Below are positions 1 to 64,000 of a DNA stretch of 64,000 nt, one piece after another (the stretch's first letter is position 1; each line of letters starts with the position of its first letter). The translations under genes and the position numbers were made by a program. Source of the DNA: Patescibacteria group bacterium (GTDB lineage Bacteria; Patescibacteriota; Patescibacteriia; UBA10025; JAHIVO01); contig JAQULM010000001.1 of NCBI GenBank assembly GCA_028718605.1, forward strand, positions 193,699-257,698. The letters are read 5' to 3'. The notes under the pieces were generated by a model. The model was not told the origin of the DNA. It searched no databases and was given only the letters and a program-made list of their open reading frames with translations.

Positions 1-3000
1 CTGAATGGCAACGGTGCCCTCGATGCCGGTGAACCGGCAATCGAAGGATGGAAGATGTACCTGAATGGCGGGAGCGAGCAGCTCACCAACGCCAGCGGCT
101 ACGCCTCATGGTATGTCCACACCGGCGGTACGTTCACCGTATCAGAAGAGAACCGCACTGGCTGGACACATACTTCCCCTGCCTCAATCGATGTTTCTGT
201 CACGTCAGGTGATTCTGCCAAGTTTGTCTACTTCTATAACTTCGAGAATGTTGATGTGAAAGTCAACAAGCTCATCGATACTGATGGCGACATTGCGACA
301 ACCGGCGATCGCACCGTTAAACAAGGCTGGACCGTCCAGCTCTGGAAAGGCGCTGCGCAAATCGGTACCGACCAAATAACTGACGTGAACGGCTCGTACA
401 CCTGGACCGATCTCGGCCCTGGCACATATACCGTGAAAGAAATCTTCAATAGCACTGAGTATACAGCGCTCACGAATACGGAATACACCTTTACCGTCAG
501 CTCGGGCACTGATGTGGAGCGGACGTTCATCAACTTCGAGAACATCGATGTGACGGTCTGCAAGTACGTTGATATGAACGGCGACGGCGACATAACCGGC
601 GATCCAGCATATACCAATAGCTGGGAAGTCACGCTCGGCAACAGCACACAGCTGACCGGTGCGAACGGCTGCGTCACCTATACGAACGCTGGTCCCGGCA
701 ACTACGATGTGACTGAAGACACGTCTGTCGCAGGCTGGGTGCAGACATACCCACGCGGTGGCAGCTATAACTTTGATGCGGTTTCAGGCGTGAATCGGAC
801 GTTCAACTTCGGTAACTTCGAAACCCCACACCTCACCGTCATCAAGCATGTCATCAATGATAATGGCGGTACAGCAGTCGCTTCTGACTTCACCATGAAT
901 GTCAGCGGGACAAACGTCTCTGACGACTCGTTCCCTGGCGATGAAGCTGGCACCACTGTCACGTTGGACGCAGGCGCGTACAGCGTTGATGAGGATGCAT
1001 TCTTCGGCTATGCCAAGACGATCGGCGCAGATTGCGCAGGGTCTGTTGTCAGCGGTGACAATAAGACCTGCACGATTACCAACGACGATATTGCGCCGGA
1101 ACTGACGGTTGTGAAGCACGTCATCAATGACAACGGCGGCTCAGCAGTCGCTGCTGACTTCACCATGAACGTCACCGCGACCAATGTTTCCGATGATTCA
1201 TTTCCCGGAGATGAGATTGGCGTCACCGTCACCCTCGACCAGGGCGCATACAGCGTAGACGAAAATGCGTTCTACGGGTATGCAAAGACGCTCAGCGCGG
1301 ACTGCACTGGCACCATTAATGTCGGTGAAACAAAGACTTGCACGATTACCAATGACGATATTCAGCCCAAACTGACCGTGACCAAAGTTGTCATCAATGA
1401 CAACGGCGGCACCGCAGTTGTGGCTGACTTCCCGTTGTTCGTGGATGCGACAAGCGTCGTCTCGGGCGTGCAGAACGGCTTCGATGCTGACGATTACGTC
1501 GTATCAGAAACCAACCTCTTCGGTTATTCAGCAACCATCTCGGGCGATTGCGACGTGAACGGTAACGTTACGCTCAATGTCGGTGACGTCAAGTCATGCA
1601 CCATCACAAATGACGATATCGCACCGGAACTGACGGTTGTGAAGCACGTCATCAATGACAACGGCGGCTCAGCAGTCGCTGCTGACTTCACCATGAACGT
1701 CACCGGAACGAACGTTTCTGACGATTCATTCGCTGGCGATGAGGCTGGTGTAACTGTTACTCTTGACCAGGGTGTATACGGCGTTGATGAGAATGCGTAC
1801 GTTGGCTATGCTAAGACACTTGGTGCGGATTGCACAGGCACCATCAATGTTGGCGAAACCAAGACCTGCACCATCACCAACGATGACATCCCCGGCAAAA
1901 TCTCCGGCTACAAGTACGACGACCACGGCACAGCGCTCCAGGGCTGGACAATCTGCATCATACAGAACGCAGCGCCGGTTAATGGGCTCGTCCCGCCGCC
2001 GTTCTGCACGGTTACTGACGCCAACGGCTACTACGAATTTGCCGGCCTCAATGTCGGCACGTTCACGATCAGCGAAACGCTAAAGGGCGGCTGGACACAG
2101 CTCGAACCTGTCGGCGTTACACACGTCATCGATGTTGTCCCTGGCACCGATTCGCAGAATAACAACTTCGTGAACCGCTTGAATGAGTTCAATGTTGACA
2201 TTGAGAAGAGCGCACCGGCAACCGTCGTTGCAGGTGATGAAATGACATACACGCTCGACTGGACGATTACTGGCAACACACCGGTATTCAACGCCCATGT
2301 GAGTGACGTCCTGCCTGCAAACACGACATTTGTGTCAGCTGCCAACGGCGGCACCTACGACAGCGCCACCAACACCGTGACCTGGGATCTCGGGACAGTA
2401 AACCCGGATGACAGCGGTACGGTTACCTTCGTTGTGAAGACAGCTTCGCCGCTCGATAACGCTACCGTTATCGAAAATACCGGCGAGGTATGCGGCACCG
2501 GGTATATCGTGCCTGAGGACGAGAACGAACTCTTTAACCCAGATGGTACGACCAAGTGCGATTCCGACAAAACCACGACGACCATCGAATCAGCGCCGAT
2601 CCTCGGCATTGAGAAGACAAACGACCGGCCAGTCGCAAATCCCGGTGATGTCGTGAACTACACAATCACCTGGAGCGTCGATGGCAATTCCAAGGCAACC
2701 AACGTTACCTTGACCGACACCGTGCCGGTTAACGAAGAAGTAGACATTACCACAATCAGCAACGGCGGCACCTACGATGCAGCGACGAGGATCATCACCT
2801 GGGATCTCGGTACGCAAATACCGCACGCCGAGGGCACTGTCACCTACTCCGTGGATCTCGATACGCCGCTCGCGAATGGCACAACGATTGTCAACGTTGC
2901 CAAACTCATGTGCGATGAAACAGATCCGCTGTTCGTAGAAGATGACTCGACGGTAGTTGTGAAGTCGGGCCCGATCCTCGAGATCGACAAGACGGTCAAC

Positions 3001-3795
3001 AAGGAATGGGTCAATCCCGGCGACACAGCCACGTATACCGTCGTCGTCAAGAACACCGGCAACGACACCGCGATCAACACGATGCTCACCGATCTCCTGC
3101 CCACTGGATTCACGTTTGTTGAATACGGCACCGACACGCATACATGGAGCCTCGGGGACCTCGAACCTGGCGACTCCGTCACGACTGTCTATGACGTGAA
3201 GATCGGCAAGGACGTCGCGAAAGGCACGTACGACAACCTCGCGGTCACCTGGGCGGATAACTACGGCAACGTCAGCGACAAGGCGCCGCTGGAAGTCCGC
3301 ATACCGCAGGTGCTCGGCACTGAACCGGAACTCGTCATCGACAAGGTTGTTGACAAGACGTTCATCAACCCCGGCGGTTCAGCGACCTACACGGTCACCG
3401 TGAAAAACATCGGCGAGGGCTTCGCCTTCAATGTGAAGGTACAGGACGTCCTGCCTGCCGGCTTCTCATTCGAGGACGGTGATGTCACCAAAGTGTGGAC
3501 ACTCGGAGATATGGCCCCTGACATGTCAAAGATGATTTCGTATAAAGTCGTCGCGGCAAAGACGATTCTTGCCGGCACGTACGAGAACATCGCGACTGCT
3601 TGGGCTGACAACAACGACAAGGTCAGCGATTCGGTGAAGCTCGAAGTCCGCATTCCGAAAGTGCTCGGCGAAGAGCTTCCGGTTACCGGCGGCAGCCTCA
3701 TGTTCTACGTGTACCTGTTCGCGGCTGGATTGATCGTCGTGTTCTCCCTGTACATGCTGAAGGTCACTTCATCCAACGAAGACGAGCAATCATAG
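1..3795 (+). CDS. Giant LPXTG-anchored surface protein (5' end lies outside the window): Cna-B/SdrD-B-like beta-sandwich repeats, four tandem ~88-aa Cys-pair repeats, five DUF11-type 'conserved repeat domain' units, and a C-terminal LPVTGG sorting signal with TM helix and charged tail
   Basis: The reading frame is open from nt 1, with the ORF track starting at 55. The protein shows repeated TVVKHVINDNGG...TKTCTITNDDI units and DUF11-like L.I.K...V.PG..V.YT..V.N.G units. The C-terminus reads ...KVLGEELPVTGGSLMFYVYLFAAGLIVVFSLYMLK, a sortase signal. Confidence 0.85.
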   Translation: MNGNGALDAGEPAIEGWKMYLNGGSEQLTNASGYASWYVHTGGTFTVSEENRTGWTHTSPASIDVSVTSGDSAKFVYFYNFENVDVKVNKLIDTDGDIATTGDRTVKQGWTVQLWKGAAQIGTDQITDVNGSYTWTDLGPGTYTVKEIFNSTEYTALTNTEYTFTVSSGTDVERTFINFENIDVTVCKYVDMNGDGDITGDPAYTNSWEVTLGNSTQLTGANGCVTYTNAGPGNYDVTEDTSVAGWVQTYPRGGSYNFDAVSGVNRTFNFGNFETPHLTVIKHVINDNGGTAVASDFTMNVSGTNVSDDSFPGDEAGTTVTLDAGAYSVDEDAFFGYAKTIGADCAGSVVSGDNKTCTITNDDIAPELTVVKHVINDNGGSAVAADFTMNVTATNVSDDSFPGDEIGVTVTLDQGAYSVDENAFYGYAKTLSADCTGTINVGETKTCTITNDDIQPKLTVTKVVINDNGGTAVVADFPLFVDATSVVSGVQNGFDADDYVVSETNLFGYSATISGDCDVNGNVTLNVGDVKSCTITNDDIAPELTVVKHVINDNGGSAVAADFTMNVTGTNVSDDSFAGDEAGVTVTLDQGVYGVDENAYVGYAKTLGADCTGTINVGETKTCTITNDDIPGKISGYKYDDHGTALQGWTICIIQNAAPVNGLVPPPFCTVTDANGYYEFAGLNVGTFTISETLKGGWTQLEPVGVTHVIDVVPGTDSQNNNFVNRLNEFNVDIEKSAPATVVAGDEMTYTLDWTITGNTPVFNAHVSDVLPANTTFVSAANGGTYDSATNTVTWDLGTVNPDDSGTVTFVVKTASPLDNATVIENTGEVCGTGYIVPEDENELFNPDGTTKCDSDKTTTTIESAPILGIEKTNDRPVANPGDVVNYTITWSVDGNSKATNVTLTDTVPVNEEVDITTISNGGTYDAATRIITWDLGTQIPHAEGTVTYSVDLDTPLANGTTIVNVAKLMCDETDPLFVEDDSTVVVKSGPILEIDKTVNKEWVNPGDTATYTVVVKNTGNDTAINTMLTDLLPTGFTFVEYGTDTHTWSLGDLEPGDSVTTVYDVKIGKDVAKGTYDNLAVTWADNYGNVSDKAPLEVRIPQVLGTEPELVIDKVVDKTFINPGGSATYTVTVKNIGEGFAFNVKVQDVLPAGFSFEDGDVTKVWTLGDMAPDMSKMISYKVVAAKTILAGTYENIATAWADNNDKVSDSVKLEVRIPKVLGEELPVTGGSLMFYVYLFAAGLIVVFSLYMLKVTSSNEDEQS
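826..1893 (+). repeat. Four intragenic tandem repeats of ~265 nt (each ~88 aa). Repeats 2 and 4 (about 1093-1180 and 1621-1708) are near-identical at the DNA level
   Basis: The string ccggaactgacggttgtgaagcacgtcatcaatgacaacggcggctcagcagtcgctgctgacttcaccatgaacgtcacc occurs twice, 528 nt apart. Confidence 0.85.
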
Positions 3796-3819
3796 ATTGT
3801 AAAATCAGCTTTCGATAGA

Positions 3820-3847
3820 AAAAGCCTGCCCATGGGCAGGCTTTTTC
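3820..3847. terminator. Bidirectional rho-independent terminator shared by the convergent surface-protein gene and the DUF559 gene
   Basis: The 13-bp palindrome aaaagcctgccca/tgggcaggctttt has an A-run on one side and a T-run on the other. Confidence 0.8.
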
Positions 3848-3854
3848 GTTTGGC

Positions 3855-4214
3855 TTAACGTGCCAATCGTAACAATAATTCGATGACGCCTGTTATATTA
3901 TGATAAACATCTCTATTGGTAATTCTAATGATTCGAATACCGAGCGATTCAATAAACTTCTGGCGTTGGTTATCATATACGATCGTTTGTTTTGATAGAA
4001 AATGTGACGGCCCATCAACCTCGATGCCAAGCCTAAGCCGGGCACAATAAAAATCAATCACATACCCGCTAACACTATACTGCCGGCGGAACTTACAACC
4101 AGCCAACTGCTTGCCTTTCAAATAACGCCACAGCACAATCTCAGCGCGTGGTGCTGAATTCCTCAAGCCCTGGCGTCGGCGCTTCATCGAATGTGTGTTA
4201 TAGATGACTGTCAT
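3855..4214 (-). CDS. DUF559 family endonuclease-domain protein (Vsr/very-short-patch-repair-like fold)
   Basis: The protein shows the DUF559 signature ...EIVLWRYLKGKQLAGCKFRRQYSVSGYVIDFYCARLRLGIEVDGPSHF...IRIIRITNRDV. An RBS aaaggggagg lies upstream of the ATG. Confidence 0.75.
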   Translation of the reverse strand: MTVIYNTHSMKRRRQGLRNSAPRAEIVLWRYLKGKQLAGCKFRRQYSVSGYVIDFYCARLRLGIEVDGPSHFLSKQTIVYDNQRQKFIESLGIRIIRITNRDVYHNITGVIELLLRLAR

Positions 4215-4265
4215 AGTGCCGGTAGCCTTACCTCCCCTTTAAACTAACTTGGTGATTCCTCCGCC

Positions 4266-4440
4266 GTCTGTTCTCTTCCCCTCCTCATTTCGAGGAGGGG
4301 AAAACGTGACAAGTATGCTATGCCACAGCGTTCGTAGAGAGGTGGTGGAGTTATCCTCCCCTCCTTAATTGAGGAGGGGAAAAAGCGATACATGAGCCTT
4401 ACCTGAACGTCAGGAGGGGGGTGGTTGAGCCATGCCCCCC
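4266..4440. repeat. Locus A of a dispersed palindromic repeat family: two or more units of a CCCCTCCTC-loop-GAGGAGGGG hairpin followed by the conserved block GTTCGTAGAGRGGTGGTKG
   Basis: An 11-bp stem hairpin sits at 4266-4292 and a second hairpin at 4347-4370. The block cgttcgtagagaggtggtggag is at 4320-4340, and degenerate gaggggggtggttgagcc at 4403-4420. The same family recurs at 8941-9170. Confidence 0.7.
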
Positions 4441-4603
4441 AACGCATACAACAACTCCCCACGTAGGTTATGGGGAGGTTACTGCTTCCACTTTATCATT
4501 ACCTATTACAATAATCAATATCCCCTAAACAAGCATTGACACCCCCAATTGCGTGTGATAAGGTGGCGTATTCAATATCCACAGCCCCTCAACACTTCAT
4601 ATT

Positions 4604-4638
4604 TGACAAAACCGGTATATATTACGTATAATGTGGGC
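4604..4638 (+). promoter_or_regulatory. Sigma70-like promoter TTGACA-N18-TATAAT upstream of the secreted-protein gene
   Basis: The sequence is tttgacaaaaccggtatatattacgtataatg. Confidence 0.55.
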
Positions 4639-4689
4639 GCTTACGAACAATTTAATACATATCATTTAACCCCAATTAATAAAGGAACA

Positions 4690-5487
4690 ATGACTATGAA
4701 AAACGCATCATTGCGTCTAACCAACCCCCTCCCCATGGTCGTAGCGGGAGTGTTTATGTTATCTCTAGCAGTTTTACTTTTTATCCCCCAGCAAGTTGCG
4801 GCAAAGGTAGAAACTCCAAAGATTGATATTTGTCATGCCGAGAGTTCTGATGTAAATCCATATAATTCTTTATCAGTTGATAAAAATGCAACTGCAGGTG
4901 GTCATGATGACCACGATGGGGGTATTTATCCCGCGAATCCGTGGGGCGATATTATCCCTTCATATCAATACAGCTACCAGGCTTGGGAAGTAATTGGCTC
5001 TCATCAAGGATGTCCAACAGATAGTGCGTTATATACATCATGGGATTCAAGTAAACCTTGCAAAAAGAAAATAAGTGGACATTGGAAATATACTGATTAT
5101 ATTAACATTGACGATTATGGCTGGGTAACACATGAGGATCAATATCCTGGTAAAAACTGGACTACTGAAGGACAAGAAATTTACAACAACGGTTGTGTAA
5201 TACCCCCTGTATATTCAGTTGAATCCTATGAAAGTGATTATTCAACAGTAAAAAATGACTTCTATCAGGGCGAGATCGTTTATGGAAAAGGTTGGACTGA
5301 ATTCGTAGGTAATAAAGATTTACGACTTGAATTTAAAAATCCTAACGGAGATTCCGTGGAAATTTGCGGCGAAAGGAAAGGGACGTGGTCGCAATGTCCT
5401 CATAACCTAAGTAATGATGCCCTTACTGGAACTTGGACAATTGAATTACAGCAGAAAGGTGATAAATATTGGAGCTGGAGTGATTAG
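4690..5487 (+). CDS. AT-rich secreted or membrane-anchored protein module (signal/anchor helix MVVAGVFMLSLAVLLFIP). It is in-frame with, and probably the N-terminal part of, the downstream LPXTG protein, interrupted by a TAG
   Basis: The ATG at 4690 is preceded by aaaggaac. The N-terminal hydrophobic helix is followed by AAKVETPK. The ORF ends at TAG 5485-5487, in the same frame as ORF 5542-8865. Confidence 0.6.
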   Translation: MTMKNASLRLTNPLPMVVAGVFMLSLAVLLFIPQQVAAKVETPKIDICHAESSDVNPYNSLSVDKNATAGGHDDHDGGIYPANPWGDIIPSYQYSYQAWEVIGSHQGCPTDSALYTSWDSSKPCKKKISGHWKYTDYINIDDYGWVTHEDQYPGKNWTTEGQEIYNNGCVIPPVYSVESYESDYSTVKNDFYQGEIVYGKGWTEFVGNKDLRLEFKNPNGDSVEICGERKGTWSQCPHNLSNDALTGTWTIELQQKGDKYWSWSD

Positions 5488-5541
5488 AGCTGGCACTACT
5501 ATTGGAATGTCAAAGCAACGGACACTTTCAATGTTAATGAA

Positions 5542-8500
5542 TTGCCTCCAGCAACCATCATTGCCTCAAAAATCGTCTGCGACAGCGAATCCGATCTGCC
5601 AAACTGGGGCGGAGCTCAAGGTGACCAATCCATCAATGCAAATACGGCAACAGACTTTGTCAATGCCAGTAATGGGAAATGCCATATTAATCTTGATTGG
5701 ACATTCCAGTATAAAACTGGCGATGTAGCCAATCCTGATGATAACTCCGGCGTTGCGAGTGACTGGTCTACTCCCTTCTCATCATCGGTGCCAGTTGATG
5801 TAAGCGCTTCCAATCTTATTAAAGTGCGTGAAATCTGGAACGATCAATATATCCCATTTACAGGTGACAACGACAACAAGAATGTAAGTGCCGAGTTTTA
5901 CTGCGCAAATGATAACTACAAATACGACAATTTCGACTATGTCACTAGCGCGCAGCCAGGCCAGACCTACTACTGCGTCGCGTTTAATGCACTCGCAGCT
6001 ATTTGCGGCGATGGTGAACTAGACCCGGCAACCGAACAATGCGACAATGGACCGGATAATACTGACGATGCATGCACAGCCGAATACGGCGATACATGTG
6101 ATTATTGCACAGCCTCATGCCAATCAGTCACAATCACTGGTCCGCATTGTGGTGACGGCATAGTCAATGGCGAAGAACAATGCGATGACGATAATTCAAT
6201 CAATAATGACGCCTGCACTAATCAATGCACATTCCCTACCGGCTCAATCACCGGTACGAAATACGAAGACATTAACGCGAGTGGTGATCGCGATACCATC
6301 GGAGACACGAGCAATACCGAACCAGGCCTCTCTGGCTGGAATATATATCTCTACCAAGGAGAAGGCCCTTCAATCGCTAATACAACCACGGATGCCAAGG
6401 GCGATTATGAATTCCTTGGTTTGACTCCGGGCGAGTACAGGGTTTGCGAAGACAACAAGCCAGATTGGCACCACACAGATCCGGGTATGAATGACAACCC
6501 GTGTAAAACCGTGACAGTAACAGCTGGCCAGGCGGTCACAGCGAATTTCGGTAACTTCCATGACGCTTGGATAGAAGGTTACAAATACGAAGATGCCAAT
6601 GGCAACGGGCAGTACGACGATGGTGAGCAATACATCAATGGTTGGCCAATTCGGTTATATAGATTAGAACAAAACAAGAAAGGTGGCACGTCCTGGGACA
6701 ATACCGCTGGCCAGGGAACTGGCTCGGTCTGGCCGGAAACCGGCAGGTATGCCTGGACTGATGTGCCTGGAACGTATTATGTTTGTGAGGTTGCCAAGCA
6801 CGACTTCGACGGTTCCGACTGGATCCAGACACAGCCGGCTGCTGACCAGGGCGTCGCGAACCAATCCGGCATGGAAGATGAAGCGTTTCGCTGTTATGAA
6901 GTCGTCATCGATGAATCCGGGGAGCAGAATACGCACCTCGATTTCGGTAATCAACGGATCGTCCCAACATACGACGTCCACGGCTACAAGTGGAACGACA
7001 TTGACGAGGATGGGTACTTTGATTGCGAAAATACCTTCTCCATTCAAACACTCACAAACGTGAACACGCTCCCCCCAGTGGCGCAATTATGCGAGCCGAA
7101 ACTCTGCGATTGGACCATCCAGCTCAAGCAGAATGGCGAAGTCCTCGATGAGACTACAACCTCGTGCGAAGACAGCCGCGATTACGGCTGGTACTGGTTC
7201 GAGGACCTTCCGGCCGGAACATACGAAATTTGTGAAGTCCAGCAGGAAGGCTGGGACCAAACGTACCCCGAGAACTGCCATAACGTGACGTTGCCGCTGG
7301 CCCAGGAAACGCTACGGGCAACTGTCATTTCTGACAATTTCGTCGAAGACGCCCCTGAGTTTGACTTTGGCAACCACCAAATCCCACCGGTTCCCGTTGT
7401 CGACATCACCAAGACCGTCACGGTAAATGGCGAGGAAACAGCCACGGCGCATGAGGGCGACTCGCTCGTCTATACGATTACTGTTTCCAATACGGGCAAC
7501 GCGACCGCGTATGACTTGAGAATCAGTGACGACTTGCCGGCAAACGTTACATTCGGAGAGGATGCGTTCAATCCCGCGCCTGGAGTCAATGACGGCACGA
7601 CTGCGGTTTGGGATCCGATCGACCTGCCCGCTGGCAATGATTATGTCATCACGATCACCGGCACCGTGAACGCAGGCCTCGAATATGGCAGCGCTGATAG
7701 CCTTGAGGTCGTCAATACGGCGACCGTCGAGCAATTCGAATTCAACCAAGAGGTTTCTTTCTGGCAAAAACTGCTCGGCGTGAAAGTCGCACATGCGCAA
7801 GCAGCAGCAGCGCCGATTAACTTTATCCACCAGGCAGCGGTTGCCGCGGTGAATGTCCTGAAGCCTGTTCCCGCTATCTGCGGCAATGGCACGATAGAGC
7901 AAGCAGCTGGCGAGGAATGCGATGACGGTGCGCTGAACAATAAGCCATGCACGGCAGGAGTCGGCCAGACCTGTACGTACTGCTCGTCAACCTGCACCAC
8001 ATTCACCGTGACTGGCGAAGAACCAACACCGGTGCTCGCTGTCCTGAAGACCGTTGACGATTCATTAACGAACCCCGGCCAAGTTGTTACCTATACAGTC
8101 ACGATCAGCAATTCCGGCAATGCGGCGGCGAAAGACGTGAAGCTCGTTGACACCCTGCCAGCAGGGCTCACCTTCGCTGACAAAAAAGGCAAAACAACCG
8201 GCGACACCGAGAAAACCTGGACTTGGAAAACGCTCGCCGCTGGCGATGACGTGACGGTCACCTACGATGCAGTAATCGACTCAAATACCGGCGCAGATGT
8301 ATATGATAACCTCGCAACAGTTACCGCAAAGAATTTCGACGGTTCAGTGACTGCCAAAGCGTCGACCGAGGTCCGCATCCCTGTCGTGCTCGGGGACGAG
8401 ACGCCTGAACTCGAAATTACGAAGACAGCAAAGCAGACATACGTTAATCCCGGCGGCACCGTTACCTACACGGTTACCGTGAAGAACGTTGGTGATGCGC

Positions 8501-8865
8501 CGGCAATGAACGCGGTGCTGACCGACACGCTTCCTGCCGGATTCGTCTTCGCTGACACGGGTAAATCGACAAAGACATGGAAATTGGGTGATATCGTGCC
8601 GGATGAGGTAGTAACCAAGACCTACACGGTCAAGGTTGATGCTTCAACAATCGCGGGTAAGTACACGAACTTAGCCACGGTGAAAGCTGATGATACGCCG
8701 GTTATAACGGCGAAGGCTGCTGTCGAGGTTCGGACGCCGAAAGTATTAGGTGCTGAAGACGAGCCGACACAGCTGCCAGTCACTGGCGCAGGCATTCTCG
8801 GGTTAGTTGCTGCTGCAGCCGTCATTATTGGCACGGGCGTCATCTCCAAGAAACGGACGCGGTAA
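5542..8865 (+). CDS. Large LPXTG-type surface protein body: SdrD-B/Cna-B repeats, two Myxococcus-type Cys-rich repeats (CGDG...EQCDDGN), three DUF11 repeats, and a C-terminal QLPVTGAG sorting signal with TM helix and KKRTR tail. It has no signal peptide of its own
   Basis: The motifs AICGDGELDPATEQCDNG and AICGNGTIEQAAGEECDDG are present. DUF11 units read EITKTAKQTYVNPGGTVTYTVTVKNVGDAP. The ORF-track start is a TTG directly after the in-frame TAG, and no RBS was found. Confidence 0.8.
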   Translation: MPPATIIASKIVCDSESDLPNWGGAQGDQSINANTATDFVNASNGKCHINLDWTFQYKTGDVANPDDNSGVASDWSTPFSSSVPVDVSASNLIKVREIWNDQYIPFTGDNDNKNVSAEFYCANDNYKYDNFDYVTSAQPGQTYYCVAFNALAAICGDGELDPATEQCDNGPDNTDDACTAEYGDTCDYCTASCQSVTITGPHCGDGIVNGEEQCDDDNSINNDACTNQCTFPTGSITGTKYEDINASGDRDTIGDTSNTEPGLSGWNIYLYQGEGPSIANTTTDAKGDYEFLGLTPGEYRVCEDNKPDWHHTDPGMNDNPCKTVTVTAGQAVTANFGNFHDAWIEGYKYEDANGNGQYDDGEQYINGWPIRLYRLEQNKKGGTSWDNTAGQGTGSVWPETGRYAWTDVPGTYYVCEVAKHDFDGSDWIQTQPAADQGVANQSGMEDEAFRCYEVVIDESGEQNTHLDFGNQRIVPTYDVHGYKWNDIDEDGYFDCENTFSIQTLTNVNTLPPVAQLCEPKLCDWTIQLKQNGEVLDETTTSCEDSRDYGWYWFEDLPAGTYEICEVQQEGWDQTYPENCHNVTLPLAQETLRATVISDNFVEDAPEFDFGNHQIPPVPVVDITKTVTVNGEETATAHEGDSLVYTITVSNTGNATAYDLRISDDLPANVTFGEDAFNPAPGVNDGTTAVWDPIDLPAGNDYVITITGTVNAGLEYGSADSLEVVNTATVEQFEFNQEVSFWQKLLGVKVAHAQAAAAPINFIHQAAVAAVNVLKPVPAICGNGTIEQAAGEECDDGALNNKPCTAGVGQTCTYCSSTCTTFTVTGEEPTPVLAVLKTVDDSLTNPGQVVTYTVTISNSGNAAAKDVKLVDTLPAGLTFADKKGKTTGDTEKTWTWKTLAAGDDVTVTYDAVIDSNTGADVYDNLATVTAKNFDGSVTAKASTEVRIPVVLGDETPELEITKTAKQTYVNPGGTVTYTVTVKNVGDAPAMNAVLTDTLPAGFVFADTGKSTKTWKLGDIVPDEVVTKTYTVKVDASTIAGKYTNLATVKADDTPVITAKAAVEVRTPKVLGAEDEPTQLPVTGAGILGLVAAAAVIIGTGVISKKRTR

Positions 8866-8892
8866 AACATTTCACAGGCATTCAAGATAGAA

Positions 8893-8925
8893 AAGCGGGC
8901 TCTACCAAGGGCCTGCTTTTCATTT
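8893..8925 (+). terminator. Putative terminator hairpin after the surface-protein gene
   Basis: The sequence agcgggctctaccaagggcctgct forms a stem with two G-U pairs and is followed by tttcattt. Confidence 0.35.
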
Positions 8926-8940
8926 ATTTGTTGTGCATGT

Positions 8941-9170
8941 ATCCTTCCCCTCCTCTCTGAGGAGGGGAAAACGTTATACGCACGCCGTTCCATAAAAGTT
9001 CGTAGAGGGGTGGTTGGTCCTCCCCCCCTCCTTTCCAAGGAGGGGAAATGCAATAAGCAAATTAATCCGCATTGTTTCTAGAGGGGTGGTTGGCTCTCTT
9101 CCCATCCTCTCTGAGGAGGGAAAAGGCACTCCATCTGCATTGCCGCGGTGTTTGTAGAGGGGAGGTGATG
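8941..9170. repeat. Locus B of the palindromic repeat family: three tandem units of ~78 nt, each a CCCCTCCTC-loop-GAGGAGGGG hairpin followed by GTTCGTAGAGGGGTGGTTGG
   Basis: Hairpins lie at 8945-8969, 9025-9045 and 9101-9121, the last with a bulge. Conserved blocks lie at 8997-9018, 9075-9094 and 9150-9168. Confidence 0.75.
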
Positions 9171-9202
9171 CCCTTTGAAGCGTCCTCGCGTAGGAGGAAC
9201 CC

Positions 9203-9231
9203 TTGACAAACCTTTGCGGGTATGGTAGTAT
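9203..9231 (+). promoter_or_regulatory. Sigma70-like promoter TTGACA-N17-TAGTAT upstream of the CAP-domain gene
   Basis: The sequence is ccttgacaaacctttgcgggtatggtagtatg. Confidence 0.5.
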
Positions 9232-9263
9232 GTTTTGTTAATGAAACATCTGCATCAGGAATA

Positions 9264-10958
9264 ATGTGGTATAATAATTACAGTCACTTTTCCATAAAGA
9301 AATATATGGACAAAGCAGCCCCGAAAAAAAAGGAACTCCACGAGCATATTATCCACCACTGCAAGAAGCTGCCTCATCATGCATGGCACTTTTTGGTACC
9401 GCACAAGGGAAATAACCACAAGCCCCACGCATTACGGCCAACCGCCCTTCGGCTGTACGTTTTTTCGATTATTGCCGTAAAAGTCTTCGTGGGCAGTTTC
9501 TTGTTCCTCTCGTACCCGTCAGCGGGTGAATTTGCTGCAATTGCACAAGCAGACATCTTGAGCCTTACGAATGCCTCGCGAGCAGAAGCAGGCATCGCCC
9601 CCCTGTCGCTGAACGCTGCGCTGAATAAAGCGGCACAGCTGAAAGCCCAGCATATGATCGCCAATAACTACTTTGCGCATACCGCGCCGGACGGTACAAA
9701 ACCGTGGTCATTTCTGAAACAGGCTGGATACAGCTACACCGCTGCGGGCGAAAATCTCGCCATGGACTTCACCGAGGCCGCGACCGTACACACCGCGTTC
9801 ATGAACAGCGAGTCGCACAAGAAAAACATCATGAATTCAAAATATACGCAGATGGGCATCGCAGTCTTGGATGGCGAGCTCGATGGCGTTTCAACAACTA
9901 TTCTTGTCGAGTTTTTCGGTGCCCCATATGAAGCTGCTGCTGCGCCAACCACCCCAACACCAACGCCGACGCCGACACCCACGCCAACCACTCCAACACC
10001 GACACCAACGCCAACACCCACTCCAACGCCGACACCAACGCCAACGACTCCAACGCCGACACCAACGCCAACGACTCCAACGCCGACACCAACGCCAATA
10101 CCCACTCCAGTACCCCAGTATTACCGGGCTGAGCTGACTGACCAGAGTGCTACAGAGCTTGGAATCAAGACGCTCGAACAAATCAGCTATTGGGTTGAAT
10201 TCAAGAATACCGGCACGATTACGTGGAATAATTCTGGCGAATATTTCGTTGCCCTGAATGTCAATAATCCGATCGGCAGGCACAGTGCGTTCGAAGATGA
10301 AACGTGGGTTGAATACTACCGCCCAGCCATACTCAAACAGCCACGCGTTGCCCCGGGAGAAATCGGGCGGTTTGAATTCACTTTGAAGTCACCCGACGAA
10401 GCTGGCGCATACGAAGAATCCTTCGGCATCGTCGCGGAGAATAAAGCATGGATCGATGGCGGCACCATCGAGCTCCCGATCGTCGTCGTCGCGCCGCCTG
10501 AACAGACATCAGAAATGGAAGTCAACGTTATACCGACCACGACAACTCCCCAAACCAACGCGAACACCAATACCGCTGCGCCGACGAATACAAACCAATC
10601 CCCAACGAATACAAACACCACGCCCGCAGCTGTTACCGAGACACCGCTTGTCAACGATAATACCAATGCACAAATAGTAACCCCCGAACAGCGTGCAGTC
10701 ATCGTCGCTGGCGCAGAGCAAAAAGGCGAGGAAGCGAAGGGCTTTATCGGTAAAATTCTCGAATACTCGAAGCGGTTCTATCTGGTGTTTGTCATCTTCC
10801 TTGTTGTTGCCCTGCTCATCAACATCCTGGTCGAGATCAGAATACAGCAGCCGCACATGATTATTCAGACAATTGTCGTCATTATCATCGCCGTAACTGC
10901 CATTCTTCTGAATCCCCATTTCCTCGAAAAAGTACCGCTCGCGCTCAGGATTGCCTAG
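9264..10958 (+). CDS. Membrane-anchored CAP/SCP/PR-1 domain protein (YkwD-like) with a long Pro-Thr linker, a beta-sandwich domain of unknown function, an N/T-rich linker and a C-terminal TM segment
   Basis: The CAP motifs ...LNKAAQLKAQHMIANNYFAHTAPDGTKPWSFLKQAGY...GENLA...HTAFMNSESHKKNIMNSKYTQMGIAV are present. The PT linker reads PTTPTPTPTPTP.... The ORF-track start at 9222 falls inside the predicted -10 element, so the ATG at 9264 (or 9306) is preferred. Confidence 0.8.
   Translation: MWYNNYSHFSIKKYMDKAAPKKKELHEHIIHHCKKLPHHAWHFLVPHKGNNHKPHALRPTALRLYVFSIIAVKVFVGSFLFLSYPSAGEFAAIAQADILSLTNASRAEAGIAPLSLNAALNKAAQLKAQHMIANNYFAHTAPDGTKPWSFLKQAGYSYTAAGENLAMDFTEAATVHTAFMNSESHKKNIMNSKYTQMGIAVLDGELDGVSTTILVEFFGAPYEAAAAPTTPTPTPTPTPTPTTPTPTPTPTPTPTPTPTPTTPTPTPTPTTPTPTPTPIPTPVPQYYRAELTDQSATELGIKTLEQISYWVEFKNTGTITWNNSGEYFVALNVNNPIGRHSAFEDETWVEYYRPAILKQPRVAPGEIGRFEFTLKSPDEAGAYEESFGIVAENKAWIDGGTIELPIVVVAPPEQTSEMEVNVIPTTTTPQTNANTNTAAPTNTNQSPTNTNTTPAAVTETPLVNDNTNAQIVTPEQRAVIVAGAEQKGEEAKGFIGKILEYSKRFYLVFVIFLVVALLINILVEIRIQQPHMIIQTIVVIIIAVTAILLNPHFLEKVPLALRIA
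9940..10110 (+). repeat. Imperfect tandem hexanucleotide repeat (ccaacg/ccgaca) encoding the PT linker
   Basis: The DNA reads ccaacaccaacgccgacgccgacacccacgccaacc.... The ORF-track minus-strand GVGVGV ORF is an artefact of this repeat. Confidence 0.8.
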
Positions 10959-11000
10959 AAAGGGTTTCCACTGCCTATCAACAAAGCATTTCGATAAATA

Positions 11001-11024
11001 AAACCCCTGGAAACAGGGGTTTTG
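11001..11024 (+). terminator. Rho-independent terminator with a GNRA-type loop
   Basis: The sequence is aaacccctggaaacaggggttttg. Confidence 0.8.
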
Positions 11025-11118
11025 CGTTCCTTGCCGCCACTGCCTTGTGCCGCTTGACCAAAGAATGGAAATCGAATAAAATAAAGTAATTACTTCAAAT
11101 TAAACGTACGGAAAAACT

Positions 11119-12231
11119 ATGCAGAATCTACCATCGAACCGGGGGGTACGGCTCTTCGGGCTCAGTGCACTCATGCTGATCGCCCTTGGGTGTGCGTGCG
11201 CAGTACCTGCCAGTGCCCAAAATACGAACAACCCGCCGCATATCACCTCGGAACCGTCCGCAACTGTCGCTGCAGGCGATCCTTATGCGTACCAACTCGA
11301 GGCAACGGATCAGGACAACGATACCGTGACCTTCTCGCTCACGGCAGCGCCGAAAGGCATGGTGATATCGAACGGCGTTATTTCATGGAATCCGACGGCT
11401 GTTGGCGTGTACAATGTCGTCATCGACGCAACTGATGGGAACGAGGGTTACGATACCCAGGCGTGGCACGTTACGGTACAACCATCGGTAGTTTCATTAT
11501 TAAAAATTATCCCCAACGAACGTCCGACCGTGATCGAGATTGGCGCTACCCAAAAATTTACTGCAACAGCGTATGATGCTTACGATAACGAGCTCAGTGG
11601 CGCAACTATTGCATGGACAACGGATGAAAAAACTGGCGTCGTTGATACTGACGGCACGTTTAGCGCGCGAAAAGGCGGCATCGGCTTTATTGCGGCGTCG
11701 ATTGGCGAAACAAGCACTTCAATCGGAATCGTCGTAAAAGATACACGGACTGAACAAGTAACGCCAGCCGCGAACGCGAATACGAACACAAACGCGGGCC
11801 AGGCGGCGTCAACCGAAACCACCAACACTGCGGCACAGCAAACGGTTACGAACACAAACAGCGCACTACCACAAACCACCACCGATACCGATGGGCCGCG
11901 TGTCCCGCTTTTAGCCGTCGACACGGGCGTTGGGATCGAAACTGCCTGCAAATACTGGTCAATGGGCACACTGTTGCTCTCGCTTGCCATATACCTTATC
12001 GGACTTGGCGCGTACTACACATTCACGAAAAACCGCCGCTTTCCTTTCTGGTGGATTTTTCCCATCGTTTTTACAGGGGTGGGTGTCACCCTCTACTATC
12101 GTCTCTTGTGCACGGATGCGACCGTCTGGTGGCCGTGGGTCTTGATCGCATTCGGTATACTGCTTACCTGGTACCATAAGTTTGGTGGGCGCGCAGTCAG
12201 CCAGAGTTCGCAAACAGAACTTCCGTTTTAA
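11119..12231 (+). CDS. Surface protein with a signal peptide, a cadherin-like/putative-Ig (He_PIG-like) domain, a Big_2 bacterial Ig-like domain, a T/N-rich linker and three or four C-terminal TM helices
   Basis: The signal peptide reads MQNLPSNRGVRLFGLSALMLIALGCACAVPASA. The domains read ...PPHITSEPSATVAAGDPYAYQLEATDQDNDTVTFSL... and ...IIPNERPTVIEIGATQKFTATAYDAYDNELSGATIAWTTDEK.... The C-terminus is hydrophobic. Confidence 0.7.
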   Translation: MQNLPSNRGVRLFGLSALMLIALGCACAVPASAQNTNNPPHITSEPSATVAAGDPYAYQLEATDQDNDTVTFSLTAAPKGMVISNGVISWNPTAVGVYNVVIDATDGNEGYDTQAWHVTVQPSVVSLLKIIPNERPTVIEIGATQKFTATAYDAYDNELSGATIAWTTDEKTGVVDTDGTFSARKGGIGFIAASIGETSTSIGIVVKDTRTEQVTPAANANTNTNAGQAASTETTNTAAQQTVTNTNSALPQTTTDTDGPRVPLLAVDTGVGIETACKYWSMGTLLLSLAIYLIGLGAYYTFTKNRRFPFWWIFPIVFTGVGVTLYYRLLCTDATVWWPWVLIAFGILLTWYHKFGGRAVSQSSQTELPF

Positions 12232-12312
12232 GCGTGCCGCGGTTTTGTGCGATACAATAATCCCCGCTCATGGACACCATGAGGCGACGGTTTGGTGTTG
12301 GAGCAATACTCG

Positions 12313-13128
12313 CTAGCGAAGCAGCACGTACGCAATAACTCCAGCGCCGAGTGCAAAGCGGTAGTATGCAAATGCGGAAAGTTTATGGTGCTCGAGGTAC
12401 CGGAGGAGGAATGCGATCGCGATATATCCAACAATGGCTGACGTAATGAAACCGGCAAGCATCATCATCCATTGATCCGAGGAAATGCCCGCCGAAGCCG
12501 CGTCGAGCATTTTTTTCATACCTGCGCCAAATACAATAGGCGCCGACAGGAGAAACGAAAATCGTGCAGCCTCCTGTCTCGAAAGGCCGAAGAATATGCC
12601 GGTAACGATGGTCATGCCAGAGCGCGATACGCCAGGCAAAAGCGCGAGAGCTTGCGCGCATCCAATAAGGACGGACCGGCAAAAACCAAGGTTCGCAATA
12701 TCAAGTCGCTGCCTTGAAAAACGCTCGACAACCAGAAACAGCACCCCGACCCCGATGAGGAGCCCAGCAACAAGCCATAAGTTCCTGAATGCCGAATCCG
12801 CGAGGTCAGAAAGCGCAATGCCGGCAATCACGCCTGGCACAGTCGCGGCAACGAGAAACCACGCAATGCGCTGGTTCTGGTCCTCCCGTAGTTTCCAATT
12901 GGCAAAGCTCCTGAAAAATGCTACGATGATAGCGCGAATGTCGCCCCAAAAAAATACGAGAATAGCAACGAGCGTCCCAAGATGCAGAGCCACGTCAAAG
13001 CTCAAGTCATCGAACAGGGAAAAATCGATAAGCTCGTGGGCGATTACCAAATGCCCAGAGCTTGAAATCGGCAAAAACTCGGTGATCCCCTGGATACAGC
13101 CCAATACGATTGACTGAATTATTTCCAT
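12313..13128 (-). CDS. uppP: Undecaprenyl-diphosphatase (BacA/UppP)
   Basis: The N-terminus reads MEIIQSIVLGCIQGITEFLPISSSGHLVIAHELI, and the protein is an 8-TM membrane protein. Confidence 0.9.
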   Translation of the reverse strand: MEIIQSIVLGCIQGITEFLPISSSGHLVIAHELIDFSLFDDLSFDVALHLGTLVAILVFFWGDIRAIIVAFFRSFANWKLREDQNQRIAWFLVAATVPGVIAGIALSDLADSAFRNLWLVAGLLIGVGVLFLVVERFSRQRLDIANLGFCRSVLIGCAQALALLPGVSRSGMTIVTGIFFGLSRQEAARFSFLLSAPIVFGAGMKKMLDAASAGISSDQWMMMLAGFITSAIVGYIAIAFLLRYLEHHKLSAFAYYRFALGAGVIAYVLLR

Positions 13129-13131
13129 ACT

Positions 13132-13566
13132 ATGAACCTTACCGTTGATCTGATTCTTGCCCCGATATTCACCTTATTTATCGTGCAGTCAATTAAGCTC
13201 GCATCCGATGGCATCAAGGGCAATTTCAATTTGAAGAATGTTCTTACCGCATACGGCGGCATGCCCTCCAGCCATTCAGCGGTTGTCGCAACGCTGACTG
13301 CTATGGTCGGTTATCGTGAGGGTGTTGCGTCAACGGCATTTGGCATCGCCCTGCTCTTCTCCCTCATCGTCATCACCGACGCGATGGTATTGCGGAAATA
13401 CATCGATCTCCAGGGCTCTGCAATCCGCACAATCGCGGCATCCCTGCCCCCAGCAGTCCAAACCCGCCTGAACCTACCAGCCAAGCGCCTCCAGCATACC
13501 TTTTTCCAAGTTGTTGTTGGTACGCTGATCGGCGTCGCGATCGCATCACTGGTTCATTTTCTCTAG
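13132..13566 (+). CDS. Divergent PAP2 family (DUF212) membrane phosphatase-like protein
   Basis: The protein carries the GGMPSSHSA motif. The gene is arranged head-to-head with uppP, only 3 nt apart. Confidence 0.7.
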   Translation: MNLTVDLILAPIFTLFIVQSIKLASDGIKGNFNLKNVLTAYGGMPSSHSAVVATLTAMVGYREGVASTAFGIALLFSLIVITDAMVLRKYIDLQGSAIRTIAASLPPAVQTRLNLPAKRLQHTFFQVVVGTLIGVAIASLVHFL

Positions 13567-13645
13567 TAACGGTTCCCTTATAAAAGTCCAAAACGGAGCT
13601 CTGGCATGATGCCGCTACTCCGCTTTTGGAGATACATCGCTCGGA

Positions 13646-14098
13646 TCAAATCTTGAGGCGGCTTTTTAATATATTCCGGTAAATATCTCGCCTGGTAACA
13701 ATACCCTCGATCCTGCCTTCATTGCTGACGACAACGACACGATGGATGCCCCTCACGAGCATGATAGAGCCGACCTGCATGAGCGATGCATTCGGATTGA
13801 CCGTGATAACATCACGAACCATCAGATCTTCCACAAACTTGTCCGCAGACTCTGTCGCCTTTTCCTCGAGCTTGTCGAGATCGATCCACACGCCAGGTGA
13901 TTCATAAAACTCAGCATGCGACGGATAGAGCGATTTAAAAAGATCCTTTTCTGAAACTATCCCGACGAGCACGCCGTTGCTGTCGACAACAGGCGCGCCT
14001 GAAATATTATGCTCAGCGAGTATCGCAGCAGCCTGGCGAAGGGTAGCGCGGTTTGAAATCGTTACGACGTTCCGTGACATTATTTCCTGTACAATCAT
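13646..14098 (-). CDS. CBS-domain pair protein
   Basis: Two CBS motifs are present: ...IMSRNVVTISNRATLRQAAAILAEHNISGAPVVD... and ...VRDVITVNPNASLMQVGSIML. Confidence 0.8.
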   Translation of the reverse strand: MIVQEIMSRNVVTISNRATLRQAAAILAEHNISGAPVVDSNGVLVGIVSEKDLFKSLYPSHAEFYESPGVWIDLDKLEEKATESADKFVEDLMVRDVITVNPNASLMQVGSIMLVRGIHRVVVVSNEGRIEGIVTRRDIYRNILKSRLKI

Positions 14099-14228
14099 AG
14101 TGCTTCTCGTGCTCGTAAATATATGTTTATCGGGGCTTTCTCCGTAATCAACATGCGGTAGCCTGAGTACAGTATAAAGGATGCCGTAAAAAAAATAAAG
14201 GCACCCGGAAAGCCTCGGAAATCAACGG

Positions 14229-15413
14229 TTAATCCCTGAAAAGGACGCCCTCGCGGGAAAATATCTTAGTAGCGATATATATTGATGCGGCGGCAGCGGC
14301 TAAGAGCACTAGAATCGTAATCCCTACATGGAGACCGCTCGTTTCTCCCATCAGGCTCTCTTTAAACACGAAAACGGCATTCAAGGGCGGCACGAAATAG
14401 AGCGCCAACGGCGGCTTGAAGCCGGGAATCGAAGTGAAGATTGATACCGGCAAAATCGCCAGTAAATAGAATGGCGTAACGTAATTCTGCGCTTCCTTGT
14501 AGCTCTTGGCAAAAATTGCGACCGCAAGCAGCATGCCGGCAAACATCACGGAGAGAATAATGCCGATTCCGAGCATCAAGAGGCTCGTGGTCAGAGTAAT
14601 ATCAAATGCAACCGCTTCTCCGAAATTCGGCGGCCAGAGTTTAAATGCCGCATACATGCTCCCAACCGACAGGACAACCGATGTAATCGCGGTCGTTGCA
14701 ACAGCGGTAAATTTGCCGGTGACGATCGATAGGCGCGAGAGCGGCGTCACTAAAATGGATTCAAGGGTCTTACGTTCCTTTTCACCCGCTGATACATCAA
14801 TGGCTACGTACATTCCGCCCATGATCGAAAACAATACGATAAACATCGGCAGCAGCAGCCCAAGGAAATACCCCCCGCGTTCCTGCTCTGACGCGATATC
14901 CTGGCGAGTAATGACAATGCTATGCAGAACTCCCGGATTCACGCCTGCTTCATCCAGTTTGCCGATTGTGATGCTTTCTCGGTAGAGGGCAAGTGCGGCT
15001 TCCACTTTCTGCGCAGCATTGAGGGATTTCTGGTCTGTGCTACGGGCATATATGTTGAGCGTAACCGGCTCGCCTGCTGCGATCTGTTCCTGGAAGTCAG
15101 CAGGAACCTGGAGATAGGTCTGCAGCTCACCTGCTGCGATCTTTTCCTGGAAATTCTCAGGTGCATCTTTTAATTCTATCTTGTCCTGGTTGTCGAGAAA
15201 TTCAACCAACGCCGGCGCTGCTGCTTCGTCGGAAATGGCGACTTGCGCAACCTGCTCTACAGCTGACTTCTGCTGGGATTCCTGCAGCTTGATGCTGCCA
15301 ATCATGATCAGCGGCATGAAGACGATCGGCATCACGATCGCGGTCATGAGCGTACGCCGGTCGCGAATCGTGTCCCGGAGCTCTTTTTTACAGATCGTCC
15401 AAATAGCGCCCAT
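14229..15413 (-). CDS. ABC-2 type transporter permease (NatB-like)
   Basis: The N-terminus reads MGAIWTICKKELRDTIRDRRTLMTAIVMPIVFMPLIM, followed by a large extracytoplasmic loop and five C-terminal TM helices. Confidence 0.75.
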   Translation of the reverse strand: MGAIWTICKKELRDTIRDRRTLMTAIVMPIVFMPLIMIGSIKLQESQQKSAVEQVAQVAISDEAAAPALVEFLDNQDKIELKDAPENFQEKIAAGELQTYLQVPADFQEQIAAGEPVTLNIYARSTDQKSLNAAQKVEAALALYRESITIGKLDEAGVNPGVLHSIVITRQDIASEQERGGYFLGLLLPMFIVLFSIMGGMYVAIDVSAGEKERKTLESILVTPLSRLSIVTGKFTAVATTAITSVVLSVGSMYAAFKLWPPNFGEAVAFDITLTTSLLMLGIGIILSVMFAGMLLAVAIFAKSYKEAQNYVTPFYLLAILPVSIFTSIPGFKPPLALYFVPPLNAVFVFKESLMGETSGLHVGITILVLLAAAAASIYIATKIFSREGVLFRD

Positions 15414-15416
15414 AGG

Positions 15417-16085
15417 TTATATTTCCTTTAAAATGTCCCGTAAATCGCTGCAAAAGTGATCTGGCTGCACCTTCAACGCATGATGTTTGTTGAACTGGTT
15501 GCAATAGTAGTATGTCGCTGCACCGACTGCCTTACCTGCCTCGATATCGCTTTCCCGATCGCCGATTTTAATAATTTTTCCATAGTGCCGGCCACCGATG
15601 TACGCGCGCAGCGCGTGCTCCTTTACCCGCATAATATCCGTATGTTCGCGCGGTTCGCTGTGCGCGTCGAGACCAATAAAGTCTTTAATATAAGAATCCA
15701 GACCAACCATCCTTGCAAACCATCTGATTTGATCATTGCGCGTGTTGCTCATGATGATATTCGTATGACCGCGCTCCGCAATTGTCCGGAGCACTTCCTC
15801 GGCGTAAGCGGTCGGCTTAATATACCGCTCAATGACATGATCATGCTCTTGAATTTCAAATGCGCGTTGCTTCATCGCATTCCACGTTTCGAGAGTACCG
15901 CGAGGGTCAAGATACCGAAAGTAATCAATCCACGAAAGTCCGTACCACTGCACAGTCTGTTCCAGTGATATCTGGCGCTGCAGATTACGTTCAGCGGCAA
16001 CGTGATTCAGTATTTCGTGCAATGCCTGCACATTCCCCTGCTCGAGTGTGCCATGAAAATCCCAGACAAAAAGCGCTGGTTTCAT
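15417..16085 (-). CDS. HAD-superfamily hydrolase-like protein embedded in the ABC operon
   Basis: Motif I is ALFVWDFHGTLE, a DxD variant, and motif IV is IGDRESDIEAG. The start codon overlaps the stop of the ATPase gene. Confidence 0.5.
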   Translation of the reverse strand: MKPALFVWDFHGTLEQGNVQALHEILNHVAAERNLQRQISLEQTVQWYGLSWIDYFRYLDPRGTLETWNAMKQRAFEIQEHDHVIERYIKPTAYAEEVLRTIAERGHTNIIMSNTRNDQIRWFARMVGLDSYIKDFIGLDAHSEPREHTDIMRVKEHALRAYIGGRHYGKIIKIGDRESDIEAGKAVGAATYYYCNQFNKHHALKVQPDHFCSDLRDILKEI

Positions 16086-16981
16086 TATTTTCTCATTACT
16101 TCATAAGCGACTGTGCCAATAAGCACTGCAAAAATTAAAACGACGCGCCACCACGCAAAAAGCTTGCCGGCGATACGAATGCCAGATTTACTAAAAGCTC
16201 TTGGAGCCTGGGTACCCTGGCTTTCCTGATGCGTCGGGGCAGCGGCCTGGGGACCGATTATTTTGAGAAATGCGTCTTCGAGCGAATGGGTGCCGGTCTC
16301 TTCCCGGATCGAATGTACGGTACCAAGCTTTATTAGCTTGCCTTGGTGTATGATTGCCACGCGGTCGCATAACCGTTCAGCGTCGTGCATAATATGGGTC
16401 GAGAGGATAACACACTTCCCCTGCTCCCGCGCATGCTGCATAAACTGAACCACTGCCTGTGCTGCGAGGACATCCAGGCCTGACGTCGGCTCGTCGAAGA
16501 TTATTACCTTCGGGTCGTGGATGACTGCGCGGGCGATCGCAACTTTCTGTTTCATGCCAGTCGAGTACTTGCCTGCCCGCCGGTCGATGAAACTGGCCAT
16601 CATGAGAGAGCCCACGAGCTCATTGATCCGGGGCTCAAGCACGGCTGGGAGAATCCCATACAACTCACCGAAGTAGCGCAGATTTTCCCGCCCGGTAAAA
16701 CGATCATACAAGCCGATGTCGGTCGTGAGAAGCCCGATATTTGTGCGGACTTCCGGGGCGTGCTCAAGAATATCAAAACCTGCGACACGCGCAGTGCCGG
16801 CGGTCGAATCAAGCACCGTGGCGATGATTCGTATCGTTGTCGTCTTGCCAGCGCCATTGGGTCCCAGGAGCCCGAAAATTTCACCAGCATCAGCCTGGAA
16901 GCTCACGCCGTCTACAGCGGCAACTGCCCCCTTCTTGCCTTCAAATATTTTCTTGATGCCATTGACTTCAAGGAGTGCCAT
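16085..16981 (-). CDS. ABC transporter ATP-binding protein
   Basis: Walker A is [12 protein letters not shown], the signature is [14 protein letters not shown], and Walker B is [14 protein letters not shown]-terminal hydrophobic tail is present. Confidence 0.9.
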
Positions 16982-17224
16982 ACTACGTGAATTATGCTGT
17001 AGTGCTCAATGCGCTCGCCGTCACGCGATACGGCAAGGCGCTAAAATGGTTTGAAAGGCATGCCAGGCCCGCGCGGAAGGCTCTCTTGCTTTTCGGCAAG
17101 GTGTTTTTCTGCTTTCTTCTGCTGTTTCGTCGCGCTGCGCATCAGGTACAGTATCGCACCAAGCCCGCACCCGATGAGTATTGGGAAGCCGAAACCGTCT
17201 GGATTGAGCAGGAAATCGCGTATG

Positions 17225-17668
17225 CTAATGATTGATTCCATTGGCGTCTGCGTTAGAATGATGTTTACGAACCCCACAAATTGCGCATACGAGGATTATT
17301 GCGTAAAATATAAAGCCGTATACGCACGCTGGCATTTCAGAAAAAGGTATATTCTGCACGACGAGGTCATAGTATGACAGGTATCCAGCGAACAACGACC
17401 CGCATACTGCGACAACCAGCACTGCAACCATAAGCTTTCCGCGCTGTTTCACGATCCCAATGCCAGAAAGCGCTGCTGCCACTAAAAACATAAAAAAGCC
17501 GTACACGCAGGTTGGCAGGCCGAGTATTTGCACTGGGCTCGGACCGCAACTGACGAATGAGTGCTCGCATCCCGGGCCCCAGAGATTATAGTATGAGAGG
17601 TATCCGGAAAATGCCATTCCGCACGACGCAACGACAAGCATGGCGATAAAAATCTTTTTATTCTGCAT
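17225..17668 (-). CDS. Small 4-TM membrane protein with an internal duplication and a conserved Cys/YLSYY/CVYGF pattern
   Basis: The two halves align: ...CGMAFSGYLSYYNLW...PTCVYGFFMF... and ...CGSLFAGYLSYYDLV...PACVYGFIFY.... Confidence 0.55.
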   Translation of the reverse strand: MQNKKIFIAMLVVASCGMAFSGYLSYYNLWGPGCEHSFVSCGPSPVQILGLPTCVYGFFMFLVAAALSGIGIVKQRGKLMVAVLVVAVCGSLFAGYLSYYDLVVQNIPFSEMPACVYGFIFYAIILVCAICGVRKHHSNADANGINH

Positions 17669-17690
17669 AAATTTTGCTCAAGAGTAAAAA

Positions 17691-18878
17691 TTATTTAATT
17701 ATTGAATGCTTTTTGCCAATCTTCTCAAACGCTGCGACGGCGCGATCAAGCTGCTCTGTCGTATGCGCCGCTGAAATCTGTACCCGTATCCGCGCTTGGC
17801 CCTCGGGCACAACGGGGAACGAAAATCCGATGACGTAGATCCCCTCCTTAAGAAGGTCGGCTGCCATCCCTTGCGCAACTTTTGCATCGTACAGCATCAC
17901 CGGAACAATCGGGTGCTCTCCGGGACGGACGTCGAGCCCGATAGACCCGATAGCGCTTCGAAAGTATTTCGTATTCGCCATCAGCTTTTCACGGAGGCTC
18001 CCGTCACGCTCAAGCATCCGGAACACCTCAATGGAAGTCGCGGCGACAACCGGCGATACGTTATTTGAAAACAGGTACGTGCGTGACCGCTGGCGTAAAT
18101 ACTCGACAATCTCCTTGCGCGCTGCGGTAAAACCGCCGCCCGCGCCGCCGAGCGCCTTGCCGAGAGTGCTGGTGATAATATCAATGCGCCCCTCAACGCC
18201 GCAGTACTCATGCGTTCCGCGGCCGTGCGCTCCAACGAACCCCGTCGCATGGGAATCATCGACCATAACAAGCGCACCGTATCGATCCGCGAGATCGCAG
18301 ATAGCCTTGAGATTTGCAATATCACCGTCCATGCTGAAAACTCCGTCAGTCGCGATCAACTTCGTCCTAAAACCGGCCGATGCCTTCAGCTGCGCTTCGA
18401 GATCGGCCATATCGCCGTGCTGGAACACCTTCCGCTCTGCTTTGCACAGCCGTATGCCGTCAATAATGCTCGCATGGTTCAGCTTGTCTGAAATTACGAC
18501 GTCTTCTGCCTGTAAAAGCGTCTCAAAGAGGCCTCCATTCGCATCAAAGCACGATGAATAGAGTATCGTATCGTCAGTGCCGAGGAATCGTGAAATCACG
18601 CTCTCGAGCTCTTTGTGCACAGCTGTCGTAGCGCAAATAAAACGGACTGACGACATGCCGTACCCATGCGCCCGCACTGCCCGCTCCGCTGCATCGAGCA
18701 CGGCCGGATGGTTGCACAATCCAAGGTAATTATTGGAGCAAAAATTCAGCACGTGCTTGCCCTGGACTGTGATGACCGCTCCCTGGGGAGACTCGATTAC
18801 ACGTTCAGATTTATATAATCCAGCGTCTCGAATCTTGCCAAGTTCAGCAATAAGCCTTTCACGGAAATTATTGTACAT
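17691..18878 (-). CDS. kbl: Glycine C-acetyltransferase / 2-amino-3-ketobutyrate CoA ligase
   Basis: The protein is near-collinear with E. coli Kbl: ...[10 protein letters not shown]..., [33 protein letters not shown], and a PLP lysine in STLGKALGG. Confidence 0.9.
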
Positions 18879-18898
18879 ATAAAAGAATTTTTACCTTA

Positions 18899-19165
18899 TT
18901 AACGTTTTATTCCTCGGCCTATAAGCTCGCGCTCAATATCATGCGATAATCGATTCCCGATGCCGTTTATTTTCTGGAGTCCCGCAAGCCAGCTTCGCCG
19001 GTATATCTCATCGAGGCCCTCGGTCAGCGCTTCAACCGCACGCGCCGCACGATAGTACGATAGTGTGCGAAACCGGTACCGCTCCCCTTTTGTTTCCAAA
19101 ATTTTGCCTTTTTTAAAAAAAAGTGCCGCGATCTGTTGATTGAACTCGCGACTCGCCTCGTTCAT
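18899..19165 (-). CDS. Stand-alone helix-hairpin-helix protein resembling the N-terminal 8-kDa domain of family X DNA polymerases
   Basis: The segment NQQIAALFFKKGKILETKGERYRFRTLSYYRAARAVEALTEGLDEIYRRSWLAGLQKINGIGNRLSHDIERELI resembles the PolX N-terminus. Confidence 0.6.
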   Translation of the reverse strand: MNEASREFNQQIAALFFKKGKILETKGERYRFRTLSYYRAARAVEALTEGLDEIYRRSWLAGLQKINGIGNRLSHDIERELIGRGIKR

Positions 19166-19491
19166 AGTGCAAACATCGTTCGTGCATTCAGCTCAACCCA
19201 TGTCCCCGTCGGTTCATCCCATCGATATGCTTTGAATGTATGGACGCTCTCCGTATCGGAATATACATATTCAACGTGCGCTGAACTACCGATGCGCTTC
19301 GAGCCAATCGCCTTTTTATCAAGTACCAGCGGCTTCGTGGTCCGCTCGAGCCGTACTTTACCCATTGGGCCATTGAAGATGATGCGCTCGATGGTGCCGG
19401 GTCCGTCCGGAAGCTCCTCAGTAACATGCTCGAGCACCTGACAATCATCCTTCGCTTTCGCAATAATGTCCTGCCACTTTTCGTCATTCAT
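19162..19491 (-). CDS. Hypothetical protein
   Basis: The ORF is 109 aa and overlaps the downstream gene by 4 nt (ATGA). It has a promoter of its own upstream. Confidence 0.5.
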   Translation of the reverse strand: MNDEKWQDIIAKAKDDCQVLEHVTEELPDGPGTIERIIFNGPMGKVRLERTTKPLVLDKKAIGSKRIGSSAHVEYVYSDTESVHTFKAYRWDEPTGTWVELNARTMFAL

Positions 19492-19522
19492 AGTGATAGC
19501 TGATACATGCTCTCGTATGTAT

Positions 19523-19551
19523 ATAATACGACATTACGCTCTAACCGTCAA
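19523..19551 (-). promoter_or_regulatory. Sigma70-like promoter TTGACG-N17-TATTAT on the minus strand
   Basis: The minus-strand sequence is ttgacggttagagcgtaatgtcgtattat. Confidence 0.5.
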
Positions 19552-19567
19552 AATATAAATAATGCAA

Positions 19568-19606
19568 AAAACTGCCCGCTGACCTACCAATCGGCAGTTT
19601 TTTAAC
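19568..19606. terminator. Putative bidirectional terminator
   Basis: The sequence is aaaaaactgcccgctgacctaccaatcggcagtttttta, with a short stem. Confidence 0.4.
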
Positions 19607-19639
19607 GAATGAGACCGCCCCGCGCACGCTTCCAGCCAG

Positions 19640-19792
19640 CTAGCCTACAAGCAGCCACACGACAACAGCCGCAATCACGATGACCGCAATCACGATGACC
19701 CACACCATGGCTTTGCTGCCGCCTTTGCCATTTGCCGGCGAGCCCTGTTCTGTCGGCTGGTTCACGGGATTAGTATTTTGGACTTGATCCAT
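19640..19792 (-). CDS. Small (50 aa) single-TM protein, not in the ORF track
   Basis: The peptide is MDQVQNTNPVNQPTEQGSPANGKGGSKAMVWVIVIAVIVIAAVVVWLLVG. An AGGA lies 9 nt upstream. Confidence 0.4.
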   Translation of the reverse strand: MDQVQNTNPVNQPTEQGSPANGKGGSKAMVWVIVIAVIVIAAVVVWLLVG

Positions 19793-19900
19793 AGCGATTC
19801 CTGCTTTTATTGCTCATTGAAATGCCCAGAGTCCATATGTATTGTACTGCTGTATTGTTTTGGCGTCCAGTAAATCGTGCACAGGCCTTTCCCTGCTCCA

Positions 19901-20455
19901 CTATGACATCTTTTTCTTGCTAAACTTATACAGCAGGAGGACGGCCAATAAAAACGGATCGACTATTTTCCCCGATACAACAAGCCGATCAACGTCCCGT
20001 ATCGATAAAGCTTCGAGCTCGACATGCTCTGCATGCTCGGGGTGTGGCAAACCCGGCCGCAAACCCCGTGCGCAGAATGCATAAAATCGGGAACCGGACC
20101 TGCCTGGATTCCCAAAAAACGTCCCGAGTAACGTCAGCGAGCGGGGAGTGAAACCGGTTTCTTCTTTCATCTCCCGCATTGCCGCGTGGCGGGGAGTCTC
20201 GCCCGGTTCAACGCTACCGCCGATGAGCCCGTAAACAACCTGGCCGACGGGGTACCGAAATTCTTTCCCGAGAATAATCCTCCCCTTCGCATCGATGGGC
20301 AGTACGACAGCGGCCTGTCCATTTTTATTGGAAAAGAAATAATCATACAGTTCCCCTGTCGGCAGCCGAACCGTATCACGGTGGATCGAGAAGTACGTAT
20401 TGCGGAATATAATTCGCGAACGTACCGTTTTCCATTTTTTCAGGCCTGTTCTCAT
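19901..20455 (-). CDS. NUDIX hydrolase
   Basis: The Nudix box reads GGSVEPGETPRHAAMREMKEETG. Confidence 0.85.
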   Translation of the reverse strand: MRTGLKKWKTVRSRIIFRNTYFSIHRDTVRLPTGELYDYFFSNKNGQAAVVLPIDAKGRIILGKEFRYPVGQVVYGLIGGSVEPGETPRHAAMREMKEETGFTPRSLTLLGTFFGNPGRSGSRFYAFCARGLRPGLPHPEHAEHVELEALSIRDVDRLVVSGKIVDPFLLAVLLLYKFSKKKMS

Positions 20456-20517
20456 CTCGGACAGTCCTCGTTACCTCGAATGCGCTGCTCGCCGCGTCAG
20501 CGTTTCTTCATCCAGCG

Positions 20518-21033
20518 TCACTCAACCTTTGTATACACGATAAAAGCATTGAGTGTTGTGATACGGTCAGTAGAATCCTTATTCTCTGAAGTCGTGTCAT
20601 TGCGGAAACCGTGCCCGAACCGAACCTCATTGCCAGACAGCTGGTAAATGTCTTTAATATAATTTCCTTTATCGGAATCAACGAGATCTATTTGCCCTGT
20701 CGTCGGGAATGAATACGAATACAGGTCAACAAGCGTCGTCGCTTCCCCTGCACACGAAGCTTGGTCATAGCTCACGCAGCGATGCTCGGCAGTGCTATCG
20801 TCATTGAAAGTAAAGAAGTGCTGTTCAGCCCAGGGCGAATCCGGATCCGGCACGAGGCAGTCCGTCTGCCATGACCCGAGAAGTTCATTCGAAACTGATG
20901 TTACATTATTCGCAAGTGCGTTTGAATTCTGTATCTGTGCCTTGCTATTGCTATTCGTTGATGTCGAAGCACAGCCAGTCAGAATACTAGCGATAGCCAC
21001 AATGATACCGGTGGTTAATAGCTTTTTTTTCAT
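20518..21033 (-). CDS. Lipoprotein, hypothetical
   Basis: The N-terminus MKKKLLTTGIIVAIASILTGCAS contains a lipobox. Confidence 0.7.
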   Translation of the reverse strand: MKKKLLTTGIIVAIASILTGCASTSTNSNSKAQIQNSNALANNVTSVSNELLGSWQTDCLVPDPDSPWAEQHFFTFNDDSTAEHRCVSYDQASCAGEATTLVDLYSYSFPTTGQIDLVDSDKGNYIKDIYQLSGNEVRFGHGFRNDTTSENKDSTDRITTLNAFIVYTKVE

Positions 21034-21081
21034 ACGAATCGGATTAATAATCTCCTGTTCAATGCGTATACTATACCATAT

Positions 21082-21450
21082 TTACTTGTTGCCGTTTAAC
21101 AATTTCTGAAGCATCTCTTTTATTTCCTGGATCTCCTTCTCAGCTTTAATATTGACCTCGTAGTCCAGCTGTTCGCGTATCTCGCTCCGCTGGGCTTCCC
21201 GATTCTGCGCAATGAGCACAAACGTGGATAGAAAAATCGCTTCAAGGGAAACGACAAACGTAAGGAAAATGAAGGGGTACGGATCCCATGCGCGATCGTG
21301 TGTAACAACATTGAAAATTATCCAAGCGATGAAGAGCCCAACGTGGATCCAGACGAACACCATTCTACCTGTAAATTGCGCAATGGCGATTGCCACACGG
21401 TCGGACCGTGAGAGCTTTTCTTCGAACACATGCCTTGGATGTTTGGGCAT
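21082..21450 (-). CDS. DUF1003 family membrane protein
   Basis: The protein reads ...WDPYPFIFLTFVVSLEAIFLSTFVLIAQNREAQRSE.... Confidence 0.65.
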   Translation of the reverse strand: MPKHPRHVFEEKLSRSDRVAIAIAQFTGRMVFVWIHVGLFIAWIIFNVVTHDRAWDPYPFIFLTFVVSLEAIFLSTFVLIAQNREAQRSEIREQLDYEVNIKAEKEIQEIKEMLQKLLNGNK

Positions 21451-21478
21451 AGGACTTTAGTTAATACTCATTATTGTG

Positions 21479-22372
21479 TTACGTGCTAATACAATAAATT
21501 CCCCCCAGGATAAGGCAAATCGCCGCCGCCTTTCGTAATACTACCCCGCGGCCAATCTCCTCGGAATACAAATGAGGCCATGTCTTGGTAATGACAATTC
21601 CCCAGAGAAAAATAAAAATAAACTGTACATTCACCGCGGTCTCAACAAGAGTAACGTACCACACTGAACTCGCGATAATAAAAAGCAGCGCGCCGCATTC
21701 ACCGAGAAACTCGCTAAAAAAACTAACGAGCAACAACCGCTTCTTCGGTACGCCTCGGATTCCTTGGATGATAGTCCGAAATGCAAACGGCAATCCAATG
21801 AGGCCGATGAGGCCAACAAACAGGCGCTCGTACGCATACACTTGCCAGGCAGAATAACTGTCAAGCAGGTGTTTCATGAGAACATACGCACCTGAAAAGC
21901 TGATCGTGCTCACGATCATGATTCCCAGCGCTCGGCTGCGAAAAACGCTCAGAAGGCTGCCGCGCGAGGTGAGCGCTACCGTGCCAAGGATTAAACAGCC
22001 GATGCCAAAATAAACCGAGAAACGAAATACCTCCCCGAGAAAAACCGCGCTAAAAATGCTTAAAAAAAGCACGACGAGCGCATACAGCGGAATGACGCGC
22101 GACGGCTCATCTTTCTGCAACGCCCAAAAATACAGTATAACCCCGAGAATATACAGCACGCTCATGCCCACGAAATAAGGCATATCAGCGCCCGATACCG
22201 TATGTGGTACGAATGGGTACGCGCCAACGCCTAATACAAATGAAACGATGATATAAAAATACACTAAAACAAACGGGTTTCTGATGATCTTCGTGACAAC
22301 GACCTTGTCAATCGCGTTGCCGACCGACCAGATAAATCCTGCTGCCAGTGAAAAAAACAATCCCAGGCTCAT
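21479..22372 (-). CDS. EamA/DMT-superfamily-like 10-TM membrane transporter
   Basis: The hydropathy pattern and length fit the family. Confidence 0.5.
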   Translation of the reverse strand: MSLGLFFSLAAGFIWSVGNAIDKVVVTKIIRNPFVLVYFYIIVSFVLGVGAYPFVPHTVSGADMPYFVGMSVLYILGVILYFWALQKDEPSRVIPLYALVVLFLSIFSAVFLGEVFRFSVYFGIGCLILGTVALTSRGSLLSVFRSRALGIMIVSTISFSGAYVLMKHLLDSYSAWQVYAYERLFVGLIGLIGLPFAFRTIIQGIRGVPKKRLLLVSFFSEFLGECGALLFIIASSVWYVTLVETAVNVQFIFIFLWGIVITKTWPHLYSEEIGRGVVLRKAAAICLILGGIYCIST

Positions 22373-23664
22373 GTCTTTTTCTTAGGCTGATAATACTTCG
22401 TGCCAACCAGTTTTTTGGGCAAATAGTCCTGTTTCCCCTCCTCCTCAGAATAATCATGCGAATATTTATACCCCTTGTGGTAATCGAGCTCCTTCATCAA
22501 ATCGGTAACTGCGTTCCTCAAATGCAACGGCACCGGCTCATTCATGCTGTCCTTCACGTCCTGTTTTGCAGCCATCAAGCCTTTATATGCTGAATTATCT
22601 TTCGGCGCCTTGGCGAGGTACACGACACCGTGGCCAAGATTAATCTGACATTCTGGGTAGCCAATAAGTTTGACTGCATTGAATACGTCGAGTGCTATGC
22701 GTAACGCGCCAGGATCCGCCATCCCCACGTCTTCTGATGCGAAAATTACCATTCGCCGGGCGATGAATTCAGGGTCTTCCCCCGCCTCTACCATGCGATT
22801 CAGCCAGTAAAGAGCGCCGTCTGGGTCTGACCCACGCATCGACTTTATGAATGCAGAAATGACATTATAATGTTCCTCGCCTTTTTTATCATACTGTAAT
22901 GCCTTGTGCTGCAGCGCGTCTTCAATCGTTTTTACGTCTAAATGTTTAATGCCACGTTTATCCGCTTTCGTTACTTTAACAGCAATTTCAACTGCGTTGA
23001 GCGCGGTACGGGCATCTCCGTTTGCACCCTGGATTAAAAGGTCCAATGCTTTGGGTGCAAGGGAAACTTTTTGGTTACCAAGCCCGTGCTCCTTATCCAG
23101 AAGCGCACGCTTGATAATTCTCGATAATTCAGGCACACCATGCCGCTGCATGACGAACACGCGCGAGCGGGACAGCAATGGCGCGATCACCTCAAAGGAC
23201 GGATTTTCGGTCGTGGCGCCGATGAGGGTAATGATGCCGTTCTCGACGTACGGCAGGAATGCGTCCTGCTGGGCCTTGTTCCAACGGTGGATTTCATCGA
23301 CAAACAGTATAGTTCGCGTACCGTGGAGCTTGCGGCGGTCAACGGATTCGCGGACAACCCGGCGCAGGTCATCAAGCCCCGACGTGACCGCACTGATACC
23401 GACAAAATACGATTTTGTCATGTTGGCAACGATGCGCGCGAGTGTAGTTTTGCCTGATCCCGGCGGTCCCCAGAATATTATTGAAAAAATCTCGTCATTC
23501 TCAATAGCCCGGCGCAATATCTTCCCCTTGCCGATAATCTCTTCCTGCCCGACAAAATCCTCAAGCTTGTCAGGCCGGATGCGGTCAGCCAGCGGCGCCT
23601 GGAACCGCAGGTCGCCTTCCAGCCGCGCGTCAAACAGATCCTTTTTTTGTTTACTCCTTTTCAT
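22369..23664 (-). CDS. rarA: Replication-associated recombination protein A (AAA+ ATPase)
   Basis: The motifs RPDKLEDFVGQEEIIGKGKILRRAIENDEIFSIIFWGPPGSGKTTLARIVA and ILFVDEIHRWNKAQQDAFLP are present. Confidence 0.9.
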   Translation of the reverse strand: MKRSKQKKDLFDARLEGDLRFQAPLADRIRPDKLEDFVGQEEIIGKGKILRRAIENDEIFSIIFWGPPGSGKTTLARIVANMTKSYFVGISAVTSGLDDLRRVVRESVDRRKLHGTRTILFVDEIHRWNKAQQDAFLPYVENGIITLIGATTENPSFEVIAPLLSRSRVFVMQRHGVPELSRIIKRALLDKEHGLGNQKVSLAPKALDLLIQGANGDARTALNAVEIAVKVTKADKRGIKHLDVKTIEDALQHKALQYDKKGEEHYNVISAFIKSMRGSDPDGALYWLNRMVEAGEDPEFIARRMVIFASEDVGMADPGALRIALDVFNAVKLIGYPECQINLGHGVVYLAKAPKDNSAYKGLMAAKQDVKDSMNEPVPLHLRNAVTDLMKELDYHKGYKYSHDYSEEEGKQDYLPKKLVGTKYYQPKKKT

Positions 23665-24487
23665 ACTTTCCTAAAGGGAAATTACGGTCAACCTGCTCGG
23701 CAATTTTCAGGCCAGCGTCCAGCATTGTATCGAGTATGTCTTTTTTTAGTGTCGGCATCGTATAGTATAGCACCACGCTGGAATCGGAAAATTCAAAAGC
23801 TGCAATCCCAGACTGCGTTATCAGCTCAATCAAAACCGGATCGAGGAGCTGAAGCGTCCCATGCCCTGCCCTCGCCTCAACGTGGTACATTTTTTCAAAT
23901 TGCCTGCTCTCAGTATTGACTGTATCCTTATTACCAACGAATGTGCGGTAAACCGCGAGGGCAACGGGAAGCCGATGCGTCTCGAGTTCCATGCACCATC
24001 CGTGAAAATCTCCCAGTACGCCTCCTTCTGTTTTCTTTACATTGCCAATAACATGGTAAGGGCTATGGACAGTGCGGAGATATGAATTCGCGGGAGCTCT
24101 GCCAACGAGTGAAAATAGCAGAAAATTTCTACCCTCGATTTTGCCGTCAATGTAGGGTACGGTATCATGCTCATACTTTACCGAACGGGATTCGAAGTAT
24201 TTTTTATTCGGGCTTTTTTTAAACCGCGCTTCACGCAGGTATCGCGCTCCATCCTTCATGAAATGGAGATTGTGCTCTTGTGCCCATTGCTCCATCCATC
24301 GGTAATCCGGCCAGAATCGCCACATTAATAACGCAACACCACTGATGAACAGCAACGCGAAAAGAGCTTGGACATACCGAGAGCCTCCCGATGTAAAGAG
24401 GAGGATCATTAAAAGCAGAAATAAAACAACAATTGCCGTATACGTGCCGAAAACAATTCGTGAGCGATTATTGTCAGAAGTACGCAT
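23651..24487 (-). CDS. Hypothetical membrane protein
   Basis: The ORF has two N-terminal TM helices and no recognised motif. Confidence 0.45.
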   Translation of the reverse strand: MRTSDNNRSRIVFGTYTAIVVLFLLLMILLFTSGGSRYVQALFALLFISGVALLMWRFWPDYRWMEQWAQEHNLHFMKDGARYLREARFKKSPNKKYFESRSVKYEHDTVPYIDGKIEGRNFLLFSLVGRAPANSYLRTVHSPYHVIGNVKKTEGGVLGDFHGWCMELETHRLPVALAVYRTFVGNKDTVNTESRQFEKMYHVEARAGHGTLQLLDPVLIELITQSGIAAFEFSDSSVVLYYTMPTLKKDILDTMLDAGLKIAEQVDRNFPLGKYEKE

Positions 24488-25019
24488 ACTTTTTTTTCAA
24501 TACTTTCAGCATCATTCTGTTGTAATGGATGCCAATAATGAAATCCTTCCGTTTCACCCCAAGCTTGAGCATGAAATCGGTAATCCGCTTCCTGTTTTTT
24601 TGCGTATCTGTTCCTTCCAGCTCAACTTCAATGAACTTGCCGAGCCGCTTGACGGTATCGAGCACTATTTCCAGCTGCCCCTTCCGGTACACCCGGCGGC
24701 GCTTATCAATAACAAATTCGGGGCGGAATTTCATCTTCTCAAGAATTGTCCGGGCTGTCCGGTAATTGCTGATAGCAACTTCATACTCCTGTGCGGCATA
24801 TGCGTTTTTCGGAACGTGCAACTCGAGCCGCGCCTGCCCGCTCAGCGCATCGTATCGAATGCGCAGAACCCTACCGCGGTACTTTTTGTACGGTTGGCCG
24901 ATCGGAAGGAAGTACGTATCGATCTGGCGTTTTACGCCGATATAACGGGCGCCGAGCTTTTTCAAATTGCGCTCGATGGGACTGAAGTTGCTCACCCTTG
25001 CCTTGAGTTCAATTTCCAT
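24474..25019 (-). CDS. CYTH domain protein (class IV adenylyl cyclase / triphosphatase fold)
   Basis: The sequence MEIELKARV...RIRYD...ELEVP is CYTH-like. The start was moved to the internal ATG to avoid a 56-nt overlap. Confidence 0.55.
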   Translation of the reverse strand: MEIELKARVSNFSPIERNLKKLGARYIGVKRQIDTYFLPIGQPYKKYRGRVLRIRYDALSGQARLELHVPKNAYAAQEYEVAISNYRTARTILEKMKFRPEFVIDKRRRVYRKGQLEIVLDTVKRLGKFIEVELEGTDTQKNRKRITDFMLKLGVKRKDFIIGIHYNRMMLKVLKKKYAYF

Positions 25020-25761
25020 GTTTTTTCCATTTAACCGATTTGATGAGCGGACCGTATAAATCACTGACGATGTTTATTTTCAGCGCAGGATGATTTTTTG
25101 ACGGACGATGTGCCCCGCGGATAAACTGAACGAATGGCACATCGGTAATCATCGCAAGCGGCGTACGCTCGTCGGTCTCCCCCATTGCCAGAACAGCAGC
25201 CGACGCCAACCCGTCAACAACGTCCACCGTAGTAATTTTTAATTTCCTGCCGAATAAATCCTTCAACCCGCGAAAATCATTCACTGGCCGAAACCCATAA
25301 AAACTTAACCCAACACCGACGACCCCCCTGCGCAATGGTACCGTATGGCTGTCGACAATCAGCACGCCGAATTGTTTTACCCGGTACTGCTTTTTAATAA
25401 AACGATGGATGTCTCGTGCTGCTTTATCCGGATTATCCGGCCACAGAATGTAATAACCGCCGGCGTTTGACTCATCAATGCCCGCTGTCGGTATAAGGAT
25501 GCCCTGTTTGATGGTGAGGACGGCGTACCGATTCGGCACGACTGACCGCGGCAGATATAAATCAGCTTCTTGCTGGATCAAATCGTCCTTTTGGAGCAGG
25601 TCAGTTTTCGGGATGCACCTGCCCTGGTGGATGCTGATAACTTTTGAGGCAATAACGACGATGGAGTGTTCGGGAACTCTCCGTATACTCAGACGTACTA
25701 CCTCAAAAAGCTCGTCTTTCGGCGGTTTTAGCAGACGCGTTTTTATTGGCTGAACATGCAT
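25009..25761 (-). CDS. F420-0:gamma-glutamyl ligase (CofE) family protein
   Basis: The segments ...SIVVIASKVISIHQGRCIP..., IVDSHTVPLRRGVVGVGLSFYGF and GLASAAVLAMGETDERTPLAMI fit the family. Confidence 0.55.
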   Translation of the reverse strand: MHVQPIKTRLLKPPKDELFEVVRLSIRRVPEHSIVVIASKVISIHQGRCIPKTDLLQKDDLIQQEADLYLPRSVVPNRYAVLTIKQGILIPTAGIDESNAGGYYILWPDNPDKAARDIHRFIKKQYRVKQFGVLIVDSHTVPLRRGVVGVGLSFYGFRPVNDFRGLKDLFGRKLKITTVDVVDGLASAAVLAMGETDERTPLAMITDVPFVQFIRGAHRPSKNHPALKINIVSDLYGPLIKSVKWKKHGN

Positions 25762-25807
25762 ATTATATTAAATTTTACCACGTTTCTTGGCTTGTGGAAA
25801 AGGCTAT

Positions 25808-25836
25808 TGACGCAGCAGGGTGTGCGTGGTAGAGTC
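25808..25836 (+). promoter_or_regulatory. Sigma70-like promoter TTGACG-N17-TAGAGT upstream of the tRNA-Pro region
   Basis: The sequence is ggctattgacgcagcagggtgtgcgtggtagagtcaac. Confidence 0.4.
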
Positions 25837-25978
25837 AACAGTCGTCTGAACAAACCCCTTTATTTCAAGCGCGTTTCCTGGTACTATACTACTATTGAAC
25901 CTTGGTTGGCCATTAACAATGCACGGGGTAACCACGCGACACGAGCGTACGAGCGATGCCCCGGTTCGAATCTTTTTC

Positions 25979-26014
25979 CGGGGATTAGCGCAGTTGGCTA
26001 GCGCGCACGCTTCG
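25979..26014 (+). other. Partial copy (36 nt) of the tRNA-Pro 5' half, running from the acceptor stem to the middle of the anticodon
   Basis: It is identical to nt 1-36 of the tRNA at 26079 and is followed by an unrelated CCCCGCA...TGCGGGG hairpin. Confidence 0.8.
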
Positions 26015-26078
26015 CCCCGCAACCTCTCGCTTTGTTCGGATGCGGGGTAAAGGTGCAGACGCGCTAGAGCTGGCTTGC

Positions 26079-26155
26079 CGGGGATTAGCGCAGTTGGCTA
26101 GCGCGCACGCTTCGGGTGCGTGAGGTCGCGAGTTCGAGTCTCGCATCCCCGACCA
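26079..26155 (+). tRNA. tRNA-Pro (anticodon CGG), CCA encoded
   Basis: Manual fold gives acceptor CGGGGAT/ATCCCCG, D-stem GCGC/GCGC, anticodon stem CACGC/GCGTG with loop TTCGGGT, and T-arm GCGAG-TTCGAGT-CTCGC. The discriminator is A, followed by CCA. Confidence 0.85.
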
Positions 26156-26233
26156 GCCAGCTCTATTGACAGCATAATAAAAATTGGTGCGCTTGTCCCG
26201 CATACGCGAGTGAAGCGAGCGTTGTGCGGGATG

Positions 26234-26264
26234 AGGTCGCGAGTTCGAGTCTCGCATCCCCGAC
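26234..26264 (+). other. Partial copy (31 nt) of the tRNA-Pro 3' part, running from the variable loop to the discriminator
   Basis: The sequence aggtcgcgagttcgagtctcgcatccccgac is identical to the tRNA 3' portion. It is preceded by a TCCCGCA...TGCGGGA hairpin and has no matching 5' acceptor strand. Confidence 0.75.
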
Positions 26265-26478
26265 AAAGGACTTGAAAAACGTGCCGGCAGGCACCGTTGG
26301 AGCAGTGCTCAATTGCTCCAGCGATGCCCGCTGGTAAACTACATTTCTTCCAAACCTCAAACAGAAAGAAGGGTCCCACTTGATCTTTCTACAATTTCCT
26401 CACGCTCCTCCTTTGTTACTATAGGTGTCCACAGAAACGAAAATGCGAAACCTGTAGATAAATCATTGGAGGAATCCC

Positions 26479-26682
26479 ATGTGTCAGTGTCATCATAAAC
26501 TCTCACACCTTATCGGCGAAGGTGATCCGCGTGGCAAGCGCGTCGTGATACACCCGCGGAAAGGGGCACAGTTCGGAGCTACGATCGAGAAAGTCGATCA
26601 TGGCAGTAACCACGCCATCGTACGGACGGTCGATGGCATCCGTTCTGTGGCGCTTACAACCGCTGCGATGCCTCATCGATAG
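26479..26682 (+). CDS. Small hypothetical protein (67 aa) with a strong RBS
   Basis: GGAGGA lies 6 nt upstream of the ATG. No homology was recognised. Confidence 0.35.
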   Translation: MCQCHHKLSHLIGEGDPRGKRVVIHPRKGAQFGATIEKVDHGSNHAIVRTVDGIRSVALTTAAMPHR

Positions 26683-26716
26683 AAGCGACACTACACGATG
26701 ATTTCATTCGAATTAA

Positions 26717-26748
26717 AAAGCCGGGGGTACCCAGTACCGCCCGGCTTC
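26717..26748 (-). terminator. Rho-independent terminator for purB
   Basis: The 8-bp stem aagccggg/cccggctt is followed by a T-run on the minus strand (ctttttaatt). Confidence 0.7.
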
Positions 26749-26773
26749 ATTATTACTGGTGCTGTTTTTCCTC

Positions 26774-28153
26774 CTAGCAGTTCGGCGTCAATGCCAGTGA
26801 GGTGTCGATACTCATCCGCCTGTACGCTCTGGGCAAATTCTTCCGCAGCGGCTTCTTGAAGTCGAAGCACGCATTGAGCATCCTCCGGTCAATCAGCTTG
26901 CCGATCGTTTTCCGCCGTCTGGGAAGTTTTGCGCCAAGCAATACTGCCTTGAAATGGCGGCGTTCCTTGAGCGCAGTGAACGCGCATCGCTGGATGAGCG
27001 CGTATACCTCCTCCGGATCGAAACCCTGCCCACAGAGCATGAGCTTTACCTCTTCGGACGCGTACAGTCCGAGCGCGCTGTTGATGTTTTCGGCCATCCG
27101 CTCACGACGGATGGTCATCCGCGAGAGCAGGCCGTTCATCTTCTGGAGCTGGTAGTCGACGATCGCGGTCGCATCCGGCAGGATTACGCGCTCGACCGAC
27201 GACTGGGAAATGTCGCGCTCGAACCAGGTGGCGATATTCTCGACACTGGCGTGGGCGTACGCGCGCGTGAGCCGTGCCTGGCCGCACACTCGTTCCGACG
27301 TAATCGGGTTTTTCTTATGCGGCATAGCGGATGACCCCTTCTGGGTCTTCTTGAACGGCTCCATCACCTCGGCGACGGCGCTGTGTGACATCAGGCGGAT
27401 ATCGGTCGCTATCTTCTCAAGATTAGCGCTGATGATCGCCAGCTCGCCCATGAACCGAGCGATAACATCCCGGTGTACGATCTGGGTCGCTGCAGGCCGT
27501 ACCCCAAGTCCCAGGATGTCGCAGACGCGCGCCTCAAGCTCCGGATCGATAGTTGCATAGTTGCCTACCGCACCGGAGCATTTTGTCAGCTTCAGCTGGT
27601 CGGTGATGAACAGCAAATTAGTCTGTGAACGCTCCATGAACTCAAGGTATCCCACAAATCTCCAACCGAGCGTTGTCACCTTCGCGTACTGGATATGTGT
27701 GAATGCCATACAGTACGTCCAAGCATGATCAGAAGCGAGCATGCGCAGCGTAGTGACGAGCAGATTCATATCCTCCAGGATGATCCTGGCGGCACGGAGG
27801 AGCTGCAGCGAGAGCGCCGGCTCCTCGGTATCGTACGAGGTCATCCCGTCATGGATGTACTTGCGCAGGCTCTTCGGGAGCGACTGGCGGACGGTCTCCA
27901 CGAACGCTAGAAGATCATGGTCAAGGGACACCTCGAGCTCGAGGATCCGCTTGACGCTGAACTGGGCTCGCTGCTTGATTTTGGTGTACGTACCCTTCGG
28001 GTACACGCCCAGATCCTCTCTCGCCTTGATCATAGCGAGCTCAACAAGCAGCCATTTGGCAAACTTGGAATTGAGCTGCCAGATTTGATGAATTTTCTTT
28101 GGGTTATACCGTGCAATCACGATACGCCTCCTTTCTGTGTATTTGGATGTCAA
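26774..28153 (-). CDS. purB: Adenylosuccinate lyase (fumarate-lyase superfamily)
   Basis: The family signature GSSAMPHKKNPITSE is present, together with DGMTSYDTEEPALSLQL and the MLCGQGFDPEEVYALIQ C-terminus. Confidence 0.75.
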   Translation of the reverse strand: MTSKYTERRRIVIARYNPKKIHQIWQLNSKFAKWLLVELAMIKAREDLGVYPKGTYTKIKQRAQFSVKRILELEVSLDHDLLAFVETVRQSLPKSLRKYIHDGMTSYDTEEPALSLQLLRAARIILEDMNLLVTTLRMLASDHAWTYCMAFTHIQYAKVTTLGWRFVGYLEFMERSQTNLLFITDQLKLTKCSGAVGNYATIDPELEARVCDILGLGVRPAATQIVHRDVIARFMGELAIISANLEKIATDIRLMSHSAVAEVMEPFKKTQKGSSAMPHKKNPITSERVCGQARLTRAYAHASVENIATWFERDISQSSVERVILPDATAIVDYQLQKMNGLLSRMTIRRERMAENINSALGLYASEEVKLMLCGQGFDPEEVYALIQRCAFTALKERRHFKAVLLGAKLPRRRKTIGKLIDRRMLNACFDFKKPLRKNLPRAYRRMSIDTSLALTPNC

Positions 28154-28267
28154 ATGTCCTCTTTTAAATTACCTTACCTTACACCCGATACCCCACCCCG
28201 GTCAATAAGAAAAGCCCCGTTCCTCCACAACGGGGCTTTGTGATAAAAATCAATCTCCTTCGATGTA

Positions 28268-29785
28268 CTATGCGGCAATCTGCACTTTCTTTTTCGCTGC
28301 GCTGGAACGAACGATGATCTGGTGGCGGGCTGGGCCTGTTCCAATGAGCAGGATCCGCACGCCAACGAGCTTCTCGAGCTTCCAGATGAACTGCTTCGCA
28401 GAGTACGGCAGGGCCTTCCAATCGCTGATGCCAGTAATATCCTCGTCCCAGCACTTCCAGTTCTCGATGATCGGCTCGACCCGATACAGATCGTCAGTAT
28501 CAGGCATATCACCTGGCTGCAGCCGCTTGCCATCAAGTTTGTAGCCGACGACAACCGGTACGTACTTCAAGCCGGACAACATGTCGAACCGCGTGAGCGC
28601 GAACCAGCGTGGCCCGTTAATGCGGATTACGTAGTGGAGCCACATGATATCCATCCAACCGACACTCCTGCCGCGGCCGGTCGTCGCACCGAGCTCGTAC
28701 CCCAGAACCTGGAAGTACTGCGCCCAATCCTTTGCCGTCGCGCGTCCCGCATTAATCAAAGCACGTTTCACGCGCAGGAACTTGATGCGGTCCGGGGTAT
28801 CCTTGAAGAGTTCCGGGTGGTCAAGTGCGAACTGCTCACACTTCTTCCGATCCCAGATCTCCGAGGGGAATGGGCCAGCGCCGACTCTCGTCGGAAGCGC
28901 CTTCATAACCATGAGGACGACAGCTCTCGCGAATGCCCGAAGAGGCATCCCAGTACCCAGCGGCGCACCAGCTGCAACTGAATGGCCTGCCGAGACGTAC
29001 GGCCACGTGCCGAGATCGATGTCGAGCCCGGGTGCCTGCGCCGCTTCGAAGAGCAAGCGGGCACGATGGCAAAACGCCTTGAACAATCCACTGGCTGTAT
29101 CGGTAACGTACCGCTCGATCCGTGGTGCGTGTTCAAGAAGCTCGCGTTCAACCTTGGACGGCCCCCATACCTCTTTCTTCCGAATGATGCCAAGCCGGAC
29201 CATCTCGTCGAAACACGGTTTCAATGCCACGTACAGGCCCGTGAGCCGCTGACGGAGGAGTCGAGGGTCACCATACAGGTGCCTGACCTCGATTCCAGCC
29301 CTGAGTATCCTCAAGCCAGCGAGCGGACCGATCGCCTTTCCGGTCGTCTGGACTCGCTTCTTCCCCATGGCATACTCCAGCCACTTCTCGAGCAGCTCGT
29401 GCCACTGGGTCCAAACCGGCGAGTATTTATCAACCCAGATCGGCGGCAGATTCTCACCGAAGACCCCCTTTGCCACGTCGAGTTCAGTGCAAAAACGCTT
29501 CAGGTCGGAGAAAACGCCCCGCCCGAGGACGCACCGCACCCGCCGTGCGATACCGCACGGGATCAGGTGCCCGATGAACTTCTGGCCGCCAGGCGTGACC
29601 AGAGTATGCCCTGCGCCGGCACCGCCGCTGAACCGTATCGCGTACTGGTACATGGCGCTGAGCAGGTCGACTATCTTGCCCTTCCCCTCATCGCCCCAGT
29701 ACGTACCCGTGACGATGAGCATTTGGAATGGCGCGAAGATCGCCCGCAACCGTGCGGAGAGCCTCCATAAACTGCCAGACTTCAT
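28268..29785 (-). CDS. purA: Adenylosuccinate synthetase, with a ~21-aa N-terminal extension and several insertions
   Basis: The motifs GTYWGDEGKGKIVD, GGAGAGHT and ...GTGPARHQII are present. A strong RBS gaaggagg lies 5 nt upstream of the ATG at 29785. Confidence 0.85.
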   Translation of the reverse strand: MKSGSLWRLSARLRAIFAPFQMLIVTGTYWGDEGKGKIVDLLSAMYQYAIRFSGGAGAGHTLVTPGGQKFIGHLIPCGIARRVRCVLGRGVFSDLKRFCTELDVAKGVFGENLPPIWVDKYSPVWTQWHELLEKWLEYAMGKKRVQTTGKAIGPLAGLRILRAGIEVRHLYGDPRLLRQRLTGLYVALKPCFDEMVRLGIIRKKEVWGPSKVERELLEHAPRIERYVTDTASGLFKAFCHRARLLFEAAQAPGLDIDLGTWPYVSAGHSVAAGAPLGTGMPLRAFARAVVLMVMKALPTRVGAGPFPSEIWDRKKCEQFALDHPELFKDTPDRIKFLRVKRALINAGRATAKDWAQYFQVLGYELGATTGRGRSVGWMDIMWLHYVIRINGPRWFALTRFDMLSGLKYVPVVVGYKLDGKRLQPGDMPDTDDLYRVEPIIENWKCWDEDITGISDWKALPYSAKQFIWKLEKLVGVRILLIGTGPARHQIIVRSSAAKKKVQIAA

Positions 29786-30009
29786 AAGTAACCTCCTTCT
29801 ACAAAATCTCTGTATTTCTGCACGTTAATTGTCAACAATTGCTCTTTTCCTCCAATCGATGGAAAATCAAGAACGATTTTCAATTAGGTTACCTTACCAC
29901 TGTGTACACCGAGAGTCAACTTGCGCGAAAGCGCTTGCTATATTACAATACGTGAACACAAATCAACACCAACAACACCCCAAAACAGGGGTTATTCATT
30001 GGAGGAACA

Positions 30010-30498
30010 ATGCTCTCTCGCATCTTCATGGTGGTTCTCGCGGTCATGGTGTGCACCGGATCGGCACGCTGCCAGACTGACAGCTCACTATGCCAGCTCT
30101 GCGAAGCGCGTGAACTGAACTGCGATACGATCCAACTCGTTTTCTCGACTCTCGAAACGGCGATGCAGGCGCTGCAAAATGCGCTCGCTGCACATCACGA
30201 CAGCTGTTTGGCCTGCGGCTATGAAATGACAATCGCCGATTTCGAAAAATCATTATCGGTGGAGCTCCCCCACTCCTCGATGACCGGGCCAGGCTGTTGC
30301 GTACGGATTATGCGGCAAAACAACGAGGATTTCGTTCCGGCCGGATGGAATTTTGAACTCGATCGGCCAATTCTCATCATTGCCATCTACCATCCCGCAG
30401 GGACCAATGCCAGGCCCGTTGCGCGTATCGTCAGAGCAGTTCCGACGAGGAGAACGCTTCTCGAATTTGATGGCGGCAACGCACGGTTGAGGTTCTAG
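30010..30498 (+). CDS. Secreted Cys-rich hypothetical protein
   Basis: The signal peptide is MLSRIFMVVLAVMVCTGSARC. The RBS is ggagga. Confidence 0.6.
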   Translation: MLSRIFMVVLAVMVCTGSARCQTDSSLCQLCEARELNCDTIQLVFSTLETAMQALQNALAAHHDSCLACGYEMTIADFEKSLSVELPHSSMTGPGCCVRIMRQNNEDFVPAGWNFELDRPILIIAIYHPAGTNARPVARIVRAVPTRRTLLEFDGGNARLRF

Positions 30499-30607
30499 GC
30501 ATCAGTACGCTCGATGAACAGGCATCCCCGCTCGTACGCTTCATGTACGGCGGGGGTTTTTATTTTCACGCAACTGTGCCGGGCAGTTTGTACAGTACGA
30601 ACAAGCA

Positions 30608-31615
30608 TTGTACAATGTAATTACTATGAAACTTTCGCCTGAAACAAAACGCCTCCTCTGGTTTTTCGCGATCTATCTCTTCATCAGCTGGGCGCTGGTT
30701 GGTGTCTATTTTTTTACCCACGCGCCCGTCTCGTCCCACGACTGGACGGCTTGGCATAATGATATTGCGGACGGTGGCATGAAAAATTCGACCCAATTCC
30801 GGCTGCTCTCATTCTGGCTTGCGGAGGGAATCCATCACTTCATGCAGATGCCGATCAACCTCGCCTATTTCACCCTGAGGTTTATTTTTACTTTCACTAC
30901 ACTTGTATTATTCCATTTTTTTCTCCTCAAATGGTTTGAGGAAAAGGAAGCGTTCCTCGGCACAATACTCCTGGCCGCGCTTACCCCCCTCACCTATATG
31001 CCGTTTCTCCAGGAATCGGACATGGTGCTCATGCCATTCTTCCTTCTCGCGCTCTTTTTCTCGAGAGAGCGAAAATTACTTCCCCTTGCGCTCATTGTCT
31101 TTATCGGGACGTTTGCGAAAGAGACGATCGCCTTCTGCGTGCCTTTTTACCTGATCGCACGCTGGGAGAAAGGAAGGACAGTACGTACAATCATGGAAAC
31201 CGCACTCCTGGCCGCAGTATGGGGCTTGGCGTTTTATATCACCAGAAACGCGTTCTATGACGGATTGAACTCGCACCTGTGGCAATTGGGGAAAAACATT
31301 CGAACTACCCTCGCGACGATCCGGGTGTACCCCCTGACAAATTACCGCCTGTATTTCATTCCCGTATTCGGGGCTTTGTGGATACTGCCATTTCTCCGCT
31401 TGAGGCAGAAACCACTTTTTTTCAAGCGTACCGCAATTTTCATTCCGCTCTACACGGCATTGAGCTTCCTTCTCGGATGGCCGCATGAAACAAGAATCAT
31501 GCTTCCCCTCGCGTTTCTTATTATTCCGGCAAGCATACTGACGCTCTTCCCTGAAACACTAAAAAAGACCGCCTCAGCATTGATGCCAGGTATGCCGAAC
31601 GCCAAATCGAAATAA
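30608..31615 (+). CDS. Polytopic membrane protein (about 9 TM), possibly glycan polymerase/ligase-like
   Basis: Only hydropathy supports this call. Confidence 0.5.
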   Translation: MYNVITMKLSPETKRLLWFFAIYLFISWALVGVYFFTHAPVSSHDWTAWHNDIADGGMKNSTQFRLLSFWLAEGIHHFMQMPINLAYFTLRFIFTFTTLVLFHFFLLKWFEEKEAFLGTILLAALTPLTYMPFLQESDMVLMPFFLLALFFSRERKLLPLALIVFIGTFAKETIAFCVPFYLIARWEKGRTVRTIMETALLAAVWGLAFYITRNAFYDGLNSHLWQLGKNIRTTLATIRVYPLTNYRLYFIPVFGALWILPFLRLRQKPLFFKRTAIFIPLYTALSFLLGWPHETRIMLPLAFLIIPASILTLFPETLKKTASALMPGMPNAKSK

Positions 31616-31617
31616 CA

Positions 31618-33147
31618 TCATTCCCACTCAACCGTCCCCGGAGGCTTAGGTGTAATATCATACAGCACCCGATTCACGTCGGGGATCTCGTTTGTTATGC
31701 GTGTTGAAATGCGGGCGAGCAGGCGATGCGGTACGCGGGCCCAATCTGCGGTCATGAAATCACGGGTCGTTACCGCACGTACGATGATGGGGTACCGATA
31801 GGTGCGGGCGTCTCCTTGCACGCCAACCGACTTAATGGTTGGTAAAACTGCAAAATATTGCTGAATCGCTTTCTGTAGCCGGGCTCGCGCAATTTCCTCC
31901 CGTACGATGCTGTCGGCATGCCGCACGATCGCGAGCTTTTCCGGCGTCACATCGCCGATAATGCGTACGGCAAGCCCGGGACCTGGAAATGGCTGCCGCT
32001 CGGTAATAGCAGGGGGCAGTCCCAACATGCGCCCGACTTTCCGCACTTCGTCTTTATAGAGGTATCGGAATGGCTCGATAAGCTTGAAGCCGAATTTTTT
32101 CGGCAATCCACCCACGTTATGGTGCGACTTAATCACCGCCGCGGCATTACCGACGCTCTGCCCTGAGGTTATCGCATCTGTGTACAGTGTCCCTTGAACA
32201 AGCCATTGTACGCGTCCAATTTTTTTCGATTCACGCTCAAAAATGCGTATAAACAATTCGCCGATTATTTTACGTTTGCGCTCCGGGTCAACGACACCCC
32301 GCAGCGCAGCAAGAAATTGCTTCTGGGCATGCACGACTTTCAAATTCATGCGCTGGTACGACCGGAAGGTGCGCTGGACCTGAATCGCCTCTCCCTCGCG
32401 CAGCAAACCCGTATCGACAAATATGCAATGAAGCTGCCTGCCGATTGCCCGATGTACAATAGTCGCTGCAACGGACGAATCAACCCCGCCGGACAATGCA
32501 CAAACCACCCGGTCATCGGCAACGTGCCGCCGGATTTCATTAACCTGCTCTGTGATAAACCGCCGCATTGTCCAGGATTTCTGGGCGCCGGTTAGCGCGA
32601 TAAAATTCCGCAGTATCCGATTGCCGTTCTTGGTATGCGAAACCTCGGGATGAAACTGGAGCCCGTATAACCGTCGTGCCTCATCCCCGATTGCAGCAAA
32701 CCCGCAGTTGTCCGAATGCGCGATGCCAACAAAACCGCGCGGTAATTTAGTTACCTGATCTCCGTGGGACATCCAGGTCATTTGCTTATTCTGAAGCCCG
32801 TGGAACAACCGAGACCGCTGATTGACTGTTACGCTCGTCGGACCGTATTCTCGTGCTTTTGCCCTGCGGACCGCCCCCCCAAGTTGATAAGCCATCAGTT
32901 GTAATCCATAACAAATGCCGAGGACCGGAATGCCCAGGGAAAAGACATCTTTTGAAATGCGCAAACTGCTTCTGCCCGATAAATTCTGGGGACCGCCGGA
33001 CAGTATGATCCCCTTGGCTGCCCGCAGCACCGAAATCTTCGTTGAAGCAGGCACAAGCTCCGCGTAGACGCCACATTCCCTCACGCGCCTGACGATCAGG
33101 TGCGAATATTGGGAACCAAAATCGAGAACATAGATGGTATCAGGCAT
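31618..33147 (-). CDS. guaA: GMP synthase (glutamine-hydrolysing)
   Basis: The protein is collinear with E. coli GuaA: LDFGSQY..., SGGVDSSV, KSHHNVGGLP, and the ...PPGTVEWE C-terminus. Confidence 0.95.
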   Translation of the reverse strand: MPDTIYVLDFGSQYSHLIVRRVRECGVYAELVPASTKISVLRAAKGIILSGGPQNLSGRSSLRISKDVFSLGIPVLGICYGLQLMAYQLGGAVRRAKAREYGPTSVTVNQRSRLFHGLQNKQMTWMSHGDQVTKLPRGFVGIAHSDNCGFAAIGDEARRLYGLQFHPEVSHTKNGNRILRNFIALTGAQKSWTMRRFITEQVNEIRRHVADDRVVCALSGGVDSSVAATIVHRAIGRQLHCIFVDTGLLREGEAIQVQRTFRSYQRMNLKVVHAQKQFLAALRGVVDPERKRKIIGELFIRIFERESKKIGRVQWLVQGTLYTDAITSGQSVGNAAAVIKSHHNVGGLPKKFGFKLIEPFRYLYKDEVRKVGRMLGLPPAITERQPFPGPGLAVRIIGDVTPEKLAIVRHADSIVREEIARARLQKAIQQYFAVLPTIKSVGVQGDARTYRYPIIVRAVTTRDFMTADWARVPHRLLARISTRITNEIPDVNRVLYDITPKPPGTVEWE

Positions 33148-33161
33148 CGTGCGTATTTGCG

Positions 33162-34151
33162 TTAGTCAATGAATGTTGCATCAAATGCCCACCGAGTGCA
33201 CCGGTTGATGTCACGCTGGGACAGAATCTTCTCGCGGCGCAATATCTCCTGCTCTTCAAAAATATTCGTATCGTACATTTCGGGACCGTCGGTATTGATG
33301 GTAAACCGGATTTTGTTCCTCAGAATAGTCTGTATGATCCGCTTTAACTCAGATTTATCCCGAATTACCGAATTCCGTAAGTTCGATGTCGGGCACAGTT
33401 CGAGCGTGATCTTGCGCTTAACGATATCCCGCATTAAAGCAGGATCCTGCACGCACAGAAATCCATGCCCGATCCGGTCCGGCTGGATTGTCCTCACCAC
33501 GTACCGGAGTTCAGGAATATTCCCTTCCTCACCCGCGTGCACGGTTACGCCCAAACCGGCTTTACGCGCCTTCCGGAACAGCGGGGTGTGTTTCTGGATT
33601 GAAAATGACTTGCGCTGGGGGCCAGCCAAGTCAATGCCGACTATCCCGCTCGCGCGATAGCGGATGGCCTTTTCTAAAATGATAGCATTCTGCTTATACG
33701 TAAACATCCGGTCCATCATCAGAATGATTCCAGCGCGTACCTGGGGGTATTCAAACATCGCGCGATCCAAGCCCCAGAGGGCAGCGACGATGATATGGTC
33801 GAGATCCCGCTCACCACCACGATTTCGGAACATCGGATTGAACCGCAATTCCTGCAGTACGATGTTGCACTTTCGGTAGCCGCCACCAAGCACACTCGTC
33901 ACCGACTCTTCGATAGCCTCCGGCGACGACTGGATGAGCTCAGTCCAATAGAAATACTTATTGTGCATGTCGTCGAGCGTTTTATTCCGTTCCGAGCCGG
34001 ACATGGTGATCATGTCCTCGAAATCCCAGTAGTTTTTCGTTGGCAGCCGTATTCCCTGCCGGTGCGCAATCGACCATAGGATCGCCGGATGAACCGATGA
34101 TCCGAGGTGGGCATGGAGCTCGGCACGTGCAATGCTTGTTTTTGGTGGCAT
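33162..34151 (-). CDS. add: Adenosine deaminase family protein
   Basis: The motifs ELHAHL, VTVHAGE, RIGHG, ELCPTSN and TINTDGP are present. Confidence 0.7.
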   Translation of the reverse strand: MPPKTSIARAELHAHLGSSVHPAILWSIAHRQGIRLPTKNYWDFEDMITMSGSERNKTLDDMHNKYFYWTELIQSSPEAIEESVTSVLGGGYRKCNIVLQELRFNPMFRNRGGERDLDHIIVAALWGLDRAMFEYPQVRAGIILMMDRMFTYKQNAIILEKAIRYRASGIVGIDLAGPQRKSFSIQKHTPLFRKARKAGLGVTVHAGEEGNIPELRYVVRTIQPDRIGHGFLCVQDPALMRDIVKRKITLELCPTSNLRNSVIRDKSELKRIIQTILRNKIRFTINTDGPEMYDTNIFEEQEILRREKILSQRDINRCTRWAFDATFID

Positions 34152-34155
34152 AAAA

Positions 34156-35238
34156 TTATTGGTAGTTTGGAGCTTTCTTACGGATCGTTATACTGTGCGG
34201 ATGCGACTCTAAAAAGCTTGCGCTCGTTATCTGGATAAATCTCGCTTGGCGCGGAAGGTCGACAATTCGCTGAGCCCCGAGATAGCCCATGCCGCTCCGC
34301 AGCCCGCCGGTTAAATGCCATATAATATCAGAAACCGGACCACAGTACGGGACCGCGCCTTCAACGCCTTCTGGCACGTAGCGTGCAGCGCCACGCTGAA
34401 AATAGCGGTCTGATGATTTTCCTCCCCGCATAGCGCCGAGGCTTCCCATACCGCGGTATGTTTTATATTTCTTGCCGCCGATGTGGATCAGTGTACCCGG
34501 CGCTTCGGTTGTCCCCGCGAGGAGCGAACCAAGCATGACGGTCGACGCGCCTGCAGCAAGCGCTTTCACGATATCACCGGAGTATTTGATCCCGCCGTCC
34601 GCAATAATGGGGATCCGGTACTTACGCGCTATTGGATACACGTTCTGAATTGCGGTAAGCTGCGGTACGCCAACGCCAGTCACGACTCGCGTGGTACAGA
34701 TCGCCCCCGGTCCGATGCCGACTTTGAGCGCGTCGGCAAACGGCGCAATCGCACGTGCCGCTTCTGCAGTCGCGATATTGCCGACAACCACTTGTGCGCG
34801 TACCGCCCGCTTGATCTTCTTCGCGTCAGCGATAATCCGGCTGTTGTGCGCATGCGCGCAATCAACAAAAAGAACGCCGGTTCCCGCGCGATCCAGTGCG
34901 ACCGCACGCTCGATGTCATGGGGGCCGACGGCCGCCCCGACGAGCACATGTTGGCGTTGTACGCGGCGAACCATTGTGACTTCATCGGAAATGGTGCAAT
35001 TACGGTGGAGAACCGCCATGCCGCCAAGTTTTCCCAGGGCAATCGCCATTCGAACGCCACTTACCGTATCCATGGCTGCGGCAAGAATCGGTACCTGGAG
35101 ATTCAAGCGTTTCGTTAGGGCAGACGAGAGATCAACTTCGCGGCGCACCACCATAGAGTATCGTGGCTCGAGGAGCACGTCATCGAAGGTAAGGCCGAGT
35201 GGAAAATGGTCCTGTTTCATGCGGTTTGGGGAGGTCAA
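34156..35238 (-). CDS. guaB: IMP dehydrogenase lacking the CBS subdomain (IMPDH/GMP-reductase family)
   Basis: The catalytic loop [11 protein letters not shown], the flap [15 protein letters not shown] and the C-terminal ...KKAPNY are present. The protein is only 360 aa. Confidence 0.8.
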
Positions 35239-35324
35239 ATTGAGTAGTTGCTATTATAGCATAAAGAGCGTTTCAGGATAAGTGGCCCCGTCCAAAAACT
35301 TAACAATAGCAGGTGAAGGAATAA

Positions 35325-36302
35325 TTACCGCGAATACCGGATATCATACACATGCTTCATATCCCATCGTTTAATCGGCTTGGATAAATCTACCTTCACG
35401 TATTTTGGGTACAATATAAAATCCCGGTATCCGCTCTGGGAGCTGGAACCGCCGTTCGAGAAAATCGTCAAAAACGCATTATTGAACATGAATTTATACC
35501 CTGCGGTAACATACTCATGGGACCGGATCAATACGGATGCTCGAATCGATTTCATAAAACTCCGGAATGCCTGTTTCCCGAACAAGTACCCCGTACCGCG
35601 CTTATAATTGTACACGTAGTCATCAATTTCCTCACTCGGGTCGTTCCATCGAACCTCGGTCAGAATTTCTTCGTTTCGCAGATCCAGGAGCGAATGGAAT
35701 GAATCAACCGGTATCCCGCCATGGAGACCGATAATGCCGTTTGCCGTCACGACGACATGGGAAAACCGCTCGAAAAGGTCATTGAAGCGCTGGAATACAT
35801 ACTGCCCGTTGTCGTACCCGAACCGTTTGATGCACGATCCGAGAAGGCCGAAAGACTGGCCAACGTTCGTTTCCTCGTGGTTACCGCGAAGCAAATAGAC
35901 ATTTGATGGAAATGCGCATTTCAGATTCAGGACAATTTCTAGGTTTCGGACATCTTCTTTGCCGCGGTCTGCGTAATCACCGAGGAACACGATGTACAGG
36001 GGCTCACCGGACCGTATCCTCGCGGCGCATCGCTCCTGTTCGAGCACAGAAATTGTTGAATCGGGATCGCCATGCGTGTCGCCGATAAATATTGCTTCCC
36101 CCCGCTTCGGTAAAAATATGACAGGATAATTCGCGAACGGGTCGCGAGATTTTATGCCTGCAATCGTGCCGCGAAGCTTATTCTTCCCGCGGCGCTGTTC
36201 CTGGCGTATGAGCTGGTCCGCATTCGCAATCAAATTAATGAAATCCCGCCAGTTCTTGCTGTCGTGAAACCAAACATCCTTTGTATCCCGTACTGTTATC
36301 AT
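35325..36302 (-). CDS. PPP-family serine/threonine protein phosphatase (calcineurin-like metallophosphoesterase)
   Basis: The motifs are GDTHGD, GDYADRG and GNHE. Confidence 0.8.
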   Translation of the reverse strand: MITVRDTKDVWFHDSKNWRDFINLIANADQLIRQEQRRGKNKLRGTIAGIKSRDPFANYPVIFLPKRGEAIFIGDTHGDPDSTISVLEQERCAARIRSGEPLYIVFLGDYADRGKEDVRNLEIVLNLKCAFPSNVYLLRGNHEETNVGQSFGLLGSCIKRFGYDNGQYVFQRFNDLFERFSHVVVTANGIIGLHGGIPVDSFHSLLDLRNEEILTEVRWNDPSEEIDDYVYNYKRGTGYLFGKQAFRSFMKSIRASVLIRSHEYVTAGYKFMFNNAFLTIFSNGGSSSQSGYRDFILYPKYVKVDLSKPIKRWDMKHVYDIRYSR

Positions 36303-37189
36303 ACGATGCTCGTTATGACCCGCAATTGATGGGGGTGGAGCGAAATGGCAAATCGCATTCCCGGCTCAATGATTTCACCGTCAGCCTGCGCTGCGCAGGG
36401 GCGCTCTGAAGTAAGGACGACGCGCTTACTTGTGTACGTGTGGACGATGGGGAGTGAAACATGCGTGCCGCGCATGATCTTCGGTATCGACCTCAATGCA
36501 TACAACCGGCTTATTTGGTCAACGACGCAAACCGTAAACATGCCGTCATCGATCTCAGCAGACGGTGCTACCTGGAACCCGCCGCCATACGTCGTACCGT
36601 TGCAGACGGCCGCAAACAGTACCTTTTTTTCCAGGACTCTTCCCCCATCAAGTTCAATGCGGATAAACCTGAACCGGTACGTTGCGAGTGTCCGAAGTGT
36701 AGCCAGAAGATACGCCGAAAATCCGCGGGCAAACCGCAGGTACTGCCGCACGCGTGACGCAACTTCACCATCAAAACCGATGCCAACCGCGTTGATAAAA
36801 TGGCGAGTGTCATTGACCGTACCGATATCTACGTTCCGTACCGCTCCACGGCGCAATGCCGAGAGGCATTGGCGCAAGCTCCTGGAATACCCGACCTGCC
36901 GCGCAAAATCATTACCAGAGCCAATCGGAATTACCCCAAGAGCGGCATTCGTGCCGACGATGCCGTTCACAACCTCATTGACCGTCCCGTCGCCCCCCAC
37001 CGCGATAACCGCGTCATAGGTATGCGCAGCCCGGCGGGCAAGGTCGACTCCCTCGCCGGCGCGGCGGGTTATCACGGTATCGAATCGTATATTGTTATCA
37101 CGGCAGTACTGCTGGATCCGAGGAACCACGGCAAGCTTTTTGCCTCGGCCGGCAGCAGGATTGATTACAAAAAAGTATTTCTTGAACAT
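36299..37189 (-). CDS. Diacylglycerol kinase catalytic-domain lipid kinase (YegS/BmrU/DagK family)
   Basis: The sequence reads MFKKYFFVINPAAGRGK...VIAVGGDGTVNEVVNGI...GVIPIGSGNDFAR. Confidence 0.8.
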   Translation of the reverse strand: MFKKYFFVINPAAGRGKKLAVVPRIQQYCRDNNIRFDTVITRRAGEGVDLARRAAHTYDAVIAVGGDGTVNEVVNGIVGTNAALGVIPIGSGNDFARQVGYSRSLRQCLSALRRGAVRNVDIGTVNDTRHFINAVGIGFDGEVASRVRQYLRFARGFSAYLLATLRTLATYRFRFIRIELDGGRVLEKKVLFAAVCNGTTYGGGFQVAPSAEIDDGMFTVCVVDQISRLYALRSIPKIMRGTHVSLPIVHTYTSKRVVLTSERPCAAQADGEIIEPGMRFAISLHPHQLRVITSIV

Positions 37190-37304
37190 ACGTGATGGTC
37201 TATAACTCCAGTATACCGTACTCTTTGTTGCACGTTAAGAAAACGCTCCCCCTGGAAAACCCCCTAGGAGAGCGCTTTTATTCCCGAGGCGGCTAATACC
37301 GCCT

Positions 37305-37610
37305 CTAATCCTGCAGAAAACGTGCTTGGACACTTGCTCCATTTAACAACTGCCCGCTTATGCGCTGGAGCATGAATACTGCATCATGGTTAGCTGGCGT
37401 TCCCCGGTCGGGCGCTATGAGCAGTACCTCCTCGTCCGTTCCCGGCACGATGTTCACCTGCCGGTAAACATGCATATTCCTTGGTGCGATTCCCAACACT
37501 GTGGAAAGTTCACTGCGAACGGCACGACAGAGCTTCTCCCAGTCCTCGTTCGGCAGGACGTCTCTCCTGACAACAATTACATGTACATGAGCGTGGGTAT
37601 CAATCTCCAC
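37305..37610 (-). CDS. Hypothetical protein with a GTG start
   Basis: An RBS gaggagg lies 5 nt upstream of the GTG, and a promoter lies upstream of that. Confidence 0.5.
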   Translation of the reverse strand: MEIDTHAHVHVIVVRRDVLPNEDWEKLCRAVRSELSTVLGIAPRNMHVYRQVNIVPGTDEEVLLIAPDRGTPANHDAVFMLQRISGQLLNGASVQARFLQD

Positions 37611-37639
37611 GGCAACCTCCTCGTTTTGGTAATTGCACT

Positions 37640-37669
37640 ATTGTAACCGAGCGAGCCGTTACTGTCAAG
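37640..37669 (-). promoter_or_regulatory. Sigma70 promoter TTGACA-N17-TACAAT on the minus strand
   Basis: The minus-strand sequence is cttgacagtaacggctcgctcggttacaat. Confidence 0.6.
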
Positions 37670-37714
37670 GGGGTATTTCCGGCCGGTTTCTTAATTATAA
37701 AATTCCCGGCTTTT

Positions 37715-37785
37715 CTCCGAGGCTTGGAATCGAACCAAGATTACGTGATCCAGAGTCACGTGTCCTACCATTAGACGACCTCGGA
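37715..37785 (-). tRNA. tRNA-Gln (anticodon CUG), CCA not encoded
   Basis: Manual fold gives acceptor TCCGAGG/CCTCGGA, D-stem GTCT/GGAC, anticodon stem CGTGA/TCACG with loop CTCTGGA, and T-arm CTTGG-TTCGATT-CCAAG. Confidence 0.85.
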
Positions 37786-37884
37786 AAGAAGCCGGCAATC
37801 TCGATGAAACGGAACCAATCCATACCGAGAGCTGGCAGTCATTGTAAACAAAAACCGGTCGCTCTGCAATACCCCATGCGGCGA

Positions 37885-39492
37885 TTACTGATCACTGCCG
37901 ACCACCTCGCCGCCAAACAACTCAAGCGCCTGTTTCATAGTTGTGTCATCCCCCGGTTTGTCTGCAGGTGCCGTACCACGCGGTGCGAGCTTCTCGTAGT
38001 CATCAGACTTAAGCACTGTCATCGACAACCGGCATCGGGTGCCGAGCACCTCACTCACCGCGTCCTCGATCGCATGCCGCGCCTCGGGGATTTTCAATCG
38101 GTCGGCATGCAAGGTATGCCGGAAACCTACGGTGAGCACGCCTTTTTCGAATGATACCGGCACACCGACTTTCAATGATAAACTCAAAGAATGATTAGCT
38201 TCCTTAACGCGCCTCATGATTGCGCTCCACTGCCGTTGGATACTTTCGAAAGAAGCGGCATGTGCCGCACTCTGTGGCGCTGAATCCCGAGGACGTTCAG
38301 ATTTCATATGGTCACTTTTTTTGGGCGCCTCGGTTCGGGGCGGCCGGACAGGTTTTTTCGGAATAGGAGGGGCAGGCTGCGCAGCGGACTGGTTCGTTTC
38401 AAGCGGTTCGCACAACTCGAGGACGGCAAGTTCCAACGGAAGCTGAGCGATCGGTGAATACCTGAAATCGCGGGTTTTCTTGAGCAGTACCTCAATGATC
38501 GTATTCAGCCGCATCAGCGGCGTCCCGGCAACAGTTTCACGAAGGCGTTGCAGCACCTCCTGCTCAAGTTCAAGTGCTTCGAGTTGATCAACCGAACCGG
38601 TAACCTTATAGATAATCAGGGTTCTGATGAAGTCAATGGCATCCCGCGCAAACGCTTCGATGGCGATGCCGTCATCAATTAAAGTATTCACGAGTATAAT
38701 CGCGCCGGCCGCATCCCCGGCAACTAAGCGATTGAACCATTCTATCACTGTCAACAGGTTCGACCGAGGAATGACGAGCGACGCTTCTTCGTCCGTCACG
38801 GTACTGCCTCCGATCGACACGATTTGCCCGAGGAGCACTTCTGCATCGCGCACCGACCCTTCAGCATGCCGTGCGATGCTCGTAAGAATTGTGTCATTGA
38901 CCCCTACTTTTTCCGATTCAGCAATCCAGCGCAACCGGCGCACGAGATCTTCGATGCCGACGCGCTTGAAATCAAACCGCTGGCAGCGTGAAATGATCGT
39001 TTCAGGGACACGGTGGATCTCAGTGGTTGCCAGGATAAAAATGACATGCGCGGGCGGCTCTTCGAGCGTTTTCAGAAGCGCATTGAATGCGGCGGTAGAA
39101 AGCATATGCACCTCATCGATAATGTACACTTTATAGGGGGCGCGCTGCGGGGTAAATCTGCTGTTCTCGATGATATTTTCCCGGACATTGTCGACCCCGG
39201 TGTGTGATGCTGCATCGATTTCCAGAAGGTCGAGAGACCTCCCGGACGTGATTTCCTTGCAAAACGAGCATGACTCGCAGGGCTCGCCGCTTTTGCGATT
39301 TGAGCAATTTGCCGCTTTTGCGAGTAACCGTGCCGTCGTGGTCTTACCAACGCCGCGCGGACCGGTAAACAGATACGCATGGCTGATTCGGCCATGTTCT
39401 ATCTCGCTCAAGAGCGTAACCTTGATAGCGTGTTGGCCGACCAGATCTTCGAACCGTTGCGGCCGGTACTTCCTATAGAGCGCTTGTGCCAT
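37885..39492 (-). CDS. dnaX: DNA polymerase III subunit gamma/tau
   Basis: The N-terminus reads MAQALYRKYRPQRFEDLVGQHAIKVTLLSEIEHGRISHAYLFTGPRGVGKTTTARLLAKAANC. The zinc module CSNRKSGEPCESCSFC and the motif IIDEVHMLS are present. Confidence 0.95.
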   Translation of the reverse strand: MAQALYRKYRPQRFEDLVGQHAIKVTLLSEIEHGRISHAYLFTGPRGVGKTTTARLLAKAANCSNRKSGEPCESCSFCKEITSGRSLDLLEIDAASHTGVDNVRENIIENSRFTPQRAPYKVYIIDEVHMLSTAAFNALLKTLEEPPAHVIFILATTEIHRVPETIISRCQRFDFKRVGIEDLVRRLRWIAESEKVGVNDTILTSIARHAEGSVRDAEVLLGQIVSIGGSTVTDEEASLVIPRSNLLTVIEWFNRLVAGDAAGAIILVNTLIDDGIAIEAFARDAIDFIRTLIIYKVTGSVDQLEALELEQEVLQRLRETVAGTPLMRLNTIIEVLLKKTRDFRYSPIAQLPLELAVLELCEPLETNQSAAQPAPPIPKKPVRPPRTEAPKKSDHMKSERPRDSAPQSAAHAASFESIQRQWSAIMRRVKEANHSLSLSLKVGVPVSFEKGVLTVGFRHTLHADRLKIPEARHAIEDAVSEVLGTRCRLSMTVLKSDDYEKLAPRGTAPADKPGDDTTMKQALELFGGEVVGSDQ

Positions 39493-39572
39493 AGACAGAC
39501 ATCATTTATCACAAAATTCCAAAACTACATGCGGTAGTATTGTATACCAACTGCAGGCCAAACGCAACTCAC

Positions 39573-40220
39573 TTACGTTTGCGAACCAATCTCCTCGATA
39601 TCTTCTACGTGCGCATCGAGGGGTTGGTGCGGTGTTTCCGCGCCTGGTGTCAAAGTGGCCGTTTGTGCGGTTTCGCCGGCTTCTTTGATAATATTTTCGA
39701 CCGCAGCCCAATCGCTCTCCCCTGCCTTCGGGACCAACACAACGACCTCGTCTCCTGGCTCGCCTTTAAAATAGGTAATGCTCGCAAGTAAAACCTTGAA
39801 TGCCTTCTCCCCGACGATAACGCGGTATTCGTCAGTCGTTTCATCCTTGGTCAGAATGCCGACCAAGCGTCCGCGCTCAACCGGCCCGATTTGCTTGTAG
39901 AGAAATGAACCGTCCGGTTTGATAGTCAATTTGAGCGTGTCGCCGACGACGAGTTTTGATTTGGATGCATAGTTTGCCGGTATGCTGTACTGCTTGCCGT
40001 CCGGACCGAGCATGTGCTGCCCGTCAAAGATGCCTTCAATGATTTTTTCATCGCCATTCGCGCTTACCTTGCCGAGTTCCTTGGCGCGGTCAGCAACTTC
40101 CGCAAGTGCCTCGTCTCCATTGCCGACGATCTGCGCTAAAATTTCCCGTGCACCCTCGAGGGAGATGTGTGCGGTATCGATGAGTTTCTTGATTTGGTCT
40201 AATTTATTTTGTTTTGCCAT
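39573..40220 (-). CDS. Hypothetical protein
   Basis: The ORF is 215 aa, acidic, with no recognised motif. Confidence 0.5.
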   Translation of the reverse strand: MAKQNKLDQIKKLIDTAHISLEGAREILAQIVGNGDEALAEVADRAKELGKVSANGDEKIIEGIFDGQHMLGPDGKQYSIPANYASKSKLVVGDTLKLTIKPDGSFLYKQIGPVERGRLVGILTKDETTDEYRVIVGEKAFKVLLASITYFKGEPGDEVVVLVPKAGESDWAAVENIIKEAGETAQTATLTPGAETPHQPLDAHVEDIEEIGSQT

Positions 40221-40369
40221 ATGTTATTTTCAAATTTTGTATTCTCGTGTGTATTGTTTGTGTAGTGTGTTTTCGTTTTATTGAGTTGCCTGCGCTTTTG
40301 TTTTTTACTGCTGTGTGTATTGTGTTGATAATTTATTGGTATTTTTGATGAATTTTCGCGGTATTTTTG

Positions 40370-40939
40370 TTAGTGCTTCTCTATTGTAACAGATTGCATT
40401 GATTCGTCAATAATATACTTATAGATTGGAATATGGCGCTCGTCGGGATGGTCTTTGGCTACCGCATGCCAGCCAGGGATGGGAAAACTGTATGAAATGA
40501 CCGTCGTGCCCGGATGAAGTTCATGCTGAAATTTCAGCCCGAGCTTCTTCATCGCCTTGGGTGTCAGAAAGCAAAAAAGCACATCCGCTTGCCCGAGATC
40601 CCGATTGAGAAAATCGCCGTACCGCACTTCGATCCGTTTTGAAAAACCGCGAAACCATACGCGCACCTTTGACCAGAAGTACAGGAGGAATGAAATTTCG
40701 TAGCCGACCACGAGCCGCGCTTTTGTATTATTCGCCAGAGCGATTAATATCCGGCCATCACCCGAACCAAGATCGTATACGACATCTCTCTCATTGATGC
40801 CGGCGAGGGTAACAATCCGCTGGATGTCTTTCTTGAATACCGGCAGCCACGGCGATGCGCGAAAACCGGCGTATGCAGCAGTGCCAAAGACGAGAAGAAT
40901 TACGCAAAGCAAGCCAATATATAACAATGTGGTAAGCAT
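40370..40939 (-). CDS. Membrane-anchored class I SAM-dependent methyltransferase-like protein
   Basis: An N-terminal TM helix is followed by motif I VVYDLGSGDGRILI. Confidence 0.55.
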   Translation of the reverse strand: MLTTLLYIGLLCVILLVFGTAAYAGFRASPWLPVFKKDIQRIVTLAGINERDVVYDLGSGDGRILIALANNTKARLVVGYEISFLLYFWSKVRVWFRGFSKRIEVRYGDFLNRDLGQADVLFCFLTPKAMKKLGLKFQHELHPGTTVISYSFPIPGWHAVAKDHPDERHIPIYKYIIDESMQSVTIEKH

Positions 40940-41020
40940 ACTAGTATCATAAAGTCTTTCAACTTTTTGTCAATCGCAAAACCAGCCCCTCGTTGCGAGG
41001 GGCTGGCAATGTAACTGGAA

Positions 41021-42553
41021 TTACTCAGCGATAGGCTCTGCGGCTGCTTTTAACGCGGGAATCGTGCTCGAATTCATCACATCATGCTGTAGCATCGGCC
41101 AGAGCTGGCCTGCCCTTGAGCCAGATACTTTATAGACGTGCAGCTTTGACGGGTAGGTATACTCACTGACTATCATTTCTGCTGTTCTATTCGCGTCAAC
41201 ATCAGCGAATGCCGGTTGCGTTACGCCTCCTCCGTGAGCTCCAACTAATGGAAAGCCCCTGAGTGTCTTATGGGCATAATCCCACCCATAGAGATTATCA
41301 TCCTTGGAGAAACCGAATATCTCAAGCTTTCCGTCGTTATTGATATCGGCGAGCGATGGTTTCTGAATTGGGGCTACCCACGTCAACCACGGGCTATCCT
41401 CCCCAAATGTTGACCCGTCATGATTCCAAATGCGGATATAGCTTGCTTCACACATATCACCATCACAAATTGCATCCCAAAATCCAATGTACATGACGAT
41501 TTCGAGTTTTTTATCACCATCAACGTCACCCATGACCGGAACTGAACTTGATTCCATTGCCCCTGATATATCAGCTGGAAAACCGGGAACGTTTGAACAG
41601 TCTTCATTGATCGCATACAGCACATAGCGTGGAAACTGGGCATCAGTGCGATCTATGGTGAATACGACCTCGTCTGAACCATCACCATCTAAATCTCCAA
41701 TCGCTGGCGTAAACGGCCGTCCATAGATTGGCGTTCCCAAATCATCCGTCCCGAGATTAAATTTGATCGGCCAGCAGCTGCCGAAAGCCTCCCCTGCGGA
41801 CGTAAACGCCGAAACCTGGTCCCCTTCCGCCGCAATGAGTTCTACTGAGCCATCGGCATTCAAATCACCCGCCCCAACAGTACGCATATTATACGGTTCG
41901 AGCGCATGTGGCCATCCGGTGAGCTCAGCACCGGTGCGGTCGTATACATGCAATGCAGTGCCGGCGATGACGGCGACTTCATCAAACCCGTCTTTGTTCA
42001 GATCTGCGACCACGGGCGCTTCATACACATCACTCGTAAATTGTTTTGGCCAGCCAGGAAGCGGCGTTCCGTCATGATTGACAACATACACGGATGGCGT
42101 TGCAGTCCCATACCATCGTGAAACTGAAAAAACGATCTCTGCCTGCGGATCGCTGTCCAGCTTGGTTGATGTTTTAGCGCTTTGGACAAAGCTGTCCTCA
42201 GCAAGCCGAATTGGCCATCCGGTGAGAACCTTGCCGCTCCGGTCGTATGCACTGATCGTTCCCTTCGCTCCCTGAACAATTTCCAGCTCAGCGTCAGTGT
42301 CTAGATTTACCGCCAAAGGCGATGCGGTGGTATATGACGGGAGTGTCTGGGGCCATCCGCTTAGTTCTGAAATAAGCGGTGTGACCGGCTCAGTGCCAGT
42401 ATCAATAGGATTCTCGACTCGTAACAGCGGCGTAGCTGCCATGAGCAAGCCGAGCGACGCTGCGGCACCGATGCCAACCGTTAAAAGCACGCCGATGCCG
42501 GTTTTTATTTCGACTTTTTGCTTGACTTCCGTCTCGATTGAAGGTTTTGCCAT
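41021..42553 (-). CDS. Secreted or membrane-anchored FG-GAP/VCBS-repeat beta-propeller protein
   Basis: Repeated Ca-binding loops are present: DLNKDGFDEVAV, GDLNADGSVELIAA, GDLDGDGSDEVVF, GDVDGDKKLEIVM, ADINNDGKLEIFG and ADVDANRTAEMIV. Confidence 0.75.
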   Translation of the reverse strand: MAKPSIETEVKQKVEIKTGIGVLLTVGIGAAASLGLLMAATPLLRVENPIDTGTEPVTPLISELSGWPQTLPSYTTASPLAVNLDTDAELEIVQGAKGTISAYDRSGKVLTGWPIRLAEDSFVQSAKTSTKLDSDPQAEIVFSVSRWYGTATPSVYVVNHDGTPLPGWPKQFTSDVYEAPVVADLNKDGFDEVAVIAGTALHVYDRTGAELTGWPHALEPYNMRTVGAGDLNADGSVELIAAEGDQVSAFTSAGEAFGSCWPIKFNLGTDDLGTPIYGRPFTPAIGDLDGDGSDEVVFTIDRTDAQFPRYVLYAINEDCSNVPGFPADISGAMESSSVPVMGDVDGDKKLEIVMYIGFWDAICDGDMCEASYIRIWNHDGSTFGEDSPWLTWVAPIQKPSLADINNDGKLEIFGFSKDDNLYGWDYAHKTLRGFPLVGAHGGGVTQPAFADVDANRTAEMIVSEYTYPSKLHVYKVSGSRAGQLWPMLQHDVMNSSTIPALKAAAEPIAE

Positions 42554-42668
42554 AATGAACTCATTACTTTTTCAATTTTATAATAAAAAATCTAATTATA
42601 TTTTTTACTAGCATCAGCATACCTATAAACTCCTCGTCCCTCCGCTCTTTTCCCCTCTGTATGTTGCA

Positions 42669-43283
42669 TTAAAGATGTGTTGTTAGATTTAATGCAGCCT
42701 GATGAAATTCATCAACGCTTTTATTATTAGCTTTGAAAGCCCTTGCGAGAGTGCTTAATTGTTTGATGGCAACATCAATTTCGGTTGTTTCGGGAATCCT
42801 GCCAGGAAGGGCCCCTTGCTCGGTAGCAGCAACCTTAGTATTGACAATGTCTTGAAATATTTGGTGAACCTGATCCCAGTCCCAATCTACTACCTGCTCC
42901 GTCTTCTCTTTTTCTTGAGGAGATTCTATTTGAGTCGGTTCAACCGCTCGGCCACCGGCAAAATTTGCAAGCCCCGCCAAAACGATAAATGTTTTCATTA
43001 AATGTGCAATCTTCCCCTTTCCAAACCGAGAAAGAAAACCACCCTCATTGTCGTCTGTAATACGGTCATGTGCTTCAAGTGCTATTTCGCAATTTGACTT
43101 TGTCGGATCGATATCAAAAGAAGTTGATAGTTCATGAAAAGCATTGTCTTGATTGAATTCTCCGGAACATTCTTGTATTGACTCAATCGATGCCCAAATT
43201 TTATCATCAACGGATTCGGTATGCTCAACCTCTCCATTCGAACTCTCGATCATGGGATCGAATGACATTTCAGGATTCGGCAT
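42669..43283 (-). CDS. Hypothetical acidic protein
   Basis: The start was moved to an internal ATG (MPNPEM...) to avoid an 82-nt overlap with the upstream ATPase gene. Confidence 0.4.
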   Translation of the reverse strand: MPNPEMSFDPMIESSNGEVEHTESVDDKIWASIESIQECSGEFNQDNAFHELSTSFDIDPTKSNCEIALEAHDRITDDNEGGFLSRFGKGKIAHLMKTFIVLAGLANFAGGRAVEPTQIESPQEKEKTEQVVDWDWDQVHQIFQDIVNTKVAATEQGALPGRIPETTEIDVAIKQLSTLARAFKANNKSVDEFHQAALNLTTHL

Positions 43284-43332
43284 TGTGGCGCAAATTATTA
43301 AAAAATTATTGGCATACCCGCGCGAACGCCCA

Positions 43333-45858
43333 TCAAACGTTGCGAACCCCCATTGACGGACCCTGCGTTGCCGCGGGCTGGCCCAAACGCGATTTCTCCA
43401 TGGTTTCCTCTTCAACTATTTTCCGGTCCCTGCCGTACTTCATACGTGAAAGTTCAATGAGATAGCTGGCCATTTCGGGGCTCCCCGGCTGGGGCGGGTA
43501 CGTCTTCATATTAAACGGTTTGGAGGACGTATTATCAATGAGGAGTTTCGCGTTCGCGGTATACATGTCGACGTTAATGACATCGTACTCGTTGAATACG
43601 GGCTCGAATTCCTTGGCGAGAATCTCAGCGTCGTCCACGCCCACACGGAACGCGATGAGCGTTCCGGCATTGCCGAACACCGCATCCCGTATTTTCGTAT
43701 CATTATTGTCACGGACGAGCTGGCCGACGTATTGGTGGGCCATGGTGAGATTGAGGTGGTACTTGCGCGCCTCGGACAGGATCGTCGCGATCGAATCAGT
43801 AACAAAATTCTGGAACTCATCGATATACAGGTAGAAATCGCTGCGCTGCTCCTGCGGCATGCTCACCCGGCGCATTGCAGCCATCTGCAGTTTCGATACG
43901 ATAATCAATCCGAGGAGGTTTGAGTTCACTTCGCCCGTGGTGCCCTTTGCTAGATTCACAAGCAGGATTTTTTTCTTGTTCATGACCTCATCGAAATCAA
44001 ATCCGGAATGCTCCTGGCCGATGATGTTTCGCATCATGCTGTTCTCGACGAACCGGCCGACTTTTGAAATCAAGTACCCGAGCATCTCGGACTTGTGAAA
44101 ATCGGACGTCTTAGCCATCTCTTTTTCCCAGAACGCACGGACGATCGGATCCTTCACCTTTGCCAGCTTATACTTCTGGTACGCGGGATCAGTGAACATG
44201 CGCGGTATTTCCGCGATCGTGCCGGGATGCTCCTCGTCCTCCATGAGGGTGAGCATCACATTGCGCATGTTGTGCTCGAACATCGGGCCGATCATTTCCG
44301 GCGGGAATAATTTGTAGAATATCGCAACCATTTCCTGGACTGCGAAATCCTTTTCTTCCGGGCTCCTGGCCTCCAGCATATTCAAGCCAATCGGCCTCCC
44401 CATATCAGACGGATTGAAATGAATGACGTCCTCCGCGCGCTCCCGGGGGATGTGCGGCAGGATATCGTTGATCAGGTCGCCGTGGGGATCAACAACGCCG
44501 ACTCCCTCACCGTTCAGAATGTCCTGAATAATCATATTGGAAAGCAAAACCGATTTGCCGACGCCGGATTTGCCGATGACGTACACGTGCCGCTGGCGAT
44601 CCCGCTGCTTGATCCGGATAATGGTATCCTGCCCCCGGTATTCGCAGTGCCCGAGAACAAGCCCCTCAGTGGGAATATTCGGCGGTGGCGGCGCTTTGCG
44701 TGCCGTGAGCCACCTGATATTCGGCGTTTCGGTCGTCGGCAGCGGAAAGTGGAATACGCTCGTCATCTCCTCCGTATTCAGTATCAACCCACATTTCGGC
44801 ATAAACCGGCGATAGATGAAATCCCTGACGAGCTTATCTGTATTGACGCCCTTGCGCACAAGGCCATTGCCGTACTCATAGAGCGTAAACTGGCTATAGG
44901 TATTTTCGAGATTTTTTAAAATTGCTTGCGCCCGCTCCTTGCTCTGCGCGGCAACAACAATGCGGATATTCACTTCCATGCCCGCTTTGGACGTCTTGTC
45001 CTCGAGGCTCTTCGCGATTTCCTCCTCGCGCGGAGACAGCTGGTGCGTCGGCTCAAATTCCTCCTTCTTCTTTTTTGGAAAAAATGTCCTCGCCAATTCA
45101 ACTATAAAGCCAACGAACCCGCGGCGCCCAACCGCGTCTTTCAGCTTCTTACCCATGTGCATCTCGCGTGCAGCGTGGGCGCCCCAGTTATGCCATTGCG
45201 CTTTCGCGGAACGAACCACGTACTGGATCGCGATTCCCTCATTCTCCGCGACTTTTGAGAGCGCATTCGTGATGGAGTTCAGCGGGTCAATGTCCAGCTG
45301 CTTATACGTGCGGATCGGAAAAATATACGGCTTCTTGAATTTAAAGGCTGTTCCCGTGACTGCGCTGGTCGGATGGAATAGGTTATATTCATCGACTTCC
45401 TCTATTTGGGCATCCGGGTACTGCGCGTGGATGTGCTGCTCCATGTACTGCTGCAAGTACCGCGGCACAACGACATAGAATGAAATTAGCCCATGGAGCG
45501 CGACGATCTCGAGCGAAAAATGGTCATGCCTTCCGGCTATGTATGAACCCATACCGCGTTCGGCTTTCATGCCCCCGAGCACGGTAAACCACGCTTCCGC
45601 GTCTGCAAGCAGCTCCGGAACTGTACGCCGCTGCCTGCCTTCCTCCTCCTGGACTGCCGCCTCTTTGGGAAGCGTAACGAGAAGGAAAACTTTATGGAAT
45701 TCAAGTGGCAGCGCACGCTGGCTCCGCAACCGGCGCATGATAATGCCAAGGGCGCCTGCAACAATACAAAGCGCGGCCAGGCTCACGAGGATGATAGTGA
45801 AGGCCGGATTGGCGAGAAGTTCGCTGAACCCACCTGTGTTTGCTGAGCCGAATGGCAT
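43333..45858 (-). CDS. VirB4/TrbE/TraE-like type IV secretion or conjugation ATPase (FtsK/HerA superfamily) with an N-terminal TM helix
   Basis: At 841 aa, Walker A YVIGKSGVGKSV lies near residue 430, followed by VVDPHGDL. The Walker B-like motif is YLYIDEFQNF. Confidence 0.6.
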   Translation of the reverse strand: MPFGSANTGGFSELLANPAFTIILVSLAALCIVAGALGIIMRRLRSQRALPLEFHKVFLLVTLPKEAAVQEEEGRQRRTVPELLADAEAWFTVLGGMKAERGMGSYIAGRHDHFSLEIVALHGLISFYVVVPRYLQQYMEQHIHAQYPDAQIEEVDEYNLFHPTSAVTGTAFKFKKPYIFPIRTYKQLDIDPLNSITNALSKVAENEGIAIQYVVRSAKAQWHNWGAHAAREMHMGKKLKDAVGRRGFVGFIVELARTFFPKKKKEEFEPTHQLSPREEEIAKSLEDKTSKAGMEVNIRIVVAAQSKERAQAILKNLENTYSQFTLYEYGNGLVRKGVNTDKLVRDFIYRRFMPKCGLILNTEEMTSVFHFPLPTTETPNIRWLTARKAPPPPNIPTEGLVLGHCEYRGQDTIIRIKQRDRQRHVYVIGKSGVGKSVLLSNMIIQDILNGEGVGVVDPHGDLINDILPHIPRERAEDVIHFNPSDMGRPIGLNMLEARSPEEKDFAVQEMVAIFYKLFPPEMIGPMFEHNMRNVMLTLMEDEEHPGTIAEIPRMFTDPAYQKYKLAKVKDPIVRAFWEKEMAKTSDFHKSEMLGYLISKVGRFVENSMMRNIIGQEHSGFDFDEVMNKKKILLVNLAKGTTGEVNSNLLGLIIVSKLQMAAMRRVSMPQEQRSDFYLYIDEFQNFVTDSIATILSEARKYHLNLTMAHQYVGQLVRDNNDTKIRDAVFGNAGTLIAFRVGVDDAEILAKEFEPVFNEYDVINVDMYTANAKLLIDNTSSKPFNMKTYPPQPGSPEMASYLIELSRMKYGRDRKIVEEETMEKSRLGQPAATQGPSMGVRNV

Positions 45859-45888
45859 AGGTACGCCGCTGTAGGCGGTAAGTGTTTA

Positions 45889-46422
45889 CTAACCTTGTTT
45901 ATGTTTTTGTTCGTGCAGATTGAGGATGCGGTCTGCCTTGATCTTCGCTTCCTGCTCGAGGAAAAATTTGTTGATACCGGGAATCATCCTCAGCCAGTCG
46001 CGCAAGAGCCCGAGAATCTCCCTGACCTTTACCTTAACGTCACGTAACAGTAATTCAATTTTTGAAGCGGTTTCCTCACCCTTACGCTGGAATGCCATCT
46101 GCTGTTCTGGCGTCATCTGGAGAAAAAGCTCGTCAAGGTGCTCAGATAAGATATGCTCGATCTTCTGCAGTTCAGGGCTTTTTGGCATTGCGGGTGCCGG
46201 TTCTTGAACCGGTTCCTGAACTGGCGGCGGTGCGTACTGCCTGCGTGCCTGCTCATCCTCCCGTGCCTGTTCCCCTTGCACATCTGGCGCTGTTTCACGG
46301 GTCACTTCAGCTGGCCGCTCCCGGATTTCCTGGCCTCCAGGCTGCTGCTCCTGAAACTCAAAAATGTCCTCAATGTTCTGAGGTTTCTGATTTCCTTTTT
46401 CTATATCAGTCGGGGCTGGCAT
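45889..46422 (-). CDS. Hypothetical Pro/Gln/Glu-rich protein
   Basis: The protein has a low-complexity N-terminus and a helical C-terminus. Confidence 0.45.
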   Translation of the reverse strand: MPAPTDIEKGNQKPQNIEDIFEFQEQQPGGQEIRERPAEVTRETAPDVQGEQAREDEQARRQYAPPPVQEPVQEPAPAMPKSPELQKIEHILSEHLDELFLQMTPEQQMAFQRKGEETASKIELLLRDVKVKVREILGLLRDWLRMIPGINKFFLEQEAKIKADRILNLHEQKHKQG

Positions 46423-46535
46423 ATGCGGTTCATTCCAAAACCAAGAATTGCTTTGATATTACTGCACTATCATAACCTATTATATCATATTTTCTTAGAA
46501 AAATCAAGATTTTACCCAGATGTGCATAATACCCC

Positions 46536-46564
46536 TTGACAACGAAACAAGCGTATGATAGACT
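46536..46564 (+). promoter_or_regulatory. Sigma70-like promoter TTGACA-N17-TAGACT
   Basis: The sequence is ccttgacaacgaaacaagcgtatgatagact. Confidence 0.45.
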
Positions 46565-46620
46565 GGTTTGTTCACGCTGAAATTCTGAAATGTTGAATTT
46601 GAATAATAAAGGAGAGAGTC

Positions 46621-47235
46621 ATGAACTCTTACAGAGGTTTCTCGAAGTGGGTGATTTGTATTGTCGCCCTTTTCATCATCATCGCTAACCCGATGCCTGC
46701 CAACGCCGGCATCGAGAAGGTTCCCAAGAAGGCCGCAAAGGTAGTGTTCTGGCCGTTGAAAACCGTCGGTAAGGCCATCGGAAAAGCAGTTACGCATTGC
46801 GTTAACGAAGGCCGCGCTCTGGAGGAGGCGGAGAACCGCAATCGGGATGATGTCAGTCGTCTTTGGAACATCTTCCTGACCGATGCCAATAAAGTCAATA
46901 TTGGCTTCAGTATCACGTGCGATGGCGCTCAGCTTATTGCACTGGTACAGTACAACGGCCCCTATAGCGGCAATGAAAAACTGACCATCCCGCAAATCAG
47001 CTTTGACAACGGGAAGCACTGGTCGGGGAAATATTTCCACAAGGACAAAAAGAGGAATGCCTGGACGCTCAAATTGGGCAAGGCGAGCTCGATGAAACGC
47101 GGATCAAGTTCGTTCAAGATCCGGATGAGGATCTATGATCCCGATATCGAGTTTGTCGATGGCAAAGAGCAGAAGGGCGACCCTCATTGGGGGCCGTGGG
47201 TGGAAAGTAGTGACTTCAGCCTTAGCTGGAGATGA
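46621..47235 (+). CDS. Secreted hypothetical protein
   Basis: The RBS is aaaggagag. The signal peptide is MNSYRGFSKWVICIVALFIIIANPMPANA. Confidence 0.65.
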   Translation: MNSYRGFSKWVICIVALFIIIANPMPANAGIEKVPKKAAKVVFWPLKTVGKAIGKAVTHCVNEGRALEEAENRNRDDVSRLWNIFLTDANKVNIGFSITCDGAQLIALVQYNGPYSGNEKLTIPQISFDNGKHWSGKYFHKDKKRNAWTLKLGKASSMKRGSSSFKIRMRIYDPDIEFVDGKEQKGDPHWGPWVESSDFSLSWR

Positions 47236-47377
47236 GTGATGAATGGCGTCTGAAATCTTGCGACAACAGTTGCGGGATTCCAGCGAAAGATTACGGGGGT
47301 GTTTCGAACAGTCGAACACCTCTGTTTTCTTTTCCGAAAAACATTGAAAAAATGCGTGAAATGTGATATACTGACAT

Positions 47378-48385
47378 TTGTACTGCTGGTTTTCATGGAA
47401 CCCATGTATGTTTCAGAACTTCACACCAATGTCATACTCACTCATCCTCATACTGCTCGTCGTCGGTGCAGTTATTTTTTGGTTATACAAGGAAAACATT
47501 AAGGTACGCTCAAACTTTTCCGTGCTCAAACTCTACTCAAGAGACCTCTCGGCGCTCGCCCGCGCGGATGAGCTGGATCCGGTCATTGGCCGCGAGCATG
47601 AAGTCGAGCGCCTCATACAGATACTTTCGCGCCGGACAAAAAACAACCCCGTGCTGATTGGCCAGTCAGGTGTCGGAAAAACGGCGATCGTCGAAGGGCT
47701 GGCGAATAAAATCGCGGCTGGCAACGTGACAACCACTCTCACAAACAAACGCGTTTTATCTCTCGACTTGTCGGGCCTGGTCGCCGGTACGAAATACCGC
47801 GGTGAATTCGAGAAGCGCCTCAAATCGCTGGTTGATGAAATCATCGCTGCCAAGCGCGAAATCATTCTATTTATCGATGAAATGCATACGCTGGCAGACG
47901 CCGGCCAGGCAACCGGCGCGATTGACGCCGCAGACATCCTCAAACCGGCATTGGCGCGCGGCGAACTGCAAGTGATTGGCGCAACGACCATGGAAGAGTA
48001 CAAGAAATACGTGGAGCGTGACGCGACACTCGAACGCCGGTTCCAGCCGATCATGATCGATGAGCCGTCAGCAGAAAACACCGTCGAAATCCTGAAAGGC
48101 ATCCGCTCGCGCTACGAAAACCACCACCAGGTGAAAATCAGCGATGACGCGCTCAAGGCGTGCGTCGAGCTTTCCGGCAAATACATCCACGACCGCGTGT
48201 ACCCGGATAAAGCGATTGACCTCATGGACGAGGCTGCGGCAAAAGTGAAGCTCGCGAGCATTGCCCGCAAACCAACGATGCGCGCGGAAATGCTCACGGT
48301 TGGCCCGCAGGATATCGAGTCTGTGATTTCAGAATGGAAAGAGATCGGCCTCGGCATCTCAACGTCGGAAAACAAAAAAGGCTGA
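47378..48385 (+). CDS. Membrane-anchored Clp/Hsp100 D1-only AAA+ ATPase (ClpB/ClpC nucleotide-binding domain 1, without the N-domain, M-domain or D2)
   Basis: An N-terminal TM helix is present. The sequence reads [44 protein letters not shown]...[10 protein letters not shown]...[10 protein letters not shown]...[14 protein letters not shown]. The protein ends after a ClpB-like [17 protein letters not shown]. Confidence 0.7.
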
Positions 48386-48415
48386 TTTTCTAACTACCAT
48401 AATTAGCACACTCCT

Positions 48416-49270
48416 ATGCCGGAACATACATCGGATACTTTTAACGCCATTGGCCAGCACGATTCCCCTCCCACAACGGGTGATGCTCCTGACGAAAGAA
48501 TACCGGTAACCGAAGTCGGGGAACCTGCAGAAACGACGCTCGAATCAGTAAACAACGTAGAACAACTTCTCGCTGCCTGGCTTAAGGAAAGCCGTGAAAC
48601 AACCGATAAAGACAGAAAGGTGGAATTGGCATACTGCATTCTGCAGATGAAGCAGGCGCTCGGCCTGGCACAGCTTGACGCCAGCGAAGTTCGAATCAGG
48701 GATTATGATCCTGGCACCGGGACTGTCGGTTTTTATGAAGAACAAAATGGTCAAACTGGTCAAGTCGGCATAACACCCAAAGGCCTCGAATTGCCGCCGG
48801 AGCATTTTGCAGACGTCTTGGTCCATGAAAGCGCGCATGCCGGAAAAAACACGCACGGCAGAAGAATTTTTGACGAAGGCTTTTGCGAGCTCCTCACGGT
48901 CAAAATTCTGCCCAACGCAATCCGCGGATTCTACCAGAAGGAACAGCAAAAAGCCCGCGAACTGTTCGATGAAGCGCACATGAACGATGCCCTGGAAAAA
49001 TACGATTTCGATAACCCGATGGCGCTCGTCGTGTATTACCTCGGCGTTGAACTGCATGACCGCTGGTCCCGCGTAAAAGCTGATTTTGCCCGAGAACAGT
49101 CAGACCCTGCGTTCGACGAGGCCGCTTTCCTGAAAAAATTCTTGGATGATAATGAAGACATCGAGCAGCAGTTAAAAGAAGGCGCGCCGGATATTTACCG
49201 TAAAATCGAAGCGGTCGGACTCGATTACGACAAAGCCGCGCTGGATATTCTAAAACATTTGGCAGCATAA
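48416..49270 (+). CDS. Hypothetical protein with an HExxH motif (VLVHESAHAG)
   Basis: The gene lies 30 nt downstream of the Clp-like gene. Confidence 0.45.
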   Translation: MPEHTSDTFNAIGQHDSPPTTGDAPDERIPVTEVGEPAETTLESVNNVEQLLAAWLKESRETTDKDRKVELAYCILQMKQALGLAQLDASEVRIRDYDPGTGTVGFYEEQNGQTGQVGITPKGLELPPEHFADVLVHESAHAGKNTHGRRIFDEGFCELLTVKILPNAIRGFYQKEQQKARELFDEAHMNDALEKYDFDNPMALVVYYLGVELHDRWSRVKADFAREQSDPAFDEAAFLKKFLDDNEDIEQQLKEGAPDIYRKIEAVGLDYDKAALDILKHLAA

Positions 49271-49378
49271 GGGGGCAAGGACCAACTGCCATACACGCCC
49301 GAACCGTGCGCATCAACGCGGTACTGTTCGTTTTTTGATTGCCGAAAGCGCCCAAAAACGCTACAATGCAAACATACT

Positions 49379-50752
49379 ATGCTTACGCTGTACAACACGC
49401 TGACGAAGAAAAAGCAGGAGTTCAAGCCGCTCCACGGCAACGAAGTCGGCTTGTATACGTGTGGCCCGACCGTGTACGACTACGCCCACATCGGCAACCT
49501 GCGCACGTACCTTTTTGAGGACATCTTAAAACGCACGCTGTTCGCGAACGGCTACGCAATCAAACACGTGATGAATATCACCGACGTGGGGCACCTCACG
49601 TCGGACGCTGACGAAGGCGAAGACAAAATGGAGAAAGGCAGCAAACGCGAGGGCAAGAGCGCATGGGACATTGCGAAATTTTATACTGGCGCGTTCCGCC
49701 AAAACTTACGTGACCTCAATATCACCGAGCCGGACATTTGGTGCCGTGCGACCGACCATATCCCCGAACAAATCGACTGGATTAAAAAGCTGGAAGAAAA
49801 AGGTTTTACGTACCGCACGTCAGACGGGATTTATTTTGATACGTCAAAATTCCCCAACTACGGCGCGCTCTCAGGCCAAAAACTCACTGATCTCAAGGAA
49901 GGCGCGCGCGTGGAAAAGAACCGTGAAAAACACAACCCGACCGACTTCGCGCTCTGGAAATTCTCGCCCAAAGGCGAAAAGCGCCAAATGGAATGGGACA
50001 GCCCCTGGGGCAAAGGCTTCCCGGGATGGCACATCGAGTGCTCGACCATGAGCGTCAAATACCTCGGTGAGACGTTTGACATCCACTGTGGCGGCATCGA
50101 CCACATTCCCACCCACCATACGAACGAGATTGCACAGGCAGAAGCGGTGACGGGAAAACCGCTCGCGCAGTTCTGGGTGCACGGCGAATTTCTGGTGCTC
50201 AAGGAAAAACGCATGGGTAAATCAGAAGGTAACCTTATCACTATACAGACGTTAAAAGATAAAGGGTATGATCCCCTCGCCTACCGTTTGCTCTGTCTCG
50301 GCACGCACTACCGCCAGAAACTGACATTCTCCTGGGAAGCGCTCGACAGCGCCCAGCGCACGCTCGACAACCTGTACGCGCTAACTGCTGGACTTGGCAA
50401 GCCCGGCACAATACTCGCAACATATGAAAAAAAATTCATAGCCGCCGTTAATGACGATTTAAATACGCCCAAGGGTCTCGCCGTCGTCTGGGACCTGCTC
50501 AAATCATCAGAACCAGCCGAATCGAAGAAGGCGACGCTCCTTAAGTTCGACGAAGTGCTCGGCCTCAAGCTCGCTGGCGCTCAACCGATTGTTATCCCGG
50601 ATACTATAAAAAAAATTTCGCAGGAACGTCAAGCGAAACGTGATGTAAAAGACTGGCAATCAGCAGACGCGCTACGCGGACAAATCGAAACTGCCGGCTT
50701 TTCTGTTGATGATACGCCAGCAGGATCAGTAATTAAAAAACTACGGAAATAA
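49379..50752 (+). CDS. cysS: Cysteine--tRNA ligase
   Basis: The N-terminus reads [17 protein letters not shown]...[20 protein letters not shown]. The KMSKS variant KRMGKSEGN is present. Confidence 0.95.
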
Positions 50753-50771
50753 TTATTACCTCCTACTCCAC

Positions 50772-51641
50772 ATGGTGGGCTTCCTTTTTGCCATAGCCGC
50801 GGCTGCAGTATTTGCCATACGCGAGGGTGCGAATAAAAAGCTTACCGAGCGCATGGACGTGAGCGTTCTCGTCTGGGGGTCGATACTGCTCTCGCTCGTA
50901 TTTTTCGCGGGTGCGTTTGCCGTAGAAGGCATGCCGGTGATAGAGCCGTCGTACTGGATTATATTGCCAATCGCGGTTGTCATGGCGACAACGACGAGCG
51001 TCCTCCTGATCCGCGCGCTCCAGTGCTCGCCGCTTTCGCTGACTCTCCCCTTCCTTTCGTTTTCCCCTGCTTTCATGATTTTCACCTCATATATCATGCT
51101 CGGCGAGATGCCAAACACGTGGGGTATCATCGGAATCGGGTTTATCGTACTTGGTTCATACCTCATTAACCTTGAGAAGGCGCGCCAGGGATTTCTCGCG
51201 CCCGTGAAAGCAATCTGGCATGAAAAGGGCAGTTTCTACGCTTTGCTTGTTGCGATAATCTGGAGCGTATCTTCAAACATCGATAAAATGGCACTTGAGC
51301 GCTCATCAGCCTTTTTCTATTTATTGACGGTCAACATTGGAGTGCTGATCCCTCTGACGGTATACCTGCTCTACACCCGCAAGCGATTTCTCCGGCAAAC
51401 CAAAGAGCATTTTGGGCTCCTGGCAACGGTCGCTACCCTGAGCAGCATCGGTTCCGGGTTTCAGATGCTCGCAATCGCGCGCATTCTCGTTCCCTACGTC
51501 ATCGCAATCAAACGGGGCGGCACTATCTTGGGCAGTATCATTTTGGGAAAAATTTACTTCCATGAAAAAAACATTGCGTACCGCCTGATCGGCGCCACTG
51601 CGATGATTATCGGCATTCTCTTTATTCTTGTATTCCATTAA
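50772..51641 (+). CDS. EamA/DMT family membrane transporter
   Basis: Ten TM helices with a duplicated EamA-like pattern. Confidence 0.55.
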   Translation: MVGFLFAIAAAAVFAIREGANKKLTERMDVSVLVWGSILLSLVFFAGAFAVEGMPVIEPSYWIILPIAVVMATTTSVLLIRALQCSPLSLTLPFLSFSPAFMIFTSYIMLGEMPNTWGIIGIGFIVLGSYLINLEKARQGFLAPVKAIWHEKGSFYALLVAIIWSVSSNIDKMALERSSAFFYLLTVNIGVLIPLTVYLLYTRKRFLRQTKEHFGLLATVATLSSIGSGFQMLAIARILVPYVIAIKRGGTILGSIILGKIYFHEKNIAYRLIGATAMIIGILFILVFH

Positions 51642-51686
51642 ACCGCTGACTGGCCTATACTATACGTGCGTTAACCGAAACACATT

Positions 51687-51827
51687 ATGGACAAGCCCCA
51701 GCTCGACACCGAAGTCAAAACAAAGCTCAAAACCAGCACCAAGATCGTACTGATCGTGGGGATTATCGCCGCTGTTTTCGCCGCTATCGGGTTTATCTTT
51801 TCGCTCCCGGCGTTTTCAGGAAACTAA
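51687..51827 (+). CDS. Possible 46-aa single-TM peptide
   Basis: The peptide is MDKPQLDTEVKTKLKTSTKIVLIVGIIAAVFAAIGFIFSLPAFSGN. The RBS is poor. Confidence 0.25.
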   Translation: MDKPQLDTEVKTKLKTSTKIVLIVGIIAAVFAAIGFIFSLPAFSGN

Positions 51828-51902
51828 TTTCTACAACGACCAGTTTTAAAAACTCCCCCGTTTTTAACACGCGGGTGTTTGTTGGTGCTTTGATTCATAC
51901 GT

Positions 51903-52610
51903 TTACGGCTCTTCCTCGATGTACTGCCGCTTCTTTTTCTGGCCGGCGCCGCCCTTGAAGATGAACATGGCAACCGCAGGCCCGATGATCCAGACATTCT
52001 GGGCAAAATCAGTCGTGAATATTCGGAGCGTCAACGGCGCGAGGACGCCATCCAGCGATTCACGCGGGATGTACGACAGTATGACACTCACGAGCAGACC
52101 GACATGCAATATGCTATAGAGCAACACCTGCCACCACGGCCCCGGCGTGTCGGACGACGCGATTGTTTTCAGGAGGGCGCTTCTCGTAATCACAAAAAAT
52201 AATATGACAAACAAAAGGAGGAACGCCGAGATCTGGAATACGAAAAATTGGCCAACCGCATTGTTTATCATGTGCTGGAATCCTGCATTGTTAACAATCG
52301 GCGCGTGCTCAACGATTGCCAGCGACATATAAATGCTCACGAGTATGACAATAATCCGGTCGCGGCCAAGCGAAAGGCCGTACAGAAACGCGGCAATGAC
52401 AAAAAAGAGAACGATGAACAGGTCCCACGTCGGCCGTGTCCAATCAATATTCTGCATGAATGACGCTGTACCTGCCGCGGCATTGACCGTGCCCGCAGCA
52501 ACCGCGACTGGAATCATAAACGTATGGTTTGTGTTTACCTCCACCTTGAGTATATCACAAAATTGCAGTTTTTGCAAGTGATGGCGGAAATAAAAACAGG
52601 CCGGCATCAC
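51903..52610 (-). CDS. Hypothetical polytopic membrane protein
   Basis: Supported by hydropathy. The start is uncertain. Confidence 0.45.
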   Translation of the reverse strand: MMPACFYFRHHLQKLQFCDILKVEVNTNHTFMIPVAVAAGTVNAAAGTASFMQNIDWTRPTWDLFIVLFFVIAAFLYGLSLGRDRIIVILVSIYMSLAIVEHAPIVNNAGFQHMINNAVGQFFVFQISAFLLLFVILFFVITRSALLKTIASSDTPGPWWQVLLYSILHVGLLVSVILSYIPRESLDGVLAPLTLRIFTTDFAQNVWIIGPAVAMFIFKGGAGQKKKRQYIEEEP

Positions 52611-52818
52611 GAACGCCGGCCTGCAATTATCATACTAGCAACATGTTCCGCCTGGCATAGTAAATAGTAAGGTTTTTAAAATGCTGTACCAATACCTGTG
52701 GTGGGGGTATAGCTCTAGAGCGCCCCCCTGTTTGAAATTGGTCAAATCAGGCAATGTAAAAAAGGAAAAGCCGGATCCTGTGCAAGGACCCGGCTTGGCT
52801 ATCATTGGCATAATCACG

Positions 52819-53214
52819 TCATGCCCGGTAAATCGCGCTTACCACCACTGGAAACTCCTCGATCTTCTCGGCAGCCCCGTCAGACTCAGAAGCAATGGCG
52901 ATGCACAGCCTTTTGTTGGGACTGATAAGACCAGGCAGCTGCGCCGCTGGGTCGCGAACGACGCGAACGCGTTTCGCGTCCTCTGGCTGAAAACTGGTGC
53001 CTGCCAGAGCGTGGAGAAACTCGCGAAACAAGCGCGGGCTTACCTTCGACGCAGACGATTCATGCATCCGGATGTAGCCATGCTCATTAACAGGCCCCTC
53101 GAATATACGGACTGCATATTCATCGCCGGACTGCATCACCGCAAATGCACGCTGGCCGGCAACCAAGGCGCGCGGATCAAACGTCGTATCCGTGCGCTTT
53201 ACTCTTAAGGTCAT
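52819..53214 (-). CDS. Hypothetical protein downstream of dnaJ
   Basis: The ORF is 131 aa with no recognised motif. Confidence 0.45.
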   Translation of the reverse strand: MTLRVKRTDTTFDPRALVAGQRAFAVMQSGDEYAVRIFEGPVNEHGYIRMHESSASKVSPRLFREFLHALAGTSFQPEDAKRVRVVRDPAAQLPGLISPNKRLCIAIASESDGAAEKIEEFPVVVSAIYRA

Positions 53215-53300
53215 GATGTACTCCTTCTGGTAACGATGTTGATTTTACCATTTCAAACAACCGTACCAGAAATCCGGCACGGTGTCAACCCGAGTAAAAA

Positions 53301-54425
53301 CTATTCAAGCTCGGTAAACCGCTCGAGGAGCTCCCGCTGGGCATGCGACAGGTGCTCGGGCGTAACAACGTTCACGGTCACGAGATGGTCTCCCCTGCCG
53401 CGTGAATGGAGGTGGGGCACGCCCTTGCTGTCCAGCCGAAATACCTTGCCGGACTGGGTCCCAGCCGGGATTTTCAGGATGACTTCGCCGTCAATCGTCA
53501 GCACCGGTATTTTTGCTCCGAGCGCTGCCTGGGGAAATGATATATTCGCTTCAGATAGGATATCGTCGGCCTCGCGCCTGAAATCAGGATCTTTATGAAC
53601 GCGTATCGTCAAGAACAGGTCACCGACGGCACCGCCGCGCGCACCCGCCTCTCCCTTGCCGGACAAACGGATCACCTGCCCGTCGCTGATACCCGCAGGA
53701 ATCTTCACCTTTAACTTTTCCGTTTCCTTCTTGCGCCCTTCGCCACGGCATACTGAACACTTCTTCGAGGCTCGTTTGCCCTCGCCCTTGCAGTCAGGGC
53801 ACGGTACAGCAGTCTGGAACGACCCGAGGATCGTGCGCTGCACCCGGGCAACCTGCCCGCTGCCGCCGCACGTCGGGCATGTTTCAACCTTGGTTCCAGG
53901 TTCCGCGCCATTGCCGCCACAGTGCGGACACACAGTTTGCTTGTACAGGTCAATAATTTTATCGACACCGAACGCCGCTTCCCGAAATTCAACTGTCATC
54001 TCCGCCTGGATATCCTGGCCGCGCCGCGATGCACGCCCTCCCCGCGCCGTGCGCCTGCCGAATCCGAAGAGGTCGCCGAAAATATCGCCGAGGTCGTTCA
54101 TGTCAAACTCCGCTCCCTGCTGTGAAAAACCGCCCCCGAACGGCCCTGCGCCTCCCTGCGCACGCGCAAAATCGTCCCAGGAGAAGCCGCCAGCGCCAGG
54201 GCCCCCTGCACCCCCGCTGAACGCCTGGCCAAACTGGTCATACTGCTTGCGCTTGTCAGGATTGGACAGCACCTGGTATGCCCCGTTGATTTCCTTGAAT
54301 TTCGCTTCATCGCCGCCTGCTTTATCGGGGTGATGCTGGTGTGCGAGCGTGCGGTACGCGCGCTTTATTTCGTCCGGTGACGCGCTCCGCGAAACGCCGA
54401 GTATTTCATAAAAATCCTTTGCCAT
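53301..54425 (-). CDS. dnaJ: Chaperone DnaJ
   Basis: The J-domain MAKDFYEILGVSRSASPDEIKRAYRTLAHQHHPDK is followed by a G/F-rich region and four CxxCxGxG zinc repeats. Confidence 0.95.
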   Translation of the reverse strand: MAKDFYEILGVSRSASPDEIKRAYRTLAHQHHPDKAGGDEAKFKEINGAYQVLSNPDKRKQYDQFGQAFSGGAGGPGAGGFSWDDFARAQGGAGPFGGGFSQQGAEFDMNDLGDIFGDLFGFGRRTARGGRASRRGQDIQAEMTVEFREAAFGVDKIIDLYKQTVCPHCGGNGAEPGTKVETCPTCGGSGQVARVQRTILGSFQTAVPCPDCKGEGKRASKKCSVCRGEGRKKETEKLKVKIPAGISDGQVIRLSGKGEAGARGGAVGDLFLTIRVHKDPDFRREADDILSEANISFPQAALGAKIPVLTIDGEVILKIPAGTQSGKVFRLDSKGVPHLHSRGRGDHLVTVNVVTPEHLSHAQRELLERFTELE

Positions 54426-54432
54426 AGTGCGC

Positions 54433-55476
54433 TTACAGTTTTATCCGTTCAACCTCGATCTGTTCCTTCTCCACGCGTATGAACTTCGTCCATTTCAGTA
54501 TGCAGAACATAAAAAAGCTGAATGATTTAATAAGCTCCCGGTACAGAAAACTAAAAATATTCAGGAGGAAGAAAAGCCCGACAGCCATGATGGCAGGGAA
54601 AAACTTCAGGTACGGGTCGATGTAGGTACTCAAGTTTTTTTCAACGATTTTCCGGACAACGTCGCGCACCTCCTCGTCCCCCGCCGCTTCGATTTTCAAG
54701 GATTTTAGCAGCTCTTCACGCACGCGCGTTATTGACTCAAGTTTCGCCGATTCAGCGGTTTCGTCCAGCACCCGGTCGATTTCATCGCTGCCGGTATCAT
54801 TGGGCAGGACGTTCTCGATCTCGCCAATGCCAACGGTTTCAATAAAGGTATCGAGCTCCATGTGCGGGTTGTATTTGTCTTTGAAATACATGCGCAGGAT
54901 ATTCTCCGCGGCTACCGTCCCATCGTCAATAAGGCTCTTCTCGAGCCTGTCTGAGGCATCATTGCCGGTCACGAGGTAGCTGTAGTACGTAAATGATGCT
55001 GCGAGCAGCACAAGCGTTACGGCGGTCTTCAGGCCAACATTGACCGTCCGCGTCGGCATGAATTTCACCCGGGAACTCCCGTCAATCCGAATTTCGCGGC
55101 GCCAGTACAGGAATGCGAGTGCCATAATGAGGTACCCGATAAAACTCCACACCGAGAACCTGAAAAAAACAAACACCGTTGCCGGCGCGGCCAGCGCCAT
55201 GGCGAGCAACATGAGCTTGCCCCGAATGAGCAGCTCCGCGGCCGCGAGCAGGCAAAACATCAGGCTGAACGCAAGGAGCGTCGTCACGGCAACCATGACA
55301 TTGCGGGATGCCGTTGAAAGCGTAATGCCGGTCACCAGCGCATTGTGCCATACGAGCCAGAACAACGCCGTGCTCCCGACCACCAGGCACAGAAGGACAA
55401 TGACCTTGCCGATCGGTTGGGGCTCTTTCTTTTGCTCCGGTTTTTTCAGGTCTTCCAGTTTTTTATCGACACGCAT
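54433..55476 (-). CDS. Hypothetical membrane protein
   Basis: The start was moved to the internal ATG (MRVDKKLEDL...). Several TM helices are predicted. Confidence 0.45.
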   Translation of the reverse strand: MRVDKKLEDLKKPEQKKEPQPIGKVIVLLCLVVGSTALFWLVWHNALVTGITLSTASRNVMVAVTTLLAFSLMFCLLAAAELLIRGKLMLLAMALAAPATVFVFFRFSVWSFIGYLIMALAFLYWRREIRIDGSSRVKFMPTRTVNVGLKTAVTLVLLAASFTYYSYLVTGNDASDRLEKSLIDDGTVAAENILRMYFKDKYNPHMELDTFIETVGIGEIENVLPNDTGSDEIDRVLDETAESAKLESITRVREELLKSLKIEAAGDEEVRDVVRKIVEKNLSTYIDPYLKFFPAIMAVGLFFLLNIFSFLYRELIKSFSFFMFCILKWTKFIRVEKEQIEVERIKL

Positions 55477-55511
55477 AGGTATGCTCAGTAAAATACTTGG
55501 ATAGCGTTGCG

Positions 55512-55817
55512 TTAGGCCGTCTTGAACCCGATCTCGTTGGCCGAAGGGCCTGCTGCAATCTCGATTTTCCCGAACTTTGCTTCGTACTTTTTGATATTTT
55601 CCTCGAGCGCCTTGAAAATGCGCTTCACGTGCCCGGGCGAGGTGATGACGCGCGACGTTACCACACCGGCGCGCTGCCACGGGTAAATGTTCATGAAGTC
55701 GAGCACAAACTCCTCTTTTGAATGCGAAATGCCCATTGCGTTCGCGTACGTGCCCTTCAGCGTCGCGTCATCGATTTTGATGTTGATCTGCTGCTGTTGC
55801 TGCGGTTGGTTGTCCAT
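55512..55817 (-). CDS. DUF3467 family protein
   Basis: The segment ...NAMGISHSKEEFVLDFMNIYP... fits the family. Confidence 0.55.
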   Translation of the reverse strand: MDNQPQQQQQINIKIDDATLKGTYANAMGISHSKEEFVLDFMNIYPWQRAGVVTSRVITSPGHVKRIFKALEENIKKYEAKFGKIEIAAGPSANEIGFKTA

Positions 55818-56009
55818 AGAATGGTATATGAGTTAATAATTGTGTGTAATTATATCACGAATGTGGTTATTGGGGGTATGCATTGTTCTTTGCGTTTCGT
55901 GGCGATGTGGCGATTATTTGACAGACAAACGACGATGCCGTACACTCTGTACCATTATCTCACTGCATGAAACAAACACACACCCAAAGCGTACAAAGGA
56001 GGTACTCGC

Positions 56010-56342
56010 ATGGCCGGTTATGCAATCAAGGAAGTGATTGACAACTCCAGGCATGGAAAAATGTCAATCAAGCACGACGGCGGCACGTTCTACGTCACCA
56101 AGGACGACCTCGTGGCTGGCGTTACGGTCCTCGAGCTGGCACCGGAAGAGACCGGGGAGATGCTCGAGCGGATCGGCACCAAAGGATGCGTGTTGACAGT
56201 GACTGCCGCGACCCGCGATAGTATTCTGGACGCGCTCGGAATTCCCGCTGAGGAGCGCGAATCCCTCGCAACGCAGGAAGATCTCGCCGCTGCCGCACTC
56301 GAGGTGGACAGCCAACCCCACCGCCATTCCCACACGCCGTAA
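56010..56342 (+). CDS. Hypothetical protein
   Basis: A strong RBS aaaggagg precedes the ATG. Confidence 0.6.
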   Translation: MAGYAIKEVIDNSRHGKMSIKHDGGTFYVTKDDLVAGVTVLELAPEETGEMLERIGTKGCVLTVTAATRDSILDALGIPAEERESLATQEDLAAAALEVDSQPHRHSHTP

Positions 56343-56634
56343 TCCAGCACCCTGCCCGTCGAAATACTCAGGAGCTCCAGCGGTCATTGCGACCAACGGG
56401 GCTCCTTCTATTACCCCGCTTATAAATTGACGCTTTCTCAAAGATCACTTATAGTTCCTGCTGCACATTGCCCTCCAAGCGCTCTTCTTGCTGCTAACCT
56501 TCCCGCAGTATTCTCGAGCGCGTGTGCGGATGAATTGCTCTTCCGCGCAAACGGGTCGCTGATGGTACGCTCCCGTGAATGCGTACCTCCACTTTTTTCC
56601 ACGGAGCCCTCCCACAAGGGCTCCCCCATTACCC

Positions 56635-56671
56635 GGCTCGCCTCCCCCTCACGTTTTTTGGGAGGCGGGCC
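56635..56671 (+). other. Very stable 12-bp stem hairpin with a U-rich loop, preceded by a second 7-bp hairpin at 56603-56624
   Basis: The hairpin is ggctcgcctccc[cctcacgtttttt]gggaggcgggcc and is followed by acttttatt. Confidence 0.5.
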
Positions 56672-56678
56672 ACTTTTA

Positions 56679-56708
56679 TTGACAATAGCGCGGGCTCCAG
56701 AATATTAT
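56679..56708 (+). promoter_or_regulatory. Sigma70-like promoter TTGACA-N18-TATTAT with no downstream CDS (candidate sRNA promoter)
   Basis: The sequence is ttgacaatagcgcgggctccagaatattat. A 10-bp perfect-stem hairpin at 56795-56825 and a T7 run at 56852 lie downstream. Confidence 0.4.
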
Positions 56709-57241
56709 GGGATAAACATACACACACCAACACAGAAAACAAACCACTCAATATAGATAACAGGGCGCAGCAACCCCTGGTTCCTCCCACAATCGCCCGC
56801 GGCGCATACTACCCTCGCCGCGGGCAACTTATAATATTTGAAACGTACGTTGAGTGCTTTTTTTCAGTACCCTTGACAATATGATTAATTGTAACTAACC
56901 TTTTATTGCCATCGTCGCCCTATCACTCTCCCTGCTATGTGTAGGGCATCATGGCACATGCCCAGCGGGTGGTAGCCGCATCCTTACACCAACAAAACTA
57001 CTGCCCCGGGCTTCCCTGCAAGTACCGTGATAAGACATGCTCTCCCAGGGCGTGGCTTATCAGAGCAAGCTGGCGTTTGCGATGTGTGATACTTCATGCT
57101 TTTCCAACCTCCTCGCGTGAGGTATCATACCAAGCCGTGCTTGCTGCATTATTGAGTCAGGTATCCACCCCCGGGTGCCTGGCTCAAATTTTTTTTTCAA
57201 AGAAACCCAACCTTTGTCATGCTAAACTTAATTCAGCATCT

Positions 57242-57709
57242 CTATTTCTTCCTCTCCAAATAATAATCATCAATGGCACGCACGAGCTCAACCGGCTTTG
57301 CGTCAAAAATCCACTCATGCTTGCCCTTGGTGCTATCATTCTCAACAATCAGCGTGTAGCAGTTCGCCATCGAGAGCAGGCAGTGCGGCATGGCAATATG
57401 GAAATGCCATTTCTCGCCTGTCTTGACGTACTTCCGCACCAAATCAAGCGCCTCATGCTTCACTGGCTTCCGGTTGCGGCGTTTGGGCTTATTGAGCTGG
57501 TACGCGTGTTCCTCAAGCTCCTCGCGGAGCTCTTTGGACGAATCGCAGTACAGCATGTCGTCTCCGCATTCGAAAACGATTATTTCCTTTCCTGTGTCAT
57601 TCGCGTAGCATTCCCGCGACAAACAATGGTGGTGCCATCCAGCGCCGGCCTTCATCGCCCGCTCGCGTATTTCATCTTGGGTGGCCTTTTTTCCGAGTTT
57701 TGTAATCAT
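57242..57709 (-). CDS. Hypothetical Cys/His-rich protein
   Basis: The sequence ...GWHHHCLSRECYANDTGKEIIVFECGDDMLYCDSS... has a non-repetitive composition. The antisense ORF 56951-57799 was rejected. Confidence 0.5.
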   Translation of the reverse strand: MITKLGKKATQDEIRERAMKAGAGWHHHCLSRECYANDTGKEIIVFECGDDMLYCDSSKELREELEEHAYQLNKPKRRNRKPVKHEALDLVRKYVKTGEKWHFHIAMPHCLLSMANCYTLIVENDSTKGKHEWIFDAKPVELVRAIDDYYLERKK

Positions 57710-57728
57710 TGGATATATCGAGAATTTA

Positions 57729-58373
57729 TTAATAGCCTAAAACTTCTTTCACCAGGACCATGTGCAGCTTCCTCCCTTTCGTCGGGGGACGCTCGATAAT
57801 CAGGATTTCACTGATGACACTCCCCGGTGCACCCAAGCTCTTCATGTGCTCATCCACCAGCGGAAAGACGTACTCCCGAAGCCGCTTCATACCCTCGGGA
57901 AGGGTCGGCACGATTTTCTGCGCGCCGACGACCCAGATGACGTTGTCACTCGTATACGCGTACGACGGCAGCTGGCTGCCCGTAGCCGACCCGATAACCA
58001 TCTGTCCGTCCTCGGTCAGCGCATGGACGCTCGCGAGGAAGTAATCGGCCAGCACGCTCTTCTTGCGCAGTACGTTCTGCTTCACCGGGTCCTTTTCAGC
58101 AACAATATCGTTTTTCAGGTTCTTCCACGGGTGGCCGCCTGATTTCAGCACATCGACAAACCCGATCTGCTCCAATGTCAGCGAGCTGCCGGTCATCACT
58201 TCCGCACCCGCGGGAATCAGGCCCCGCACCGTCCCAAGCGCCTCCTCTTTGTTTTTTACAACGTGAACGATCACGTTTTTCTCCTCCAACGCGCGCTGTG
58301 TTTTATTGATAATGTCTTTTGTTGGTACTGCATCGTATTTCATAATGATTTTCTTTAGTGAATTAGCTTCCAC
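57729..58373 (-). CDS. LUD-domain (LutC/YkgG-like) protein
   Basis: At 214 aa, the segments ...VHVVKNKEEALGTV...GAEVMTGSSLTLEQIG...VIGSATGSQL... fit the family. Confidence 0.45.
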   Translation of the reverse strand: MEANSLKKIIMKYDAVPTKDIINKTQRALEEKNVIVHVVKNKEEALGTVRGLIPAGAEVMTGSSLTLEQIGFVDVLKSGGHPWKNLKNDIVAEKDPVKQNVLRKKSVLADYFLASVHALTEDGQMVIGSATGSQLPSYAYTSDNVIWVVGAQKIVPTLPEGMKRLREYVFPLVDEHMKSLGAPGSVISEILIIERPPTKGRKLHMVLVKEVLGY

Positions 58374-58395
58374 TCAATCTCCCGCGGACTGAAAA

Positions 58396-58896
58396 TTATT
58401 TTTCTGCTTGCGCCTCTTTCTTGCTGGGGTTGCTACTTTTCTTTTTTTCATCAACTAAACCATTTAATGCATCTAAAGTAGCGGCCGATTGCCAATATTC
58501 AATATTAACTGAATGTAAATATGTATTTGCCAATTTTGTATTTATTATTTCCATATCGTATGAAACGGTTTTTTCTAACTCAGAGATATGGGCAATTAAA
58601 TTTCGAAATTTATTTAAATTTTCAAGTTGCTTATTTAATTCCTTATCATCAAAAATTTTTTTAATTATCTTAACTTTTTGTATAAATCTCAGCTCGGCAA
58701 GTACATCTTTTAAAGTTTGTTTCTTCTCTAATAAGTCGGGATTATTATCGACGTTTAATTGAATAATAAGATCCATTACACTTTCAACAAATGCGTGATC
58801 CTTAAGAACCTGTATATCAATCTCCTTCAGGTATATTTTTTGTTTTTCGATGAGCTTATTATACACTCTATCGAAGGCTTCATTAAGATTTGTCAT
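58396..58896 (-). CDS. Hypothetical all-alpha protein with a HEPN-like Rx4H motif (KFRNLIAH), inside an AT-rich island
   Basis: Local GC is roughly 30 percent against more than 50 percent in the flanks. The motif is R-N-L-I-A-H. Confidence 0.45.
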   Translation of the reverse strand: MTNLNEAFDRVYNKLIEKQKIYLKEIDIQVLKDHAFVESVMDLIIQLNVDNNPDLLEKKQTLKDVLAELRFIQKVKIIKKIFDDKELNKQLENLNKFRNLIAHISELEKTVSYDMEIINTKLANTYLHSVNIEYWQSAATLDALNGLVDEKKKSSNPSKKEAQAEK

Positions 58897-58932
58897 AAAT
58901 ATTTATAAATTACGTATATTTTATTGTTTGTT

Positions 58933-59466
58933 TTACCACTGAACAGTAAGACTATGCCTGTTCATAAATTTTTCTAGAGTTTCGTCCCTATAGTAACGCC
59001 CAATAATATTAGCAATACCCACCTGAATTGGAGTATACCAATAACTAAAATTTGCTTTTTCACTCTGCCCACTTATTAACTTTCTTTCTGGAACAGGAAT
59101 AAAATACCTACCTCCGTCCAAAGAAATGAACTCTACTGACACTAATGCCTGACCGTTTACCTTTATTTTCACCGCTCGAACATGCTTTGTTTCATCAGGG
59201 TAATCTTTCATCCAGCCCTCCTTCGTCGTCCAATTATGGCCTACTTCATCGATCTCAATAACAAATTCAGGATGGGTTTCATACTGCCAGTTTGACTCGT
59301 CTCTACTAATATTTATTTTTTTCCACTTTTTGGTTCTCTTTAGGTAATACTTAACCCTTTTAATGGGACTAATATAGGTAATTATTGCAAGATAGCTTCC
59401 AATAATTGTAGCGATTAATCCTAAAATTGTTACTATCCACGACATCCAATTCATACATTCCCCCAA
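58933..59466 (-). CDS. Hypothetical N-terminally membrane-anchored protein, the first gene of the AT-rich island
   Basis: The TM helix is WMSWIVTILGLIATIIGSYLAIITYI. The gene is AT-rich and lies 36 nt upstream of the HEPN-like gene. Confidence 0.45.
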   Translation of the reverse strand: MGECMNWMSWIVTILGLIATIIGSYLAIITYISPIKRVKYYLKRTKKWKKINISRDESNWQYETHPEFVIEIDEVGHNWTTKEGWMKDYPDETKHVRAVKIKVNGQALVSVEFISLDGGRYFIPVPERKLISGQSEKANFSYWYTPIQVGIANIIGRYYRDETLEKFMNRHSLTVQW

Positions 59467-59586
59467 AGAGCCCGCCCGGCTTTGCTTGAGGCAATACCGA
59501 TAGCGGACGGGCGGGCCCCAAACTGAGAACCCGCCCTTTGCGTATTAACTACATTGAAATTGTAAATTAGTTTTCATGGCAGCATA

Positions 59587-61509
59587 CTACTTCTTTACTT
59601 CCTCATACTGCGCGTCGACAGGGCCTTTATCCTGTTTCGGGGGCTCTTGCTTTGACCCGCCTGGTTGCGCGCCTCCTGAGCTCTGCGAAGGACCTCCTTT
59701 GGGCGGTTCTTGCTTCTGGTACATCGCCTGCCCGATCTTTTGGATTGTCTGCGACAGCTCATCCGTCGCTTTCTTGATTTCAGCCATGTCATCCTTGTCC
59801 TTCACTTTTTTCAGCGCTTCAATCTTTTCCTCAACCTCTTTCTTCACTTTCGCATCGAGCTTGTCGCCGGCATCCTTCACCGCTTTTTCGGCGGTGTAGG
59901 TCAGGGTTTCCGCCTGGTTGCGCGCATCGATCAGGTCTTTCTTTTTCTTGTCCTCGTCCGCGTGCTTGGACGCGTCCTGCTTCATTTTCTCCACTTCATC
60001 TTTTGACAAGCCGGATGACGCGGTAATGGTGATGGACTGCTCCTTGCCCGTCGCGCGGTCTTTTGCTTTGACATTGAGGATGCCGTTTGCATCAATGTCG
60101 AACGTAACCTCAACCTGCGGTACCCCGCGTGGTGACGGCGGAATGCCGGACAGGATAAACTTTCCCAAGGTCTTGTTGTCAGGCGCCATAGGCCGTTCGC
60201 CCTGCAGCACGTGGATTTCAACGCTTGTCTGGTTGTCAGCAGCCGTCGAAAACACCTGCGACTTGGACGTCGGGATGGTGGTATTGCGTTCAATCAATGG
60301 GGTAGAAACATTGCCCAGTGTTTCGATGCCGAGCGTCAGCGGCGTCACGTCGAGCAGCAGGACGTCTTTTACGTCCCCTTGCAGCACGCCTGCCTGCACT
60401 GCGGCACCGAGCGCCACGACTTCGTCCGGGTTTACGCCGATATGCGGTTTCTTGCCAAAGAATTTTTCAACCGTCTCGAGCACTTTTGGCATTCTCGTCA
60501 TGCCGCCAACCATGACGACCTCGTTGATATCTGTCGTCTTCACGTTCGCGTCAGCGAGCGCCTTTTTGACCGGCTCAATCGTTTTTTCAATGAGATCGCC
60601 AACCAAGTCTTCCAGTTTCGCCCGCGTGAGCTTCACGGTAAGATGCTTGGGCCCGGAAGCGTCAGTGGTGATAAACGGCAGGTTAATCTCAGTTTCCGTG
60701 GTTGTGGACAACTCGATCTTTGCCTTTTCGCCCTGCTCTTTGAGGCGCTGCAATGCCATCGGGTCTTTGCCCAGGTCAATGCCCTGGTCTTTCTTGAATT
60801 CCTCGATCAGCCAGTCAATGATGCGCTTGTCAAAATCATCGCCGCCGAGATGTGTATCGCCGTTCGTGGACTTCACCTCAACCGTATCTGATGCGACGTC
60901 GAGAATCGAAATATCGAACGTGCCGCCGCCCAGGTCGTACACGGCGATCTGCTGGTTCTTCTTTTTCTCGAAGCCGTAGGCGAGTGCAGCCGCGGTTGGT
61001 TCATTAATGATACGTTTTACCTTCAAGCCTGCGATCTCGCCCGCGTCCTTAGTCGCCTGGCGCTGGGAGTCATCAAAATACGCCGGTACGGTGATGACCG
61101 CTTCTTCGATTTTCTCGCCCAATTTCGCTTCCGCGTCCGCTTTCAGCTTCTGGAGAATCATTGCCGACACTTCCTGCGGCGTGTACTCCTTGCCGGCCAT
61201 GATGACCTTCACGCCTTCGCCGGCATGGACGATTTTGTACGGCATGGTTTTCACGTCACGCTGTACCTCATCGTCGCTCCAGTGGCGGCCGATCAAGCGT
61301 TTGATCGAAAAAATCGTGTTTTCATAATTTGTGACAGCCTGCCGCTTGGCAATCTGCCCGACCATGCGCTCGCCTGCCTTGTTGATCGCAACAACAGACG
61401 GCGTGGTCCTGTTCCCTTCTTTGTTCTCGAGCACTTTTGGCTCGCCTCCCTCGATGATTGCCATCGCGGAGTTGGTCGTGCCGAGATCGATTCCTAGAAT
61501 TTTTGACAT
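59587..61509 (-). CDS. dnaK: Chaperone DnaK (Hsp70)
   Basis: The motifs [26 protein letters not shown] and [11 protein letters not shown] are present, together with the acidic C-terminus. Confidence 0.97.
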
Positions 61510-61544
61510 ACAACGTCTATCCTTTCAAAATTATTAATGATTGA

Positions 61545-62003
61545 TTAATGAATGTTTTGGAGAAAATTATCTGTTTTTTCCATTGCTTCATGGAGCGTGA
61601 GTACGTCCTCGCTCTTCACTGCCGCCTCGTCCCTGAACCGCAGCACTTCATCCTGCTCCAGGTCGGTGAGCGCTGTGGCGACTTTCAGGCCAAAGCTGCC
61701 AAGGGCAATGATGGAGAGCGCAGCGCTGTCGCACACTGAACATTTGATATACATGAGCGTGGCTCCGTCCTCTTCCAGGAGCACCTCGAGTTTGCCGAAG
61801 TCGTACAGCGTGCCGCATACGGGGCAGCGCGCATCGATTTTGATGCGTTCTGGCTTGCCGCCCGGCCGCTTGGGCATGCCGGGAAAATCGCTCCCGTTCA
61901 TTATTTTCATATAAATGCTTTTATAAATTATTACTGGCTGAAGTGAGGAGATAACAGCCATCGTTTTGCGGCTTACCTCTCTCGCTTCGGCCAGGCTGCC
62001 CAT
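61545..62003 (-). CDS. Hypothetical protein with two CxxC pairs (zinc-ribbon-like), inserted between hsp20 and dnaK
   Basis: The pairs are CPVCGT and CSVCDS. Confidence 0.5.
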   Translation of the reverse strand: MGSLAEAREVSRKTMAVISSLQPVIIYKSIYMKIMNGSDFPGMPKRPGGKPERIKIDARCPVCGTLYDFGKLEVLLEEDGATLMYIKCSVCDSAALSIIALGSFGLKVATALTDLEQDEVLRFRDEAAVKSEDVLTLHEAMEKTDNFLQNIH

Positions 62004-62026
62004 GGGCAGCCTAACCGGACGCGGCC

Positions 62027-62461
62027 TTATTTGGTTTTATTTTTCTTGACCGCGATTTTTATAGTTTTTGGCTTCACCTCTTCCGCTTTCGGGATGGTAA
62101 TCTTGAGCATCCCGTTCTCGAATTCCGCTTTTGCCTGGTCGCCTTTCACGTGCGTCGGCAGTGCGACGGCGCGGTAGAAACTGCCCATGCGGACTTCTTT
62201 GCGGTAGTAGTTCTTGTCGTCCACTTCAGACTTATGCTCGACTTTGCCCTCGATCTTGAGGACGTCATTTTCGATCGACACCGTCACCTTGTCCGGATCC
62301 ACGCCTGCGAGCGGGGTTTCCGCGATGACATTGTCCTTGTCGTGGTACACGTCCACTGCCGGCGTAAACGCCTGCATATTGCCGGGCATCATCGGCATGT
62401 CTTCGAAGAACTTGTCGACATCCGCCGTGTCAAACATTGGTCTCCAACGTATAATTGCCAT
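62027..62461 (-). CDS. Hsp20/alpha-crystallin family small heat-shock protein
   Basis: The alpha-crystallin domain reads ...PAVDVYHDKDNVIAETPLAGVDPDKVTVSIENDVLKIEGK...ENGMLKITIPK. Confidence 0.9.
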   Translation of the reverse strand: MAIIRWRPMFDTADVDKFFEDMPMMPGNMQAFTPAVDVYHDKDNVIAETPLAGVDPDKVTVSIENDVLKIEGKVEHKSEVDDKNYYRKEVRMGSFYRAVALPTHVKGDQAKAEFENGMLKITIPKAEEVKPKTIKIAVKKNKTK

Positions 62462-62503
62462 AATGTTGTTCGTTAATTAATTAGTTAGTTATTCTTTTAC
62501 AAA

Positions 62504-62531
62504 TATTGGGTATTGGAAATTGGATATTGGA
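62504..62531. promoter_or_regulatory. Four perfect-period heptamer direct repeats, TATTGG(G/A), immediately upstream of hsp20
   Basis: The repeat is tattgggtattggaaattggatattgga with a 7-bp period, followed by a TTGTAA...TAATTA promoter-like element on the minus strand. Confidence 0.35.
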
Positions 62532-62535
62532 TATT

Positions 62536-63042
62536 TCATTCAGCTACCTTCACCTTCGCATGCTCTAACACTTTATCGTACAATTTGTACCCGCCCTTTA
62601 CTTCCTCAATGATGGTACCGGGCACTGCGCCTTCGCGTTTTTCTTTCGCCACTGCGTCGTGGAACTCTGGATCGAACTTCTCGCCAACGGTCTTTATCTC
62701 TTCAATGCCGAGGTTTTTCAACAGGTCTGCGAACTGGCGTTTGATGTGCTCGATGCCCTTGAGCCACGTGTCATTCTTCCGGTGCTCCTCAGGGATATGC
62801 TGCCACGCGAGCTTGAAATTATCGTAGATGGGCATGAGCTCCAGGATGAGGCCGGCGTTCGCGAACTGTACGATCTCCTTCTCGCGCTTTTCTGATTCCT
62901 TTTTCAGGTTCAGATAGTCCGCTTTCGCGCGCTTCCACCCATCGAGGTACTCTTCCATCCTCTGCTGTGTTTTCTGGAGTTCGGTCAGCGGTGTTTCTTT
63001 CGCTGGCTGCTTTTGAACGTGCTCTGGTTGCTGGTCTGTCAT
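62536..63042 (-). CDS. grpE: Nucleotide exchange factor GrpE
   Basis: The segments ...RAKADYLNLKKESEKREKE...GLILELMPIYDNFKLA... and the C-terminal beta domain fit GrpE. Confidence 0.85.
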   Translation of the reverse strand: MTDQQPEHVQKQPAKETPLTELQKTQQRMEEYLDGWKRAKADYLNLKKESEKREKEIVQFANAGLILELMPIYDNFKLAWQHIPEEHRKNDTWLKGIEHIKRQFADLLKNLGIEEIKTVGEKFDPEFHDAVAKEKREGAVPGTIIEEVKGGYKLYDKVLEHAKVKVAE

Positions 63043-63060
63043 TACTATACAAGTTATATG

Positions 63061-63762
63061 TTAAATTTCTGTGAACAATTCCTGCGCGTGCTTCAGGAGC
63101 GCGAGGTTTGTTTCGTAGTCCATGCGCATCGGGCCGAGAATGCCGAGAATGCCCTGCTGGTCGCCCTTGCACTGGTACCGCGCGACGATCGAGCTGCACT
63201 CCGTGCCGAACGGGTTGTCGCTGCCGATCTTGATTGAAACGTGCTTATCCAAATTAATCACAATCTTCTTGATAACGTCATCCATGTGGTCAACGATGCC
63301 CGAAATATGGTACACGAGGTCCAGGCGCTGGAATTCCGGCTGGCGCACGAGATTGGACAGGCCGGTGTAATAGAAACTGTCCGCCCCGAATCCGACAAAC
63401 ACCGCCTCGCGCGACAGTTCCGCGAGGCTCTTTGCTACTGATTTTACCGCGCTCTCGTATGACTGGTTTGCCTGCCGCAGCGCGTCGCCGATTTCCCGCT
63501 GCTGCGCCTTGGTAAGCTTGATATCCTTAATAAAGTTCTCAATGTAGTATTTCCAGCCCTTTTCCGTGGGAATCCTGCCTGCTGACGTATGGGGCTGCTG
63601 GATAAAGCCCTCTTCTTCGAGTTCTGACATGTCATTTCGGACGGTGGCTGGGGATACGGAAAAAGCGTGTTTATCCACAATTGCTTTTGAGGCAACTGCC
63701 GTGCCGGTCAGAATATGCTCCTTGATTATTGCGCTGAGTAAAGCGCTTTTTCTGTCTTTCAT
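63061..63762 (-). CDS. hrcA: Heat-inducible transcription repressor HrcA, short form of about 233 aa
   Basis: The winged helix reads MKDRKSALLSAIIKEHILTGTAVASKAIVDKHAFSVSPATVRNDMSELEEEGFIQQPHTSAGRIPT. The ORF-track GTG start at 63795 falls inside CIRCE, so the ATG at 63762 is preferred. Confidence 0.8.
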   Translation of the reverse strand: MKDRKSALLSAIIKEHILTGTAVASKAIVDKHAFSVSPATVRNDMSELEEEGFIQQPHTSAGRIPTEKGWKYYIENFIKDIKLTKAQQREIGDALRQANQSYESAVKSVAKSLAELSREAVFVGFGADSFYYTGLSNLVRQPEFQRLDLVYHISGIVDHMDDVIKKIVINLDKHVSIKIGSDNPFGTECSSIVARYQCKGDQQGILGILGPMRMDYETNLALLKHAQELFTEI

Positions 63763-63788
63763 ACGCGTCCATAACCAGTATATCCCAA

Positions 63789-63815
63789 TTAGCACTCTCA
63801 GGTCAAGAGTGCTAA
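63789..63815. promoter_or_regulatory. CIRCE operator (HrcA binding site), a perfect inverted repeat
   Basis: TTAGCACTC-N9-GAGTGCTAA lies 27 nt upstream of the hrcA start. Confidence 0.9.
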
Positions 63816-63837
63816 TTATCGTGCAAAGGGGATTATT

Positions 63838-64000
63838 CTACTCCGATATCGAAAATGTGCTTATTAACCTATCCATGCCCTCTAACAGGTTTTTTTCCTC
63901 ATCAGTTATGCCATTCCTATCAATCACCTTGCGTAATTCAGTATCAGTTATGCGGTCCCAAAGTTCCTGGTCATCACTCGTACAGTCCCAATCTCCATCA
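63838..64000 (-). CDS. Hypothetical protein, 3' end only (5' end beyond the window)
   Basis: The frame is open to the window edge, reading ...DGDWDCTSDDQELWDRITDTELRKVIDRNGITDEEKNLLEGMDRLISTFSISE*. Confidence 0.4.
   Translation of the reverse strand, partial: DGDWDCTSDDQELWDRITDTELRKVIDRNGITDEEKNLLEGMDRLISTFSISE

What the first reader, a model, noticed from the sequence alone, without database searches (positions are those of the whole stretch)
58380..59470. AT-rich two-gene island (membrane-anchored protein plus HEPN-like Rx4H protein) wedged beside the dnaK operon: a candidate defence or toxin module
Local GC drops to roughly 30 percent over ~1.1 kb between a housekeeping LUD-domain gene and the dnaK terminator. 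The flanks are above 50 percent GC, which indicates horizontal acquisition. The island encodes a 177-aa protein with an N-terminal TM helix. It is followed 36 nt later by a 166-aa all-alpha protein with a KFRNLIAH motif, matching the Rx4-6H catalytic signature of HEPN RNases (as in Abi, HepT and RnlA/LsoA-type toxins). Small, compositionally foreign two-gene cassettes with a HEPN partner are hallmarks of abortive-infection or toxin-antitoxin systems. This membrane-protein plus HEPN pairing does not match any system recognisable by eye, and it may be novel.
Basis: partly seen in the sequence, partly recalled or inferred. Interest (0 to 1): 0.65.

Follow-up and report, generated by a model that had tools for sequence, protein, structure and literature searches.

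The report
AT-rich two-gene defence islet beside dnaK
A 1.1-kb AT-rich insert next to dnaK in a Patescibacteria genome holds two real accessory genes, a membrane-anchored protein with an uncharacterised defence-island domain and a small HEPN-fold (predicted RNase) protein, but the two are not a conserved pair, so this is most likely two stacked candidate anti-phage genes, not one new two-gene system.

Summary
Window 58,396-59,466 is the lowest-GC stretch of the 64 kb (0.32 against a mean of 0.51, about 5 SD; GC3 0.27-0.35 against 0.66-0.69). It carries two co-oriented minus-strand genes 36 nt apart, both under purifying selection.

Gene A (173/177 aa) is one TM helix plus a confidently modelled beta-rich domain with no solved-structure match. 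That domain is homologous to the central part of PADLOC candidate PDC-S50. Elsewhere it is fused to TIR instead of the TM helix, or stands alone on plasmids. About half of the other loci place it in or beside R-M or Abi genes.

The pairing is not conserved. None of 20 other A loci has B. The B orthologue in a related genome also sits after dnaK in a low-GC island, but with an unrelated membrane protein in A's place.

Best reading: a small variable defence islet holding two independent candidate abortive-infection genes. HEPN is supported; "novel TM+HEPN system" is not.

The parts
58933..59466 (-). Gene A: 177-aa ORF from TTG (173 aa from the ATG at 59454, as in NCBI PHY34_01930). It is a membrane-anchored protein with a PDC-S50-like central domain.
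   Evidence: ORF; identical database protein P0003; PADLOC PDC-S50 E 9.7e-19 and phrog_29016 E 4e-11; AF2 pLDDT 93.4; dN/dS about 0.12.
59371..59445 (-). N-terminal transmembrane helix of A (residues ~4-28 of the 173-aa form). The N-out/C-in topology is inferred.
   Evidence: Hydropathy; AF2 places one continuous helix at residues 3-38; conserved in about 30 family members.
59317..59361 (-). Basic juxtamembrane stretch KRVKYYLKRTKKWKK. By the positive-inside rule it places the C-terminal domain in the cytoplasm.
   Evidence: 9 K/R and 0 D/E in residues 30-46. TIR-fused homologues lack any TM helix, so the domain works in the cytoplasm.
58936..59325 (-). Conserved beta-rich domain of A (residues ~44-173), homologous to PDC-S50 profile positions ~170-300.
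59089..59130 (-). Core signature of the A domain, FISLDGGRYFIPVP (residues 109-122).
   Evidence: Invariant or near-invariant columns F109, D113, G114, R116, Y117, F118, V119, P120 and P122 in 27 sequences. It was used as the search pattern.
58897..58932 (-). 36-nt A-B spacer, GC 0.11. No terminator-like site; TATAAAT lies 5 nt before the B start and no clear Shine-Dalgarno sequence is visible.
   Evidence: Sequence; GC; scan.
58396..58896 (-). Gene B: 166-aa all-alpha protein (NCBI PHY34_01935) with a HEPN fold. It is the founding member of a 4-member family.
58588..58605 (-). Rx4H motif of B (R98-N-L-I-A-H103), the predicted HEPN RNase active-site motif.
   Evidence: Read directly. R98, A102 and H103 are invariant in all 4 family members. 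The motif definition comes from PMC3710099.
58783..58797 (-). Upstream conserved H34-A35-x-x-E38 in the second helix of B. E38 is the candidate for the second conserved acidic residue of HEPN domains.
   Evidence: Invariant in 4 of 4 members. The feature is described in PMC3710099 section 6.
59470..59536 (-). Two GC-rich hairpins between the dnaK stop and the A start. They mark the upper boundary of the AT-rich island.
   Evidence: RNA fold -51.5 kcal/mol, z = -2.9. The consensus scan does not call them a terminator.
59587..61509 (-). dnaK, the upstream housekeeping flank (GC 0.54).
57729..58373 (-). LUD-domain gene, the downstream flank (GC 0.54). It starts 22 nt after the B stop with no terminator between them.

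Best explanation
The segment 58,396-59,466 is a real, compositionally foreign mini-island in a variable slot just downstream of dnaK in a Patescibacteria chromosome. It carries two co-oriented and probably co-transcribed accessory genes. Each belongs to a conflict- or defence-associated lineage, but they are not an obligate pair.

Gene A. Shown: it tethers a cytoplasmic, beta-rich domain of about 130 aa to the membrane through one N-terminal TM helix. The same domain is the central part of PADLOC candidate PDC-S50. In other genomes it carries a TIR domain instead of the TM helix, or stands alone, and it sits inside R-M and Abi gene arrays. Inferred: A is a single-protein abortive-infection-type module. 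The conserved domain would sense a trigger and/or drive oligomerisation. The interchangeable N-terminal part would be the killing part, by membrane perturbation for the TM helix or by NAD+ depletion for TIR.

Gene B. Shown: it is a small protein with the HEPN fold, an invariant Rx4H motif and an upstream conserved Glu. Inferred: it is a metal-independent RNase that acts as a dimer or oligomer and is held inactive until infection. This resembles stand-alone HEPN Abi proteins such as HepS.

The two genes are most likely stacked independent modules. A functional link (HEPN RNase upstream of a membrane effector, as in Cas13b-Csx28) is possible but has no comparative support.
For: Island and genes are real.

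Gene A:
- PDC-S50 E 9.7e-19 and phrog_29016 E 4e-11, matching only profile positions ~170-300.
- About 36 homologues, mostly TM-anchored proteins of 170-194 aa in Patescibacteria.
- TIR_2 above Pfam's threshold replaces the TM helix in P0038, P0039, L013, L014 and L022.
- Domain-only forms exist as P0041 and on Klebsiella and Shewanella plasmids.
- Neighbours: HsdM-A-HsdS-Abi_C-HsdR (L009); HsdM-3TM-A-HsdS-PIN (L017); A-EcoRI-type methylase-GmrSD/HNH (L020); A-AbiJ_NTD3 with a 4-nt overlap (L008); AbiLi/AbiLii (L002); pPIWI-associated nuclease (L013); HsdR arrays (L027 and the P0036 contig).
- The A gene is AT-richer than its locus in 17 of 19 loci.

Gene B:
- R98, H103 and E38 are invariant.
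- Sub-threshold HEPN_Swt1 and RiboL-PSP hits in the L001 orthologue.
- phrog_5483 in 2 of 4 members (best E 2e-6) and a weak hit to an 'abortive infection resistance protein' phrog.
- HepS shows that one HEPN protein can be a complete Abi system.

Not a pair:
- The B HMM is absent from all 20 other A loci, and A is absent from L001, L004 and L005.
- In L001, B keeps its place after dnaK while an unrelated 3-TM protein replaces A.
Against: - No experiment exists for PDC-S50 or any relative (no paper mentions it), so 'defence' rests on context alone.
- B has no significant hit to any Pfam, PADLOC or NCBIfam HEPN model.
- The polar residue after R is present in only 2 of 4 members.
- The A domain also exists without any effector part, which fits a pure 'sensor plus effector' story less well.
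- The tight 36-nt spacing without a terminator, plus HEPN-type or Rx4H-bearing neighbours of A in L002 and L009, leaves room for real A-HEPN cooperation.
- This window shows no other defence genes, integrase or tRNA next to the islet.
Confidence: 0.55

Rival explanations
1. A and B are one obligate two-gene abortive-infection system. The HEPN protein B would sense or cleave RNA on infection and then activate, or be activated by, the membrane protein A. This would be analogous to Cas13b activating the Csx28 membrane pore.
For: The genes are co-oriented, 36 nt apart, with no terminator between them, and share the same foreign composition. Three of four B-family genes have a small membrane protein directly upstream. 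Some A homologues have HEPN-type or Rx4H-bearing genes nearby: the FRNDLIH protein in L002 and Abi_C in L009. Cas13b-Csx28 is a precedent.
Against: The B HMM is found in 0 of 20 other A loci, and A in 0 of 3 other B loci. The membrane partners of B in L001 and L005 are homologous neither to A nor to each other. Three of four is expected by chance when 40-50% of this genome's ORFs score as membrane proteins (P about 0.3). The L004 member follows a HigB/HigA pair with no TM protein. HEPN genes are in any case common in R-M islands (PMC3710099).
Confidence: 0.2
2. B is a non-catalytic, MtlR-like HEPN protein (a regulator or RNA-binding protein), and A is a lineage-specific membrane protein unrelated to defence, for example involved in envelope or episymbiosis functions. 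On this reading the islet is just AT-rich accessory DNA.
Against: R and H of the Rx4H motif are invariant at 24-26% overall identity to the distant members, whereas non-catalytic MtlR members typically lose the motif (PMC3710099). A's relatives are repeatedly inside R-M or Abi arrays and take a TIR domain in place of the TM helix. Both families are extremely patchy and AT-shifted in most genomes.
Confidence: 0.15
3. The pair is a classical toxin-antitoxin module, with B as the HEPN toxin and A as its antitoxin or immunity protein.
Against: A is not an MNT nucleotidyltransferase or any known antitoxin type. A toxin should keep its cognate antitoxin, yet B's upstream gene differs in every locus. 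A occurs in about 20 loci without B.
Confidence: 0.05
4. The feature is an artefact: an assembly chimera or spurious ORFs in AT-rich DNA.
For: The window comes from a metagenome-assembled genome, and the composition switches abruptly.
Against: An independent assembly (L001, ACD_7C) shows the same dnaK-to-AT-rich-island-to-B junction. Both proteins have homologues under purifying selection. P(ORF by chance) is about 1e-7. The same proteins are recorded on two contigs from separate sources.
Confidence: 0.02

Closest known systems
PADLOC candidate PDC-S50 (PDLC05032) and phrog_29016
   Same: A's residues 33-144 match profile positions 172-283 of 387 at E 9.7e-19 (phrog_29016: 174-279 of 389, E 4e-11). 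All 10 further family members tested match the same central block. Both are defence-island associated.
   Different: Only about 130 of 387 positions are shared. A lacks the ~170-residue N-terminal part and the ~85-residue C-terminal part of PDC-S50 and has a single TM helix instead. TIR-fused relatives do not match PDC-S50's N-terminus either. PDC-S50 is itself an unvalidated candidate with no literature.
HEPN superfamily (Anantharaman et al. 2013, PMC3710099): MtlR/YggD, HepT (DUF86), Abi2/Swt1-like
   Different: No significant sequence-profile match to any Pfam, PADLOC or NCBIfam HEPN family. The family has only 4 members in 1.84 billion representatives. N after R occurs in only 2 of 4 members. 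No MNT partner and no mannitol-operon context.
HepS, the single-HEPN-protein Abi system of the Gifsy-1 prophage (PMC13043305; PDB 9oik)
   Different: Sequence identity over the aligned region is 15%. HepS is prophage-borne in Salmonella, while B lies in a CPR chromosome beside dnaK. The trigger and RNA target of B are unknown and untested.
Cas13b-Csx28 (HEPN RNase activating a membrane pore; bioRxiv 10.1101/2021.11.02.466367)
   Same: It is a precedent for pairing a HEPN RNase with a small membrane protein as the downstream effector.
   Different: There is no CRISPR array or Cas13 here. A is unrelated to Csx28, and the A-B pairing is not conserved. This is an analogy only.
Defence effectors with interchangeable TM and TIR killing modules (Pycsar PycTM/PycTIR, CBASS 2TM/TIR effectors, Thoeris), cited from established knowledge and not tested here
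   Same: The A family shows the same pattern: one conserved C-terminal domain with either a TM helix or a TIR domain at the N-terminus.
   Different: No cyclase, SMODS or ThsB-type signal generator is adjacent in any locus examined. The conserved domain is not a cNMP-binding, SAVED or SLOG domain (no Pfam hit, and no fold match).
HEPN-MNT type II/VII toxin-antitoxin pairs
   Different: The partner here is a membrane protein with an unknown beta domain, not a nucleotidyltransferase. The partner is not conserved.

Membership tests
HEPN superfamily (definition: PMC3710099 section 6) | All-alpha core of about 100-120 aa built from two alpha-hairpins (four-helix bundle). | tested here: met
HEPN superfamily | An Rx4-6H motif conserved across the family. 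| tested here: met
   R98 and H103 (spacing 4) are invariant in all 4 members, at identities down to 24-26%.
HEPN superfamily | A polar residue (N/D/H) immediately after the conserved R. | tested here: inconclusive
   N in the window protein and in P0002; K in P0005 and V in P0007.
HEPN superfamily | A second, upstream conserved acidic residue, typically within Ex3[KR]. | tested here: inconclusive
   E38 is invariant, but position +4 is D/D/D/N, not K/R.
HEPN superfamily | A significant profile match to a curated HEPN family (Pfam clan, PADLOC Abi models). | tested here: not met
   The window protein has no HEPN hit at E <= 10. One of four members gives HEPN_Swt1 E 0.008 and RiboL-PSP E 0.04, both below cut-off. 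hhalign against single Abi_C and AbiJ-like sequences finds nothing.
HEPN superfamily | Metal-independent endoribonuclease activity that depends on the R and H residues. | not testable with these tools
   Needs purified protein and R98A/H103A mutants.
PADLOC PDC-S50 | Full-length match to the 387-position model. | tested here: not met
   Only profile positions 172-283 are matched. The same central block matches in 10 other family members.
PADLOC PDC-S50 | Homology of the central domain. | tested here: met
   E 9.7e-19, supported by phrog_29016 at E 4e-11.
PADLOC PDC-S50 | Location in defence islands. | tested here: met
   Met for the family: R-M, AbiL, AbiJ-like, GmrSD, PIN, pPIWI-nuclease, Fic or DUF4365 genes lie within 3 genes in about 11 of about 21 distinct loci. 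Not met in this window itself, where the neighbours are dnaK and a LUD gene.
Conserved two-gene system (A+B) | Co-occurrence of both gene families in other genomes. | tested here: not met
   An HMM of B finds no hit in 20 other A loci, and an HMM of A finds no hit in the 3 other B loci.
HEPN-MNT toxin-antitoxin | An adjacent minimal nucleotidyltransferase antitoxin. | tested here: not met
   A has no NTase hit in any library and its fold is beta-rich and unmatched.
Integrative mobile island | An integrase or recombinase, a tRNA target, and flanking direct repeats. | tested here: not met
   No tRNA lies within 20 kb. There is only a 16-nt, 81% AT-rich repeat at the borders, probably by chance. 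The 1.1 kb contains no recombinase ORF.

The most novel reading that the evidence does not exclude
The FxSLDGGRYFVPxP beta-domain of gene A would be a previously uncharacterised sensor or oligomerisation domain. It would define a modular family of single-protein abortive-infection systems that swap a TM helix, a TIR domain or other heads, and the family would be especially common in Patescibacteria, where known defence systems are scarce. In this window it would additionally have been coupled to a new HEPN RNase family (B), which generally works with interchangeable small membrane proteins. That would make a non-CRISPR counterpart of Cas13b-Csx28.
Probability: 0.2. Interest if true: 0.65.

Novelty: new variant of a known kind. 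Interest (0 to 1): 0.4.

Why it matters
Patescibacteria (CPR) have tiny genomes and few recognisable defence systems, and one survey notes they may hide unknown ones (PMC12259885).

Gene A belongs to a family that is mostly patescibacterial. It is confidently foldable, has no solved structural relative, swaps a TM helix for a TIR domain, and repeatedly sits inside R-M operons. That makes it a concrete, testable candidate for a new defence domain.

Gene B adds a very rare new branch to the HEPN superfamily with its catalytic motif intact.

The dnaK-flanking slot holds B in two related genomes while the upstream gene has been exchanged. This is a small, clean example of a variable accessory-gene hotspot inside a heat-shock gene array.

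None of this overturns current ideas. The value is as leads, not as a surprise.

Tried and rejected
- Direct family assignment of B (Pfam, PADLOC, NCBIfam, PHROGs) gave nothing significant. There were only sub-threshold HEPN hits in one orthologue, plus phrog_5483 of unknown function.
- A profile of B against PDB sequences gave only a spurious protein A repeat.
- I looked for A or B in GenBank phages, PLSDB plasmids and IMG/VR using the window proteins and found none. Only the TIR-fused query P0039 pulled out weak plasmid hits, which the A HMM then confirmed as stand-alone domains.
- I tested whether the small membrane proteins upstream of B (L001, L005) and upstream of A (L006, L007, L010, L011, L017) are one family. 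No homology was found.
- I tested whether 'TM protein upstream of B' exceeds background. It does not.
- I looked for mobile-element hallmarks (tRNA, repeats, Rfam) and found none.
- P0006, a hit in the B search, is a repetitive artefact.
- A's weak SLATT, 2TM and retron-Ec48-2TM hits (E 0.006-0.09) cover only the TM helix and were treated as compositional.
Full report
OBSERVATION. The finding is accurately described. On the minus strand, a 177-aa ORF (58933..59466, TTG start) is followed 36 nt later by a 166-aa ORF (58396..58896). NCBI annotates the first as 173 aa from the ATG at 59454, which is preceded by GGGGGA. Both proteins exist in public databases as hypothetical proteins PHY34_01930 and PHY34_01935 of a Patescibacteria MAG on a 651-kb contig.

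GC is 0.365 in gene A, 0.291 in gene B and 0.11 in the spacer, against 0.54 in dnaK and 0.54 in the LUD gene. GC3 is 0.35 and 0.27 against 0.66-0.69 in dnaK, LUD, dnaJ, grpE and the 155-aa gene. Among all 1,090-bp windows of the 64 kb (mean 0.514, sd 0.037), the minimum is 0.321 at 58301. The next lowest region elsewhere is 0.394.

ORFs this long have a probability of about 1e-7 in this composition. dN/dS against the nearest homologues is about 0.09 for B and 0.12 for A, with dS saturated, so both are real genes under purifying selection. The flanks are DnaK (E 5e-233 to solved DnaK) and a LUD-domain protein (E 3e-27). The 'dnaK terminator' is two strong GC-rich hairpins (z = -2.9) with only a weak U-tract. 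The consensus scan does not call it a terminator, and nothing terminator-like follows A or B. Read-through from dnaK into A, B and the LUD gene is therefore possible.

GENE A. Residues ~4-28 form a hydrophobic helix. They are followed by KRVKYYLKRTKKWKK (9 K/R, 0 D/E), so the positive-inside rule places the rest of the protein in the cytoplasm. With a 27-sequence alignment, AlphaFold gives pLDDT 93.4 and pTM 0.82: one long helix (residues 3-38), then a domain of eight beta-strands and two short helices.

A profile search found 36 relatives. About 32 are TM-anchored proteins of 170-194 aa, mostly from Patescibacteria, Saccharimonadia and Paceibacterota. The core signature is F[IV]SLDGGRYFVPxP. 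Distant members lack the TM helix and instead carry an N-terminal TIR domain above Pfam's gathering score (P0038, P0039, L013, L014, L022). P0041 is the domain alone. Proteins of 131-134 aa on Klebsiella ColRNAI plasmids and on a conjugative Shewanella plasmid are also stand-alone copies (33-40 bits with the family HMM). All of these hit PDC-S50 only in its central block, so PDC-S50 has yet another N-terminal module. The domain is therefore a mobile cytoplasmic module that combines with at least three different heads (TM helix, TIR, and the PDC-S50 N-terminal module) and also occurs alone.

CONTEXT OF A ELSEWHERE. In about 21 distinct loci, the neighbours are strikingly conflict-related:
- L009/L016: HsdM-A-HsdS-Abi_C-HsdR.
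- L017: HsdM-3TM protein-A-HsdS-PIN.
- L020: A-EcoRI-type methylase-GmrSD_N/HNH.
- L008: A overlaps an AbiJ_NTD3 protein by 4 nt.
- L002: AbiLi/AbiLii lie 2.3 kb away.
- L013: a TIR-A fusion sits beside a pPIWI-associated nuclease and a serine recombinase.
- L012: DUF4365-A.
- L007: Fic.
- L027: A lies four genes downstream of HsdR.
- P0036 contig: A overlaps the end of a fused N6-methylase/specificity gene next to an HsdR-like helicase.

The A gene is AT-richer than the rest of its locus in 17 of 19 loci. No paper mentions PDC-S50, so a defence role rests on guilt by association and on the TM/TIR swap.

GENE B. No library gives a significant hit. The word-indexed search and the exhaustive HMMER scan of 1.84 billion representatives together give only three true relatives: P0002 (71%), P0005 (31%) and P0007 (26%). 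A fourth hit is a repeat artefact. In the four-sequence alignment, R98, A102 and H103 (the Rx4H motif), N95 and an upstream H34-A35-x-x-E38 are invariant.

- TTHA0636
- MtlR (two entries) and YggD
- HI0074
- AF0298
- YutE
- HepT toxins
- HepS
- the HEPN C-terminal domain of AbiA
- sacsin HEPN
- TT1696
- Csm6

Measured against the published definition of HEPN, the fold and the conserved Rx4H are met. The polar residue after R and the Ex3[KR] motif are only partly met. A significant match to a curated HEPN model is not met. I therefore assign B to the HEPN superfamily as a new small family (about 0.75-0.8). I treat RNase activity as inferred (about 0.5).

ARE A AND B A SYSTEM? HMMs of both families were run on every ORF and six-frame segment of all 29 fetched loci. 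B occurs only in the window, L001, L004 and L005. A occurs in none of those three, and none of the 20 other chromosomal A loci has B.

The upstream genes of the B relatives are a 201-aa 3-TM protein (L001), a 138-aa 3-TM protein (L005) and a HigB/HigA pair (L004). These membrane proteins are not homologous to A, to each other, or to the small TM proteins that precede A in five other loci. With my crude predictor, 41-51% of ORF-called genes in this window have a hydrophobic segment. So '3 of 4' has P of about 0.3 and is not evidence of a rule.

ORIGIN. L001, an independent assembly from the ACD aquifer set, has a dnaK 3' end 77% identical in DNA to the window. It shows the same layout:
- dnaK, GC 0.49
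- an island of GC 0.27 holding a TM protein, a B orthologue (73% nt, 71% aa) and a 69-aa ORF
- a flank of GC 0.46

The alignment between the two genomes starts exactly at B's start codon, and the gene in A's position is unrelated. So B beside dnaK is either ancestral to both organisms or marks a recurrent hotspot, and the slot upstream of B has been exchanged. No integrase or tRNA is present, and the only flanking repeat is a 16-nt, 81% AT-rich match that is probably chance. 'Recent horizontal acquisition' is thus too simple. The more accurate description is a persistent, AT-rich, variable accessory slot.

MECHANISM (shown versus inferred).

Shown:
- the architecture and topology logic of A
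- its domain swaps and genomic neighbourhoods
- the fold and conserved motif of B
- the lack of co-occurrence of the two families

Inferred:
- A works as a single-protein abortive-infection module. Its conserved domain recognises a trigger and/or oligomerises. Its N-terminal helix damages the membrane, or the TIR domain in relatives depletes NAD+. This follows the logic of Pycsar, CBASS and Thoeris effectors that swap TM and TIR heads (established knowledge, not tested here).
- B is a dimeric or oligomeric metal-independent RNase that stays silent until infection, like HepS, a single HEPN protein that both senses and kills.
- The absence of any conserved partner argues that B is self-controlled and not an antitoxin-neutralised toxin.

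A Cas13b-Csx28-like coupling of B to A cannot be excluded, and I give it about 0.2.

NOVELTY AND SCORE. B is a new, very rare member of a known superfamily. A is a new architecture of a catalogued but uncharacterised candidate family whose fold has no solved relative. The claimed new two-gene system is not supported. I rate this 'new variant of a known kind', with interest 0.4. It gives good experimental leads for CPR defence biology but is not a surprise to specialists.

LIMITS.
- Model coordinates could not be inspected.
- The AFDB fold library was unavailable.
- No profile-profile search against Pfam or PDB70 was possible.
- dS is saturated, so the relative age of B and dnaK cannot be resolved.
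- My TM predictor and greedy gene calls are crude.

Noticed in passing
window 53301-63795 (- strand): The heat-shock array reads hrcA-grpE-hsp20-like-152-aa CxxC protein-dnaK. About 5.1 kb of unrelated genes (A, B, LUD, a 155-aa protein, a 415-aa membrane protein and others) then separate dnaK from dnaJ at 54425..53301.
   Followed up: partly
window 55820-57240: This ~1.4-kb stretch has no convincing long ORF, and no Rfam family reaches its gathering score. GC skew is strongly negative at 56300-56900.
   Followed up: partly
window 3855-5540: The second-lowest-GC region of the window (0.394 at 4451-5540) holds a 312-aa TM/secreted ORF between two giant surface proteins (55..3795 and 5542..8865) that end in LPVTG-like motifs. 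The 119-aa ORF at 3855..4214 (-) looks DUF559/Vsr-endonuclease-like by eye; this was not tested.
   Followed up: no
L002 998-1552: The 184-aa protein immediately after (and overlapping) an A homologue carries FRNDLIH, an Rx4H motif. It has no Pfam, PADLOC or PDB hit and no detectable similarity to B. It may be another unrecognised HEPN-like partner.
   Followed up: partly
L009 4372-11855 (= L016): One type I R-M operon has two inserted passengers: an A-family gene between hsdM and hsdS, and an Abi_C (HEPN) gene between hsdS and hsdR.
   Followed up: yes
L013 5329-7784: A TIR-A fusion protein lies tail-to-tail with a 501-aa protein carrying the pPIWI-associating nuclease domain (pP_pnuc_1), near an HTH gene and a serine recombinase. 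This may be part of a prokaryotic Argonaute-type island.
   Followed up: partly
L025 1261-1656; L026 3983-4387: Stand-alone copies of the A domain (131 and 134 aa, LVSVDGHRATLPMP core) occur on ~4.6-kb Klebsiella ColRNAI plasmids (many near-identical records) and on the conjugative Shewanella plasmid pSBP2_mcr4. They are annotated as hypothetical proteins.
   Followed up: partly
window 58388-58403 and 59559-59574: A 16-nt AT-rich imperfect direct repeat (81% identity) lies at both borders of the island. It is probably a chance match in AT-rich DNA, but it sits where att-like repeats would be.
   Followed up: no
L004 999-2219: The most GC-rich B-family member (P0005) directly follows a Gp49/HigB-like toxin and an HTH (HigA-like) antitoxin pair, which is another conflict-gene neighbourhood.
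   Followed up: partly
L006, L007, L010, L011, L017 (gene -1 relative to A): Small multi-TM proteins of 94-251 aa sit directly upstream of A in five loci. They are mutually non-homologous, and it is unclear whether this exceeds the high membrane-protein background of CPR genomes.
   Followed up: partly
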